DNA from: a virus | Lineage: Duplodnaviria; Heunggongvirae; Uroviricota; Caudoviricetes | Direction: 5' to 3' (one strand) | IMG/VR virus record: IMGVR_UViG_3300045988_087472 | Span: 1-31,536 of that record | DNA length: 31,536 nt | Translations under genes and position numbers: made by a program | Part shown: one piece after another, positions 1 to 31,536 of the stretch | How positions within the stretch are numbered: position 1 is the stretch's first letter | Layout of the letters: the number at the start of each line of letters is the position of its first letter | The notes under the pieces: generated by a model | What the model saw: only the letters and a program-made list of their open reading frames with translations | What the model was told of the DNA's origin: nothing | Databases searched by the model: none

Positions 1-427
1 CCTTCCAGTACAGGCCAGAAAGAGCCATCATCAAGCCCGAGATCGCGGCGTTCGGTTGCCAGCATGATGAGATCGGCATATTTCACGGGCGTACTCATAA
101 CCGGGGGTAACCCGTATTTCTCACGGATTACGGCGTCTATTTTTTCTTCCATCTGTTTATAGTCAGGAAGAAGGCGTTTCAGTGGAGCGGGGATGTCCTG
201 GCAATACACTTCTGTTGCATCATGCATTAACGCTTCAAAAGCAAATTCCTGCGGTACCAGTTGGCTGCAAAGAACCGCATGTTGGGCGACGCTGTAGAAG
301 TGTGAAAGATGTCCTGCAAAGCGACAGATATTTGAAAGGGAAAACGCGATATCGTTAATAACGATATCGTCTTTATTTATCCTGTCATAATAAAAATGCT
401 TCCCAGAAAAAGTTTTAATAAATGACA
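1..427 (-). CDS. yfdR: HD-domain phosphohydrolase, YfdR-like 5'-deoxynucleotidase (N-terminal 142 aa; gene continues beyond window start)
   Basis: Reverse-complement translation from ATG at 427..425 gives MSFIKTFSGKHFYYDRINKDD...FAGH...ALMHDATE with H...HD metal-binding motifs; SD GGAGAACAAA upstream; open to the window edge. Confidence 0.75.
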
Positions 428-522
428 TTTTGTTCTCCACGTTATTTGCGCTGCACCGCACTGAATTCTGGTAAAAGGAAGCCCTCACCATCCGGCGATT
501 ATTGAGTTAATTACGTTTCCAT

Positions 523-544
523 AAATGCCCCCGCAGGGGCATTT
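523..544. other. Perfect 9-bp stem hairpin (AAATGCCCC / GGGGCATTT, 4-nt loop) between yfdQ-like and yfdR-like genes
   Basis: Inverted repeat read directly; no U-tract on either strand, so not a canonical intrinsic terminator. Confidence 0.3.
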
Positions 545-556
545 GCAGTAATGAAA

Positions 557-1381
557 TCAGGCGGTGAAAGTACCAATAAAGGTTTCTACTTTGCTGTCTT
601 TGAATTTCTCAACAAGCAGATCGCGAAATTCGTTAGCCATTTCTTCCTGCACCGCCTCCAGCTGAATAATGCGCAGAACAAGTACAGGACGATCGCCAGT
701 GATAATGCTGAGGCGTAATTTAAAAGAACGTTCTTTCAGACCTTCAAACGGAACGCATTTAAATTCAAATGCCACTGGCATAATGTCTTTGGTCTTCGCT
801 TCGACAGACTCCATCAGGGAGCGTTTGCCGCTGAAGTCATTGTCTTCAAAATCAGCAGTCTGGTTCGCTTCAATTGTGATTTTACGGATCGCCGCAGCCG
901 CTTTGGTTGCCTGAATGGCGTCACCATTAGCATCAAAGCCCACAAGGTTGTCGGCCCAGTCTTCAATCCATTCTGCCAGTGATTTCTGGGAGTTACGCTC
1001 GCCGTGAACAGACAACAGAGCAGAGAACGGTGCTGTCTTTTTCAGTTTGAGAGTGGCGGTGTTATCTGCGTGGCCTGGTTCATCAATAGTACCCAGGTTA
1101 AGCACACTGACGGCACGCATATTATCAGCATCGATAAAGCAGCGGGTGCCTTCATCTGCAAGATCTTTAGAATAACGGGTAAAGTCATCAATGCTGGCAG
1201 TGGAAAGCGCACCACGGAAACGGAAGCGATTTAAATTAAATTTTTCCAGGTCATGAATGCGGAAATTCTCAGGCAATGCCACAGCATCGGCACCAATCTT
1301 ACTGATAATTTCATTAACACCCTGAGCAGAAATAAGGGCATGGATTTGATTAATTGCGGTTGCGTCTAAGTTCTGAGACAT
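557..1381 (-). CDS. yfdQ: DUF2303 family phage protein, YfdQ-like (274 aa)
   Basis: Full ORF in six-frame track; SD GAGGA 7 nt upstream of ATG; sequence recalled as resembling CPS-53 prophage YfdQ. Confidence 0.8.
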
Positions 1382-1446
1382 AATAAGTCCTCACTATATA
1401 AAGATATTCAGTGATGAGATAAATAATCAGTTAATTAAAAACGATA

Positions 1447-1809
1447 TTAACGACCTGCTGCGCGGAGTTTTCCGTCAGGTTCACCGGCAAGAGTCAGTAA
1501 CTGTCCCTGGTCTTCCTGCAGAATAGTCAGGCGACCACCGCGATTGACATACATCGGCGTTTCGGTGGTGTCTTCTTCGGAAATTTTCCCGCGGTTAGTC
1601 GGGCGAACATATGAGAGTTTGTGTTTGATTTTCACACGGTTCTCATCAAATGGTTCGATTTCCAGGTTGAGTGAGACCTTACCTTTGGTTTTCGTGTTCA
1701 TCACACCGGAAGCGACTTCACTGAGAACTGCGCCGATTTTGGTTTCAAATACGCCGCCGTCCAGCTCCCCGATAAATGCCTGCACATCAGTACTGCGTTC
1801 GCTAGCCAT
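1447..1809 (-). CDS. Hypothetical early phage protein, YfdP-like (120 aa)
   Basis: The track ORF 1447..2127 is trimmed to the internal ATG at 1809..1807, which has a strong SD (GAGGAG, 7-nt spacer); the upstream extension lies in a structured non-coding-looking region. Confidence 0.65.
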   Translation of the reverse strand: MASERSTDVQAFIGELDGGVFETKIGAVLSEVASGVMNTKTKGKVSLNLEIEPFDENRVKIKHKLSYVRPTNRGKISEEDTTETPMYVNRGGRLTILQEDQGQLLTLAGEPDGKLRAAGR

Positions 1810-1857
1810 TTTGCTGCTCCTCATCATATCGACCCTGCAAGGTCGGTTAGTTTCTCC

Positions 1858-1946
1858 ACAAAACAGAGAAGAACACCTGCGGTGGCAGCCGCCCGGATGG
1901 ATTGGGTTATGAGCCCGTCGTCCGGTGATGCTCTTCTCTGTTTTGT
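1858..1946. repeat. 15-bp perfect inverted repeat (ACAAAACAGAGAAGA 1858-1872 / TCTTCTCTGTTTTGT 1932-1946) enclosing a 59-nt GC-rich loop; part of a larger structured region 1850-2110
   Basis: Read directly; a second 8-bp inverted repeat GGTACCAG/CTGGTACC lies at 1956-1963/1983-1990; overlapping ORFs have no credible starts. Confidence 0.7.
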
Positions 1947-2247
1947 AAAAAGGACGGTACCAGCCGGAAGCAAGGGTACAAACTGGTACCGCCAGGACTA
2001 CACACAGCATAAAGTTGTGGTGCCGGGTGCCTCCCGGTGCCTGGCGAAGGTTGCACACCAGACGGGTGGGTATCCACAGAAGGTCGACTGTCAGCCTCAA
2101 CCTTAACCCGCGTGCGCTGAGCCGCATTCACCACAACGCTAAGGATTCTCTCTGGTTGAAAATACTTAGCTGTTATGTGCCTGTCTTTTCACCACTTCAG
2201 GCTCGGTGGTATCCTTTTAAGCCCGTATACATAAAAGGAAAATCAAA

Positions 2248-2394
2248 TGACTTTTGATGAAAAAGAACTTGATAATGCAATTAATAAAATCATCGTAACG
2301 TCGCTCTTTTCCTGTCTCAGCGACACTCAGCAGAAACAGTTCTACGAATCGGCTTTCAACATGATCGAGCGTTGTTGTTTCTGCGATGCCGACT
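2248..2394 (+). CDS. Small hypothetical protein (48 aa), AT-rich
   Basis: Manual translation MTFDEKELDNAINKIIVTSLFSCLSDTQQKQFYESAFNMIERCCFCDAD; SD AAGGA 7 nt upstream; below the ORF-track length cutoff. Confidence 0.4.
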
Positions 2395-2409
2395 AGTTAC
2401 CTGAAAAAA

Positions 2410-2685
2410 TCAGGAAACAGTTGGCTGATGCTCTTCGAGTGCGACTTTCTGACCAATTTTCTGAAATGTGCTCTCCGAATTTGGACAAATAGAAAAAGGC
2501 CATTTCCATTCAGGGTCTGATGGAAATACTTCAGCCTGTTCCAAAGCACGGCGTAAAGAGAACACAACTCCAGCCATAATCTGATGTTTCCCATTGGCCC
2601 AGCTATCGCCGCTCTGATCTACATGGGCGGCTATGTCGTATGACCAAACGACTTCACCACTATTGTTTAAAATCTGGACTTTCAT
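2410..2685 (-). CDS. Hypothetical protein (91 aa; alternative start at 2706 gives 98 aa), immediately downstream of the repressor on the same strand
   Basis: ORF 2410..2706 in track; internal ATG at 2685 has an AGGTG SD-like sequence, the 2706 ATG has none; acidic, Trp-rich; no recognised domain. Confidence 0.5.
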   Translation of the reverse strand: MKVQILNNSGEVVWSYDIAAHVDQSGDSWANGKHQIMAGVVFSLRRALEQAEVFPSDPEWKWPFSICPNSESTFQKIGQKVALEEHQPTVS

Positions 2686-2813
2686 TTCATACACCTGCTT
2701 TAACATGAGTGCCTAGTGGCACAACATGACTCAACGAATCATCCTGGACTTCATATGCCCCAGGCGGCTACTTCGTGGGCGTCCTGCCTGTTCGTTATTT
2801 TTGATATAAAATC

Positions 2814-2880
2814 TAACTTAACTTAGTTATTATGGCAAGAGAAAACACCAAACTTTTCTTAGTTCGGTGCCTTAGTTAGA
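2814..2880. promoter_or_regulatory. Cluster of CTTAGTT repeats (2822-2828, 2858-2864, 2871-2877) downstream of the repressor gene; candidate OL-like operator/promoter region
   Basis: Three direct copies of a 7-mer within 60 bp, matching copies in the cI-cro intergenic region. Confidence 0.35.
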
Positions 2881-2891
2881 GAAGAGAGGTC

Positions 2892-3518
2892 TTAGAGTTC
2901 GTATTGAACTCCTTTGACTACACCAATGATAAGGCAATTACCATTGATAGGGATGTTGGGATACCGAGGATTTAATGGCACTAAAAACTTTTGAGGGCCA
3001 TCGATGACTAATTTTTTTACTGTAGCTTCGTTTGTTCCATCAAGTCGAGCGATGACTATTTTTCCATGACGAGGTTCTGCATCTGGATCTACAATCACTG
3101 TTGCGCCTTCTGGTATTGTTGGGAGGCCATTAGGGTTAGTCATGGAGTCACCTTTAACCTCTAATGCAAATGAGTTATCACCAATCTTTAATGATGTATC
3201 TACCCACTTGTCCACTTCACTAAACACTTCTGCTGCCCTGCACTCAGTAAACTGCCCAGCCTGAACCCACGATATTACAGGAACTCTGCGCATGTTTGTG
3301 ACGAGTTTGCCTTCAAACTCAGCACCATAAAGAATGTAATCTATTGACGTATTGAAGAACTTCGCTAATTTCGAAAGTGCCTCCCCACCAGGGGTATTGA
3401 TGTCTTTCTCCCAGTACCCCACAGCAACGTCGCTTACTCCACAAAATTTACCCAATTCTTTCTGGGACGTTCCGGTAACTCTTCTCAGAGCTTTTATACG
3501 CTGACCAACCGTTTCCAT
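2892..3518 (-). CDS. CI-type prophage repressor, XRE-HTH N-terminal domain plus S24 (LexA-like) autopeptidase domain (208 aa)
   Basis: N-terminal HTH (QKELGKFCGVSDVAVGYWE); C-terminal VKGDSM serine motif and downstream VKKLV lysine of the S24 Ser-Lys dyad; divergent from a Cro-like gene. Confidence 0.9.
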   Translation of the reverse strand: METVGQRIKALRRVTGTSQKELGKFCGVSDVAVGYWEKDINTPGGEALSKLAKFFNTSIDYILYGAEFEGKLVTNMRRVPVISWVQAGQFTECRAAEVFSEVDKWVDTSLKIGDNSFALEVKGDSMTNPNGLPTIPEGATVIVDPDAEPRHGKIVIARLDGTNEATVKKLVIDGPQKFLVPLNPRYPNIPINGNCLIIGVVKGVQYEL

Positions 3519-3615
3519 AGGAGCACCATTTCTTGAATTGCTAAGTAATCTTAGTTTTTATTGACCAAAGATAGATTTGTAATTAGCATCTAATAAAACT
3601 TAGTTTGGAGGGCGT
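3519..3615. promoter_or_regulatory. Divergent cI/cro intergenic region with candidate operators and rightward promoter
   Basis: Palindrome CTAAGTAATCTTAG at 3541-3554; CTTAGTT at 3550-3556 and 3599-3605; -35-like TTGACC at 3561-3566 with weak -10 TAGCAT at 3584-3589. Confidence 0.5.
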
Positions 3616-3816
3616 ATGACAACTGACGATATCGAAAGCTACTTCGGCAGTATTGAGAAAGTTGCTGCTTTTTTCGGCATAACAACTGAAGCCGTTTATC
3701 AGTGGCGAAACCGTCCGGGCCAGTTAATTCCAAAAGGACGTGCAGCAGAAGCTGCATATAGAACTTGCGGACGGTTGCCATTTAAACCTGAGCTTTATGA
3801 AAAATCTAATGGATAA
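3616..3816 (+). CDS. Cro-like HTH transcriptional regulator (66 aa)
   Basis: Divergent to the repressor; HTH segment FFGITTEAVYQWRNRPGQLIP; SD GGAGGG upstream. Confidence 0.8.
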   Translation: MTTDDIESYFGSIEKVAAFFGITTEAVYQWRNRPGQLIPKGRAAEAAYRTCGRLPFKPELYEKSNG

Positions 3817-4405
3817 ATCGATTAACAGAAACCACAGAACGATGAGGCTAACCGTGGGTAAGCATCACTGGAAAGTAGAAAAACAGCCTGAGTGGTACGT
3901 GAAAGCTGTCAGAAAAACTATCGCAGCGTTGCCGGGTGGTTACGCTGAAGCAGCTGACTGGCTGGATGTAACAGAAAACGCATTATTTAACCGCCTTCGT
4001 GCCGATGGCGATCAGATTTTCCCGCTGGGATGGGCAATGATTTTGCAACGTGCTGGTGGAACTCACTTCATTGCTGACGCTGTGGCGCAGTCTGCAAATG
4101 GCGTCTTTGTGTCTCTTCCTGACGTCGAGGATGTGGACAACGCCGATATTAACCAGCGCCTGCTGGAAGTCATTGAACAGATTGGCAGTTATTCCAGACA
4201 GATTCGTTCGGCAATCGAAGACGGTGTGGTGGAACCGCATGAGAAGACAGCAATTAACGACGAGCTGTATCTCTCAATTTCGAAGCTGCAGGAGCATGCA
4301 GCACTGGTCTACAAAATCTTTTGCATTTCAGAAAGTAATGACGCCCGCGAGTGTGCAGCTCCGGGCGCCGTGGCGTGTCGTGACTGTGGAGAAACTAACG
4401 CATGA
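3797..4405 (+). CDS. CII-like phage regulatory protein (CP76-type; about 202 aa)
   Basis: Position right after cro; pattern resembles phage 186 CII family as recalled; track ORF starts at GTG 3740 inside cro, so the ATG at 3797 is preferred but the start is uncertain. Confidence 0.5.
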
Positions 4406-4740
4406 ACAGTTTAACAACACACTACCGTCGCTCGCAACTGATTGCGCTTCCTGTACCGGGTGGAAAAGCGAAGGTGGAGTATTGCTATGCAGTTAATGTA
4501 CCAGGTGACAGGGAAATTGTAACCCACAGCTTTGCTGAGTGGGCTGTGGGTGATTTCAACCGGCAGAAGGAGACAGTCCTTTGCGACAAGTTAACCGCTG
4601 GTTCAAAGATCACTACGGAGTGCCCGTCAGAGTCATTCGTTGGGAGCCGGAAACACAACGAGTTATCTACCTCCGCGAAGGCTATGAGCATGAGTGCTTC
4701 AGCCCGCTCGAACAGTTTCGTCGTAAATTCAGGGAAATAG
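4402..4740 (+). CDS. Hypothetical protein (112 aa); frame assignment uncertain
   Basis: ATG overlaps the upstream stop (ATGA coupling); the C-terminal third is low-complexity while an alternative frame from 4581 looks more protein-like. Confidence 0.35.
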
Positions 4741-4749
4741 AGGTCGGTC

Positions 4750-5691
4750 ATGAGCACTAAATTAACCGGCTATGTATGGGATGGTTGCGCTGCATCAGGC
4801 ATGAAATTATCCAGCGTGGCAATTATGGCCCGCCTGGCTGATTTCAGTAATGACGAAGGTGTGTGCTGGCCATCAATTGAAACTATTGCCCGTCAGATTG
4901 GCGCGGGGATGAGTACCGTCAGGACGGCTATCGCACGGCTGGAAGCAGAAGGCTGGTTAACGCGTAAGGCGCGTCGCCAGGGTAACCGCAATGCGTCGAA
5001 TGTTTATCAGCTTAACGTTGCGAAGCTTCAGGCAGCGGCATTTTCTCAACTGTCAGATTCTGACCCGTCAAAATCTGACGCATCAAAATCTGACCCGTCA
5101 AAATTTGATGCGTCGAAATCTGGCAAAAAAGCGGGTTTTCACCCGTCAGAATCTGGCGGGGATCCGTCAGTAAAATCAAAACATGATCCGTCAGATAAAA
5201 AACCTTCTCGTCCGGACGCTTCGCAACCGGACACGCAGACGGATGAACAGGATTTTTTAACTCGCCATCCTGATGCGGTTGTATTCAGCCCTAAAAAGCG
5301 CCAGTGGGGAACGCAGGATGATTTGACCTGCGCACAGTGGCTCTGGAAAAAAATCATCGCCCTGTACGAGCAAGCCGCCGAATGTGACGGCGAGGTGGTT
5401 CGTCCCAAAGAACCGAACTGGACAGCCTGGGCAAACGAAATTCGCCTGATGTGTGTGCAGGATGGTCGTACTCACAAACAAATCTGCGAGATGTACAGCC
5501 GCGTCAGCCGCGATCCGTTCTGGTGCCGTAACGTGCTCAGCCCGTCGAAGTTGCGGGAAAAATGGGATGAGCTTTCCCTGCGCTTATCGCCGTCCGTCAG
5601 CACGCACACAGAAAAACGCGAAGACCCGTACTTCAAAGCCAGTTACGACAATGTGGACTACAGCCAGATCCCGGCGGGATTCAGGGGGTGA
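4750..5691 (+). CDS. Phage replication initiation protein, O-like (N-terminal HTH domain, repeat-encoded linker, DnaT-like C-terminal region; 313 aa)
   Basis: N-terminal winged-helix segment CWPSIETIARQIGAGMSTVRTAIARLEAEGWL; internal DNA repeats; position after cII-like gene. Confidence 0.75.
   Translation: MSTKLTGYVWDGCAASGMKLSSVAIMARLADFSNDEGVCWPSIETIARQIGAGMSTVRTAIARLEAEGWLTRKARRQGNRNASNVYQLNVAKLQAAAFSQLSDSDPSKSDASKSDPSKFDASKSGKKAGFHPSESGGDPSVKSKHDPSDKKPSRPDASQPDTQTDEQDFLTRHPDAVVFSPKKRQWGTQDDLTCAQWLWKKIIALYEQAAECDGEVVRPKEPNWTAWANEIRLMCVQDGRTHKQICEMYSRVSRDPFWCRNVLSPSKLREKWDELSLRLSPSVSTHTEKREDPYFKASYDNVDYSQIPAGFRG
5053..5204. repeat. Iteron-like tandem 15-bp repeats (consensus TCARAATCTGACNCG, 5 tandem units at 5053-5127 plus degenerate copies to about 5200) followed by an A-rich tract; candidate phage replication origin inside the initiator gene
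   Basis: Repeats read directly; encode SDPSK/SDASK pentapeptide repeats in-frame. Confidence 0.5.
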
Positions 5692-5693
5692 TC

Positions 5694-6182
5694 ATGAGTC
5701 TTTTGAATGACGTTCAGAAATTCATTGAAGCCCATCCGGGCTGTTCTTCCGGAGACATTGCGGATGCTTTTGCAGGTTACTCACGGCAGCGCGTTCTGCA
5801 GTCAGCAAGCAAGTTACGTCAGAGTGGGCGTGTGGCTCACCGTTGTGAAGGAGATACACGCAGACATTTCCCGCGCCTGACTGAGAGAGCGCAGGAGCCG
5901 GAACCACAACCAGTTCGTGAAACCAGACCTGTGCGCAATTTCTATGTCGGCACTAACGATCCCCGGGTGATTTTGTGCCTGACCCGCCAGGCTGAAGAAC
6001 TGGAGTCCAGGGGCTTATACCGTCGTGCTGCAACGGTGTGGATGGCGGCATTCCGTGAAAGCCACTCCCAGCCAGAACGAAACAATTTTCTGGCGCGTCG
6101 TGAGCAGTGCTTACAGAAAAGCAGCAAGCGCGCTGCATCGGGTGAAGAGTGGTATCTGTCAGGGAATTACGTGGGGGCGTAA
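5694..6182 (+). CDS. PerC-family transcriptional regulator-like protein (162 aa from the ATG)
   Basis: C-terminal motif LYRRAATVWMAAF...FLARREQCL resembles the PerC family signature as recalled; track start 5688 is GTG, ATG at 5694 has a G-rich SD. Confidence 0.55.
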   Translation: MSLLNDVQKFIEAHPGCSSGDIADAFAGYSRQRVLQSASKLRQSGRVAHRCEGDTRRHFPRLTERAQEPEPQPVRETRPVRNFYVGTNDPRVILCLTRQAEELESRGLYRRAATVWMAAFRESHSQPERNNFLARREQCLQKSSKRAASGEEWYLSGNYVGA

Positions 6183-6508
6183 TGACGACGTTAACTCAAT
6201 GCCAGCATCAGGTGCTGGATATGCTGATTTCTTACCAGAAAGAGCGTGGCTTTCCGCCAACCAATCAGGAGGTGGCAACCATGCTGGGATACCGTTCAGT
6301 GAATGCAGCGGTAGAGCATCTTCGTGCACTGGAGAAAAAAGGCGTCATCACGATAAAGCGTGGCGTGGCCCGGGGGATCACGCTTCATACCACAGTGAAG
6401 GACGACGACAGCGAGGCAGCCGGGATTATCCGCGCACTGCTTGCCGGTGAGGAAAACGCCAGACTGCGTGCAGCCCACTGGTTACATGAGAGGGGCCTGA
6501 AAGTATGA
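6182..6508 (+). CDS. LexA N-terminal DNA-binding-domain homolog lacking the S24 peptidase domain (108 aa)
   Basis: MTTLTQCQHQVLDMLISYQKERGFPPTNQEVATMLGYRSVNAAVEHLRALEKKGVITIKRGVARGITL aligns by eye to the E. coli LexA N-terminus; no Ser-Lys dyad region; ATG overlaps upstream stop (TAATG). Confidence 0.65.
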   Translation: MTTLTQCQHQVLDMLISYQKERGFPPTNQEVATMLGYRSVNAAVEHLRALEKKGVITIKRGVARGITLHTTVKDDDSEAAGIIRALLAGEENARLRAAHWLHERGLKV

Positions 6509-6894
6509 AGCTGATCCTGCCTTTCCCGCCCAGCGTGAACACGTACTGGCGACACCCCAACAAAGGGGCGTTTGCTGGTAAGAGTCTGATAAGCGCAGCG
6601 GGGCGCAAATTCCAGAGCGCGGCATGCGCAGCAATAGTTGAGCAGTTACGTCGTCTGCCGAAACCAACGTCGGCACCTGCTTCAGTGGAGATCGTGTTGT
6701 TTCCTCCGGATAACCGGATCCGCGATCTGGACAACTATAACAAGGCGCTGTTTGACGCCCTGACCCACGCGGGTGTGTGGGAAGACGACAGACAGGTGAA
6801 AAGAATGCTGGTGGAGTGGGGACCGGTTATCCCGGAAGGGAAGGTCGAGATCACTATCAGTAAGTATGAGAAACCGGCGGGTGCAGCCGCCTGA
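6505..6894 (+). CDS. rusA: RusA-family Holliday junction resolvase (129 aa)
   Basis: Motifs LPFPPSVNTYWRH and DLDNYNKALFDALTHAGVWEDD match the RusA family. Confidence 0.85.
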   Translation: MKLILPFPPSVNTYWRHPNKGAFAGKSLISAAGRKFQSAACAAIVEQLRRLPKPTSAPASVEIVLFPPDNRIRDLDNYNKALFDALTHAGVWEDDRQVKRMLVEWGPVIPEGKVEITISKYEKPAGAAA

Positions 6895-6913
6895 TTAAGA
6901 GGAGAAACGAAGT

Positions 6914-7711
6914 ATGAATAATCTGATGGTTATTGATGGTATTGAAGTTCGTCGTGATGCTTATGGGCGTTACAGCCTGAACGATCTGCACAGGGCTGCC
7001 GGTTCTCTGGATAAGCATAAGCCTGCATTCTGGCTCCGTAATGAGCAAACTGAACGTTTAATAAGCGAGTTGCAGATTTGCAACTCGGTCAATATAGAGC
7101 CAGTTAACGTTATTCGTGGCGGAAATAACCAGGGGACGTATGTCTGCAAAGAACTGGTGTATGCCTATGCAATGTGGATCAGCCCGTCATTCCATCTGAA
7201 GGTGATCCGTACTTTCGATATGGTAACCAGCACACCGGAAAAATTATCCGGGCAGGCTGCTGACAAGATGCAGGCTGGCGTGATCCTGCTGGACTTTATG
7301 CGCCGGGAGTTAAACCTGTCTAACTCTTCAGTGCTTGGTGCCTGTCAGAAACTCCAGGAGGCTGTTGGCTTACCGAATCTGGCTCCGCGCTATGCCATTG
7401 ATGCTCCTGCTGACGCGCCTGATGGCTCAAGCCGCCCCACGCTGTCACTGAGTGCACTGCTGAAGCAGTATGGTATCTGCCTGACAGCTAATCAGGCATA
7501 TCACCAGATGGCGAAGCTGGGGATCGTTGAACAACGCGAACGATACAGCCGTACCGCGATTAACAACATCAAAAAATTCTGGTCGCTGACGGCGAAAGGC
7601 TGCATGTTCGGCAAGAACATCACCAGTCCTGCAAATCCGCGCGAGACGCAGCCGCATTTCTTCGAATCCCGATTCCCTGAGCTGTTAAAGCTGCTCGATA
7701 CCGTTCATTGA
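6914..7711 (+). CDS. KilA-N domain-containing protein (265 aa)
   Basis: N-terminal KilA-N signature (YSLNDLHRAAG...KPAFWLR...YVCKELVYAYAMWISPSFHLKVI). Confidence 0.7.
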   Translation: MNNLMVIDGIEVRRDAYGRYSLNDLHRAAGSLDKHKPAFWLRNEQTERLISELQICNSVNIEPVNVIRGGNNQGTYVCKELVYAYAMWISPSFHLKVIRTFDMVTSTPEKLSGQAADKMQAGVILLDFMRRELNLSNSSVLGACQKLQEAVGLPNLAPRYAIDAPADAPDGSSRPTLSLSALLKQYGICLTANQAYHQMAKLGIVEQRERYSRTAINNIKKFWSLTAKGCMFGKNITSPANPRETQPHFFESRFPELLKLLDTVH

Positions 7712-7712
7712 G

Positions 7713-8708
7713 GTGACCGTGAGAGCACTACTGACCCCTGAAATTGCCCCGCGTATGGGGATCGTATTGTTCAGACCAGGTTCAGAGCTGATGCCCCTGT
7801 TTATGCAGGGGCGTGTCCTGCTGGAGCCTGAGCCGGAACGTTATTCATCTTTCGCCAGTGGTGCCGTTCCGGCGGCATCACAACCGCTGGCGGATGATCC
7901 TGCCGTTCAGGCCGTGTTCCGCAATGAGGCAGTGATCCGTCGTGCTGGTGGCGTGGAATGTCTTGAAAGCTGGTTACTTCGTGAAAAAGGCTGCCAGTGG
8001 CCTCATTCCGACTGGCACAGCGAGAACATGACCACAATGCGACACGCTCCGGGCGCAATCCGTCTGTGCTGGCACTGCGATAACCAGCTGCGCGATCAGT
8101 TCACGGAACGGCTGGAATCAATGGCAACGGATAACTGTGCCCGCTGGGTGTTGTCTGTTGTGCGTCGGGATCTCGGTTTTGATGACAGTCACGTTGTGAC
8201 AATGCCGGAACTGTGCTGGTGGCTGATTCGTAATGACCTGGCGGATGCCTTACCGGAAAGTGCAGCCCGTAAGGCACTTAGATTACCGAAGCCTGTTGTG
8301 CCGTCTGTCACCCGGGAAAGTGACCTTGTGCCTTCGGTTCCTGCCACCAGCATCATCCAGGATAAGGCGAAAAAGGTGCTGGCGCTGAAAGTGGATCCGG
8401 AGTCGCCGGAGTCTTTTATGTTACGCCCAAAACGTCGCCGCTGGGTTAATGAAAAGTACACGCGCTGGGTTAAGACACAGCCGTGTGCATGTTGTGGAAA
8501 GCCTGCTGATGATCCCCACCACTTGATAGGCCACGGTCAGGGGGGAATGGGTACAAAAGCGCATGACCTCTTTGTGTTGCCTTTGTGCAGAAAGCATCAC
8601 GACGAGCTGCATGCGGATACCGTGGCATTTGAAGAGAAGTATGGCTCCCAGCTGGAGCTGATATTTCGTTTTATCGATCGTGCGCTGGCAATAGGCGTAC
8701 TGGCGTAA
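7713..8708 (+). CDS. DUF968 domain protein with C-terminal HNH-like Cys/His motif (331 aa)
   Basis: C-terminal CACCGKP...HHLIGHG...LPLCRKHHDELH; sits upstream of the Q-like gene as in Qin-type prophages; GTG start uncertain. Confidence 0.65.
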   Translation: MTVRALLTPEIAPRMGIVLFRPGSELMPLFMQGRVLLEPEPERYSSFASGAVPAASQPLADDPAVQAVFRNEAVIRRAGGVECLESWLLREKGCQWPHSDWHSENMTTMRHAPGAIRLCWHCDNQLRDQFTERLESMATDNCARWVLSVVRRDLGFDDSHVVTMPELCWWLIRNDLADALPESAARKALRLPKPVVPSVTRESDLVPSVPATSIIQDKAKKVLALKVDPESPESFMLRPKRRRWVNEKYTRWVKTQPCACCGKPADDPHHLIGHGQGGMGTKAHDLFVLPLCRKHHDELHADTVAFEEKYGSQLELIFRFIDRALAIGVLA

Positions 8709-8715
8709 GTGGAGA

Positions 8716-9474
8716 ATGAGCATGAACCTTGAAGCCTTACCAAAATATTACTCCCCAAAATCTCCAAAATTGAGCGATGACGCACCGGCGACAGGCTCTG
8801 GTGGTTTAACGATTACGGATGTGATGGCTGCGCAGGGGATGGTGCAGTCGAAAGCACCACTGGGTTTTGCCTTATTCCTGGCAAAAGTTGGTGTTCAGGA
8901 TCCTCAGTTTGCGATTGAAGGTCTGCTCAATTACGCGATGGCACTGGATAACCCGACATTGAATAAATTGAGTGAAGAAACCCGGTTACAGATCATCCCT
9001 TACCTTGTGAATTTTGCCTTTGCTGATTATTCCAGGTCTGCGGCAAGTAAGGCTCGCTGTGAGCATTGTGCTGGTACTGGATTTCATAATGTATTGCGCG
9101 AAGTGGTGAAACACTCCAGAAGCGGTGAATCTGTTATCAAGGAGGAGTGGGTGAAGGAACTATGTCAGCATTGTCATGGTAAGGGAGAAGTCAGCACAGC
9201 GTGCAGAGGGTGTAAGGGTAAAGGTATTGTCCTGGATGAAAAAAGGACCCGGCTTCATGGCACGCCTGTTTATAAGATTTGTGGGCGTTGCAATGGAAAC
9301 CGGTTTAGCCGTTTACCAACCACACTGGCGCGGCATCATGTCCAGAAGCTGGTACCAGACCTGACGGATTATCAGTGGTACAAAGGATATGCAGATGTCA
9401 TTGATAAACTGGTTACAAAGTGCTGGCAGGAAGAAGCATATGCAGAGACACAATTGAGAAAGGTGACAAGATAA
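8716..9474 (+). CDS. Late-gene antiterminator Q-like protein with four CxxCxGxG zinc-finger repeats (252 aa)
   Basis: Position immediately upstream of a promoter/terminator pair and the lysis cassette; Cys-rich repeats CEHCAGTG, CQHCHGKG, CRGCKGKG, CGRCNGN. Confidence 0.6.
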   Translation: MSMNLEALPKYYSPKSPKLSDDAPATGSGGLTITDVMAAQGMVQSKAPLGFALFLAKVGVQDPQFAIEGLLNYAMALDNPTLNKLSEETRLQIIPYLVNFAFADYSRSAASKARCEHCAGTGFHNVLREVVKHSRSGESVIKEEWVKELCQHCHGKGEVSTACRGCKGKGIVLDEKRTRLHGTPVYKICGRCNGNRFSRLPTTLARHHVQKLVPDLTDYQWYKGYADVIDKLVTKCWQEEAYAETQLRKVTR

Positions 9475-9505
9475 ATGATTTTCGACGAAGATGGCGACAT
9501 GATAC

Positions 9506-9534
9506 TTGCATTTTTCAAAAAATCTGGTTAGGAT
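9506..9534 (+). promoter_or_regulatory. Candidate late promoter (PR'-like): -35 TTGCAT, 17-bp spacer, -10 TAGGAT
   Basis: Hexamers read from sequence; the -10 is weak; placement downstream of the Q-like gene. Confidence 0.3.
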
Positions 9535-9584
9535 TCTCCTAACGATGGGCTTTATATGTCTGCCGTTAACGAAATCATAACAAA

Positions 9585-9610
9585 CCTCGCTTCGGCGGGG
9601 TTTTTGCTTT
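9585..9610 (+). terminator. Intrinsic terminator (tR'-like): CCUCGC-UUCG-GCGGGG hairpin followed by UUUUUGCUUUU
   Basis: 6-bp GC-rich stem with UUCG tetraloop and U-tract read directly; lies between the candidate late promoter and the first late ORF. Confidence 0.55.
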
Positions 9611-9624
9611 TCTGGAGGTCAATA

Positions 9625-9882
9625 ATGCAGGGCGAAAAGCAGCAGCCATATTTTTTTAACCCTGGTATGACTGTTGAACAGCTTGAAGACTGGCTGGAGC
9701 AGCAAAAGCTTCATCTAAGCCGCTATAACCGTCTGGTAAAAGAAAAAGCAGAGCTTGAAGAACGGCTCAGTGATATTTCTGTGGAAATTGAACGAATGTC
9801 TGCTGGTGGTTTTAACGGAAAGTTGAGTTTCCCCTGGGAGTCAAGTTCGCTTCTGAGAAATCATCAACAGGGTAGTGTTTGA
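9625..9882 (+). CDS. Hypothetical protein (85 aa, predicted coiled coil), first ORF of the late operon
   Basis: Track ORF 9556..9882 trimmed to the ATG at 9625 with SD GGAGG; the upstream extension covers the terminator hairpin. Confidence 0.45.
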   Translation: MQGEKQQPYFFNPGMTVEQLEDWLEQQKLHLSRYNRLVKEKAELEERLSDISVEIERMSAGGFNGKLSFPWESSSLLRNHQQGSV

Positions 9883-9961
9883 CTGAAATAATAAACAGAC
9901 TGTCATTAAGATCCCTTCCCCTCATATCTGAGAGGACCAACAGCAATTAAGAGGGGGCTAA

Positions 9962-10348
9962 ATGTCCGATCCGATTTCCGGTACTGGGCTGGCTGGTGGT
10001 GCCCTGACGGGTGCCAGTGTTTATGGACTGCTGACCGGAACTGATTACGGCGTTGTATTTGGCGCATTTGCAGGGGCTGTATTCTACATAGCAACAGCAG
10101 CAGATCTGAGTGCATCGCGCCGACTGGCATATTTTATCGTGTCATATATTGCCGGGATTCTTTGCTCTGGGTTGGTTGGCTCCAAGCTGGCGAACTTGAC
10201 CGGATACAGTGATAAACCTCTGGATGCTATTGGTGCCGTAATCGTCTCTGCTTTAGCCGTTAAAATCCTGACGTTCCTGAATAATCAGGATATCGGCTCG
10301 CTGGTGGCGCTCATAACGCGCCGGGGAGGTTCAGGTGGAGCTAAATGA
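9962..10348 (+). CDS. Putative holin (multi-TM membrane protein, 128 aa)
   Basis: Several hydrophobic Gly/Ala-rich segments; position just upstream of the endolysin; SD AGAGGGGG. Confidence 0.55.
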   Translation: MSDPISGTGLAGGALTGASVYGLLTGTDYGVVFGAFAGAVFYIATAADLSASRRLAYFIVSYIAGILCSGLVGSKLANLTGYSDKPLDAIGAVIVSALAVKILTFLNNQDIGSLVALITRRGGSGGAK

Positions 10349-10616
10349 CCCGACAGCAACTATAAATGCGCTGTTATGTGCTTGTGTTGTTATTACTCTG
10401 ATGTTTTATCGTCGTGGTGATTCGCGGCATCGTCCTTGGGTTTCACGTTTAGCCTGGCTGATTACTGTTACATACAGTGCTGTTCCGTTGGCCTATCTCT
10501 GTGGGATTTATCCCCATTCCTCATGGCCCATTATCGTGGCGAACACTATTTTTCTTTCCGTGCTGGTGGCCGTCAGAGGCAACGTTGCACGTCTGGTTGA
10601 TCATCTGAGGCACTAA
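10335..10616 (+). CDS. Putative holin/antiholin-like membrane protein (3 predicted TM segments, 93 aa)
   Basis: Hydrophobic segments; overlaps neighbouring genes in the lysis cassette. Confidence 0.5.
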   Translation: MELNDPTATINALLCACVVITLMFYRRGDSRHRPWVSRLAWLITVTYSAVPLAYLCGIYPHSSWPIIVANTIFLSVLVAVRGNVARLVDHLRH

Positions 10617-11230
10617 TGAACCAACAATTATTTCAAAAGGCGGCTGGTATTAGCGCCGGGCTGGCTGCGCGCTGGTTTCCGCACATTGATGCTGCAATGA
10701 AAGAGTTTGGAATCACAGCAGTTAACGATCAGGCCATGTTCATTGCACAAGTTGGGCATGAATCTGCTGGTTTTACCTCGCTGGTAGAGAATTTTAACTA
10801 CTCGGTTGAAGGGCTGAAGAAAACCTTTGGTAAGCGCCTGACGCCGTATCAGTGCGAAATGCTGGGGCGTGTCGATGGTAAACAGGTCGCTCACCAGCCA
10901 CAAATAGCCAATCTGGTTTATGGTGACCGCATGGGGAATAACAGTCAGGGTGATGGCTGGAAATATCGCGGTCGTGGCCTGCTGCAAATCACTGGTCGTG
11001 AGAACTACACCAAATGCGGTACAGCGCTGAACCTTGATCTGATCAGTACGCCAGAACTTTTGACGCAAGAGCGACATGCGGCCCGTTCGGCGGCATGGTA
11101 CTTCACGTTACGTGGTTGCCTTCTATATTCGGGGGATGTTGAGCGCGTCACGCAGATTATTAACGGCGGGCAGAACGGCATTAAAGACCGCCGTGAACGT
11201 TACGCCAAAGCAAAAACCGCACTGGTATGA
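10616..11230 (+). CDS. Endolysin, glycoside hydrolase family 19 (chitinase-like lysozyme), 204 aa
   Basis: GH19 signature FIAQVGHESAGF...YRGRGLLQITGRENY; ATG overlaps upstream stop. Confidence 0.85.
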   Translation: MNQQLFQKAAGISAGLAARWFPHIDAAMKEFGITAVNDQAMFIAQVGHESAGFTSLVENFNYSVEGLKKTFGKRLTPYQCEMLGRVDGKQVAHQPQIANLVYGDRMGNNSQGDGWKYRGRGLLQITGRENYTKCGTALNLDLISTPELLTQERHAARSAAWYFTLRGCLLYSGDVERVTQIINGGQNGIKDRRERYAKAKTALV

Positions 11231-11237
11231 GGTCGCA

Positions 11238-11507
11238 ATGGGACTTGAAATGATTATCGGCCTGGCTGTTGCTGTGCTGGCTGCAATTGCAGGTGCTTTT
11301 GGTCTGGGTAAATCACGCGGTACAAGCATCGCAGAAACACAAGCGAACCAGCAACGCACTGAAGAACGCGCAGCAGCTACTGAAGCCGTTGCAGAACGCC
11401 GGGTAGAAACAACAAAAGGAGCCAGGGATGTACAGCAGACTGTTAACCATCTTCCTGATGACGATGTTGACCGTGAGTTGCGCGAAAAATTTACCCGCAA
11501 AACCTGA
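11238..11507 (+). CDS. i-spanin (Rz-like; N-terminal TM, charged periplasmic region; 89 aa)
   Basis: Track ORF 11076..11507 trimmed to the ATG at 11238 just after the endolysin stop; N-terminal hydrophobic helix MGLEMIIGLAVAVLAAIAGAF. Confidence 0.6.
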   Translation: MGLEMIIGLAVAVLAAIAGAFGLGKSRGTSIAETQANQQRTEERAAATEAVAERRVETTKGARDVQQTVNHLPDDDVDRELREKFTRKT

Positions 11508-11670
11508 AGTAACGGACACGGCCTGTGACTGGGTAAGCATCATCTACCTTACTGAGCACGATATTGCCGTGCTGGATAAACAGACGAAGCGGGACATATT
11601 GGCGCACAACAAATCAGTGCAGGCTAACTGCATGAAGGATCCAGGTCGTGAACGTAGAGAACCTAAGTAA
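11428..11670 (+). CDS. o-spanin (Rz1-like outer-membrane lipoprotein, 80 aa), overlapping the i-spanin 3' end in another frame
   Basis: Signal peptide with Cys (LLTIFLMTMLTVSC; lipobox is non-canonical at -3); strong SD AAGGAG; overlap architecture typical of spanin pairs. Confidence 0.55.
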   Translation: MYSRLLTIFLMTMLTVSCAKNLPAKPEVTDTACDWVSIIYLTEHDIAVLDKQTKRDILAHNKSVQANCMKDPGRERREPK

Positions 11671-11692
11671 CGCGCATTACATCTATAACGAG

Positions 11693-11878
11693 ATGAAAGA
11701 GCTACAGCGACAGAAAACCATACTGGAAAGTGGTGCTGGGCTTGGTGTGACAATCCAGTCTACCTATCAAGACGATGCCTTTCTTGAGGCCATACGCCCG
11801 CATGCTGTTGCTGAGCTTGATCACCGCATAGAGAAAAAGAAAGCTGTGCTGGTTGATTTGGGTATCTCCTTCTCCTAA
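11693..11878 (+). CDS. Small hypothetical protein (about 61 aa from the ATG; track ORF 11648..11878 with GTG start)
   Basis: Open frame only; weak ribosome-binding site; no recognised domain. Confidence 0.3.
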   Translation: MKELQRQKTILESGAGLGVTIQSTYQDDAFLEAIRPHAVAELDHRIEKKKAVLVDLGISFS

Positions 11879-11952
11879 TGAATTAGGAGCTACAGCAGGT
11901 TTTAATTATGTGCTTATGATATTCTTCCCTAGTTAATTAACTGGGGGAGTAA

Positions 11953-12516
11953 ATGCAAATGCTTGAATTTGTTGAGTCAGTAAGAAAATCTTTATTAGAT
12001 GAAAATTATGAGGCTGCATTGTTTATTGCCTTATCTCTTCCTGATATATGTGGGAAACTTGAAACTCCTGAAGAGCGGAACGGGCCAAGAGCAAAAAGAT
12101 GGTTTAAGGATAACCTTAAGGATAAATATTTTGCAGATAATCTTTATGAGACGTTTTTGGCTAACTTTCCCGAGCAATTAGATAAAATGCCTCAATACTT
12201 AATCGATGATTTAAAAACAAAAAAACCATTGGTAAGCTTTGACCATGAAAGCTACTGGGCTTTAAGAAATGCATTTTTGCATGAGGCATCTGATAGTACT
12301 AAGTTACAAAAAATTCAACTTACGCACTCTTCTGCGCACATGAATATGTTTAACGGTGTGCTTCAGTTAAGTGTTATTAATTTATCTAATGATATCTGCG
12401 ATGCGGTAGTTAAGTGGGTTGAGCGGATGAAGGATAATAATGATGTATGCCAGAGGATAAATTCGAGGGCAAAAATCAAAAATGAAATGTTGGGTGGCGC
12501 TATTCGATTTGGGTAG
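11953..12516 (+). CDS. AT-rich moron gene: hypothetical protein (187 aa) with a HEPN-like R-x4-H motif (R105...H110)
   Basis: Strong SD GGGGGAG; AT-rich compared with flanking late genes; followed by its own terminator; ALRNAFLHE motif read from the translation. Confidence 0.7.
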   Translation: MQMLEFVESVRKSLLDENYEAALFIALSLPDICGKLETPEERNGPRAKRWFKDNLKDKYFADNLYETFLANFPEQLDKMPQYLIDDLKTKKPLVSFDHESYWALRNAFLHEASDSTKLQKIQLTHSSAHMNMFNGVLQLSVINLSNDICDAVVKWVERMKDNNDVCQRINSRAKIKNEMLGGAIRFG

Positions 12517-12583
12517 TCTTACAAATTATCAAATCATTCCTACATGTTATCTCTAAATTTTAGAGTTACATAAGAATAAAAAA

Positions 12584-12608
12584 ACACCAGCTTTGGCTGG
12601 TGTTTTTG
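12584..12608. terminator. Intrinsic terminator (ACACCAGC-UUUG-GCUGGUGU followed by UUUU), A-tract upstream so possibly bidirectional
   Basis: Stem, loop and flanking A/T tracts read directly. Confidence 0.65.
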
Positions 12609-12618
12609 CGGAGCATGT

Positions 12619-12969
12619 ATGCCAACTTTAATACCCCGCGCATGTCGCAAACGTGGTTGTCCTGGCACGACTACGGACCGTTCAGGCTACTGTGAGCAGC
12701 ATCGCAATGAGGGCTGGCAGCAGCATCAGCAGGGTAAGAGTCGCCATGAGCGTGGCTACGGCAGCAAGTGGGATATCAAACGCGCCCGCATCCTGAAGCG
12801 TGATAATCATCTGTGTCAGAACTGCCTGCGTACTGGACGTGCTGTCGCAGCCACAACCGTTGACCACATCAAGGCGAAGGCCCACGGCGGTACTGATGAA
12901 GACAGCAACCTTGAGAGCCTGTGCTGGTCGTGTCACGCAGCGAAGACCGCGCGCGAGCGGCTCAAGTGA
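12619..12969 (+). CDS. HNH endonuclease (terminase-associated type, 116 aa)
   Basis: HNH motif HLCQNCL...VDHIKAKAHGGTDEDSNLESLCWSCH; immediately upstream of the terminase genes. Confidence 0.85.
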   Translation: MPTLIPRACRKRGCPGTTTDRSGYCEQHRNEGWQQHQQGKSRHERGYGSKWDIKRARILKRDNHLCQNCLRTGRAVAATTVDHIKAKAHGGTDEDSNLESLCWSCHAAKTARERLK

Positions 12970-13095
12970 GAATTAATGTCATCATCAGCCTGGGGAGGGG
13001 GAGGTCAAATCTCTGCGACCGCGCGCCTTCCGGACCGCCCGCCCCATCGTTTTTTTATACCCGCGAAAAATGAAATTTAACCAGGAGTGCCGCAT

Positions 13096-13590
13096 ATGGC
13101 TGGAACGGCGGGGCGTTCCGGGCGTCGCCCCAAGCCAACGGCGCGCAAGGCGCTGGCCGGAAATCCCGGCAAGCGAGCCCTGAACAAAGATGAACCTGTT
13201 TTTACGCCCATCAAAGGTGTTGAGCCACCGGAGTGGTTCGCTGAAGAAGATCTCCCTCTCGCCACGATCATGTGGCAACTGACAACCAAAGAACTCTGCG
13301 GTCAGGGCCTGCTGTGCGTGACTGACCTCGCGGTGCTTGAGCGGTGGTGCGTGGCCTACGAGTTCTGGCGACGTGCCGTGAAAAATATTGCCAGACAGGG
13401 CAACACCATCACCGGTGCAATGGGCGGTATGGTCAAAAATCCTGAGCTGACCGCCAAAAAAGAACAGGAGTCCGAGATGAGCAGTACGGGGGCAATGCTC
13501 GGACTCGACCCCAGCAGCCGCCAGCGTCTGATTGGCCTGGCGGGGCAGAAGAAAGCCACTAACCCGTTTCTGAAAATTATCGAATCATGA
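13096..13590 (+). CDS. Terminase small subunit (164 aa from the ATG)
   Basis: Position upstream of the large terminase; basic N-terminus; ATG at 13096 sits 8 nt after SD AGGAG, whereas the track GTG start at 13087 abuts the SD. Confidence 0.75.
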
Positions 13591-15320
13591 GCCGGAAATC
13601 TTACCCCAACGTAAATGCTGCCAATCAGTATGCCCGGGATGTCGTGCGCGGAAAGATTGTGGCCTGCCAGTTTGTGATTCAGGCCTGCCAGCGCCATCTT
13701 GATGACCTGATGGCGGAAAAAAGTAAGTCGTTTCGTTACCGCTTCGACAAGGATCTGGCTGAACGGGCCGCCAAATTTATTCAGCTGTTGCCGCACACCA
13801 AGGGTGAGTGGGCATTTAAACGGATGCCCATCACGCTGGAGCCGTGGCAGCTCTTTGTGATCTGCTGCGCGTTTGGCTGGGTCAATAAAGGCTCCCGGCT
13901 GCGCCGCTTCCGGGAGGTGTATACCGAAATCCCCCGTAAGAACGGCAAATCGGCAATCTCTGCCGGTGTTGCCCTGTATTGTTTTGCCTGTGATAACGAG
14001 TTTGGCGCGGAAGTGTATTCCGGTGCCACGACAGAGAAACAGGCGTGGGAAGTCTTTCGCCCGGCGCGACTGATGTGTAAACGCACACCCATGCTGACGG
14101 AAGCGTTCGGGATTGAGGTTAACGCCTCAAACATGAACCGTCCGGAGGATGGGGCGCGGTTTGAACCGCTGATTGGTAACCCCGGTGATGGTTCATCACC
14201 CCACTGTGCGGTGGTGGATGAATATCACGAGCACGCCACAGATGCGCTTTACACCACGATGCTTACCGGGATGGGGGCGCGACGTCAGCCACTGATGTGG
14301 GCCATTACCACCGCCGGGTACAACATTGAGGGGCCGTGCTACGACAAACGGCGGGAAGTCATCGAGATGCTCAACGGCTCGGTGCCCAACGATGAACTGT
14401 TCGGGATCATCTATACCGTTGACGAAGGCGACGACTGGACCGACCCGCAGGTACTTGAAAAAGCTAACCCGAATATCGGTGTGTCGGTTTATCGCGAGTT
14501 TTTGTTAAGCCAGCAGCAACGTGCGAAAAATAACGCCCGTCTGGCAAACGTCTTTAAAACAAAACACCTCAATATCTGGGTGTCGGCGCGTTCGGCGTAT
14601 TTCAACCTGGTGAGCTGGCAGAGCTGCGAGGATAAATCACTGACTCTTGAGCAGTTCGAGGGGCAGCCGTGCATTCTGGCCTTTGACCTGGCGCGTAAGC
14701 TGGATATGAACAGCATGGCGCGACTTTATACCCGCGAGATTGACGGTAAAACGCATTACTACAGTGTGGCCCCGCGTTTCTGGGTACCGTATGACACGGT
14801 GTACAGCGTCGAGAAAAATGAAGATCGCCGGACAGCCGAACGCTTTCAGAAATGGGTGGAAATGGGCGTCCTGACCGTTACCGATGGTGCAGAGGTGGAT
14901 TATCGCTACATCCTCGAAGAGGCCAAAGCGGCGAACAAAATCAGCCCGGTCAGCGAGTCACCCATCGACCCCTTCGGGGCGACCGGGCTGTCACATGACC
15001 TTGCTGATGAAGACCTGAACCCCATCACCATCATTCAGAACTACACCAACATGTCCGATCCGATGAAAGAGCTGGAAGCGGCAATTGAATCGGGGCGCTT
15101 TCATCATGATGGCAATCCCATCATGACCTGGTGTATCGGCAACGTGGTCGGCAAAACTATTCCGGGTAACGATGATGTGGTGAAGCCCGTCAAAGAGCAG
15201 GCGGAAAACAAAATTGACGGTGCAGTTGCGCTGATTATGGCGGTTGGCAGAGCCATGCTGTATGAGAAAGAAGACACGCTGTCTGACCACATTGAGTCCT
15301 ACGGGATCCGCTCGCTTTAA
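13587..15320 (+). CDS. Terminase large subunit (577 aa)
   Basis: ATPase and nuclease regions (for example VVDEYHEH); size and position; start overlaps the small-subunit stop. Confidence 0.9.
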
Positions 15321-15331
15321 CTGAGGTAATT

Positions 15332-15514
15332 ATGATCATGCTGATTCTCGCGCCTCTGGTGGGCGTGCTGGGGGCGCTTTTGCTGGCGTATGGTGCCTGG
15401 CTGATTTATCCCCCGGCGGGGTTTGTTGTTGCCGGGGCGTTGTGTCTGTTCTGGTCGTGGCTGGTGGCGCGATATCTCGACCGTACACAGCTGTCTGTCG
15501 GCGGAGGTAAATAG
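15332..15514 (+). CDS. Small membrane protein (60 aa, two hydrophobic segments), hypothetical
   Basis: Track ORF with SD GAGG; lies between the large terminase and portal genes. Confidence 0.4.
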
Positions 15515-16755
15515 TGTTCTTTTCGGGATTATTTCAACGAAAAAGTGACGCGCCGGTGACCACCCCAGCAGAGCTGGCGGATGCTATAGGGCTGTCATAT
15601 GACACCTATACCGGAAAGCAGATCAGCAGCCAGCGGGCCATGCGACTGACGGCGGTTTTTTCCTGCGTCAGGGTGCTGGCAGAGTCGGTCGGGATGTTGC
15701 CCTGCAATCTGTATCACCTGAACGGCAGCCTGAAACAGAGAGCCACCGGCGAACGTCTGCATAAGCTGATCTCCACGCATCCCAATAGCTATATGACGCC
15801 GCAGGAGTTCTGGGAGCTGGTGGTCACCTGTCTGTGCCTGCGGGGAAACTTTTACGCCTACAAAGTGAAAGCATTTGGCGAAGTGGCTGAACTGCTGCCC
15901 GTCGATCCTGGCTGTGTGGTACCGAAGCTTAACAGTAGCTGGGAGCCGGTCTATCAGGTCACATTCCCGGACGGCTCCACGGATGTGCTGACCCAGGAGG
16001 ATATCTGGCATGTGCGCACGCTGACGCTGGACGGTCTGGTGGGGCTGAATCCCATCGCCTATGCCCGCGAGGCAATATCGCTGGCAGCTGCGACCGAAGA
16101 GCACGGGGCCAGACTGTTCAGCAATGGTGCGGTGACGTCGGGTGTGTTGCGTACAGAGCAGACGCTGTCAGATCAGGCTTACGAGCGCCTGAAGAAAGAT
16201 TTTGAGGAGCGTCACACCGGGCTTGGTAATGCTCACCGCCCGATGATCCTTGAGATGGGGCTGGACTGGAAGTCGATGGCGCTGAACGCCGAGGACAGCC
16301 AGTTCCTGGAAACCCGCAAGTTTCAGCTTGAAGAAATTTGTCGTCTGTTCCGTGTGCCATTGCACATGGTGCAGAACACCGATCGCGCCACCTTCAACAA
16401 TATCGAAGAGCTGGGGCTCGGATTTATCAACTATTCACTGGTGCCGTATCTGACCCGCATTGAGCAGCGGATCAACACCGGACTGGTACGAAAAAGTAAG
16501 CAGGGTGTTTATTACGCCAAATTTAACGCCGGGGCGTTACTGCGCGGGGATATGAAGTCCCGTTTTGAAGCCTACGCCACCGGGATTAACTGGGGAATTT
16601 ACTCTCCCAATGACTGCCGCGACCTGGAAGATATGAATCCGCGTCCCGGTGGTGATGTCTATCTCACACCGATGAACATGACCACGAAACCCTCCGATGG
16701 CAGTAAAGCCGGTAAGCAGAAGGATAACGCCAATGCAGACGAAACAACGTCTTGA
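15514..16755 (+). CDS. Portal protein (HK97 family, 413 aa)
   Basis: Size, position after the terminase, conserved portal-like sequence; GTG start with SD GGAGG. Confidence 0.9.
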   Translation: MFFSGLFQRKSDAPVTTPAELADAIGLSYDTYTGKQISSQRAMRLTAVFSCVRVLAESVGMLPCNLYHLNGSLKQRATGERLHKLISTHPNSYMTPQEFWELVVTCLCLRGNFYAYKVKAFGEVAELLPVDPGCVVPKLNSSWEPVYQVTFPDGSTDVLTQEDIWHVRTLTLDGLVGLNPIAYAREAISLAAATEEHGARLFSNGAVTSGVLRTEQTLSDQAYERLKKDFEERHTGLGNAHRPMILEMGLDWKSMALNAEDSQFLETRKFQLEEICRLFRVPLHMVQNTDRATFNNIEELGLGFINYSLVPYLTRIEQRINTGLVRKSKQGVYYAKFNAGALLRGDMKSRFEAYATGINWGIYSPNDCRDLEDMNPRPGGDVYLTPMNMTTKPSDGSKAGKQKDNANADETTS

Positions 16756-17383
16756 TGTACCGCTGAGTCTGAAATCTGTCAGTGACTCCGGTGAGTTTGA
16801 AGGATATGGCTCCGTCTTTGGTGTAAAGGACAGTCACGATGATGTGGTGATGTCCGGGGCATTTGCTGCGTCCCTGCGGGCGTGGAGTGACAGAAAAGCG
16901 TTACCTGCGCTGCTCTGGCAGCACCGCATGGATGAGCCCATCGGTGTTTACACCGAAATGAAGGAAGACGATGTCGGGCTTTACGTCAGAGGGCGGTTGC
17001 TCATTGATGATGATCCCCTGGCAAAACGCGCACATGCACACATGAAGGCCGGTTCGTTAACCGGCCTTTCTATTGGGTACGTCCTGAAGGACTGGGAATA
17101 CGACCGGACGAAAGAAGCCTTTCTGCTGAAAGAAATCGACCTCTGGGAAGTCAGTCTGGTGACGTTTCCGTCTAACGACGAGGCGCGGATCAGCGACGTC
17201 AAGAACGCACTGGCCCGCGGGGAAATCCCCGAACAGAAAAAAATCGAAAGAGTCCTGCGTGATGTCGGACTCTCCCGTACCCAGGCCAAAGCATTCATGG
17301 CCGGGGGCTATGGCGCACTGTCCCTGCGCGACGCTGAGGATGTGGGCTCTGCACTGAATGCACTGAAAAATCTGAACTTCTAA
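16733..17383 (+). CDS. Prohead maturation protease (HK97 family, about 216 aa)
   Basis: Track ORF 16697..17383; ATG at 16733 has an AAGGA SD; position between portal and capsid genes. Confidence 0.8.
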   Translation: MQTKQRLDVPLSLKSVSDSGEFEGYGSVFGVKDSHDDVVMSGAFAASLRAWSDRKALPALLWQHRMDEPIGVYTEMKEDDVGLYVRGRLLIDDDPLAKRAHAHMKAGSLTGLSIGYVLKDWEYDRTKEAFLLKEIDLWEVSLVTFPSNDEARISDVKNALARGEIPEQKKIERVLRDVGLSRTQAKAFMAGGYGALSLRDAEDVGSALNALKNLNF

Positions 17384-17397
17384 TCAGGAGAAATACG

Positions 17398-18603
17398 ATG
17401 GCGGTTGATATTAAAGATGTCGAACAGGTCGCGCAGGAGCTGCAGCAGAAGTTTGACGACTTCAAAGCAAAGAACGACAAGCGCGTGGATGCGATTGAGC
17501 AGGAAAAAGGCAAACTTGCCGGGCAGGTGGAAACCCTGAACGGGAAACTCAGCGAGCTGGAAAACCTCAAAAGCGATCTTGAAAAAGAGCTGCTTGAGCT
17601 GAAACGTCCGGCAGGTGGTGCGCAAAATAAACTGGCCACCGAGCATAAAGAAGCGTTTGTGGGCTTCCTGCGTAAAGGCCGTGAAGATGGCCTGCGCGAT
17701 CTGGAGCGCAAGGCATTACAGGTGGGCACCGATGAAGACGGCGGCTATGCCGTGCCGGAAGCACTGGATCGCAACATTCTCACCCTGCTGAAAGATGAAG
17801 TGGTGATGCGCCAGGAAGCCACGGTGATCACCGTTGGTGGTTCCGACTACAAAAAACTGGTGAATCTGGGCGGCACGGCTTCCGGATGGGTTGGCGAGAC
17901 TGACGCGCGCTCCCAGACTGCCACCTCAAAACTGGGCCTGATTGAACCTTTCATGGGGGAAATCTACGGTAACCCGCAGGCCACCCAGAAAATGCTGGAT
18001 GATGCCTTTTTCAACGTGGAAGCATGGATCAACAGCGAGCTGGCAACCGAATTTGCCGAACAGGAAGAAATTGCCTTTACCACCGGCGATGGTACCAAGA
18101 AGCCGAAAGGGTTCCTGGCGTATGAATCCACTGATGAAACCGATAAGGTCCGGGCGTTCGGCAAACTTCAGCATATTGTATCCGGCGAAGCGACGGGGGT
18201 GACCGCAGACGCCATTATCAAACTGATTTACACGCTGCGAAAGGCACACCGCACTGGCGCGAAGTTCATGATGAACAACAACAGCCTGTTTGCCATCCGT
18301 CTGCTTAAAGACAGCGAGGGTAACTATCTGTGGCGTCCGGGGCTGGAACTGGGACAGCCGTCCTCTCTGGCGGGTTACGGTATCGCTGAAAACGAACAGA
18401 TGCCGGATATCGCCGCTGATGCGAAAGCCATTGCATTTGGTAACTTCAAACGGGGTTACACCATCGTTGACCGTATCGGCACCCGCATTCTGCGTGACCC
18501 GTACACCAATAAACCGTTTGTCGGTTTTTATACCACCAAGCGCACCGGCGGGATGCTGGTCGATTCGCAGGCCATCAAACTGCTGAAGATTGCAGCGGCG
18601 TAA
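17398..18603 (+). CDS. Major capsid protein (HK97 fold, 401 aa) with N-terminal coiled-coil scaffolding (delta) region
   Basis: SD CAGGAG; coiled-coil N-terminus and conserved capsid body; position. Confidence 0.9.
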   Translation: MAVDIKDVEQVAQELQQKFDDFKAKNDKRVDAIEQEKGKLAGQVETLNGKLSELENLKSDLEKELLELKRPAGGAQNKLATEHKEAFVGFLRKGREDGLRDLERKALQVGTDEDGGYAVPEALDRNILTLLKDEVVMRQEATVITVGGSDYKKLVNLGGTASGWVGETDARSQTATSKLGLIEPFMGEIYGNPQATQKMLDDAFFNVEAWINSELATEFAEQEEIAFTTGDGTKKPKGFLAYESTDETDKVRAFGKLQHIVSGEATGVTADAIIKLIYTLRKAHRTGAKFMMNNNSLFAIRLLKDSEGNYLWRPGLELGQPSSLAGYGIAENEQMPDIAADAKAIAFGNFKRGYTIVDRIGTRILRDPYTNKPFVGFYTTKRTGGMLVDSQAIKLLKIAAA

Positions 18604-18610
18604 TCACTCA

Positions 18611-18635
18611 GGGGCGCGGAACCGCGCCCCCTGTT
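18611..18635 (+). terminator. GC-rich hairpin (GGGGCGCGG / CCGCGCCCC) followed by a U-containing tract just after the capsid gene; candidate partial terminator
   Basis: Inverted repeat read directly, immediately after the capsid stop codon. Confidence 0.4.
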
Positions 18636-18652
18636 CTGACGGGTGAAGAATC

Positions 18653-18853
18653 ATGATCCTGAAACAAGATCTGAAATGGTCACCGGACGGTATGCGTGTT
18701 GAGGTCATTCAGGCCGGTGAGTATGACGACGGGGCGCTTCCTGCCCGGGTGCAGGAGATTGCACTTCAGGCCGGGTTAGCAGAGCGCGGAATCAGTGCAA
18801 AAAGCAGTAAAGCGGCAAAAGAGAAAAAAGCCACGACCAGTAAAGAGGGATGA
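18653..18853 (+). CDS. Small hypothetical head-module protein (66 aa)
   Basis: Track ORF between capsid and head-tail connector genes; weak ribosome-binding site. Confidence 0.4.
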   Translation: MILKQDLKWSPDGMRVEVIQAGEYDDGALPARVQEIALQAGLAERGISAKSSKAAKEKKATTSKEG

Positions 18854-19179
18854 GTATGCTTCTGACAATGGAAGAGATTAAAGCCCAACTCCGGCTGGAT
18901 GAGGATTTCGATACTGATGACCGCCATCTGCAACTGCTGGCATGTGCGGCACAAAAGCGGACGGAAACGTATCTGAACCGGAAGCTCTATGCACCGGATG
19001 AAACCATTCCGGACAGCGATCCGGACGGGCTGCACCTGCCGGATGATATTCGTCTGGGGATGCTGATGCTTATCAGCCATTTTTACGAAAACCGCTCGTC
19101 GGTTACGGAAGTGGAGAAACTCGACATGCCGCAGAGTTTTGGCTGGCTTGTCGGCCCGTACAGGTACTTTCCTCAATGA
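18850..19179 (+). CDS. Head-tail connector protein (gp6-like, 109 aa)
   Basis: Size, position and sequence character of the gp6-like family; start overlaps the upstream stop. Confidence 0.65.
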   Translation: MSMLLTMEEIKAQLRLDEDFDTDDRHLQLLACAAQKRTETYLNRKLYAPDETIPDSDPDGLHLPDDIRLGMLMLISHFYENRSSVTEVEKLDMPQSFGWLVGPYRYFPQ

Positions 19180-19586
19180 AAATTCGTCAGGCGCAGACCA
19201 GCGCAACCTACATTCTGCCGGACCCCGGTGAACTGAATAAACGCGTCCTGATCCGCCTGCGGGTGGATATGCCCGCGGATAACTTTGGCGTGGAGCCTCA
19301 ATACCCGGTTACGTTCCGGACATGGGCGAAGGTTATCCAGACCAGTGCCACCACCTGGCAGGAAACCGCGCAGACCGGGGACGCCATCACCCATTACATC
19401 ACCATTCGTTACCGCCGGGGGATCACCGCTGATTATGAGGTGGTCTGCGGTGACAGTGTGTACCGGGTGAAACGTCAGCGCGATCTGAACGGGGCGCGGC
19501 GCTTTCTGCTGCTGGAGTGTACGGAGCTGGGCGAATGTAGGCAGAGTCACGGAGGCAACAATGACGACTTCCTTTTTACACGTTGA
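19176..19586 (+). CDS. Head closure / head-tail adaptor protein (136 aa)
   Basis: Position and size; overlapping start. Confidence 0.6.
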   Translation: MKIRQAQTSATYILPDPGELNKRVLIRLRVDMPADNFGVEPQYPVTFRTWAKVIQTSATTWQETAQTGDAITHYITIRYRRGITADYEVVCGDSVYRVKRQRDLNGARRFLLLECTELGECRQSHGGNNDDFLFTR

Positions 19587-20067
19587 TTTTCAGCAGCCCG
19601 CGGAGATGCGCTTTAACCGCGCCCGTGTCCGGCGGGCGTTTGTCACGATTGGTCAGCGTCATATGCGTGATGCCCGTCGGCTGGTGATGCGCCGTGCGCG
19701 GTCGGCACCGGGTGAAAACCCCGGTTATCAGACCGGACGCCTGGCTCGTTCGATTGGTTACATGGTGCCGAGAGCCAGTAAAAAGCGAGCCGGTTTTATG
19801 ACACGCATTGCCCCTAACCAGCGCAACGGGAAGGGGAACCGGATGATCTCTGGTGACTTCTATCCGGCGTTTCTGTTTTTTGGTGTCCGGGGAGGAGCAA
19901 AACGTCGTCGTAGTCATCATCGTGGTGCATCCGGTGGCAGCGGCTGGCGACTGGCTCCACGTAATAACTTCATGGTGGAAACGCTTGAAAAGAACCGCAG
20001 CTGGACACGCTATTTTCTGGCGCGGGAATTGCGTAAATCACTGAAGCCGGAGCGACGACACAGATGA
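19561..20067 (+). CDS. HK97 gp10-family protein (168 aa, basic)
   Basis: Arg-rich profile and position typical of the gp10 family. Confidence 0.65.
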   Translation: MTTSFLHVDFQQPAEMRFNRARVRRAFVTIGQRHMRDARRLVMRRARSAPGENPGYQTGRLARSIGYMVPRASKKRAGFMTRIAPNQRNGKGNRMISGDFYPAFLFFGVRGGAKRRRSHHRGASGGSGWRLAPRNNFMVETLEKNRSWTRYFLARELRKSLKPERRHR

Positions 20068-20624
20068 AACTGACGCCTGTTATTGCTGCACTGCGTGCCC
20101 GCTGTCCGTATTTTGAAAACCGGGTGGCAGGCGCGGCCCAGTTCAAAAATCTGCCGGAGGTCGGAAAGCTGAGACTCCCGGCGGCGTATGTGGTACCGGG
20201 TGATGACTCTCCGGGAGAAAACAAAAGCCAGACCGACTACTGGCAGGAGCTGAAAGAGGGCTTCTCCGTGGTTGTCATACTGAGTAACGGGCGTGATGAG
20301 CGCGGTCAGTTTGCCTCGTATGATGTGGTGGACGATGTCCGGCAGATGCTCTTTAAGGCTCTGCTGGGCTGGAACCCGGAGGCGTGCGGTAACCCGATTA
20401 CCTATGACGGCGGCACGCTGCTGGATCTGAATCGTCATGAGCTGATTTATCAGTTCGATTTTTCGGTCATCAGCGAGCTGACTGAAGACGATACCCGCCA
20501 GCAGGATGATCTGAACAGTCTGGATGAACTGCAAACGCTGGCGATTGATGTTGATTATCTCGAGCCCGGTAACGGGCCTGACGGCGATATCGAACATCAC
20601 ACCGAAATAACCCTTCCTTCCTGA
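20064..20624 (+). CDS. Tail terminator / tail completion protein (186 aa)
   Basis: Position immediately upstream of the sheath gene; ATGA-coupled start. Confidence 0.5.
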   Translation: MKLTPVIAALRARCPYFENRVAGAAQFKNLPEVGKLRLPAAYVVPGDDSPGENKSQTDYWQELKEGFSVVVILSNGRDERGQFASYDVVDDVRQMLFKALLGWNPEACGNPITYDGGTLLDLNRHELIYQFDFSVISELTEDDTRQQDDLNSLDELQTLAIDVDYLEPGNGPDGDIEHHTEITLPS

Positions 20625-20631
20625 GGATCCT

Positions 20632-20802
20632 CATGTTTGTCAAACCTGTTAAAGGGCGGTCAGTTCCTGACCCTGCCCGCGGCGACCTTTTGCCCGCCGA
20701 AGGGCGAAATGTTGACGAGAACAACTACTGGCTGCGCCGTGAAGCAGCGGGTGATATCCGGCGCGTGAATAAAAAGGTGAATACCGATGACGATAAGCTT
20801 TA
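20632..20802 (+). CDS. Small conserved protein preceding the tail sheath (DUF2635-like, 56 aa)
   Basis: Manual translation MFVKPVKGRSVPDPARGDLLPAEGRNVDENNYWLRREAAGDIRRVNKKVNTDDDKL; SD GAGGA; overlaps the sheath start. Confidence 0.45.
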
Positions 20803-22283
20803 ACACCATTCCGTCGAATACGCTGGTTCCGTTGTTTTATGCGGAAATGGATAACCAGGCGGCGAATACTGCACAGGACAGCGGAGCATCGCTGCTGATT
20901 GGTCATGCCAATAACGGTGCAGAGATTGTTGCCAACAGTCTGGTACTGATGCCGTCGGCAGACTATGCACGCCAGATTTGTGGTGCGGGAAGTCAGCTGG
21001 CGCGTATGGTCGAGGCTTATCGCCAGACTGACCCGTTTGGCGAGCTGTATGTGATTGCCGTTCCTGAATCCACAGGCGCGGCGGCAACGGTTACGCTGAC
21101 GGTGACCGGGGCGGCAACCGAAACCGGCACGGTGAATGTGTATGTGGGACGTACCCGCGTGCAGGCACCGGTGACTAACGGCGATAACGTCACGATGATT
21201 GCCAGCAGTATCCAGGATGCCATCAATGCCGTTCCGGCCCTGCCGTTTACGGCTTCATCTTCGGCAGGCGTGGTTACACTGACCGCGCGTCATAAGGGGC
21301 TTTGCGGGAATGAAATTCCTGTCAGCCTCAATTACTACGGCTTTGGTGGGGGCGAAGTGCTGCCAGCGGGCGTACAGATTGCCGTGGCGACGGGTACCGC
21401 CGGAACGGGTGCTCCGGTTCTCACCGGCGCGGTGGCTGCAATGGCGGATGAGCCGTTTGATTATATCGGCCTGCCGTTCAACGACACGGCCTCCGTTAAC
21501 ACGCTGGTGACCGAGATGAACGATACCAGCGGTCGCTGGAGCTATGCGCGTCAGCTGTATGGTCATGTGTATACGGCAAAGATCGGCACGCTGTCAGAAC
21601 TGGTGACCGCAGGTGACCAGTTTAACCAGCAGCACATTACCCTGGCGGGGTACGAAAAAGACACCCAGACGCCTGCCGACGAGCTGGCGGCAAGCCGTAC
21701 CGCCCGCGCAGCGGTGTTTATCCGCAACGATCCGGCACGTCCCACGCAGACCGGTGAGCTGGTGGGTATGCTGCCTGCGCCGAAGGGGAAACGGTTCACG
21801 ATGACCGAACAACAGACCCTGCTGTCTCATGGCGTGGCAACGGCGTATGTCGAAAGCGGGGTACTGCGCATTCAGCGTGATGTCACCACGTACAGGAAAA
21901 ACGCTTACGGGGTTGCGGATAACAGCTACCTCGACAGCGAGACGCTGCATAGCAGTGCGTATGTACTGCGCAAACTGAAATCCGTCATTACCAGTAAGTA
22001 CGGGCGTCACAAGCTTGCCAGCGACGGTACCCGCTTTGGTCCCGGTCAGGCGATTGTCACCCCGGCGGTGATCAAAGGGGAACTGCTGGCAACCTACCGT
22101 CAGCTTGAGCGTGCGGGGATCGTGGAAAACTACGAACTGTTTAAGCAGTACCTGGTTGTGGAGCGTGATGCCAGCGATCCGAACCGCCTGAACACGCTGT
22201 TCCCGCCTGACTATGTTAACCAGTTGCGTGTCTTTGCCGTGGTTAACCAGTTCCGTCTTCAGTATTCAGAGGAGTCTGCATAA
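20787..22283 (+). CDS. Tail sheath protein (Mu gpL-like, 498 aa)
   Basis: Size, position before the tube gene, conserved sheath-like sequence. Confidence 0.85.
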   Translation: MTISFNTIPSNTLVPLFYAEMDNQAANTAQDSGASLLIGHANNGAEIVANSLVLMPSADYARQICGAGSQLARMVEAYRQTDPFGELYVIAVPESTGAAATVTLTVTGAATETGTVNVYVGRTRVQAPVTNGDNVTMIASSIQDAINAVPALPFTASSSAGVVTLTARHKGLCGNEIPVSLNYYGFGGGEVLPAGVQIAVATGTAGTGAPVLTGAVAAMADEPFDYIGLPFNDTASVNTLVTEMNDTSGRWSYARQLYGHVYTAKIGTLSELVTAGDQFNQQHITLAGYEKDTQTPADELAASRTARAAVFIRNDPARPTQTGELVGMLPAPKGKRFTMTEQQTLLSHGVATAYVESGVLRIQRDVTTYRKNAYGVADNSYLDSETLHSSAYVLRKLKSVITSKYGRHKLASDGTRFGPGQAIVTPAVIKGELLATYRQLERAGIVENYELFKQYLVVERDASDPNRLNTLFPPDYVNQLRVFAVVNQFRLQYSEESA

Positions 22284-22639
22284 TGGCCCGTATCGGGGGA
22301 ACCTGTTATTTCAAAATTGACGGTCAGCAGCTATCGCTGACCGGCGGCATTGAGGTGCCCATGAACAGGACGGTCAATGATGACATCATCGGCCTGGACG
22401 GTTCAGTGGACCGCAAGGAAACTCACCGTGCGCCTTATGTTAAAGGGACCTTCAAGGTGCCGAAGAATTTTCCGGTGAGCAAAATCACCTCGTCTGATGA
22501 GATGACCATCACTGCCGAGCTGGCGAACGGTCAGGTCTATGTACTGTCGTCTGCCTGGCTGCACGGCGAAGCGAACCATAATGCCGAAGAAGGGACGGTT
22601 GATCTTGAGTTCCACGGTGAAGAAGGGGATTACCAGTAA
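22283..22639 (+). CDS. Tail tube protein (118 aa)
   Basis: Immediately follows the sheath gene; size typical. Confidence 0.8.
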   Translation: MARIGGTCYFKIDGQQLSLTGGIEVPMNRTVNDDIIGLDGSVDRKETHRAPYVKGTFKVPKNFPVSKITSSDEMTITAELANGQVYVLSSAWLHGEANHNAEEGTVDLEFHGEEGDYQ

Positions 22640-22908
22640 TGAAAGAGCTTGAGTTAAAGAAACCGATTACTGCTCATGGCGAGACACTCTCCGTACTGGA
22701 GTTTGATGAGCCCACCGGGAAAGATGTCCGCGAGCTGGGGTATCCCTACCAGATGAATCAGGATGAGTCCGTCAGACTTCTGGCGCATGTGGTATCGAAA
22801 TACATTGTGCGGCTGGCGAAAGTGCCGCAAAACTCTGTCGACCAGATGTCTCCGGCAGACCTGAATGCTGCGGCGTGGCTTGTGGCTGGTTTTTTCCTCC
22901 AGGCCTGA
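22639..22908 (+). CDS. Tail assembly chaperone, short form (89 aa)
   Basis: Position between tube and tape measure genes; ends at a slippery heptamer. Confidence 0.7.
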   Translation: MKELELKKPITAHGETLSVLEFDEPTGKDVRELGYPYQMNQDESVRLLAHVVSKYIVRLAKVPQNSVDQMSPADLNAAAWLVAGFFLQA

Positions 22909-23057
22909 CGGCTGAATACCTCACTGATCGCTTCTTTGACTGCGCCAGCTACTGGCGCATTAATCCCTTCGAATTGCTGAATATGCCGATCAGTGAAATT
23001 CCCTTGCTGGTCAGTCAGGCAAACAGGATAGAGCAGGAGAAACGCACACATGGCTGA
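22890..23057 (+). CDS. -1 frameshift extension of the tail assembly chaperone (slippery site T_TTT_TTC at 22890-22896; extension ends at 23057)
   Basis: Canonical X_XXY_YYZ heptamer in the chaperone frame; the -1 frame is open for 54 more codons and overlaps the tape measure start. Confidence 0.6.
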   Translation, partial: FFPPGLTAEYLTDRFFDCASYWRINPFELLNMPISEIPLLVSQANRIEQEKRTHG

Positions 23058-24885
23058 ATTTGAGCTTAAGGCGTTGATCACCGGTGTCGACAGACTTTCT
23101 CCCGCGCTGTCGAAAATGCAAAAGAAAATCCGGGGATTTAAACGCCAGGCGGAAGAAGCATCACAGGGTGGGCTGGCGCTTGGTGGCGGACTGGCAGCGG
23201 GTCTGACGCTTTCCCTGAAATCTTATGCCGATCAGGAAAACGCCGCCACCGGGCTGAAAGTCGCCATGATGGATGCGAACGGCGAGGTCGGAAAGAGCTT
23301 TCAGGACATCAATAAACTGGCTATTGGCCTGGGTAACCAGCTACCCGGTACAACGGCTGATTTCCAGAACATGATGCAGATGCTGGTGCGTCAGGGGATC
23401 CCGGCAGAAAACATTCTTGGTGGTGTGGGTAAAGCGACAGCTTATCTTGCGGTACAACTGAAAAAAACACCGGAAGCGGCTGCTGAGTTTGCTGCAAAGA
23501 TGCAGGATGCTACCGGAACGGCGTCAGAAGACATGATGGGGCTGTTCGACACTATCCAGAAGGCGTTTTATCTGGGCGTTGACGATACCAACATGTTGTC
23601 CTTCTTCACTAAAACCAGTTCTGTTCTGAAGATGGTGAACAAGGACGGTCTTCAGGCTGCACAGAGCCTTGCCCCTATCAGCGTCATGATGGATCAGATG
23701 GGGATGAACGGGGAGTCGGCAGGTAATGCCCTGCGAAAAGTTATCCAGTCCGGATTAAGCGTTAAGAAAATCAGGGACGTCAATAAAGTCATGGCCCGCC
23801 AGAAACTCGGAGTGCAGCTCGATTTTACTGACGGCAAAGGGAGTTTTGGCGGTCTTGATAACATGTTCAGGCAACTGGCAAAGCTGCGAAAACTGACCGA
23901 CGTTAAGCGAACAGGTGTACTTAAGGCAATATTTGGTGATGATGCCGAAACCCTTCAGGTGGTCAATGCTCTGATCGATAAAGGAAAGGATGGTTACGAT
24001 CAGATCCAGCAGAAGATGAATAAACAGGCCAGCCTGAATAAACGTGTTCAGGCACAGCTTGGTACGCTGTCCAACCTGTGGGAGGCAATGACGGGGACCG
24101 CAACTAACGGTCTTGCAGCTATTGGCGGCGCATTTTCTGGTGACGCTAAAAATATCACGCAATGGCTGGGGGAGTTGGGGGAAAAATTCACGAAGTTTGC
24201 GGATGAAAATCCCCGGGTTATTCGCGGCGTCGTCGGGCTTGCTGCCGGTCTTGCGATTCTGAAACTGGGATTGATGGGCGTGGGCAGTGCCATCAGTATC
24301 GTCAGCAGGATCATGTCGATGACGCCGATTGGCATGATTGCGACGGCGATTGCCCTGGCTGCGGGATTAATTATCACTAACTGGGATGTTGTCGGACCTT
24401 ATTTTAAGAAACTCTGGGAAACCATTAGTCCTTATTTTGAGGCTGGCTGGGAACTTCTGAAGAAGGTTTTTGCCTGGTCGCCGCTGGGGATGGTGATCAA
24501 TAACTGGGGACCGGTTGTTAAGTGGTTTCAGCATATGTGGGATAAGCTGAAGCCGATTATTGAATGGTTTACCGACAGTTCCGGTGACACGGTCGATGCC
24601 ATTAACTCGGCGCAGTGGGGCGCGGGTGCTTATGATGCTTATGGGACGGGAATACCGGCACGGGGATACACTCCTTATCCGGCGGTGGATCCGGCTCAGG
24701 CAAACAACGCCTCCGATGCCACAGGCTCGAATCCCTTCATGATTAACAAAGCTTCTGCGCCAAAAGTTGATGGTGAGATCAAGGTCTCTTTTGTGAATTC
24801 GCCTCCGGGTATGCGGGTTATGGAAACGCGATCCAGCGGTTTTGATGTCAGCCATGATGTTGGCTATACGCGCTTTGGCAGGTAA
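23050..24885 (+). CDS. Tail tape measure protein (611 aa)
   Basis: Length, Ala/Gly-rich helical composition with C-terminal hydrophobic segments and W-rich region; position after the chaperone. Confidence 0.85.
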   Translation: MAEFELKALITGVDRLSPALSKMQKKIRGFKRQAEEASQGGLALGGGLAAGLTLSLKSYADQENAATGLKVAMMDANGEVGKSFQDINKLAIGLGNQLPGTTADFQNMMQMLVRQGIPAENILGGVGKATAYLAVQLKKTPEAAAEFAAKMQDATGTASEDMMGLFDTIQKAFYLGVDDTNMLSFFTKTSSVLKMVNKDGLQAAQSLAPISVMMDQMGMNGESAGNALRKVIQSGLSVKKIRDVNKVMARQKLGVQLDFTDGKGSFGGLDNMFRQLAKLRKLTDVKRTGVLKAIFGDDAETLQVVNALIDKGKDGYDQIQQKMNKQASLNKRVQAQLGTLSNLWEAMTGTATNGLAAIGGAFSGDAKNITQWLGELGEKFTKFADENPRVIRGVVGLAAGLAILKLGLMGVGSAISIVSRIMSMTPIGMIATAIALAAGLIITNWDVVGPYFKKLWETISPYFEAGWELLKKVFAWSPLGMVINNWGPVVKWFQHMWDKLKPIIEWFTDSSGDTVDAINSAQWGAGAYDAYGTGIPARGYTPYPAVDPAQANNASDATGSNPFMINKASAPKVDGEIKVSFVNSPPGMRVMETRSSGFDVSHDVGYTRFGR

Positions 24886-24909
24886 TGAAAAATTAATCTG
24901 TTAATGAGT

Positions 24910-24930
24910 CCCACTCCGGTGGGATTTTTT
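24910..24930 (+). terminator. Weak intrinsic terminator/attenuator after the tape measure gene (CCCAC-UCCG-GUGGG followed by AUUUUUU)
   Basis: 5-bp stem plus U6 tract read directly. Confidence 0.4.
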
Positions 24931-24945
24931 ATGTACGGAGTTTAT

Positions 24946-26274
24946 ATGACGTGGAAAGACAGACTTCAGGACGCGTCATTTCGCGGTGTGCCGTTTAAGG
25001 TTGAAGAAGAAAGTACGGGAACCGGTCGTCGTGTGGAAACGCACGAATACCCGAACCGCGACAAACCCTATACCGAAGACCTGGGGAAAATCACTTTCCG
25101 CCCGTCCATCACGGCTTATGTGGTGGGAGATGACTGCTTTGACCAGCGCGATCGCCTGATTGACGCGCTGAATAAACCCGGTCCCGGCACGCTTGTCCAT
25201 CCGACTTACGGTGAGCTGAAAGTCTGTGTTGACGGAGAGGTTCGGGTCAGCACATCGAAGAGTGAAGGGCGTATTGTCCGCTTTGACCTGAAGTTTGTCG
25301 AAGCGGGAGAACTCTCTTACCCCACTTCAGGTGCGGCGACGGCGCAGACGCTGATGTCATCCTGTTCTGCACTGGATGACTGCATCAGTGACAGCTTCAG
25401 CGGTTTCAGTATCGATGGCGTGGCGGATTTCGTGCAGAACGACGTTATTGGTAATGCCAGCATAATGCTGGGGTATGTTTCTGATGCGATGAAAGTGGTG
25501 GATTCTGCCGTATCGGATGCCGCCAGGCTGTTGCAGGGGGATATCTCGGTACTTCTGCCGCCGCCATCGTCAGGCAAAAATTTCGTTGAGCAGGTGCAGA
25601 AAATGTGGCGTACCGGGAAACGCCTTTATGGTAACGCCAGCGATCTGGTCACCATGATCAAAACGCTTTCCGGTGTCAGCCTCGGCAGTGATCTGCAACC
25701 GCGCGGCGTCTGGAAAACGGACAGTAAAACCACCGCTACGGCGACGCAGCAGCGTAACGTGGTTGCCAGCACCCTTCGTACGACCGCAATCAGCGAAGCG
25801 GCGTATGCCGTCACCCGATTGCCTGCGCCAACAACTTCCGCGGTGATGCAGAATGCCGCAGTGGGGCAGGCAACAACAGCTGCACAGAGCACCGGCTGGC
25901 CTTCCGTCACGCATCCGGCACTGAACAATGCACCGGCGATGAAAAACACGGTTGATCTGCCGACGTGGGAAGAACTGACTGACATTCGCGACACACTGAA
26001 TACGGCAATTGATAAGGAGTTGTCCCGTACAACCAGTGATGCGCTGTTTCTGGCGCTGCGCCGGGTGAAAGCAGATCTGAATGCGGATATCAACACGCGC
26101 CTTGAACAGTCTGCACGGATCATTCAGCGCACACCGGATGAGGTTTTACCCGCGCTGGTGCTGGCGGCGACCTGGTTTGATAACGCGACGCGTGACGCGG
26201 ACATTATCCGGCGTAATGCCATTACGCATCCCGGCTTTGTGCCGGTGATCCCTCTGAAGGTGCCAGTGCAATGA
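24946..26274 (+). CDS. DNA circularization protein (Mu gpN-like, about 442 aa)
   Basis: N-terminal MTWKDRLQDASFRGVPF signature of the DNA-circularization N-terminal family; track start 24904 would include the terminator hairpin, ATG at 24946 has SD GGAG. Confidence 0.8.
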   Translation: MTWKDRLQDASFRGVPFKVEEESTGTGRRVETHEYPNRDKPYTEDLGKITFRPSITAYVVGDDCFDQRDRLIDALNKPGPGTLVHPTYGELKVCVDGEVRVSTSKSEGRIVRFDLKFVEAGELSYPTSGAATAQTLMSSCSALDDCISDSFSGFSIDGVADFVQNDVIGNASIMLGYVSDAMKVVDSAVSDAARLLQGDISVLLPPPSSGKNFVEQVQKMWRTGKRLYGNASDLVTMIKTLSGVSLGSDLQPRGVWKTDSKTTATATQQRNVVASTLRTTAISEAAYAVTRLPAPTTSAVMQNAAVGQATTAAQSTGWPSVTHPALNNAPAMKNTVDLPTWEELTDIRDTLNTAIDKELSRTTSDALFLALRRVKADLNADINTRLEQSARIIQRTPDEVLPALVLAATWFDNATRDADIIRRNAITHPGFVPVIPLKVPVQ

Positions 26275-27350
26275 ACGATAACGTCACGCTACGGGTAAAT
26301 GGCCGGGAGTGGAATGGCTGGACATCGGTGCGCATCGGTGCCGGTATTGAACGGCTGGCGCGGGATTTCAGTGTGGAGATCACCCGCCAGTGGCCGGGAG
26401 ATGAGGGTATCACCACGCTTCAGCCGCGCATTAAAAACGGTTCAAAAGTGGAAGTGCTGATTGGTGATGAGCGGGTGATCACCGGCTGGGTGGAGGCGAC
26501 TCCCGTTCGTTACGATGCCCGTTCGGTCAGCACCGGTATTGCCGGACGCAGTCTGACCGCTGACCTGATTGACTGTGCAGCCGAACCGACACAGTTTAAC
26601 GGACGATCGCTGGTACAGATTGCGCAGGCGCTTGCTGCGCCTTTCGGCATTGAGGTGGTGAACAGCGGTGCGCCGTCGGGTGTTATTCCTGATGTCCAGC
26701 CTGATCACGGTGAAACGGTGATTGAGGTAATCAACAAAATACTCGGTCAGCAGCAGGCACTGGCTTACGACGATCCGCACGGCAGGCTGGTGATTGGCGG
26801 TATTGGCTCAACGCGGGCACATACCGCGCTGGTACTTGGGGAAAACATCCTTTCCTGCGATACGGAGAAGAGTATCCGGGAGCGGTTTTCTGTTTACCAG
26901 GTGGCGGGGCAGCGTGCCGGAAACGACGATGATTTCGGTGAGGCCACCACCACCGCGCTGCGGGCCCGCACAGAGGACGCATTTATTGCCCGTTACCGTC
27001 CGATGTATATCAGGCAGACAGGGCAGGCTACGGGGGCAGGCTGTATTGCGCGTGCTGACTTTGAAGCCCGGCAACGGGCGGCGCGGACGGATGAAACCAC
27101 CTATGTGGTGCAGGGCTGGCGACAGGGTAACGGTACGCTGTGGCAACCCAACCAGCGGGTGATTGTCTTTGATCCGGTCTGTGGTTTTGACAATACCGAA
27201 CTGCTTGTTTCGGAAGTCACGTTTACTCAGGACCAGAACGGCACCCTGACGGAAATCCGTGTCGGCCCGCCTGATGCTTATCTGCCTGAACCTGAAGACC
27301 CCGGCGCGCGGAAAAAGAAAAAAGCCAGAGTACAGGAGGACCCGTTCTGA
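26271..27350 (+). CDS. Baseplate hub protein (Mu gpP / gp44-like, 359 aa)
   Basis: Position in a conserved Mu-like baseplate cluster and size. Confidence 0.75.
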   Translation: MNDNVTLRVNGREWNGWTSVRIGAGIERLARDFSVEITRQWPGDEGITTLQPRIKNGSKVEVLIGDERVITGWVEATPVRYDARSVSTGIAGRSLTADLIDCAAEPTQFNGRSLVQIAQALAAPFGIEVVNSGAPSGVIPDVQPDHGETVIEVINKILGQQQALAYDDPHGRLVIGGIGSTRAHTALVLGENILSCDTEKSIRERFSVYQVAGQRAGNDDDFGEATTTALRARTEDAFIARYRPMYIRQTGQATGAGCIARADFEARQRAARTDETTYVVQGWRQGNGTLWQPNQRVIVFDPVCGFDNTELLVSEVTFTQDQNGTLTEIRVGPPDAYLPEPEDPGARKKKKARVQEDPF

Positions 27351-27898
27351 TGAGGACGATTGAAGCCATGCAGCGACAACTTCTCGGCCTGATTGGGCGG
27401 GCAGTGGTGAAAAGCATCAGTGCCGCCACGAAATGTCAGACCGTGGATGTGTCCCTGATTGCCGGTGAACCCAAAGCCGGGGTTGAACATCTTGAACCCT
27501 ACGGTTTTACCGCAAGGGCAAACAGCGGTGCGGAAGCGGTGGTGTTGTTTCCGGATGGCGACCGTTCTCATGCGGTGGTTGTTACGGTGTCGGACCGGCG
27601 CTACCGCCTGAAAGGGCTGCATACGGGGGAGGTGGCTGTCTATGACGATCAGGGGCAGTCCGTGACGCTGACCCGGGAGGGGATCGTGGTGGACGGTGCA
27701 GGTAAAACAATCACGTTTCGCAATGCGCCTAAGGCTCGTTTTGAAATGGACCTGGAAGTGACCGGACAGGTGAAAGACCTGTGCGACTCCACCGGCACCA
27801 CCATGTCAGCGATGCGGCTTGCCTATAACGGGCATCGTCACAGAGAGAACGGTCAGGGCAGTAACACCGACAAACCTGATAAAGCGATGGAGGCATGA
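27350..27898 (+). CDS. Baseplate spike / assembly protein V-like (Mu gp45-like, 182 aa)
   Basis: Position and size. Confidence 0.7.
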   Translation: MRTIEAMQRQLLGLIGRAVVKSISAATKCQTVDVSLIAGEPKAGVEHLEPYGFTARANSGAEAVVLFPDGDRSHAVVVTVSDRRYRLKGLHTGEVAVYDDQGQSVTLTREGIVVDGAGKTITFRNAPKARFEMDLEVTGQVKDLCDSTGTTMSAMRLAYNGHRHRENGQGSNTDKPDKAMEA

Positions 27899-28323
27899 TG
27901 GAACTGTGGCTGACGGTGAACGGTAAACGCACCTGCGCCAGCGCACCGCTGGATCCGCTGACCCGCGCCGTGGTGATTTCCCTGTTTACCTGGCGGCGGG
28001 CGGAGCCTGATGACAACGCCGACGTCCCGATGGGATGGTGGGGGGATACCTGGCCTGCGGTACAGAATGACCGTTACGGCTCCCGACTGTGGCTGCTTCA
28101 GCGCAGCAAACTGACCAATCAGCTGGTGCAGACGGTAAGGGGATATATCCGCGAATGCCTGCAATGGATGATTGATGACGGCGTGGTGTCCCGTATTGAT
28201 CTGGATATCCGCCGCACCGGGATTAATGAGCTGGGTAACAGTATCACCCTCTGGCGTCGTGACGGACCGGTAATGATTTCTTTTGATGATCTGTGGAGTG
28301 CGATAACGCATGGCGGACAGTGA
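27895..28323 (+). CDS. GP46-family baseplate protein (142 aa)
   Basis: Position and size. Confidence 0.7.
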   Translation: MMELWLTVNGKRTCASAPLDPLTRAVVISLFTWRRAEPDDNADVPMGWWGDTWPAVQNDRYGSRLWLLQRSKLTNQLVQTVRGYIRECLQWMIDDGVVSRIDLDIRRTGINELGNSITLWRRDGPVMISFDDLWSAITHGGQ

Positions 28324-29368
28324 ATTTCAACGCCCGACGCTGGCAGAAAATATCAGTATGCTCCGTAACGATTTATTCGCCAGGCTGGACGTCAGCGACA
28401 CGCTCCGGCGCATGGATGAAGACGTGCGGGCAAAGGTGTATGCGGCGGCGCTGCATACGGTTTACGGTTACATCGATTATCTGGCAATGAACATGCTGCC
28501 TGACCTGTGCGATGAGTCCTGGCTGGCGCGACATGCTGCGATGAAACGGTGTCCGCGCAAGGGGGCCACGTCTGCCAGCGGGTATATGCGCTGGGAAGGT
28601 GTCAGCGATGGCCTGAAGGTGACCGCCGGGAGTGTTATTCAGCGCGATGACCTGGTTCAGTACACGACAACTGACGATGCAACCAGCTCCGGTGGTGTCC
28701 TGCGCGTGCCGATCGCCTGCTCAAGTGCAGGTGCGGTCGGTAACGCTGACGACGGTACGGCATTAATCCTGGTCACGCCGGTGAATGGTCTGCCGTCTTC
28801 CGGTGTGGCTGACACCATTACAGGCGGATTTGATACTGAAGAGCTGGAAACGTGGCGCGCCCGCGTCATTGAGCGGTATTACTGGACGCCGCAGGGCGGG
28901 GCTGACGGGGACTATGTCGTTTGGGCTAAAGAAGTGCCCGGCATTACCCGCGCATGGACATACCGTCACTGGATGGGAACGGGAACTGTCGGTGTGATGA
29001 TTGCCAGCAGTGACCTGATTAATCCCATTCCGGAAGAATCAACGGAAACGGCAGCAAGACAACATATCGGGCCACTGGCCCCGGTGGCAGGCTCTGATTT
29101 GTATGTATTCAGGCCGGTGGCACATACGGTGGATTTTCATATCCGCGTGACGCCGGACACACCAGAAATACGGGCTGCCATTACCGCGGAGTTGCGTTCG
29201 TTCCTGCTGCGTGATGGTTATCCGCAGGGAGAACTGAAGGTATCGCGTATCAGTGAGGCGATTTCCGGTGCGAACGGGGAATACAGCCATCAGTTGCTTG
29301 CACCGGTGGACAATATCTCCATTGCGAAAAACGAACTGGCGGTACTGGGGACGATTTCATGGACGTGA
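28310..29368 (+). CDS. Baseplate J-like protein (Mu gp47-like, 352 aa)
   Basis: Size and position. Confidence 0.8.
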
Positions 29369-29943
29369 CAAACGATGATTACATCCGCCTGTTATCGGCA
29401 CTGTTGCCGCCCGGTCCGGCGTGGTCAGCCAGCGATCCGGCGATTGCCGGTGCGGCACCGTCATTAACCCGTGTTCATCAGCGTGCGGATGCCCTGATGC
29501 GGGAGCTGGATCCGCGCACCACCACTGAACTGATAAACCGCTGGGAGCGTCTGTGCGGTCTGCCGGATGAATGTATTCCCGCAGGGACACAGACCCTTCG
29601 TCAGCGTCAGCAACGGCTGGATGCGAAGGTTAACCTGGCGGGCAGCATCAACGAGAATTTTTATCTTGCACAGCTTGCTGCCCTGGGCAGACCAGATGCC
29701 AACATCACGCGATACGACAAAAGCACGTTCACCTGCTCATCGGTCTGTACTGACGCGGTGAATGCGCCGGAATGGCGGTATTACTGGCAGGTCAACATGC
29801 CAGCCGCCACAAACACCACCTGGATGACATGTGGCGATCCCTGTGATTCCGCGCTGCGTATCTGGGGCGACACCGTTGTCGAATGTGTGCTTAACAAACT
29901 CTGCCCGTCGCATACCTACGTAATTTTTAAATATCCGGAGTAA
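29359..29943 (+). CDS. DUF2313 tail protein (Mu gp48 / YmfQ-like, 194 aa)
   Basis: Position after the J-like gene and before the fibre gene. Confidence 0.7.
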
Positions 29944-29946
29944 TCC

Positions 29947-30768
29947 ATGCATCGTATAGACACGAAAACCGCGCAGAAGGATAAGTTCGGCGCGGGTAAG
30001 AACGGTTTTACCCGTGGTAACCCCCAGACCGGCACACCTGCCACCGATCTGGATGATGACTACTTTGACATGTTGCAGGAGGAACTTTGCAGTGTTGTGG
30101 AGGCATCCGGTGCCAGCCTAGAGAAGGGGCGGCATGACCAGCTGCTTACAGCGCTTCGTGCGCTGCTGTTAAGCCGCAAGAATCCGTTTGGCGATATCAA
30201 ATCGGATGGCACGGTGAAAACGGCTCTCGAAAACCTTGGTTTGGGAGAAGGTGCTCCAGCTATTGGCGTTCCGTTCTTCTGGCCGTCCGCCGCAATGCCA
30301 AATACTGTAATCGACAGTTGGTCCAGTATGGTGTTTTTGAAGTTCAACGGCGCGAAATTCTCTGCCACTGATTACCCTGTGCTGGCGAAAGTGTTTCCGG
30401 CGCTAGCATTACCTGACGCACGGGGTGATTTCATTCGTATCTGGGATGATGGGCGCGGGATTGATGTCGGACGTACCCTACTTTCAGGGCAATCACACAC
30501 AATTATGGATCATGCACACAATATGGAATTGTGGACGGGGGACGGGCTTGCCGCAGGAAGTGCACGGGAAGGAGTAAACCCAGGAATACTGGCTACATAC
30601 GGTGACGGGGGAATAGTTAAAACGGACGAACCCGGTCTTAAGGTGCCTTCCTCACTACGAGCTCTTAGCTCTCGTAGTGTTAAACGTTATGGTGAAATTA
30701 GTGGAAATGTAGATACAGAAACCCGTCCACGAAATATTGCATTTAACTTTCTGGTGAGGGCTAAATAA
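29947..30768 (+). CDS. Tail fibre protein with conserved N-terminal region and AT-richer variable C-terminal region (273 aa)
   Basis: Followed by a tail fibre assembly gene; composition shifts within the gene. Confidence 0.75.
30224..30249. other. Candidate serine-invertase crossover site (hix/gix-like): CTCTCGAAAACC-TT-GGTTTGGGAGAA, two imperfect inverted 12-bp half-sites around a 2-bp core
   Basis: About 20 of 26 positions match the recalled hixL sequence; sits inside the tail fibre gene, where Mu/P1/e14-type sites lie. Confidence 0.45.
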
Positions 30769-31361
30769 TGATACCTGTTTTTGATGAAAATGGGCTGGCT
30801 ACAGTGCCGGGCGATATGCGTTGTTTTTATTATAATGCAGTAACGTATGAATATACCGGCTGGGCTGATGAATATATTAATACTGGCGGAAGTATACCCG
30901 CCTGTTCCACTGGTATTGACCCGGGCGAAAACATCCCGGGAAAAGTGGCAGTATTTACGGGTAAGGGATGGAGCCATGAAGAAGACCATCGCAATGAGAC
31001 CGTTTACTCAACTGAAAATGGCGCAGCTGTTACAGTGGATTATATCGGTGCCATCAAAGACGGTTATGTCACGCTTTCACCGTTAACGCCATACGATAAA
31101 TGGGATGGTGAGAAATGGGTGACGGATACCGAGGCACAGCATAGCGCCGCAGTAGAAGCGGCAGAAGCACAGCGCCAGTCGCTGATTGATGCTGCAATGG
31201 CTTCCATCAGTCTGATTCAACTGAAATTACAGGCTGGGCGGAAGCTGACGCAGCCAGAAAACACCCGACTTAACGCTGTGCTGGATTACATTGACGCGGT
31301 GACGGCAACAGATACCAGCACAGCGCCGGACGTCATCTGGCCTGAACTGCCGGAGGCGTAG
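30768..31361 (+). CDS. Tail fibre assembly protein (Tfa, 197 aa)
   Basis: C-terminal LDYIDAVTATDTSTAPDVIWP motif typical of Tfa chaperones; immediately follows the fibre gene. Confidence 0.8.
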   Translation: MIPVFDENGLATVPGDMRCFYYNAVTYEYTGWADEYINTGGSIPACSTGIDPGENIPGKVAVFTGKGWSHEEDHRNETVYSTENGAAVTVDYIGAIKDGYVTLSPLTPYDKWDGEKWVTDTEAQHSAAVEAAEAQRQSLIDAAMASISLIQLKLQAGRKLTQPENTRLNAVLDYIDAVTATDTSTAPDVIWPELPEA

Positions 31362-31536
31362 ACCATTCAATATCTGGCGCACCGGAAGTATCGACCAGTT
31401 CCAGTGCGTCCAGATAATCCAGCCACAAATTATATTGCGCCAGTTCCTCACCTTTCAGGTAAGCGTAAACTGACCGCCGTATGTAGCCATCAGACGAGAA
31501 TTGGTAACTTAGACGCCCATCTGATATAGACGGACA
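31333..31536 (-). CDS. C-terminal part of a second, convergent tail fibre assembly paralog (gene start lies beyond the window end)
   Basis: Minus-strand frame open from the window edge to the stop at 31335..31333; ends ...YNLWLDYLDALELVDTSGAPDIEWSTPPAVQAR, paralogous to the plus-strand Tfa C-terminus. Confidence 0.6.
   Translation of the reverse strand, partial: CPSISDGRLSYQFSSDGYIRRSVYAYLKGEELAQYNLWLDYLDALELVDTSGAPDIEWSTPPAVQAR

Follow-up and report, generated by a model that had tools for sequence, protein, structure and literature searches.

An sRNA Cassette and a Conserved Three-Way Junction RNA in the Early-Left Leader of an SfV-like Prophage

What lies in the GC-rich interval between the repressor region and yfdP of this lambdoid prophage, and does it act as DNA, as a coding sequence or as RNA? 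The window, the whole stretch of 31,536 nucleotides that was analyzed, is a lambdoid prophage of the SfV type, with 99.3% identity to that phage. The gene order at the interval is cI - orf33 - (1850-2245) - orf32/yfdP - yfdQ - yfdR. A sequence-only reading had assigned the interval to the leftward early transcription unit and had treated it as a single structured, non-coding element. The assigned position is correct, with a LexA/S24-type repressor gene and a pL-like promoter on one side and yfdP on the other, while the single element resolves into several.

The leader between the repressor gene and yfdP

The interval is bounded by the following features.

2892-3518, minus strand: repressor gene, LexA/S24-type (LexA family or cI annotation in near-identical records)
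2810-2838, minus strand: pL-like sigma-70 promoter, TTGCCA-17-TAGATT, 9/12 matches, just left of the repressor gene
1447-1822 including the Shine-Dalgarno sequence, minus strand: yfdP, first cistron past the leader (Shine-Dalgarno GAGGAG 1822-1817, start codon 1809-1807, CDS 1447-1809; phrog_204)

The promoter at 2838-2810 is the sole minus-strand promoter-like site across 1400-3700 and is the source of the leftward early transcripts. Downstream of it, orf33 codes for a product of 98 aa without a Pfam match that falls in one PHROG, of unknown function. We consider 1850-2245 to be the untranslated leader of the leftward early operon, made up of RNA modules in series that are all on the minus strand; taken as a whole and including the mechanism proposed below for its last module, this explanation is somewhat better than an even bet. 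The region is widespread, as a query spanning 1812-2246 has matches in 2785 of 5426 complete E. coli genomes, with at least 80% query coverage in 1814. A MITE or other repeat element was ruled out, the median being one prophage-tied copy per E. coli genome.

Base composition and folding both set the interval apart. The GC content is 0.54-0.565 over 1700-2199 versus 0.37-0.48 in the flanks. The 15-bp perfect inverted repeat described earlier (1858-1872 / 1932-1946, spacer 59 nt) is present, its arms can be extended to 25 nt each at 84% complementarity, and no other perfect inverted repeat in the 31.5-kb window with a loop of up to 100 nt is as long. In 200 first-order Markov simulations the longest repeat averaged 10.6 bp and never exceeded 14 bp. 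The second inverted repeat also exists, though its length is 9 bp rather than the 8 bp first given (1955-1963 / 1983-1991). About ten 9-bp repeats per window are expected by chance, and this one is significant by its context alone, as it belongs to an 11-13 bp stem followed on the minus strand by UUUUU and conserved in homologues. The GC-rich repeats noticed around 2019-2044 were found as direct 10-mers at 2023-2032 and 2033-2042, each supplying a strand of a single hairpin at 2023-2037, CCGGG-AGGCA-CCCGG.

Both strands fold with unusual energies, the minus strand more so. Over 1850-1955 they are -51.2 kcal/mol (z = -6.9) for the minus strand and -47.3 kcal/mol (z = -5.4) for the plus strand, and over 1940-2175 the z-scores are -3.2 and -1.7, respectively. 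Aligning related prophages revealed conservation together with compensatory base changes, and no reading frame is conserved across the interval, in keeping with the earlier impression that its ORFs are not protein-like. Both results bear out the proposal of a structured non-coding RNA.

A prophage sRNA cassette with its terminator

The first modules of the leader are as follows.

2177-2213, minus strand: motif M, GAUACCACCGAGCCUGAAGUGGUGAAAAGACAGGCAC, lying 5' of the sRNA cassette; CCAC/GUGG and GCCUG/CAGGC interleave in it like a pseudoknot
2138-2170, minus strand: small hairpin GCUAAGUAUUUUC / GAGAAUCCUUAGC (inverted repeat I2), directly 5' of the sRNA
1947-2137, minus strand: element A, an sRNA of about 191 nt of the STnc100 / sRNA-17 / PasD kind, running from 5' GUUGUGGUGAAUGCG to a 3' U-run
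2014-2137, minus strand: multibranch core of A with a 9-bp closing helix, GUUGUGGUG (2137-2129) / CACCACAAC (2022-2014), inverted repeat I5
2023-2037, minus strand: hairpin CCGGG-AGGCA-CCCGG of A, matching the most conserved block of the STnc100 model
1996-2008, minus strand: single-stranded, conserved GU-rich linker GCUGUGUGUAGUC from core to terminator
1947-1993, minus strand: intrinsic terminator of A, an 11-13 bp stem plus UUUUU (1951-1947), containing the second inverted repeat

Motif M recurs near-verbatim in about 35 distinct loci with differing flanks, and one compensatory variant, GCCGG/CCGGC, was found (L024). It was absent from HK022, searched with a regular expression, and from mEp460, and had no Rfam match. 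The small hairpin that follows appears in the minimum-free-energy fold and may overlap the promoter or leader of the sRNA; other loci have AGUGCUCUUUCC or a different hairpin in its place.

Element A resembles a known RNA. The STnc100 covariance model (RF02076) matches 1945-2167 on the minus strand over its full length (model 1-206 of 206) at 41.2 bits, below the gathering score of 47 bits, with E = 3.8e-7 for a search of 1.5 kb and 8e-6 for the entire window, in which it finds a single copy. Element A carries the conserved STnc100 blocks UGGUGAAU and CACCGGGAGGCACCCGGCACCA along with the 3' terminator. The closing helix, 9 nt at 100% complementarity, is in the minimum-free-energy fold and invariant in eight frame homologues, and eight of its pairs are unchanged or wobble in all eight sequences of the A alignment. 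In four loci (L022, L031, L098 and L130) the stem of the 2023-2037 hairpin is GGUGG/CCACC and the AGGCA loop is unchanged. The terminator has a folding energy of -20.5 kcal/mol (z = -3.4) and its stem covaries in homologues; a simple terminator scan overlooked it because the loop exceeds 8 nt. A promoter scan of the window gave no convincing sigma-70 match for A or inside the module downstream, and upstream of A there is just a -10-like GAGAAT, 7 nt ahead of 2137. The 5' end of A may instead arise by processing.

A second relative is sRNA-17 of E. coli K1 RS218, encoded by an mEp460-like prophage. RACE gave its length as 193 nt, and a northern blot showed it as a discrete transcript of the lysogen (PMC7719688). 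We placed it through the published alignment and phage mEp460 (locus L035) and compared it with the window. The two RNAs, 193 versus about 191 nt long, occupy the same slot directly before element B (below) and yfdP, and the mapped 3' end of sRNA-17 is the same U-run as that of the A terminator. They have in common the first 15 nt (GUUGUGGUGAAUGCG), the closing helix (...CACCACAAC), the linker and the terminator, whereas an interior of about 100 nt is unrelated and does not align. BLAST identity between SfV-type and mEp460-type phages is confined to query positions 1-183, window 1812-1994. The expression of sRNA-17, its control by ArcA and its phenotypes are known for the RS218 copy only (PMC7719688). 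STnc100 and its relative PasD (bioRxiv 10.64898/2026.05.13.724894) resemble A in being prophage-borne and in having a multibranch core and a terminator. Their locations differ, as canonical STnc100 copies are in the late leader (downstream of stx2; near Q and lpxR; between Q and the holin gene in HK639) whereas A belongs to the early-left leader, with cI/orf33 on one side and yfdP on the other.

Since A scores below the STnc100 gathering threshold and sRNA-17 itself has no match to the STnc100 model at E <= 0.01, calling these RNAs one family relies on their frame only. By that shared frame, as opposed to the whole sequence, A probably belongs to the STnc100 / sRNA-17 / PasD kind. From phage to phage the core of A is swapped out entirely, and in Phytobacter its slot is occupied by tRNA-Ile. 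The linker is retained in nearly all variants of the cassette, the tRNA-carrying one included, making it a candidate seed or chaperone site; pairing of the linker with the 5' strand of helix P1 (below) was ruled out, as it is not maintained in the window type. Comparison of the loci shows that they have in common a cassette frame of leader, closing helix, GU-rich linker and terminator and differ by an exchange of cargo, once for a tRNA.

A conserved three-way junction past the terminator

Directly beyond the U-run of A lies a second structured RNA, element B.

1844-1952, minus strand: element B, three-way-junction leader RNA abutting the terminator U-run (covariance model R1)
1927-1946, minus strand: 5' strand of helix P1, including one arm of the 15-bp perfect repeat; pairs with 1858-1877
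1858-1877, minus strand: 3' strand of P1; pairs with 1927-1946
1893-1925, minus strand: arm P2, with an outer 5 bp, GA/UC, internal loops and an apical hairpin
1904-1916, minus strand: apical hairpin of P2, GGG-CUCAUAA-CCC; with the preceding C (1917), 14 nt identical to the anticodon stem-loop of tRNA-fMet
1879-1892, minus strand: arm P3, GCGG-CUGCCA-CCGC, variable
1853-1857, minus strand: GGAGA 3' of P1, able to pair with the terminator U-run and extend P1 by 4-6 bp
1828-1847, minus strand: hairpin C, a stem-loop found in the sequence between B and the yfdP ribosome-binding site

Element B is a three-way junction of a long P1, a conserved P2 and a variable P3 that is under selection as minus-strand RNA. 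In the alignment 93.6% of cells are paired, versus 35-52% when the partners are slid, and double changes at 12 pairs (51 cells) were matched by none of 500 shuffles. RNAalifold independently predicts the same fold, and it pairs columns 2-6 with 124-128, the GGAGA / U-run extension of P1. Compensatory changes occur in 6 of the 20 P1 pairs, and a U-G wobble is retained in 23 of 31 sequences; a C-U mismatch in P1 is conserved in 27 of 31 homologues and is a perfect pair in the window. The outer stem of P2 covaries (CCGGA/UCCGG, CCAGG/CCUGG, CCAUG/CAUGG and others), as do three of four pairs of P3, where some homologues have insertions of 20-25 nt. Some homologues also have an anti-Shine-Dalgarno-like P3 loop (CUUCCUAA or CCUCCUA), which was ruled out as a general feature; the window has CUGCCA. 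At the GGAGA segment, GUGGAGAAACUAAC is retained even in a locus that lacks B (L008) and in two Providencia loci where the top of B is replaced (L028, L030). Across genera the stem sequence of hairpin C varies and its pairing is maintained, for example as GGCGGUGGCAGCCGCC and GGCUGUGUCAGCAGCC.

Model R1 finds B in the window at 119.6 bits (E = 2.6e-28) on the minus strand versus 40.8 bits on the plus strand, with no second copy, and about 120 versus 41 bits, sense versus antisense, is seen in about 90 loci. It had no match in 914 kb of unrelated viral contigs, which came from a too-unspecific scan for GCATCACC-N(35-65)-CAGGTGC and are essentially random. Known families fare differently for the two elements. 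The view that no RNA family could be assigned to the interval gave way for A, a full-length if sub-threshold match to STnc100, and stood for B, whose body (1844-1944) had no match in Rfam 15 at E <= 10. At Rfam gathering thresholds the window and 20 homologous loci yielded one tRNA and nothing else, B included. The conserved sequence of B was likewise absent from the papers of the literature searched, among them those on yfdP, follow-ups on sRNA-17 and work on anticodon mimics. We conclude that A is a known kind of prophage sRNA and that B is a conserved RNA structure for which no description was found in that literature.

These results also bear on whether the palindrome might act as DNA (cruciform, dyad bound by a protein, or terminator for both directions) or whether a small protein is encoded there. 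In favor are the perfect 15-bp repeat, the good folding of both strands, and the plus strand, which likewise reads as a stem followed by TTTTGT. In addition, PGAP annotates a 'frameshifted hypothetical protein' over 1824-2134, and PHROGs 3651 and 33599 match ORFs in the interval. However, the B helices contain 50 G-U cells when read as minus-strand RNA versus 8 on the other strand, which together with the strand-specific model score disfavors the cruciform that had been suggested, and P2, P3 and their covariation lie outside the dyad. There are no leftward plus-strand genes that need termination. As to coding, the length of B modulo 3 is distributed 13:12:6 over 31 homologues, one of which has stops in all six frames, there are no Pfam matches, and the core of A is exchanged wholesale between phages. 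Action as DNA or as a small protein gene is therefore highly improbable.

The selected minus-strand RNA is not limited to this phage. In 19 loci located by protein synteny alone, which represent at least 10 genera, B precedes yfdP, and in many prophages of Enterobacterales a conserved copy stands before yfdP, rdgC or yfdR. Carriers with B beside yfdP include EPEC E2348/69 and EHEC. Among 93 unique copies the downstream gene is YfdP-like in 70, RdgC-like in 15, and YfdR or another in the rest, and a T-run adjoins P1 in 82, with B beginning 1-8 nt past the U-run. In mEp460 a copy of B, nearly identical over the aligned 170 nt, directly follows the U-run of sRNA-17. A short form, with a P1 of only 6-7 bp and the P2-type arm retained, sits past a terminator and ahead of holin genes belonging to three Pfam families; the Q genes upstream of it are of two families. 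Since B occurs in both the early-left and the late operon, the module tracks the slot just past the terminator and before the first cistron in both antiterminated operons.

Could B, or A and B together, be a cis-acting processive antitermination RNA, put-like on the polymerase or nut-like with an N-type protein and Nus factors, that lets leftward transcription pass terminators? The interval resembles the cis-acting putL/putR RNAs of HK022 and putL-like RNA of HK639 in being structured RNA in the early leader of a lambdoid phage without a recognizable N. The adjacent irregular stem-loops P2 and P3 are loosely like a two-stem put RNA, and a boxA-like UGCUCUUU precedes the sRNA slot in other loci. 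However, the position, copy number, sequence and fold of the HK022 and HK639 RNAs, which have two irregular stem-loops, differ from those of B. The put RNAs are directly downstream of pL and pR, in two related copies in HK022, whereas here one copy is found in an interval about 650-950 nt from the pL-like promoter (A about 670, B about 860) and behind a 98-aa ORF. B also comes after, not before, the first strong terminator, and its short form is in late operons already served by Q. Model R1 found nothing in HK022 or HK639, and by eye the annotated putL-like RNA of HK639 bears no resemblance to M, A or B. Strings like boxA occur in the window at chance level (15 versus 10.3 expected) with none in the leader, and the lone minus-strand match from pL to yfdP, at 2554-2562 with one mismatch, is inside orf33. 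The nut- or put-like role raised by the sequence-only reading thus failed on position, copy number, boxA and the searches of HK022 and HK639, and we regard it as very unlikely.

Proposed function of element B and the initiator tRNA resemblance

We favor a role for B as a cis-acting leader module on read-through transcripts. In the lysogen, the terminator of A would insulate the yfdP-yfdQ-yfdR... operon. Because B starts at the U-run of A, it would be made only upon terminator read-through, that is, in lytic development, and would then act in cis for the first downstream cistron. On such transcripts the P1 helix of 20-26 bp may absorb the terminator U-run, and an RNase III-type cut in P1 could separate the sRNA from the mRNA, leaving hairpin C near the new 5' end. 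P2 may be what is recognized by a host factor whose usual target is the anticodon arm of initiator tRNA, and that factor could set the translation or stability of the downstream gene. The leader module itself, RNase III cleavage, the protein partner and the effect on translation are all postulated from structure and context. In RS218, exchanging sRNA-17 for a resistance cassette raised yfdP from 0.49 to 47 reads (about 96-fold) and also increased yfdR (PMC7719688). Given this rise, B is probably not itself an efficient terminator if, as the deletion design implies, it was left in place in the replacement.

RNase III cuts helices of the P1 kind in the lambda N-leader, lambda sib and T7 early mRNA (R1.1). 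The long form of B has in common with these hairpins a helix of 20-26 bp, a conserved central mismatch and a place in a polycistronic leader, and with sib a full helix only on transcripts that read through a terminator. In contrast to them, B is topped by a conserved three-way junction and has a short form. Set against the RNase III criterion of about two turns of dsRNA, the long form offers 20 bp plus the 4-6 bp extension and the short form 6-7 bp. The P1 of the short form is too short for RNase III, and therefore RNase III processing cannot be the function of the conserved core. A role purely in processing or stability leaves the conserved P2 loop unexplained.

Processing has also to be weighed in another guise. 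Like the tRNA-like elements that end some long RNAs, B might be a punctuation signal. RNase P, E or Z would cut read-through transcripts at the base of P1, and the sRNA upstream would be freed with a 3' end close to its native one. The start of B 1-8 nt past the U-run would suit such a role, as would the genuine tRNA in a neighboring cassette slot in Phytobacter and the presence of both tRNAs and STnc100 in the HK639 late leader. For sRNA-17 the mapped 5' end coincides with the start of the closing helix, with no good -10 upstream, as for a processed end, and GCC follows P1 in three of the four short forms. However, B has no similarity to the tRNA model, no T-loop and no D-arm, and CCA is absent from the long form. 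Since RNase P can do without an anticodon arm, this role would not account for the part of B that is most conserved. Punctuation of this type seems quite unlikely.

The leader-module reading gives P2 a part to play. The segment CGGGCUCAUAACCC (1917-1904, minus strand) is identical to the corresponding part of E. coli tRNA-fMet, forming a stem of three G-C pairs and a 7-nt loop; the reference is the four-copy tRNA-Met gene, present in 5426 of 5426 genomes. The loop is CUCAUAA in 69, CUCAUUC in 20, CUCAUUA in 3 and other in 1 of the 93 unique copies, most of which were collected with a pattern fixing part of the P2 loop, and its conservation is unbiased only in the 19 yfdP-synteny loci, 18 of which retain CUCAU. 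The anticodon arm is all that B has in common with tRNA-fMet, the D- and T-arms and other tRNA features being absent. ARAGORN detected no tRNA gene in the window, and the tRNA model gave nothing at E <= 10 in 1400-2900. A search for sequences in the window that could pair with the P2 loop matched the B locus alone. Pairing of the loop with the downstream start region was rejected, as AUGAG is found in many yfdP alleles, not all, and is absent from holin genes.

Mimics of anticodon arms are known, for example the thrS operator, to which the P2 arm can be likened through its 14 nt in common with tRNA-fMet. P2 might function as a mimic of the anticodon arm of initiator tRNA, made in bulk only in lytic growth. 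It could titrate or inhibit a host factor directed at tRNA-fMet, for which the VapC-type anticodon nucleases of Shigella or Salmonella are examples, or it could enter the 30S P site and control downstream initiation. The 14-nt identity includes all three G-C pairs and the CUCAUAA loop, CUCAU with its closing G-C pairs is the most conserved part of B, and the P2 arm is the part retained in the short late-operon form. Both contexts are behind terminators, which would restrict expression to lytic development. The anticodon stem-loop of tRNA-fMet is where enteric VapC toxins cut, and structures of this type are cut by all VapC toxins tested (PMC7180214). However, a cloverleaf is lacking, the positions equivalent to 37-38 vary (AA, UC, UA), the loop of one locus (L029) differs, and 8 of the 93 copies have only two G-C pairs. 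A match of 13-14 nt could also arise by chance; the estimate is a few times 1e-5 for one specific hairpin, while across 31 kb of window it is not unusual for a 14-mer to match one tRNA or another. In addition, a decoy that can be cleaved would be a poor inhibitor. Functional mimicry by P2 is therefore a speculative and unlikely reading. The broader proposal is equally doubtful: that B is a new class of lambdoid-phage RNA, a tRNA-fMet anticodon mimic behind the early-left and late terminators that is made in lytic growth only and neutralizes a VapC-type factor or docks in the 30S P site, gating initiation of the cistrons that come first in lytic growth (yfdP, rdgC, holin).

The region of A and B is common in E. 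coli, yet B has neither an Rfam family nor a paper carrying its sequence in the literature searched, and annotation pipelines lay spurious ORFs and 'frameshifted' pseudogenes over it. The cassette links three literatures, those on STnc100, PasD and sRNA-17. A covariation-supported RNA behind the terminators of both long antiterminated operons suggests an unrecognized transcript-handling step past sRNA and tRNA cassettes, with sRNA release, definition of the mRNA 5' end and control of the first cistron as candidates. If the arm that looks like tRNA-fMet is functional, it would represent a new tRNA mimicry in phage-host conflict or in translational control, including that of holin expression, in which case the timing of lysis would also be affected.

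Leader of the leftward early operon

Over the 435 bases that span the interval at 1850-2245, identity to Shigella phage SfV is 99.3%, and 2785 of 5426 complete E. coli genomes contain a match to this 435-base query. The gene order, as read from SfV and one RefSeq chromosome, and the elements of the leader are as follows.

Genes and leader elements in the window
cro, plus strand
2892-3518, minus strand, cI / LexA-family repressor gene
2838-2810, minus strand, pL-like site
2410-2706, minus strand, orf33 (phrog_3195), between the repressor gene and the interval
2213->2177, minus strand, motif M, GAUACCACCGAGCCUGAAGUGGUGAAAAGACAGGCAC
2137->1947, minus strand, element A, a prophage sRNA
1952->1844, minus strand, element B, a leader RNA with basal helix P1 (1927-1946 / 1858-1877), conserved arm P2 (1893-1925) and variable arm P3 (1879-1892)
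1828-1847, minus strand, hairpin C, between element B and the yfdP ribosome-binding site
1447-1809, minus strand, orf32 (yfdP), the next gene after the interval
557-1381, minus strand, yfdQ, after yfdP and followed by yfdR

The pL-like site, just left of the repressor gene, is the sole promoter-like site on the minus strand within 1400-3700, and the interval is therefore an untranslated leader of the leftward early operon. The sequence-only reading had placed it in the leftward early unit, as both the gene order and this site bear out. An ORF of 49 aa (2247-2396, plus strand; phrog_3311 match, E = 3e-32), preceded by a good ribosome-binding site, is convergent with the orf33-like gene (2410-2706, minus strand) and is unannotated in SfV and by PGAP in the records examined. 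In the cryptic E. coli K-12-type CPS-53 prophages (loci L005 and L012) the whole leader is absent, the yfdO-yfdP junction having neither the sRNA cassette nor element B, so K-12 data sets are uninformative on both.

The G+C content of the stretch is 0.54-0.565 versus 0.37-0.48 in its flanks, and both strands fold more stably than shuffled sequences, the minus strand more strongly. The 15-bp perfect inverted repeat reported earlier (1858-1872 / 1932-1946, 59-nt spacer) was confirmed; its arms extend to 25 nt with 84% complementarity, it is the longest perfect inverted repeat of the window, and 15 bp was reached in 0 of 200 Markov simulations. The second repeat exists but measures 9 bp (1955-1963 / 1983-1991) rather than 8; a repeat of this size is expected by chance and takes its meaning only from context. 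The further GC-rich repeats are real too, being the two strands of a single hairpin (2023-2037).

The sRNA cassette and its cargo

Roughly half the interval consists of a variant form of an already known kind of prophage sRNA. In a permissive Rfam search, the region of element A (1945-2167, minus strand) matches STnc100 (RF02076) over its full length at 41.2 bits (E = 3.8e-7), which falls below the curated cut-off of 47 bits. The sequence-only reading could not assign the stretch to a known RNA family; element B had no Rfam 15 match at E <= 10, and element A has this sub-threshold one. The alignment takes in the family's UGGUGAAU block, CACCGGGAGGCACCCGGCACCA block and terminator. That terminator is the 9-bp repeat, which on the minus strand forms an 11-13 bp stem with UUUUU behind it at 1951-1947. 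A 9-bp helix of GUUGUGGUG (2137-2129) with CACCACAAC (2022-2014) closes the core, and a conserved GU-rich linker, GCUGUGUGUAGUC, lies at 2008-1996. Covariation among window-type copies is modest: the stem of the AGGCA hairpin, CCGGG/CCCGG, becomes GGUGG/CCACC in some copies, and the terminator stem likewise covaries among homologues.

A related RNA is sRNA-17 of E. coli K1 RS218, a 193-nt transcript with ends mapped by 5' and 3' RACE and a northern-blot signal, residing in a mEp460-like prophage (PMC7719688). Placed through its published alignment and the mEp460 genome, sRNA-17 starts with GUUGUGGUGAAUGCG, closes with CACCACAAC and ends at a U-run that directly abuts a copy of element B, nearly identical within the aligned stretch. 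Element A and sRNA-17 share the slot, the first 15 nt, the closing helix, the GU-rich linker and the terminator, but differ in interior sequence. The STnc100 model gave no match to sRNA-17 at E <= 0.01; a Buttiauxella copy carrying the CACCGGGAGGCACCCGG block does match it. In Phytobacter the cargo of the slot is a tRNA-Ile. By these comparisons, the cassette frame is common and its cargo exchanged between prophages. The two Phytobacter ursingii loci (L018, at 2222-2300, and L023) carry the tRNA-Ile (anticodon AAU by ARAGORN; 52.8 bits against the Rfam tRNA model) exactly at the position of the window's multibranch sRNA core, and keep the same leader, GU-rich linker, terminator and element B around it.

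No convincing promoter for element A was found on the minus strand within 1400-3700; the mapped 5' end of sRNA-17 at the first base of a closing helix, together with the tRNA analogy, suggests that the 5' end is processed. Canonical STnc100 copies lie in the late leader (in phage HK639, between Q and the holin gene, beside tRNAs), whereas element A is an early-left variant. The HK639 late leader (44331-45164) runs Q, terminator, tRNA-like genes, terminator, canonical STnc100-like sequence (UGGUGAAUCC...CACCGGGAGGCACCCGGCACCA, at about 44808-44981), two terminators and holin gene, a mixture of tRNA and sRNA cassettes like that of the early-left slot. STnc100 was independently linked to the EPEC sRNA PasD by a 2026 preprint (bioRxiv 10.64898/2026.05.13.724894).

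Element B, a three-way-junction RNA

YfdP relatives were sought in one genome per species and the DNA upstream of them was inspected. The large hairpin of element B, with visibly compensatory stem changes, precedes them in 19 loci from Shigella/Escherichia, Mangrovibacter, Enterobacter, Atlantibacter, Leclercia, Superficieibacter, Phytobacter, Kosakonia, Scandinavium and Pseudocitrobacter; a pattern scan of viral contigs added ~90 copies. An alignment of 31 diverse copies folds as a three-way junction: P1 of 20 bp, P2 with a covarying 5-bp outer stem, a GA/UC step, asymmetric internal loops and an apical GGG-CUCAUAA-CCC hairpin, and a variable P3 of at least 4 bp, with 20-25 extra nucleotides in some copies. 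In this alignment 93.6% of cells are paired, with both-side changes in 12 pairs (51 cells), values that 0 of 500 shuffles reached; sliding the partners by 1-3 columns lowers pairing to 35-52%. RNAalifold, run independently, gives the same junction and lengthens P1 by pairing the terminator U-run with a conserved GGAGA at 1857-1853. Compensatory changes in related prophages, suggested as a check, are thus present in the stems of element B and modestly in element A.

A DNA cruciform had also been proposed. The helices contain 50 G-U cells on the minus strand versus 8 on the opposite strand, and the covariance model derived from this alignment gives 119.6 bits for the minus strand versus 40.8 for the plus, with like behavior in ~90 loci; these values favor a minus-strand RNA and leave the cruciform unsupported. 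The model found no second copy in the window and had zero matches in 914 kb of unrelated viral contigs.

Nor was a conserved protein-coding frame found across element B among homologues: lengths modulo 3 are distributed 13:12:6, in one homologue stops interrupt each of the six frames, and ORFs overlapping the interval matched no Pfam family. PGAP calls a 'frameshifted hypothetical protein' over 1824-2134 and in homologous records, and ORFs spanning both elements match PHROGs 3651 and 33599; given the variation modulo 3 and the wholesale exchange of the element A core, these are best read as spurious ORF families on conserved non-coding DNA. By folding, conservation, covariation and the lack of a kept frame, the structured non-coding RNA reading is correct. 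The 15-bp repeat is part of a widely distributed and apparently undescribed leader RNA, its structure well supported and its conserved sequence found in no paper within the literature searched.

A T-run adjoins P1 in 82 of 93 unique long-form copies. The first gene downstream is YfdP-like in 70, RdgC-like in 15 and YfdR or others in the remainder, so element B is not tied to any one gene. In two loci (L036 and L056) it is fused directly to the hairpin found between yfdQ and yfdR in the window (509-550, GCCCCUGCGGGGGC); yfdP and yfdQ are therefore deleted there and yfdR is the first cistron. In Providencia the lower helix and the GUGGAGUAAUAAC string persist under a different, AT-rich top, and Buttiauxella has neither hairpin nor terminator while retaining UGUGGAGAACUAACC. 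Two Providencia loci (L028 and L030) have upstream of yfdP a long AT-rich hairpin without P2 or P3, and a CsrA-like ORF (MLILTRR...GIEAPKE...) just upstream of the terminator.

A short form, in which P1 is G+C-rich and 6-7 bp long, P2 is the same and P3 varies, lies directly past a terminator; Q genes from two families precede it, and holin genes from three Pfam families follow after 40-60 nt.

Short-form copies, by locus
L037, 104-187
L053, 1928-2014
L071, 1917-1971
L144, about 12000 (plus strand)
L097, 7944-8060

The L097 copy comes straight after the first terminator beyond a promoter-like site that lies downstream of Q. Behind this copy are an A-like sRNA and a second junction-like hairpin, GGCC...GGCC.

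Antitermination, processing and the P2 tip

The proposed nut- or put-like roles are unsupported by position, copy number, similarity searches and boxA count. put RNAs sit immediately past pL and pR, with two related copies in HK022, whereas here a single copy stands ~650-950 nt from the promoter behind an ORF, and element B additionally behind a terminator. A motif-M regular expression had no match in HK022, the element B model none in HK022 or HK639, and the annotated putL-like RNA of HK639 appears by eye unrelated to the window's elements. boxA-like strings occur in the window at chance level only. In other loci a boxA-like UGCUCUUU stands just ahead of the sRNA slot. In many loci (L010, L015, L016, L018, L026, L008 and L097) a boxA-like string, AGUGCUCUUUCC or GUCGCUCUUUUUGA, comes before GUUGUGG at this place; the window carries a small hairpin (2138-2170) instead. 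Motif M contains two interleaved complementary pairs (CCAC/GUGG and GCCUG/CAGGC) and is found nearly unchanged ahead of the cassette in ~35 distinct prophage loci, with one compensatory variant only; it could act as RNA, forming a pseudoknot in the primary transcript, or as DNA, being a site close to the cassette promoter.

The mEp460 homologue of element A is made in the lysogen as a discrete RNA, and its removal de-represses yfdP and yfdR: with a resistance cassette in place of sRNA-17, yfdP rose ~96-fold and yfdR also rose (PMC7719688). In the lysogen, the terminator of element A would insulate the downstream operon. Element B is itself unlikely to be a strong terminator, since yfdP is up in a mutant whose deletion design, stated as the sRNA's own coordinates (PMC7719688), leaves element B in place. 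From its position behind terminators, the core of element B would be transcribed only upon polymerase read-through, and would act in cis on those transcripts. The long form has a 20-26 bp helix which takes in the terminator U-run and would be a plausible RNase III substrate, comparable to the T7 early sites, the lambda N-leader and lambda sib. Cleavage within the P1 helix would release the sRNA, and hairpin C (1828-1847) would then lie close to the 5' end of the yfdP message. The processing idea is weakened by the short form, which cannot serve as an RNase III site; nor would processing alone explain the conserved P2 tip.

That tip, CGGGCUCAUAACCC (1917-1904, minus strand), has a 14-nt identity with the anticodon stem-loop of E. 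coli initiator tRNA, checked against the four-copy tRNA-Met gene present in 5426 of 5426 genomes. CUCAU is retained in 18 of the 19 synteny-derived loci, a set unbiased as to the loop. Positions 37-38 are variable, L029 alone carries a different loop, and two G-C pairs instead of three are present in 8 of 93 copies. The remainder of element B has no other tRNA-like feature, and tRNA finders detect nothing there. The likeness to tRNA-fMet, the best-conserved feature of element B, is a lead. With low probability, the P2 arm may be a decoy for VapC-type toxins, as enteric VapC toxins cut tRNA-fMet within this anticodon arm and every VapC tested cleaves such structures (PMC7180214). In the more likely reading, the arm would be a host-factor recognition site, tuning translation or stability of the first cistron. 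As short and long forms both lie directly behind terminators, the core tracks that position, and it marks the point just past a terminator and ahead of the first cistron in both long antitermination-dependent operons.

Follow-up and report, generated by a model that had tools for sequence, protein, structure and literature searches.

A conserved convergent gene pair in an exchangeable slot beside the repressor of an SfV/e14-like prophage: a candidate excludon-like accessory cassette

The window, that is the whole stretch of 31,536 nucleotides that was analysed (IMG/VR record IMGVR_UViG_3300045988_087472), can be identified from its gene content and similarity as an SfV/e14-like lambdoid prophage of E. 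coli/Shigella, and over positions 1800-2800 the Shigella phage SfV is 98.7% identical to it. Two small convergent genes, here called A (plus strand) and B (minus strand), lie beside the repressor gene, in the following surroundings.

Left of the cassette, minus strand: homologs of YfdP and YfdQ (DUF2303)
1945 to 2167, minus strand: STnc100/PasD-like multi-branch RNA (Rfam RF02076, 41.2 bits with a gathering score of 47, E=1.5e-6)
1953 to 1993 (stem) and U-run, minus strand: predicted intrinsic terminator of the STnc100-like RNA, z -3.4 (RNA folds z -3.3 and -3.4)
2191 to 2210, unstranded: conserved hairpin ACCAC...GTGGT, left cassette border, directly upstream of A
2210 to 2732, unstranded: exchangeable cassette, with unrelated DNA at this place in phage vB_EcoM-689R6
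2247 to 2396, plus strand: gene A, truncated allele, phrog_3311 family, 49 codons and TAG
2397 to 2492, plus strand: C-terminal remnant of gene A, 32 codons in frame 3' of the TAG, same as in the intact form
2410 to 2685, minus strand: gene B, SfV orf33, phrog_3195, 91 aa (98 aa from an alternative ATG at 2706)
2709 to 2722, minus strand: palindrome GTGCC-TAGT-GGCAC, core of a hairpin in the 5' UTR, with the ATG of the 98-aa form inside the hairpin
2729 to 2797, minus strand: structured leader RNA, put-like candidate, at the start of the predicted PL transcript, 65-70 nt, conserved
2810 to 2838, minus strand: PL-like sigma-70 promoter TTGCCA-17-TAGATT, from a promoter search
2813 to 2826 and 2849 to 2862, unstranded: putative OL operators of the CTAAG-N4-CTTAG type (window motif matches)
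2836 to 2873 (hairpin 2842 to 2873), minus strand: predicted intrinsic terminator after cI, 13-bp stem and U-run UUUUCUCUU, z -2.5
2892 to 3518, minus strand: CI repressor (S24/HTH)
3541 to 3554 and 3590 to 3603, unstranded: putative OR operators matching OL (window motif matches)
3616 to 3816, plus strand: P22-Cro-like gene, with a CII-like gene also in the neighbourhood

Some other features of the neighbourhood may be mentioned here. The yfdP-like frame (window 1447-2127, minus strand) has no stop for 226 codons and extends upstream through the structured RNA, and the conserved gene start is at 1812. An inverted repeat with 25-nt arms that are 84% complementary and a 39-nt loop (1858-1882 and 1922-1946) is placed between the terminator of the STnc100-like RNA and this yfdP-like gene. 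Within a replication-initiator-like gene (4750-5691) the 15-nt repeat TCTGACCCGTCAAAA occurs four times at 5059-5122 and is origin-iteron-like in appearance; a mir-5880 match in Rfam at these positions was spurious and produced by the repeats.

The preliminary description had placed a 48-aa ORF with a good Shine-Dalgarno sequence at 2248..2394. The ORF exists, about 1 nt away from these coordinates and with 49 codons (ATG at 2247, TAG at 2394-2396), and an AAGGAA is present at 2235-2240, 6-7 nt 5' of the ATG. It is also AT-rich as described, with 35-37% GC over 2150-2374 versus 45-59% in the flanks. Its length is, instead of the natural size of the gene, that of a nonsense allele, in which GAG>TAG at 2394 shortens an 81-aa protein to 49 aa; reading through the TAG gives exactly an 81-aa protein, identical to the intact form P0028 except for the stop. 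The homologs of A in E. coli have 81 aa and those in Klebsiella, Salmonella and Yersinia are slightly shorter (75-80 aa), and the phrog_3311 profile matches the A of the window over positions 1-49 of its 81 (E=2.9e-32). The TAG-bearing 57-mer has an exact match in only 4 of the 465 complete E. coli records that carry the 57-mer of that site, and the exact 49-aa product is present in 231 contigs of a large collection. Intact A together with intact B was found in all 80 IMG/VR loci examined, each with the 81-aa A, in a set that is biased towards this form. The TAG allele thereby offers a clean natural mutant for probing the role of A. The predicted structure of A is a three-helix bundle (pLDDT 82.5), for which a fold search gave no meaningful neighbour, and a CC-x-C motif is kept in most of the members but not in all. 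A genome-contig profile search with the A profile found nothing.

For gene B, the 91-aa and 98-aa forms noted earlier (2410..2685/2706) are both present in the list of ORFs. The phrog_3195 profile matches B over its full length (1-98 of 98, E=2e-67), and the SfV record has the 98-aa minus-strand ORF as orf33, annotated 'unknown'. The 91-aa form, starting at M8, is most likely the product, since every divergent B homolog has the N-terminus MKVQ, PGAP calls B as 91 aa, an AGGTG stands 5' of the 91-aa ATG, and the DNA upstream of M8 is entirely different in some contexts. The palindrome reported upstream of the minus-strand ORF is there, at 2709-2722 and not 2708-2721. It is the core of a hairpin of -14.2 kcal/mol (z -1.8) that would sequester the upstream ATG of the 98-aa form; variants of it occur in loci L001 and L022, and it is missing from L028- and L036-type contexts. 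The palindrome was also considered as an operator, which was rejected in favour of a 5'-UTR hairpin burying the upstream ATG. The structural model of B is of low confidence (pLDDT 59) and too poor to interpret. Two corrections of annotation follow for SfV, whose record lacks gene A and in which the start of B is probably M8.

Small ORFs are common by chance (6 kb contain 61 of 30 aa or more, the sizes of A and B alone being not above chance), and the reality of the two was therefore tested comparatively, on the module taken from four lineages with 64-77% DNA identity (the SfV type, Rac-like E. coli/Klebsiella, Salmonella and Yersinia). Substitutions among them fall on the third codon position of A from 2247 to about 2445 and on that of B between about 2495 and 2685, the two patterns mixing in the stretch that separates them, and the Nei-Gojobori estimates were as follows.

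Gene A, codons 1-66: pN 0.12-0.27, pS 0.55-0.79
Gene B, codons 1-64: pN 0.16-0.26, pS 0.50-0.86
Same DNA, antisense control frame: pN 0.21-0.42, pS 0.07-0.28

The resulting pN/pS of about 0.2-0.4 in the true frames of A and B, and above 1 in the antisense controls, is what purifying selection on both proteins predicts, and on this comparative evidence we take both ORFs to be real, conserved protein-coding genes. Within the SfV type, B has 14 nonsynonymous versus 7 synonymous polymorphisms, so that constraint over this short range looks weak. The ORFs overlap in antisense and in some lineages the B frame runs on to 122 codons, covering most of A, so one ORF might be thought a non-coding shadow of the other. 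This is hardly conceivable, as pN exceeds pS in the antisense control frames and each ORF has its own third-position zone together with a low pN/pS. The tail of B beyond about residue 84 alone is shadow-like, with an unconstrained look, a stop that varies in position (91 versus 122 codons) and a sequence that is not conserved and mirrors A.

The arrangement of the two genes is equally conserved. Intact A, with its end at 2492, overlaps the 3' end of B by 83 nt, and the ORF overlap is 120-160 nt in other lineages. The ORF ends had been described as lying within about 15 bp of each other, which is true for the window, where 13 nt (2397-2409) separate the stop codons, but not for the ancestral state with its 83-nt overlap; the small gap is specific to this allele because of the nonsense truncation of A. 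From the ATG of A to the ATG of B there are exactly 439 nt in all four lineages measured, without indels, and six lineages carry the convergent overlapping pair, the most divergent at about 40% identity. By tblastn, A and B were present, convergent and overlapping, in every locus retrieved via either protein. Absence of the small plus-strand ORF from syntenic relatives, which would have argued against it, is thus the opposite of what was found, A being conserved wherever B occurs, and the convergent module adjoining the repressor is functional-looking. A profile search of 1.84 billion representatives gave only 19 relatives of B. In the contigs of two of the most distant (42-44% identity) B lies directly after a CI-like repressor gene and an A homolog is antisense across the 3' end of B (E=8e-25 and 3e-10). 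Remnants with A only, or with just the 5' end of B, also exist. The 561-bp segment is present at 95-100% identity in 541 of the 5426 complete E. coli genomes (about 10%), and the carriers include O157:H7 and ETEC strains; the Sakai Sp1 prophage was checked and the cassette was absent.

The segment that carries the two genes can be exchanged for others. In vB_EcoM-689R6, with flanks 98-99.8% identical to the window and blastn HSP borders at 2209 and 2733, it is replaced by another convergent pair, phrog_5286 (plus) and phrog_1744 (minus); in SfII other DNA replaces 2214-2614, and a Yersinia prophage has two convergent pairs in tandem. Six loci, some of them with unrelated cassettes, have an invariant stem in the hairpin at 2191-2210, and this hairpin appears to mark the left recombination border of the slot. 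Non-homologous convergent pairs with overlapping 3' ends are found in the same slot in e14 (ymfI/ymfJ, L018 498-1085), Rac (sieB/ydaF, L100 2172-2812), 689R6 (L002 2479-3091) and Yersinia (L010 3034-3826), and suggest that the slot beside the repressor is a general cassette site. The pairs of 689R6, SfII, Yersinia, e14 and Rac showed no homology to A or B, and a relationship of A/B to YmfI/YmfJ of e14 was specifically considered and rejected, as there is no sequence similarity. For the alternative cassette proteins of 689R6, SfII, Yersinia and Salmonella no functional assignment was found. An RNA-seq-based list of convergent excludons includes both ymfI/ymfJ and sieB/ydaF (PMC12288877). On the PL side, ymfJ has late SOS induction with a log2 fold change of 4.05-4.83 and a detected protein, and the SOS rise of ymfI is only 1-2 (log2 fold change) (PMC11002266).

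Between the stop of cI (2892) and B lie the terminator, operators and promoter given above. The SfV annotation has a terminator at the equivalent place after cI, 4 of the 6 operator-type matches in the window flank cI, and operator-like sites elsewhere in the window are essentially confined to the cI-cro gap. The loci of SfV, Salmonella and Yersinia have stronger TTGACA promoters (TTGACA-N17) at the place of the PL-like one. The cassette occurs beside at least six immunity/PL types, each with a sigma-70 promoter, often a perfect TTGACA, that points into B, and homology between immunity types stops at about 2800, which is the predicted start of PL. By these features B is predicted to be the first gene of PL, in the position of N/nun, and to be early, repressed in the lysogen and not cotranscribed with cI.

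The predicted PL transcript would begin with the leader at 2729-2797, which shows 82-85% conservation in loci where the identity of the cassette is no more than about 65-70%. Its outer stem and second hairpin have compensatory changes in 7 of the 16 predicted pairs across five lineages, and G-U pairs favour the minus strand; a match in Rfam was not found. In a comparison by eye only, it has ACGAAC...CAGGAUGA motifs and their spacing in common with HK022 putL. The put family is reportedly the subject of a paper by King et al. from 2011. In HK022, putL is just downstream of PL, and nun follows PL and putL (PMC9378689). In a Yersinia prophage the leader (L010 3853-3918) flanks the A/B cassette on the opposite side. 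Downstream of the cassette, the same transcript would contain the STnc100-like RNA, which is also present in L002, L003 and L004. In related genomes PGAP has a 'frameshifted hypothetical protein' over this RNA, probably a mis-call, and the RNA may correspond to the ncRNA of the termination-based immunity of SfV. Roberts et al. (2007) may already assign a role to orf33 or the cassette region of SfV. There is also an 18-nt stretch of 78% complementarity between 2123-2140, in the 5' stem of the STnc100-like RNA, and 2368-2385, in the part of A encoding ERCCFCD, which may have arisen by chance or may represent an RNA target in the manner of P4 (seqA/seqB-like).

The preliminary description placed the minus-strand gene where lambda has rexA/rexB, and B might accordingly be a moron for exclusion or abortive infection that is expressed in the lysogen on the transcript of cI. 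B does share the strand of cI, from which it lies 206 nt downstream, the GC content is low across the 5' half of A, and the sieB of Rac is in the equivalent slot, oriented like A. However, with a terminator, OL and a PL-like promoter separating cI from B, the latter would not be a rex-like passenger of the cI transcript; the breakpoint between immunity types falls at the PL start, the e14 counterpart of B is SOS-induced and not lysogen-expressed, and searches gave no SieB, Rex or PADLOC match, so that we consider a cotranscribed moron very unlikely. A doubtful, though still plausible, alternative is a regulatory role of B, or of A and B together, in early-left transcription or in the choice between lysis and lysogeny, in one variant through a protein made first from PL that lets polymerase pass the STnc100-like terminator. 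The position of B, that of N/nun upstream of a strong intrinsic terminator (1953-1993), would fit such a role, as would the constant placing of B, even in distant homologs, directly after the repressor gene. Termination-based immunity has moreover been reported for SfV, plus a means of preventing it; PMC3475682 cites Roberts et al. 2007 (J Gen Virol 88:3187) for ncRNA-mediated superinfection immunity of SfV. On the other hand, B has no HTH or other match to a nucleic-acid-binding family and no arginine-rich motif (N-terminus MKVQILNNSGEVVWSYD), and the covarying put-like leader RNA could give antitermination without a protein. Unrelated cassettes in 689R6 and SfII also stand between a near-identical leader, STnc100-like RNA and terminator, and from this swapping the cassette would not be required for reading that terminator.

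A toxin-antitoxin-like or abortive-infection module had also been proposed. In such a system B would be a host-toxic early protein and A, acting as a protein or as a 3'-overlapping antisense mRNA like txpA/RatA and bsrG/SR4, would restrain leaky B in the lysogen. The obligate co-occurrence and fixed geometry of the genes, their convergent 3' overlap and the prophage location are all in line with this. Against it, the genes are convergent and do not form an operon, and there is no match to any toxin-antitoxin or defence model: in agreement with the earlier remark that neither protein belongs to a recognisable family, searches of Pfam, NCBIfam and PADLOC gave no significant match for A or B, PDB profile searches were empty, and phrog_3311 and phrog_3195 are both labelled 'unknown function'. 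B is not a small hydrophobic peptide (no hydrophobic stretch can be read from its 91 aa), and A is itself a conserved protein. The circulation of an allele with truncated A and intact B in as many as 231 contigs, and the remnants that retain A alone or only the 5' end of B, likewise speak against it, and we regard the toxin-antitoxin interpretation as unlikely.

The interpretation that we put forward, at about even chances, is that the A/B pair constitutes an excludon-like accessory cassette. The cassette would be a conserved, mobile two-gene unit heading the PL operon of SfV/e14/Rac-like lambdoid prophages. B, as the first ORF from PL, is expected to be silent in the lysogen and to be turned on upon repressor inactivation or infection. 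A, ancestrally of 81 aa (2247 to 2492), would be transcribed towards B (2685 to 2410), with coding regions that overlap tail to tail, such that the two transcription units would collide and the mRNAs would be complementary. A PL-driven state with B on and a PL-silent state with A on may then be mutually reinforcing, in which case A would serve as an accessory product of the prophage state, with B as its counterpart in early lytic growth. The analysis shows that both genes code for protein, that their pairing and geometry are conserved, that B lies behind PL, that the cassette can be exchanged and that A is cut short here by a nonsense mutation. In which direction and when A is expressed, how the interference would work and what the proteins may do is what we infer, for the mechanism by analogy.

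The conserved convergent pairing and the overlap at the level of ORFs argue for the excludon-like cassette, and so do the coding signal of both genes, the position of B after the terminator, operators and promoter, the flanks that are shared while the contents are swapped for other convergent pairs, and the analogy with the e14 and Rac pairs. Other observations point against it. The best promoter match for A, TTTTCA-18-TATCCT with its candidate -10 at 2214-2219, has 8 of 12 positions, spans the 2191-2210 hairpin and is not conserved in Yersinia, and the plus-strand hairpin at 2761-2786, a candidate end of the A transcript, is a poor terminator (z -0.1). The analogy is with non-homologous pairs, and the truncation of A is tolerated (231 contigs). 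A moron-like, lysogen-expressed role for A is possible; by the usual features of morons, it has a GC content of 35-37% over its 5' half, lies on an exchangeable segment and has the 8/12 promoter match, and a convincing plus-strand terminator was not found.

It is tempting to speculate further, and tentatively, that the head of PL in SfV/e14/Rac-like prophages is a dedicated slot for interchangeable convergent-pair cassettes, each encoding one protein for the lysogenic state and another, antagonistic to it, for the induced state, the two being reciprocally expressed. This broader proposal seems to us rather improbable; if true, each cassette might hold a factor that excludes other phages or modifies the host, together with the antidote to it, both locked by overlapping transcription. 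A/B would be the most tightly constrained example, with its fixed 439-nt geometry, its dual-coding overlap and its conservation down to about 40% identity, and its two products would interact directly. No place in the prophage is more sensitive to regulation than that of the cassette, whose two proteins are nevertheless complete unknowns, and the excludon-like cassette gives a model of a recurrent but unstudied trait of prophage immunity regions that can be put to the test.

The cassette can be compared with several known systems. Lambda RexAB lies between cI and OL/PL and is cotranscribed from PRM, whereas B lies beyond a terminator and PL. With lambda N and HK022 nun, B shares its place as the first PL ORF, preceded by a structured leader and followed by a terminator, but it differs from them in lacking the arginine-rich motif and any sequence similarity, and in being exchangeable between phages with identical flanks. 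Type II toxin-antitoxin systems have two co-directional genes in one operon, while A and B are convergent with overlapping 3' ends, and no type II fold or family was found for them; type I systems combine a small hydrophobic toxin with a non-coding antisense RNA, neither of which is seen in A/B.

Closer in arrangement is the ymfI/ymfJ pair of e14, in the same slot after the LexA-like repressor gene ymfK and before the early-left genes, where a plus-strand gene converges on the first PL-side gene with an ORF overlap of 63 nt; the proteins, of 113 and 102 aa, differ from A and B in belonging to other PHROG families. In Rac, sieB, whose annotation is superinfection exclusion, runs convergently towards ydaF/ydaG, the small genes that come first downstream of racR, with an ORF overlap of only 4 nt in the case of sieB/ydaF, and Rac-like prophages also house divergent copies of A/B. 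SieB, of about 160 aa, is usually regarded as a membrane-associated protein, whereas A is small, soluble-looking and helical and has no match to SieB in Pfam. In lambda, the OOP RNA is a convergent transcript over the 3' end of cII that exerts antisense control. OOP is, however, a short non-coding RNA, whereas here the antisense partner encodes a conserved protein of 81 aa.

Follow-up and report, generated by a model that had tools for sequence, protein, structure and literature searches.

The segment at positions 5053-5208 is probably a phage replication origin located within its own initiator gene and resembling ori-lambda, with iterons on which a complex would form before the DNA is opened and a helicase recruited. 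It would be a fresh example of a known arrangement, the initiator-gene origin of lambda, and as a candidate it is well supported by comparison. The window, meaning the whole stretch of 31,536 nucleotides that was analysed, belongs to a prophage of the SfII/SfIV-like lambdoid type, and the repeats lie inside its gene at 4750-5691 on the plus strand.

The initiator gene and its domains

The gene at 4750-5691 encodes an O-like replication initiator of 313 aa, as indicated by the list of open reading frames, PHROG 391, and the matches to SfII and SfIV. PHROG 391 ("replication initiation O-like") matched it over its full length (E 1.4e-135), and it shared 98-99% identity with the genes of the Shigella phages SfII and SfIV that are annotated "replication protein O / primosomal protein". 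From N to C terminus, the protein consists of a winged helix, a linker predicted to be disordered, and a domain of lambda-O type. The N-terminal domain (aa 1-97; 4750-5040, plus strand), the presumed iteron reader, was recognized by Pfam HTH_36 (PF13730) at aa 23-70 (E 4e-11, 42.9 bits against a cut-off of 25) and in an AlphaFold model with helices at 43-50 and 54-66 and a beta wing at 70-88. Its best Foldseek matches, MarR/ArsR-type wHTH proteins, were weak (E of at least 2e-3) and point to no more than a generic winged-helix fold. The initiator did not match Pfam Phage_rep_O at E ≤ 0.01, matching HTH_36 instead, and an hhalign comparison of its N-domain with that of lambda O gave a probability of 0.1, so that homology was not detectable.

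The C-terminal domain (aa 175-277; 5272-5580, plus strand) was aligned by BLASTP to aa 180-270 of lambda O (E 8e-26) and was modeled by AlphaFold with a pLDDT of about 90. No match for this domain was returned by Pfam, even with the threshold relaxed to E ≤ 10, by NCBIfam, or by a sequence search of the PDB, and the homology came to light only through the direct BLASTP comparison with lambda O. The first-pass annotation had called the gene O-like and had placed the repeats after an N-terminal winged-helix domain; the PHROG 391 match together with the C-domain alignment bears out the former, and the HTH_36 match together with the structure model the latter. The label "Primosomal protein I", which some records carry, was rejected, a DnaT-like match being absent from every library searched. 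The tail of the protein reads DVDYSQIPAGFRG.

The genes through 5691 are all co-oriented, with a promoter-like site at 3561-3589 upstream of cro (consensus match only), an arrangement in which the pR transcript may cover the candidate origin and provide transcriptional activation; the gene following the initiator is PerC-like. Several small DNA-binding proteins are encoded near the array, for example, the PerC-like and a LexA-like one. A tblastn search of the window with lambda P, two P-like proteins, a DnaC-like protein, and a DnaB-like protein gave no match; a P-like gene is present in a Rahnella relative.

The repeat array and its downstream flank

Six units within the gene share the 11-bp dyad core TCARAWTCTGR, five of them spaced at 15 bp (5053-5127) and the sixth at 5146-5156. 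The core is matched by iteron 1 (TCAGATTCTGA, 5053-5063), which with its flanks forms the perfect 13-bp palindrome GTCAGATTCTGAC, by iterons 2 (5068-5078) and 3 (5083-5093), both TCAAAATCTGA, and by iteron 6 (TCAGAATCTGG, 5146-5156), while iterons 4 (TCAAAATTTGA, 5098-5108) and 5 (TCGAAATCTGG, 5113-5123) each have one mismatch. The core is nearly identical on both strands, and most cores match the pattern on both. The five tandem 15-bp units originally reported were recovered by Tandem Repeats Finder, which returned a period of 15 at 5059-5122 (4.3 copies, 81% matches, score 86) as well as a period of 30 over the same interval (88%, score 100), and by a repeat search with unit starts at 5053, 5068, 5083, 5098, and 5113 and another copy 33 bp farther along. 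Also reported were degenerate copies as far as about 5200, and a seventh copy with two mismatches was indeed present at 5176-5186, overlapping the downstream GATC repeats. Iteron 6 is the best-conserved unit; among relatives it follows the array at a distance of 33, 48, or 63 bp. An alternative register across the unit junctions, TCTGAC-N2-3-GTCARA, may apply. With about 6 bp between the centers of the dyad half-sites and 15 bp from unit to unit, there would be little room for winged-helix dimers.

Compared with an average of 3.45 ± 1.89 strand-hits in 100 dinucleotide-preserving shuffles, none of which reached 15, the core at up to one mismatch gave 15 in the 31.5-kb window. Eleven of these hits represent the six sites within 5053-5156; the other four, at 2574, 2667, 14569, and 31367, each have a mismatch and were dismissed as no more than chance predicts. 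A second motif cluster was not found anywhere else in the window. An RNA element was likewise rejected, the Rfam search of 4400-6000 having given only a sub-threshold match to mir-5880 (30.7 bits against a cut-off of 97), which sits on the palindromic array and was regarded as an artefact.

In the window, the array is in frame with the open reading frame at 4750-5691 and encodes the peptide SDSDP-SKSDA-SKSDP-SKFDA-SKSGK, the repetitive linker already described from the sequence; in the AlphaFold model, the array-encoded peptide (aa 102-163) had a pLDDT below 50 and was without secondary structure.

The array is followed by a spacer at 5124-5145 (CAAAAAAGCGGGTTTTCACCCG) containing an A6 run and a T4 run, and this pattern of an A-run, 5-6 nt, and a T-run is retained in relatives. 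An antisense terminator, a minus-strand hairpin at 5145-5132, was rejected as functional since the hairpin is not conserved in relatives. Beyond iteron 6 lie two exact copies of GATCCGTCAG (5161-5170 and 5185-5194), which provide two Dam GATC sites 24 bp apart. This spacing was found in 54 of 59 species loci, 73 of 80 linkers, compared with 49 of 320 background pieces, contained at least two GATC within 60 bp, and the pair is present in both of the iteron specificity classes described below. The A-rich segment at 5169-5208 is the least stable 40 bp of the gene in the nearest-neighbor profile (dG -47.0, 30% GC, within the window's top 2% least stable) and is a candidate unwinding element. It begins 13 bp past unit 6 and is 70% AT, compared with 77.5% AT (22.5% GC) for the equivalent segment of lambda, which begins directly after lambda iteron 4. 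The A-rich tract noted next to the repeats in the first-pass annotation is therefore real, given the A6 runs at 5125-5130 and 5198-5203 and the least stable 40-mer, but it is modest and weaker than that of lambda. A mosaic junction between an N-domain-plus-origin module and a C-domain module was placed at 5192-5228 from the partial matches of relatives, phiNP matching only gene positions 2-479 and mEp460_4F5 only 443-942.

DNA-level constraint, covariation, and rival explanations

Comparison with relatives had been proposed as a check on which is the more strongly conserved, the DNA repeat or the peptide, and the outcome clearly favored the DNA. Among 46 units from eight phages, high information extended over a contiguous 11-bp block that included third codon positions (1.65, 1.38, and 1.65 bits), whereas unit positions 12-15, with first and second codon positions among them, had only 0.2-0.7 bits. 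A codon test used 254 units, drawn from 69 species loci and selected solely by their first and second codon positions. Of these units, 94% had TCA as the first Ser codon and 86% had TCT as the second, unit counts being inflated by gene conversion within arrays, an effect that the per-locus figures of 69/69 and 65/69 lessen while shared ancestry remains. For TCN codons in the N-domain part of these genes, the third base is A/C/G/T in 23/31/28/19% of cases, and synonymous sites in the N-domains are poorly conserved, with identical codons at only 31-53% of conserved residues. Residues encoded by the core change radically (K/E/D, S/P, D/E/G) through single-base changes with the core retained. In phiP27 and in the Citrobacter locus L170, the unit TTTGACCCTTCAGAWTCTGG occurs twice, 32 bp apart, in two frames that read FDPSDSG and VLTLQNLD. 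Among 80 near-identical loci, SNPs fell mostly in the spacers, and array copy number ranged from 3 to 10 among relatives. Codon choice, the two-frame unit, and the class covariation described next all indicate that the array is constrained at the DNA level, and the repeat-encoded "low-complexity linker" is, on these comparisons, a by-product of a DNA element.

The type of repeat varied together with the N-domain. Class-A N-domains (85 loci) were accompanied by a mean of 5.3 A-type and 0.2 B-type sites, and class-B N-domains (VWEGCA..., six loci) by a mean of 0.2 A-type and 5.5 B-type sites, so that the two classes were perfectly partitioned across the 91 loci. The B-type site, YCAAYNRTTGA, has the same 15-bp spacing as the A-type, and the change is symmetric in both half-sites. 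One locus (P0038) has the C-domain of the window, but its N-domain and repeat peptide are both of class B; phiNP, LLS, YeP2, KpnBHU6, and phiP27 have the array in common with the window, yet come with other C-domains. Here phiP27 denotes NC_003356; the Stx phage "P27" of PMC7466680 is another phage, with a lambda-type O protein. The genes downstream also vary among relatives (methylase, DnaC-like, P-like, PerC-like) while array and N-domain stay joined. More distant HTH_36 initiators (Min27, ST64B/mEp460, ZF40, Vibrio D75, RAH1, and LESphi3) each have an array particular to them, dyad-type or inverted-repeat, immediately behind the winged helix, and in two of these lineages the copies are out of frame, with a spacing of 17 bp in LESphi3 and 22-24 bp in RAH1. 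These distributions indicate that the array travels with the winged-helix N-domain and not with the C-domain.

Because the repeat in the window is in frame, a peptide-level role could be accommodated on the evidence of the window alone. A low-complexity Ser/Asp/Lys linker made by slippage and selected as a peptide, its DNA likeness being due to recent duplication, would account for a 15-bp period equal to five codons, for a repetitive peptide predicted to be disordered, and for the variation in copy number. This explanation is nevertheless strongly disfavored, and we rank it last: the synonymous codon choice is position-specific across some 70 species although other synonymous sites are far from conserved, charge reversals from K to E are tolerated, one unit is read in two frames in phiP27 and L170, distant relatives have out-of-frame arrays, and dyad symmetry is meaningless for a peptide. 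Scarcely more credible is a module boundary at which shared "linker" DNA is maintained by frequent homologous recombination among mosaic phages and plays no part in binding. The mosaic junction at 5192-5228 does lie immediately downstream of the array, and the GATCCGTCAG...CCTTCTTGTCCGG stretch is common to the N-domain classes; recombination, however, predicts uniform identity rather than an information profile in 11-bp periodic blocks with free spacers, and it leaves the symmetric, class-specific change of the half-sites unexplained.

Binding sites for a different protein, either a host factor or the PerC-like or LexA-like neighbor encoded by the phage, are suggested by the nearby genes for small DNA-binding proteins, but the core type switches exactly with the class of the initiator N-domain, to which the array stays joined though the downstream genes differ among relatives, and we consider this possibility very unlikely. 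A somewhat stronger case, still an unlikely one, is that the repeats are real N-domain sites used for autoregulation, copy control (handcuffing), or exclusion of related phages, with replication starting elsewhere in the prophage. DNA-level constraint and covariation suit binding sites of whatever function, the AT-rich element is modest, and inhibition of related phages by ectopic copies of ori-lambda is known (PMC3349717 and PMC4488673). Against this, the succession of iterons, A/T runs, and least stable segment between the domain-coding parts occupies the same positions as in mapped lambdoid origins, no further motif cluster occurs in the 31.5-kb window, and an operator would be poorly placed at these sites, with the pR-like promoter about 1.5 kb upstream.

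For the preferred reading, a replication origin within the initiator gene, we infer the following mechanism. The six dyad cores would be bound as iterons by dimers of the N-terminal winged-helix domain. The resulting multi-protein complex, together with the A/T runs, would strain the low-stability region at 5161-5208, where the two repeats with GATC are located, until it opens. Recruitment of the host replicative helicase would then fall to the C-domain, a homologue of that of lambda O. As the window is without P, DnaC, and DnaB, the helicase would come from the host DnaB-DnaC, directly or through an adaptor.

Of 5426 complete E. coli genomes, 1576 contain the gene at 4750-5691 at nearly full length, and prophages of about 70 Enterobacterales species carry related arrays. 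The same gene is the one for replication in SfII and SfIV, Shigella phages that convert the serotype of their host. A defined origin with its cognate initiator would provide a handle for marker-frequency analysis of induction and a possible source of compatible replicons, and because deletion variants exist, it would be useful for telling active from origin-deleted prophages. The A and B classes offer a clean natural experiment on the change of DNA specificity in a winged helix, and the lack of a P gene prompts the question of how a C-domain of lambda-O type brings in the host helicase.

Comparison with known origins

The presence of iterons in gene O is established for lambda and for Stx phages, with six-iteron origins in Stx phages such as 933W (PMC7466680). 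In lambda and the 933W-type Stx phages, as here, an array of dyad-symmetric sites lies in the initiator gene directly after the part encoding the DNA-binding N-domain, followed by an A-rich low-stability segment and then by the part encoding the C-domain (PMC7466680). The likeness to the lambda origin inside gene O that was first noticed from the sequence holds closely, with lambda iterons at codons 117-145 and those of the window at codons 102-136. The C-domains of the two initiators are homologous (E 8e-26), central A runs are found inside the iterons of lambda and the Stx phages and here alike, copy number varies in both groups (four in lambda and six in Stx phages; 3 to 10 here), and ori-lambda likewise lacks a DnaA box and the IHF consensus. 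In the window, a perfect DnaA box was absent, one-mismatch matches were at chance level, and the IHF consensus was not found in the search.

The window also differs from lambda. The N-domain belongs to HTH_36, with no detectable relationship to that of lambda O and no match to Pfam Phage_rep_O, and lambda has iterons of 18-19 bp every 20-24 bp where the window has 11-bp cores at a strict 15-bp spacing. The repeats of the window are in frame, whereas the annotated iterons of lambda fall in three frames; the AT-rich part is weaker than that of lambda and carries a conserved GATC pair; and the window, unlike lambda, has no P gene. A distinct origin design might be envisaged, combining 11-bp dyad iterons at rigid 15-bp spacing, a MarR-like winged helix that reads them, an unwinding element with a conserved Dam GATC pair 24 bp apart that would couple firing to methylation or SeqA, and P/DnaC/DnaB-free loading of the host helicase by a C-domain of lambda-O type. 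We offer this only tentatively and regard it as rather doubtful; if it were true, the classes TCAGAwTCTGA and TCAACnGTTGA would constitute an orthogonal initiator-origin pair.

A mapped origin for SfII, SfIV, SfV, or HTH_36 initiators was not found in the literature searched, nor were experiments on binding or origin activity in this group of phages. The Eru regions (Eru5, Eru6, and others) of non-lambda-type Stx phages encode initiators with a PF13730 N-domain and adjoin cI/cro, and PMC8951638, which describes these regions, does not describe their origins or repeats. The Eru initiators thus share with that of the window the N-domain family and the location beside cI/cro, but the N-domains are only about 40% identical and the iterons differ. 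One and the same match to the window N-domain (42.9% identity, same record coordinates) came from Min27 and from Stx2a_F403, the representative of Eru5, and the Eru6 representative Stx2a_WGPS2 likewise matched that domain.

Gene 18 of the P22-like phages P22 and L resembles the present case in having lineage-specific short iterons in a distantly O-like initiator, the origin having been inferred from the repeats. In phage L, gene 18 contains six copies of the 11-bp TGTCCAACGGA, a predicted origin (PMC8022706), so that the unit length is 11 bp in both. P22 and L differ in their N-domain and iteron sequence, and they carry their own DnaB-type helicase, gp12, of which the window has no counterpart.

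Direct arrays of initiator sites for winged-helix domains are also a feature of plasmid origins and of P1 oriR (RepA-type). Plasmid iterons are usually 17-22 bp long, non-coding, and accompanied by DnaA boxes, whereas the array described here is coding and has no DnaA box. In P1 oriR and in oriC, GATC-bearing repeats are found in the unwinding region.

Repeat array and gene neighbourhood

The prophage is lambdoid, of the SfII/SfIV type, and its initiator gene (4750-5691, plus strand, 313 aa) has 98-99% DNA identity to genes of the Shigella phages SfII and SfIV, where it is annotated as 'replication protein O / primosomal protein', and of several E. coli phages. Upstream lie a cI-like S24 repressor gene (2892-3518, minus strand), a P22-Cro-like gene (3616-3816), a CII/CP76-like gene, an ORF of unknown function, and a DUF4222 gene, and downstream a PerC-like gene and a LexA-DNA-binding-domain gene. 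The latter (6149-6508, plus strand; Pfam LexA_DNA_bind, E 1e-18) encodes 119 aa with the LexA DNA-binding domain only, without the S24 peptidase domain; the product could be an uncleavable LexA mimic from the early right operon. The 59-aa DUF4222 ORF (4581-4760, plus strand) overlaps the 3′ end of the 112-aa ORF of unknown function (4402-4740, plus strand; PHROG 1170) in a different frame and stops 11 bp within the initiator gene. Since each has a family match, both may be real.

Tandem Repeats Finder reported 5059-5122 with a period of 15 (4.3 copies) or 30, and a repeat search placed unit starts at 5053, 5068, 5083, 5098, and 5113, with a further copy 33 bp on. The informative portion of each unit was an 11-bp core, TCARAWTCTGR, which is almost self-reverse-complementary, and unit 1 with its flanks forms the perfect palindrome GTCAGATTCTGAC. 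Allowing at most one mismatch, a search with the core over 31.5 kb returned 15 strand-hits, whereas shuffled sequences averaged 3.45 ± 1.89 (15 reached in 0 of 100); 11 of the 15 hits represented six sites within 5053-5156. This confirms the first-pass annotation, which had described 15-bp tandem units at 5053-5127. The array is in frame with the gene and encodes SDSDP-SKSDA-SKSDP-SKFDA-SKSGK. A sub-threshold Rfam match to the eukaryotic miRNA family mir-5880 at 5051-5125 (30.7 bits, cut-off 97) was rejected as an artefact caused by the palindromic repeats.

Constraint on the units and covariation with the N-domain

The core was found at 15-bp spacing in all relatives of a series graded from 88% to 59% N-domain protein identity (Klebsiella Kp4871-1, Citrobacter phiNP, E. 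coli LLS and 733R5, Yersinia YeP2, phiP27, Klebsiella KpnBHU6), while the encoded peptides differed (SKSDx, SESEx, PESGR, and others). Across 46 units, information was high over a contiguous 11-bp block, third codon positions included (1.65, 1.38, and 1.65 bits), and only 0.2-0.7 bits at positions 12-15 despite the first and second codon positions there; this profile is of the DNA motif type, not the codon type. The N-domain parts of these genes showed identical codons at only 31-53% of conserved residues, so that synonymous sites there are far from conserved. When each species was represented by a single genome, a scan yielded 80 loci in about 70 species of Enterobacterales, nearly all with 3-10 units at 15-bp spacing, and the last, well-conserved unit followed a gap of 33, 48, or 63 bp.

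For a codon test, 254 units from 69 loci were picked by codon positions 1 and 2 alone, which avoids circularity. The third base was A in 94% of first Ser codons and T in 86% of second ones, compared with 23/31/28/19% A/C/G/T for TCN codons in the N-domain coding regions of these genes; by locus, A was the majority base at the first codon in all 69, and T at the second in 65 of the 69. PhiP27 and a Citrobacter locus each contain two copies of the unit TTTGACCCTTCAGAWTCTGG at a distance of 32 bp, which places the copies in two frames, with the readings FDPSDSG and VLTLQNLD. Among 80 near-identical loci, one of which contains an additional unit, the spacers hold most SNPs.

The core also changes with the protein. 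The class-B N-domain (VWEGCA...; 68% identity to that of the window, which defines class A), found in an E. coli contig, Erwinia, Mixta, and Edwardsiella, is accompanied by units of YCAAYNRTTGA (TCAACnGTTGA or TCAATnATTGA), again at 15-bp spacing. Compared with class A, the outer TCA...TGA is retained and two inner bases differ symmetrically in both half-sites. The partition was complete, with means of 5.3 A-type and 0.2 B-type sites in 85 class-A loci versus 0.2 and 5.5 in six class-B loci. The array is inherited with the N-domain and not the C-domain, as phiNP, LLS, YeP2, KpnBHU6, and phiP27 combine it with other C-domains, and one protein (P0038) joins the C-domain of the window to a class-B N-domain and class-B repeat peptide; the mosaic junction of the window maps to 5192-5228. 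More distant initiators of the HTH_36 family (~40% identity) carry their own dyad-type or inverted-repeat arrays immediately after the winged helix: GGGCAGGAGCTGCCC in Min27 (3 copies), GTGCAGGAGATTCAC in ST64B and mEp460 (4-5 copies), CTGTGCC...GCACAG in ZF40, AGTGACAAAATGTCAC in Vibrio D75, TATGCCATCTGATGGCA in Klebsiella RAH1 (spacings 23, 22, and 24 bp), and TGCAGGAAATGCA in Pseudomonas LESphi3 (17-bp spacing). The RAH1 and LESphi3 spacings place consecutive copies in different reading frames.

In-frame deletions of most of the array occur in 287-, 274-, and 296-aa variants from E. coli and Klebsiella genomes (P0016, P0020, and P0063), and the gene is truncated in some others; both may mark origin-defective, cryptic prophages.

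Flanking segment and helicase route

The first-pass annotation had also noted an adjacent A-rich tract, and the least stable 40-mer of the gene indeed lies at 5169-5208 (30% GC, among the 2% least stable of the window), beginning 13 bp 3′ of unit 6 (5146-5156). This low-stability segment carries an exact GATCCGTCAG repeat pair (5161-5170 and 5185-5194), whose 24-bp spacing is kept in 54 of 59 species loci. Of 80 linkers, 73 had two or more GATC sites within 60 bp, compared with 49 of 320 background pieces, and the GATC-bearing pair accompanies both iteron classes. Between units 5 and 6, the spacer holds an A6 run and a T4 run separated by 5 nt, and relatives keep both runs. A terminator-like hairpin there (CGGGTGAAAACCCG followed by a T6 run; 5132-5145, minus strand) was discarded, its stem not being kept in relatives, where the A and T runs alone are. 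A search of the window found neither a perfect DnaA box nor an IHF consensus.

In many relatives (L082-L085, L089, L090, L097), a Dam-type N6-adenine methyltransferase gene comes first or second after the initiator gene, and it may be linked to the conserved GATC pair of the candidate origin; the window and SfIV are without this gene (PMC3851460). Just after their arrays, the distant HTH_36 initiators (L088-L094; phages of E. coli, Salmonella, Pectobacterium, Klebsiella, Vibrio, and Pseudomonas) share near-identical DNA, CCAGAACCAGTCACTCTTTTGAACCAGTCAAWGAACC. This stretch encodes PRTSHSFEPVxEP and resembles the GATCCGTCAG pair of the window. Its rare AGA codon is invariant, so the stretch could represent a second DNA element conserved in those origins.

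Homology links the C-domain to the P-binding C-domain of lambda O, yet neither the whole 31.5-kb window nor the SfIV replication module yielded a P, DnaC, or DnaB homologue; in a relative from Rahnella that shares this type of C-domain, a lambda-P-like gene adjoins the initiator gene. The C-terminal tail DNVDYSQIPAGFRG (5650-5688) matches VDYSxIPxGFR[GS], common to the window and to relatives (phiNP, LLS, ST64B, and mEp460) whose C-domains are different and not homologous and whose initiator gene has no P, DnaC, or helicase gene beside it. Those with a P-like gene next (Rahnella, Klebsiella RAH1) end in PHWNSPE[AG]W instead. The tail may be a short docking motif for a host replication protein.

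Candidate origin and comparison with lambda

On the sequence comparisons, array and flank probably constitute a lambda-style origin. Dimers of the N-domain would occupy the six dyad cores, their complex would strain and then open the neighbouring A-rich segment with its GATC sites, and the helicase would be brought in by the C-domain. Of 5426 complete E. coli genomes, 1576 contain the initiator gene, so this candidate origin type is widespread.

An unlikely alternative is that the cores, as binding sites, serve regulation or exclusion while the origin lies elsewhere. Sites for another protein are distinctly improbable, as core type covaries with N-domain class, and a conserved recombination linker, against which the same covariation argues, is slightly less credible still. 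The comparison of DNA and peptide conservation proposed in the first-pass annotation favoured DNA, through the 11-bp information block, the Ser codon bias, and the two-frame TTTGACCCTTCAGAWTCTGG unit; as the two-frame reading and the synonymous bias both argue against it, a purely peptide-level repeat is the least probable explanation.

The likeness to lambda ori drawn in the first-pass annotation holds for the layout, with repeats after an N-terminal winged helix and a C-domain (aa 175-277) homologous to that of lambda O (E 8e-26). It does not extend to the N-domain, which belongs to Pfam HTH_36 rather than Phage_rep_O and has no detectable relation to that of lambda O (hhalign probability 0.1). 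In the AlphaFold model, the winged helix (aa 1-98; weak structural neighbours among MarR/ArsR-type proteins) and the C-domain (pLDDT ~90, confident) flank aa 102-163, encoded by array and flank and predicted without secondary structure (pLDDT <50). The cores span codons 102-136, whereas the four annotated lambda iterons span O codons 117-145 in frames 0, 2, 2, and 1 with spacings of 20, 24, and 23 bp; the least stable 40-mer of gene O directly follows iteron 4 and has 22.5% GC against 30% here. The geometry is unlike lambda, with 11-bp cores, half-site centres ~6 bp apart, and a 15-bp pitch, and a dyad register across unit junctions may be an alternative.

Iterons inside the initiator gene are established for lambda and Stx phages (PMC7466680), and 11-bp units are predicted in gene 18 of phage L (PMC8022706). 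For the 'Eru' Stx phages, HTH_36 proteins beside cI have been described, but not origins (PMC8951638), and the paper on the SfIV genome is silent about an origin. The array of the window is thus a new, well-supported candidate example of an arrangement known from lambda and Stx phages and predicted for phage L.

Follow-up and report, generated by a model that had tools for sequence, protein, structure and literature searches.

Does the DNA at the right end of this phage sequence carry a tail-fibre gene whose distal part can be exchanged by inversion, and, if so, is the switch still complete? The window, i.e. the whole stretch of 31,536 nt that was analysed, ends with a tail-fibre gene, a gene for its assembly chaperone and the beginning of a convergent gene, and the first-pass annotation had interpreted this end as a probable invertible host-range switch. 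We propose that positions 30224-31458 very probably represent one half of an invertible P-segment of the e14 type, namely the half on the side of the fibre gene, and that this segment lies at the end of a near-complete prophage resembling e14. The system is the Pin/e14 P-segment switch of the Hin/Gin/Cin/Pin inversion family, which is therefore already known, and its cargo alleles are unlike those of K-12. The P-segment of e14 has been known since the 1980s. The features at this end of the window are as follows.

29359..29943, plus strand: ymfQ/Mu gp48-like baseplate gene (Pfam Phage_Mu_Gp48, E 9.5e-26)
29947..30768, plus strand: tail-fibre gene of the StfP family, 273 aa; N-terminal part constant as far as the crossover site, C-terminal part variable and within the segment
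30224..30249, plus strand: putative Pin crossover site (pix), 26 bp, 12-2-12 layout, central TT at 30236-30237
30236..31458, no strand assigned: window portion of the putative invertible P-segment, between the site core and the point of IS insertion
30768..31361, plus strand: tfa, tail-fibre assembly chaperone gene, 197 aa (Pfam Caudo_TAP, E 6.4e-28; PHROG 105, E 2e-81)
31333..31458, minus strand: 3' remnant of tfa', 41 codons and stop, truncated by the IS; chaperone gene of the alternative fibre end
31459..31536, plus strand: left end of an ISEc23-like element of the IS66 family; its terminal inverted repeat starts GTAAGCGT

The sequence that raises the question is located at 30224-30249, where the plus strand reads CTCTCGAAAACC-TT-GGTTTGGGAGAA. 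It lies within the fibre ORF, spans codons 93-101 and encodes the amino acids ALENLGLGE. It had been described as two hix/gix-like half-sites around a 2-bp core, and this description is confirmed: the two 12-bp half-sites are imperfect inverted copies of each other (9/12 positions matching), and the complete site is identical at all 26 positions to the site located inside stfP of the K-12 e14 prophage. The site is unique in the window when up to three mismatches are allowed, shuffled sequences giving an expectation of zero, and a looser search of the window for AAACC-NN-GGTTT did not find a second credible site. The published repeat of the P-segment in e14, TTGGTTTGGGAGAAGG, is 16 nt long (PMC12529663) and falls at window positions 30236-30251.

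The fibre gene itself has the composite structure expected around such a site. It is directly preceded by the ymfQ/gp48-like gene, as in e14, where the gene order in K-12 is ymfQ-stfP, and this upstream gene is annotated as encoding a YmfQ family protein in the relatives. Residues 1-103 of the fibre protein are 99% identical to residues 1-103 of K-12 StfP, and its C-terminal part is 42% identical to K-12 StfE. The PHROGs comparison places residues 1-103 and residues 75-273 in different tail-fibre families, which fits a modular protein that is jointed at the crossover site; with Pfam only a sub-threshold Collar match was obtained, and it is through PHROGs that the tail-fibre identity was confirmed. 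The gene had also been noted to become AT-richer downstream of the site. This holds, modestly: the G+C content declines from 0.577 (baseplate genes) and 0.541 (constant part of the fibre gene) to 0.495 (variable part of the fibre gene) and 0.454 (N-terminal half of tfa). The plus-strand gene at 30768..31361 had been assigned to Tfa, and Pfam agrees that its product is a Caudo_TAP protein. It is 62% identical to K-12 TfaE and is the chaperone cognate to the fibre end that is currently expressed.

What lies on the other side of the segment can be read from chromosomes that are nearly identical to the window. Positions 29900-31458 are 99.9% identical to the E. coli chromosomes CX15, CX05, 0H23/25/26 and others. 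In the CX15 record (L001; window coordinate = L001 coordinate + 23899), the segment part at 30236-31458 corresponds to L001 6337-7559 with two mismatches, and tfa is followed by tfa' (147 aa, Caudo_TAP) and then by a 124-aa ORF on the reverse strand that contains a Gp53-like_C domain. This ORF is the alternative C-terminal end of the fibre. At L001 8198-8223, 1845 nt from the first site, the sequence TTCTCCCAAACC-AA-CGTTTATGAAAA forms an inverted partner site. It is identical to the partner site of K-12 e14, and its core, AA, is TT inverted, i.e. the same core dinucleotide as that of the window site. The pinE gene starts 55 nt past the partner site and encodes a protein with Resolvase (E 2.6e-52) and HTH_7 domains; the PinE protein of the relatives is 94% identical to K-12 PinE and 77% identical to Gin of Mu. 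The same layout is found in ECONIH4, in which the fibre gene is frameshifted. The full set of cargo genes is seen in the relatives; of this set, the window contains tfa, the variable end of the fibre gene and, convergent to them, the 3' remnant of tfa'. The cargo alleles of the window are already present and annotated in RefSeq, with pinE annotated beside identical copies. The first-pass annotation had placed the invertase, the partner site and the alternative end of the fibre just beyond the end of the window. All three are indeed present in the 99.9%-identical chromosomes, but the window itself contains a single site and no invertase gene, and its sequence past 31458 is an ISEc23-like element.

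Direct evidence for inversion comes from these relatives. The clonal isolates CX15 and CX07 have chromosomes of equal length, and an inversion is the sole difference between them over 13.5 kb. When L001 6337-8211 is re-inverted, CX07 and CX15 agree with 0 mismatches, and the outermost possible breakpoints coincide with the site cores, the central TT of one site at 6337 and the central AA of the other at 8211, which gives an invertible segment of 1875 bp in CX15. In CX07, the fibre gene encodes 207 aa, consisting of the constant N-terminus and the gp53-like end, and is followed by tfa', while the window-type fibre end sits beside pinE as an "incomplete" ORF. The clonal series are split by orientation (CX15/CX05 versus CX07/CX04/CX21, and 0H26/25/23 versus 0H24/18/15), and both junction types are found among complete genomes, including unrelated ones. 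In addition, the CX15 assembly contains an extra 18-kb linear "plasmid" contig that corresponds to the chromosomal prophage end with the segment flipped, which indicates that both orientations were present in one DNA preparation. The view that this locus is an invertible tail-fibre switch is therefore supported by an exact site-to-site inversion between clonal, near-identical prophages and by the two orientations in the CX15 assembly. The e14 segment is known to invert and phase-vary in culture (PMC4272514), and its inversion is catalysed by PinE, PinQ and PinR (PMC12529663).

These data also bear on whether the 26-bp palindrome-like sequence might be a chance feature of the fibre coding sequence that has no function in recombination. 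Its location within coding sequence (ALENLGLGE) is what can be said in favour of this reading, and nothing more, whereas the 26/26 identity to the e14 site with zero chance matches expected, the exact inversion that ends in the site between clonal isolates, and the homology to phage 500465-2 (see below), which starts at base 2 of the site, all speak against it. We give it practically no weight, and the exact CX15/CX07 inversion together with the identity to the e14 site refutes it. A multi-site shufflon of the type found on p15B (Min) or R64 was also considered and rejected, as the window contains one site, and the records L001, L002, L003, L005 and L007 contain exactly two.

The situation at the very end of the window is different from that in the relatives. 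The first-pass annotation had reported a partial minus-strand ORF meeting tfa tail-to-tail. The paralogous C-terminus is present: the reverse-strand frame carries LWLDYLDALELVDTSGAPDIEW and then ends in DIEWSTPPAVQAR and a stop. However, the frame corresponds to tfa' for its last 41 codons only (31336-31458), and the remainder is IS sequence, as the 26 codons "upstream" (31459-31536, 78 nt) are the IS end, read through by chance. The end of this gene as given earlier had to be amended: the true stop is at 31333-31335, so that tfa is overlapped by 29 nt. The translation of the remnant ends in LKGEELAQYNLWLDYLDALELVDTSGAPDIEWSTPPAVQAR and the stop, which is identical to the C-terminus of the 147-aa Tfa' of CX15.

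The final 78 nt are identical to positions 3510-3587 of record L004, which are the left end of an annotated 2532-bp ISEc23-like element of the IS66 family. This copy has an 8-bp target duplication, CATTTCAG, and its annotated genes are tnpA, tnpB and an ISEc23 family transposase. From 31459 onward, the window reads GTAAGCGTAAACTGACCGCCGTATG, and the right end of the L004 element is the imperfect inverse, ending in AATACGGTGCTCCGTTGACGCTTAC. A terminal repeat starting with GTAAGCG, which we take to be the defining motif of the IS66 family, is present from window position 31459. Across 2784 E. coli genomes there are 8027 matches to these 78 nt, some chromosomal and some plasmid-borne, in unrelated contexts and genes. 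The possibility that they constitute a divergent N-terminal module of tfa' was rejected, since they match thousands of unrelated loci and an annotated IS66-family end. Because the final 78 nt are the end of an IS, tfa' is broken after its last 41 codons. The identity to every relative ends at 31458, and the junction indicates that an ISEc23-like element has transposed into tfa' at 31458/31459. The tnpA, tnpB and transposase genes would then be located on the plus strand past the end of the window.

An alternative explanation of this junction is that tfa' and the IS were joined by the assembler, and that the true locus is uninterrupted, as in CX15, reading on into CCTTTCAGACGACCAATTG. The origin of the sequence leaves some room for this: a source-like contig, ENA ERZ915364 k127_16081 (32,915 bp, human-gut metagenome), which an exact look-up of the window's Tfa retrieved, ends 9 nt past the window. 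It is a k127 contig in the style of MEGAHIT, from a short-read metagenome assembly, and it breaks off after 87 nt of a highly repeated element, evidently because the assembler halted in the repeat. However, the change from tfa' to IS occurs at the exact first base of the terminal inverted repeat, as transposition yields, which argues for a real transposition and against an assembly chimera. Moreover, the window and contig L006 share the junction despite 11 differing positions elsewhere, and the 8 bp that precede the IS, CCTTTCAG, resemble the target duplication confirmed for the L004 copy. We therefore consider a chimeric junction very unlikely.

If the insertion is real, it may be asked whether the switch can still operate. 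Under one reading, the switch is a dead remnant here: pin, the partner site and the alternative end of the fibre would have been lost or split off, either through the IS66-family insertion or through a deletion or rearrangement that the IS mediated later, and the fibre would be locked in the StfE-like state. We regard this as a possibility to be taken seriously, though one that is less likely than the survival of the switch. It is consistent with the position of the IS end at 31459, inside tfa', where the contig stops, and with the finding that database genomes having this insertion together with an intact far side were not found, the exact 40-mer across the junction being absent from the genome-contig and viral-contig collections, and complete E. 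coli genomes having neither a contiguous match to 31200-31536 nor this IS insertion. Decay is also common at this locus, as illustrated by the frameshifted fibre gene of ECONIH4 and by K-12 e14, which is itself a defective remnant. On the other hand, multi-copy IS elements routinely break contigs, so that the end of the contig is uninformative on deletion, and a simple insertion keeps both crossover sites intact. Invertases of the Hin/Gin/Cin/Pin family handle segments of 1-4 kb (the H, G and C segments). Pin enzymes of other prophages are, in addition, able to act in trans (PMC12529663).

Under the simple-insertion model, the right end of the IS would be followed by CCTTTCAG and ACGACCAATTG, i.e. 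by the remainder of tfa'. The remainder of the segment, if kept, would be found about 2.5 kb further, past the IS, and the whole segment would measure about 4.4 kb. Should this remainder survive, the alternative orientation would probably be without an intact chaperone.

The mechanism that we propose for the switch is modelled on Hin and Gin. A dimer of a Pin-family serine invertase would bind the 26-bp site at 30224-30249 and a second dimer the inverted partner site, and the two invertase-bound sites would be assembled with a Fis-bound enhancer. This enhancer would be expected in cis, in the 5' part of the invertase gene and outside the window. Staggered cuts of 2 bp at the central TT/AA, a 180-degree rotation of the DNA and religation would then complete the inversion. 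In the Hin and Gin systems, religation after rotation needs identical core dinucleotides. Inversion would swap all sequence past fibre codon ~97. In the present orientation, the predicted product consists of the constant residues 1 to ~97 and a StfE-like, collar-type tip, followed by the chaperone Tfa; in the opposite orientation, the constant N-terminus would be joined to the gp53-like tip, followed by Tfa'. The orientation found in the window, with the StfE-like end and the TfaE-like chaperone, is the equivalent of the "inverted" state of K-12. As the fibre C-terminus would be replaced together with its cognate chaperone, receptor specificity may change, and the flip of the fibre tip may thereby alter the host range.

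The remainder of the window is that of a near-complete, e14-like temperate phage. It contains early and lysis genes (S24/HTH repressor, CII-like protein, KilA-N, DUF968, Q antiterminator, holin and lysin), head genes (small and large terminase, portal, S78 protease and HK97-type capsid) and tail genes (sheath, tube, tape measure, DNA-circulation protein and Mu gp44-48-like baseplate genes). The prophage thus combines an early region of lambdoid type with an HK97-type head and a contractile tail like that of Mu.

A different role for the locus is suggested by a 2025 paper, in which the flip of the K-12 e14 P-segment is reported to create StfE2, a short pinE-proximal chimera (PMC12529663). StfE2 consists of the stfE leader and a gp53-like domain, and it reportedly prevents adsorption of T2 and other phages (PMC12529663). 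The relatives of the window encode an analogous 124-aa ORF adjoining pinE, which begins with MMPFARYFCIFINVGLGE and contains the Gp53-like_C domain. On this basis, the locus might mainly serve the host, the flip being a superinfection-exclusion switch in which the 124-aa ORF, with a gp53-like variant unlike that of K-12, blocks adsorption like StfE2 does. We think that this is improbable as the main function. If true, the IS66 insertion could be a domestication step, by which the alternative form of the virion is disabled and the exclusion protein is kept; and if the anti-phage role of StfE2 generalises, similar loci would be candidate defence switches.

Returning to the invertible fibre switch, the value of the locus as a discovery is small, the site being base-for-base that of e14 and the system long known, and its uses lie in annotation, in the intact phage and in the recognition of assembly artefacts. 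With respect to annotation, the fibre gene is labelled "hypothetical", "incomplete" or "StfP fragment" across genomes because the gene calls depend on the orientation of the segment. With respect to the phage, the window adds a near-complete e14-like member with a set of cargo alleles unlike that of K-12. Finally, assemblies are shaped by invertible segments and by IS copies, and both the extra "plasmid" contig of CX15 and the contig break here are examples of this.

The first-pass annotation had likened the locus to the Mu G-segment and e14, and sequence comparison reveals the same architecture as in both. K-12 e14 is the closest of the known systems. Both 26-bp sites are identical between e14 and the window or its relatives, and e14 shares with the relatives the order ymfQ-fibre-tfa-tfa'-fibre'-pinE, which in K-12 is ymfQ-stfP-tfaP-(tfaE-stfE)-pinE. 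The constant N-terminus of the fibre is 99% identical to that of the window, and PinE is 94% identical to that of the 99.9%-identical relatives. The segments are of similar length, with 1875 bp in CX15 and a published 1797 bp in K-12 e14 (PMC12529663). The two differ in their cargo alleles: identity amounts to 42% between the expressed tip and StfE, 62% between Tfa and TfaE and 58% between Tfa' and TfaP, and the alternative tip of the relatives is a gp53-like variant distinct from that of e14. Furthermore, the phage in the window appears to be intact, whereas e14 is a remnant, and tfa' of the window is cut by an IS66-family element.

The G-segment of Mu, with Gin and the S-U/U'-S' genes, resembles the relatives in having a constant fibre N-terminus, a site within the fibre gene and convergent chaperone genes, and in both the invertase gene lies just outside the far site and a gp48-like gene precedes the fibre gene. 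The gix site of Mu has the same architecture as the window site, with a shared 12-2-12 layout around AAACC-NN-GGTTT and identity at 18 of 26 positions. However, the G segment is larger (~3 kb), its fibre ends are longer, and its core is TC/GA instead of TT/AA. Similarity of the fibre and Tfa proteins to Mu S and U was not detectable, except for a weak one between Tfa' and U'.

A cassette shared across unrelated phages is seen in the P2-like Escherichia phage 500465-2 (Peduoviridae), which has the variable fibre end and tfa in common with the window at 92-94% nucleotide identity. In this phage, the cassette goes on with tfa' and an alternative end as well as a DNA invertase, and the crossover sites read TTCTCGCATACC-TT-GGTTTGGGAGAA and TTCTCCTAAACC-AA-CGTTTAAGAAAA. 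In contrast, neither the constant part of the fibre nor any of the phage backbone is related to the window, and the invertase is nearer to Gin (85%) than to PinE (76%). Since the homology sets in at base 2 of the site, with unrelated sequence on its upstream side, the site also delimits horizontal module exchange. Hin with the H-segment of Salmonella and Cin with the C-segment of phage P1 belong to the same invertase family and use the same type of 26-bp site, although Hin inverts a flagellin promoter and not a fibre coding end. The Pin, Gin, Cin and Hin enzymes are interchangeable, and the recent study of e14 cites work in which PinE acts on both the H and the G segment (PMC12529663).

In the P2-like Escherichia phage 500465-2 (L008), homology to the window begins at base 2 of the Pin crossover site (4000-4025 in L008, 30224-30249 in the window) and spans the variable end of the fibre gene and the adjoining assembly gene tfa at 92-94% identity, whereas the constant fibre parts of the two phages are unrelated. 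Besides its role in inversion, the invertase site is thus a boundary at which phage families exchange fibre modules.

The annotation of the fibre gene differs among genomes according to orientation and decay. In E. coli ECONIH4, whose prophage is otherwise 99.7% identical, the gene (L002 6048-6867) carries a frameshift, and its annotation consists of two pseudogene fragments, named "StfP incomplete" and "phage tail protein frameshifted". A separate case is the 18-kb linear "plasmid unnamed5" deposited for E. coli CX15 (NZ_CP081745.1, 1-18368). It is not a plasmid: its content is a second copy, 99.8-99.9% identical, of the prophage end in the chromosome and of the genes beside it, in which the P-segment is flipped relative to the CX15 chromosome and several frameshifts occur. 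It appears to be an artefact that the assembler produced from a population of mixed orientation.

In the window, tfa', the convergent paralogue of tfa, is interrupted by an ISEc23-like element of the IS66 family, which occupies 31459-31536; the sequence ends inside this element, 78 nt in for the window and 87 nt in for the source contig. The 8 bp preceding the element, CCTTTCAG (31451-31458), are similar to CATTTCAG, the confirmed target duplication of another ISEc23-like copy (L004), and this likeness hints at a target preference of the element, or else may be a coincidence. The tfa'::IS junction is shared with L006, a human-gut metagenome contig that is the only one found to encode the exact Tfa of the window. 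The two sequences differ at 11 positions (23196 and within 27709-28017), 10 of which fall within ~310 bp in gp45/gp46-like genes, and the window therefore seems to derive from another assembly or strain that differs slightly from that of L006. We also observed an 18-nt inverted repeat with 83% complementarity, GCTGGATTACATTGACGC (31280-31297) and GCGTCCAGATAATCCAGC (31406-31423), which exists because the convergent tfa and tfa' encode paralogous C-termini (LDYIDA and LDYLDA); it could allow pairing within the transcript of either gene, or act as a short substrate for recombination.

Positions 1-29946 of the window constitute a near-complete, e14-like temperate phage. Its regions, and the silent fibre end next to the invertase gene pinE in the CX15 chromosome (L001), are as follows:

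Window 2892-3518, S24 repressor, in a lambdoid early region that also has CII-like, KilA-N and DUF968 genes, holin and lysin
Window 8716-9474, Q antiterminator of the same region
Window 13087-18603, HK97-type head
Window 20787-29943, Mu-type contractile tail
L001 7877-8251, minus strand, silent alternative fibre end, adjoining pinE

The silent end carries a start codon of its own, and its short hydrophobic leader, MMPFARYFCIFINVGLGE, shares 68% identity with the leader of K-12 stfE. The K-12 protein "StfE2" has been reported to block adsorption of phage T2 (PMC12529663), and the silent end is its structural analogue. While the e14 element of K-12 is a remnant, the phage in the window is an apparently intact counterpart.
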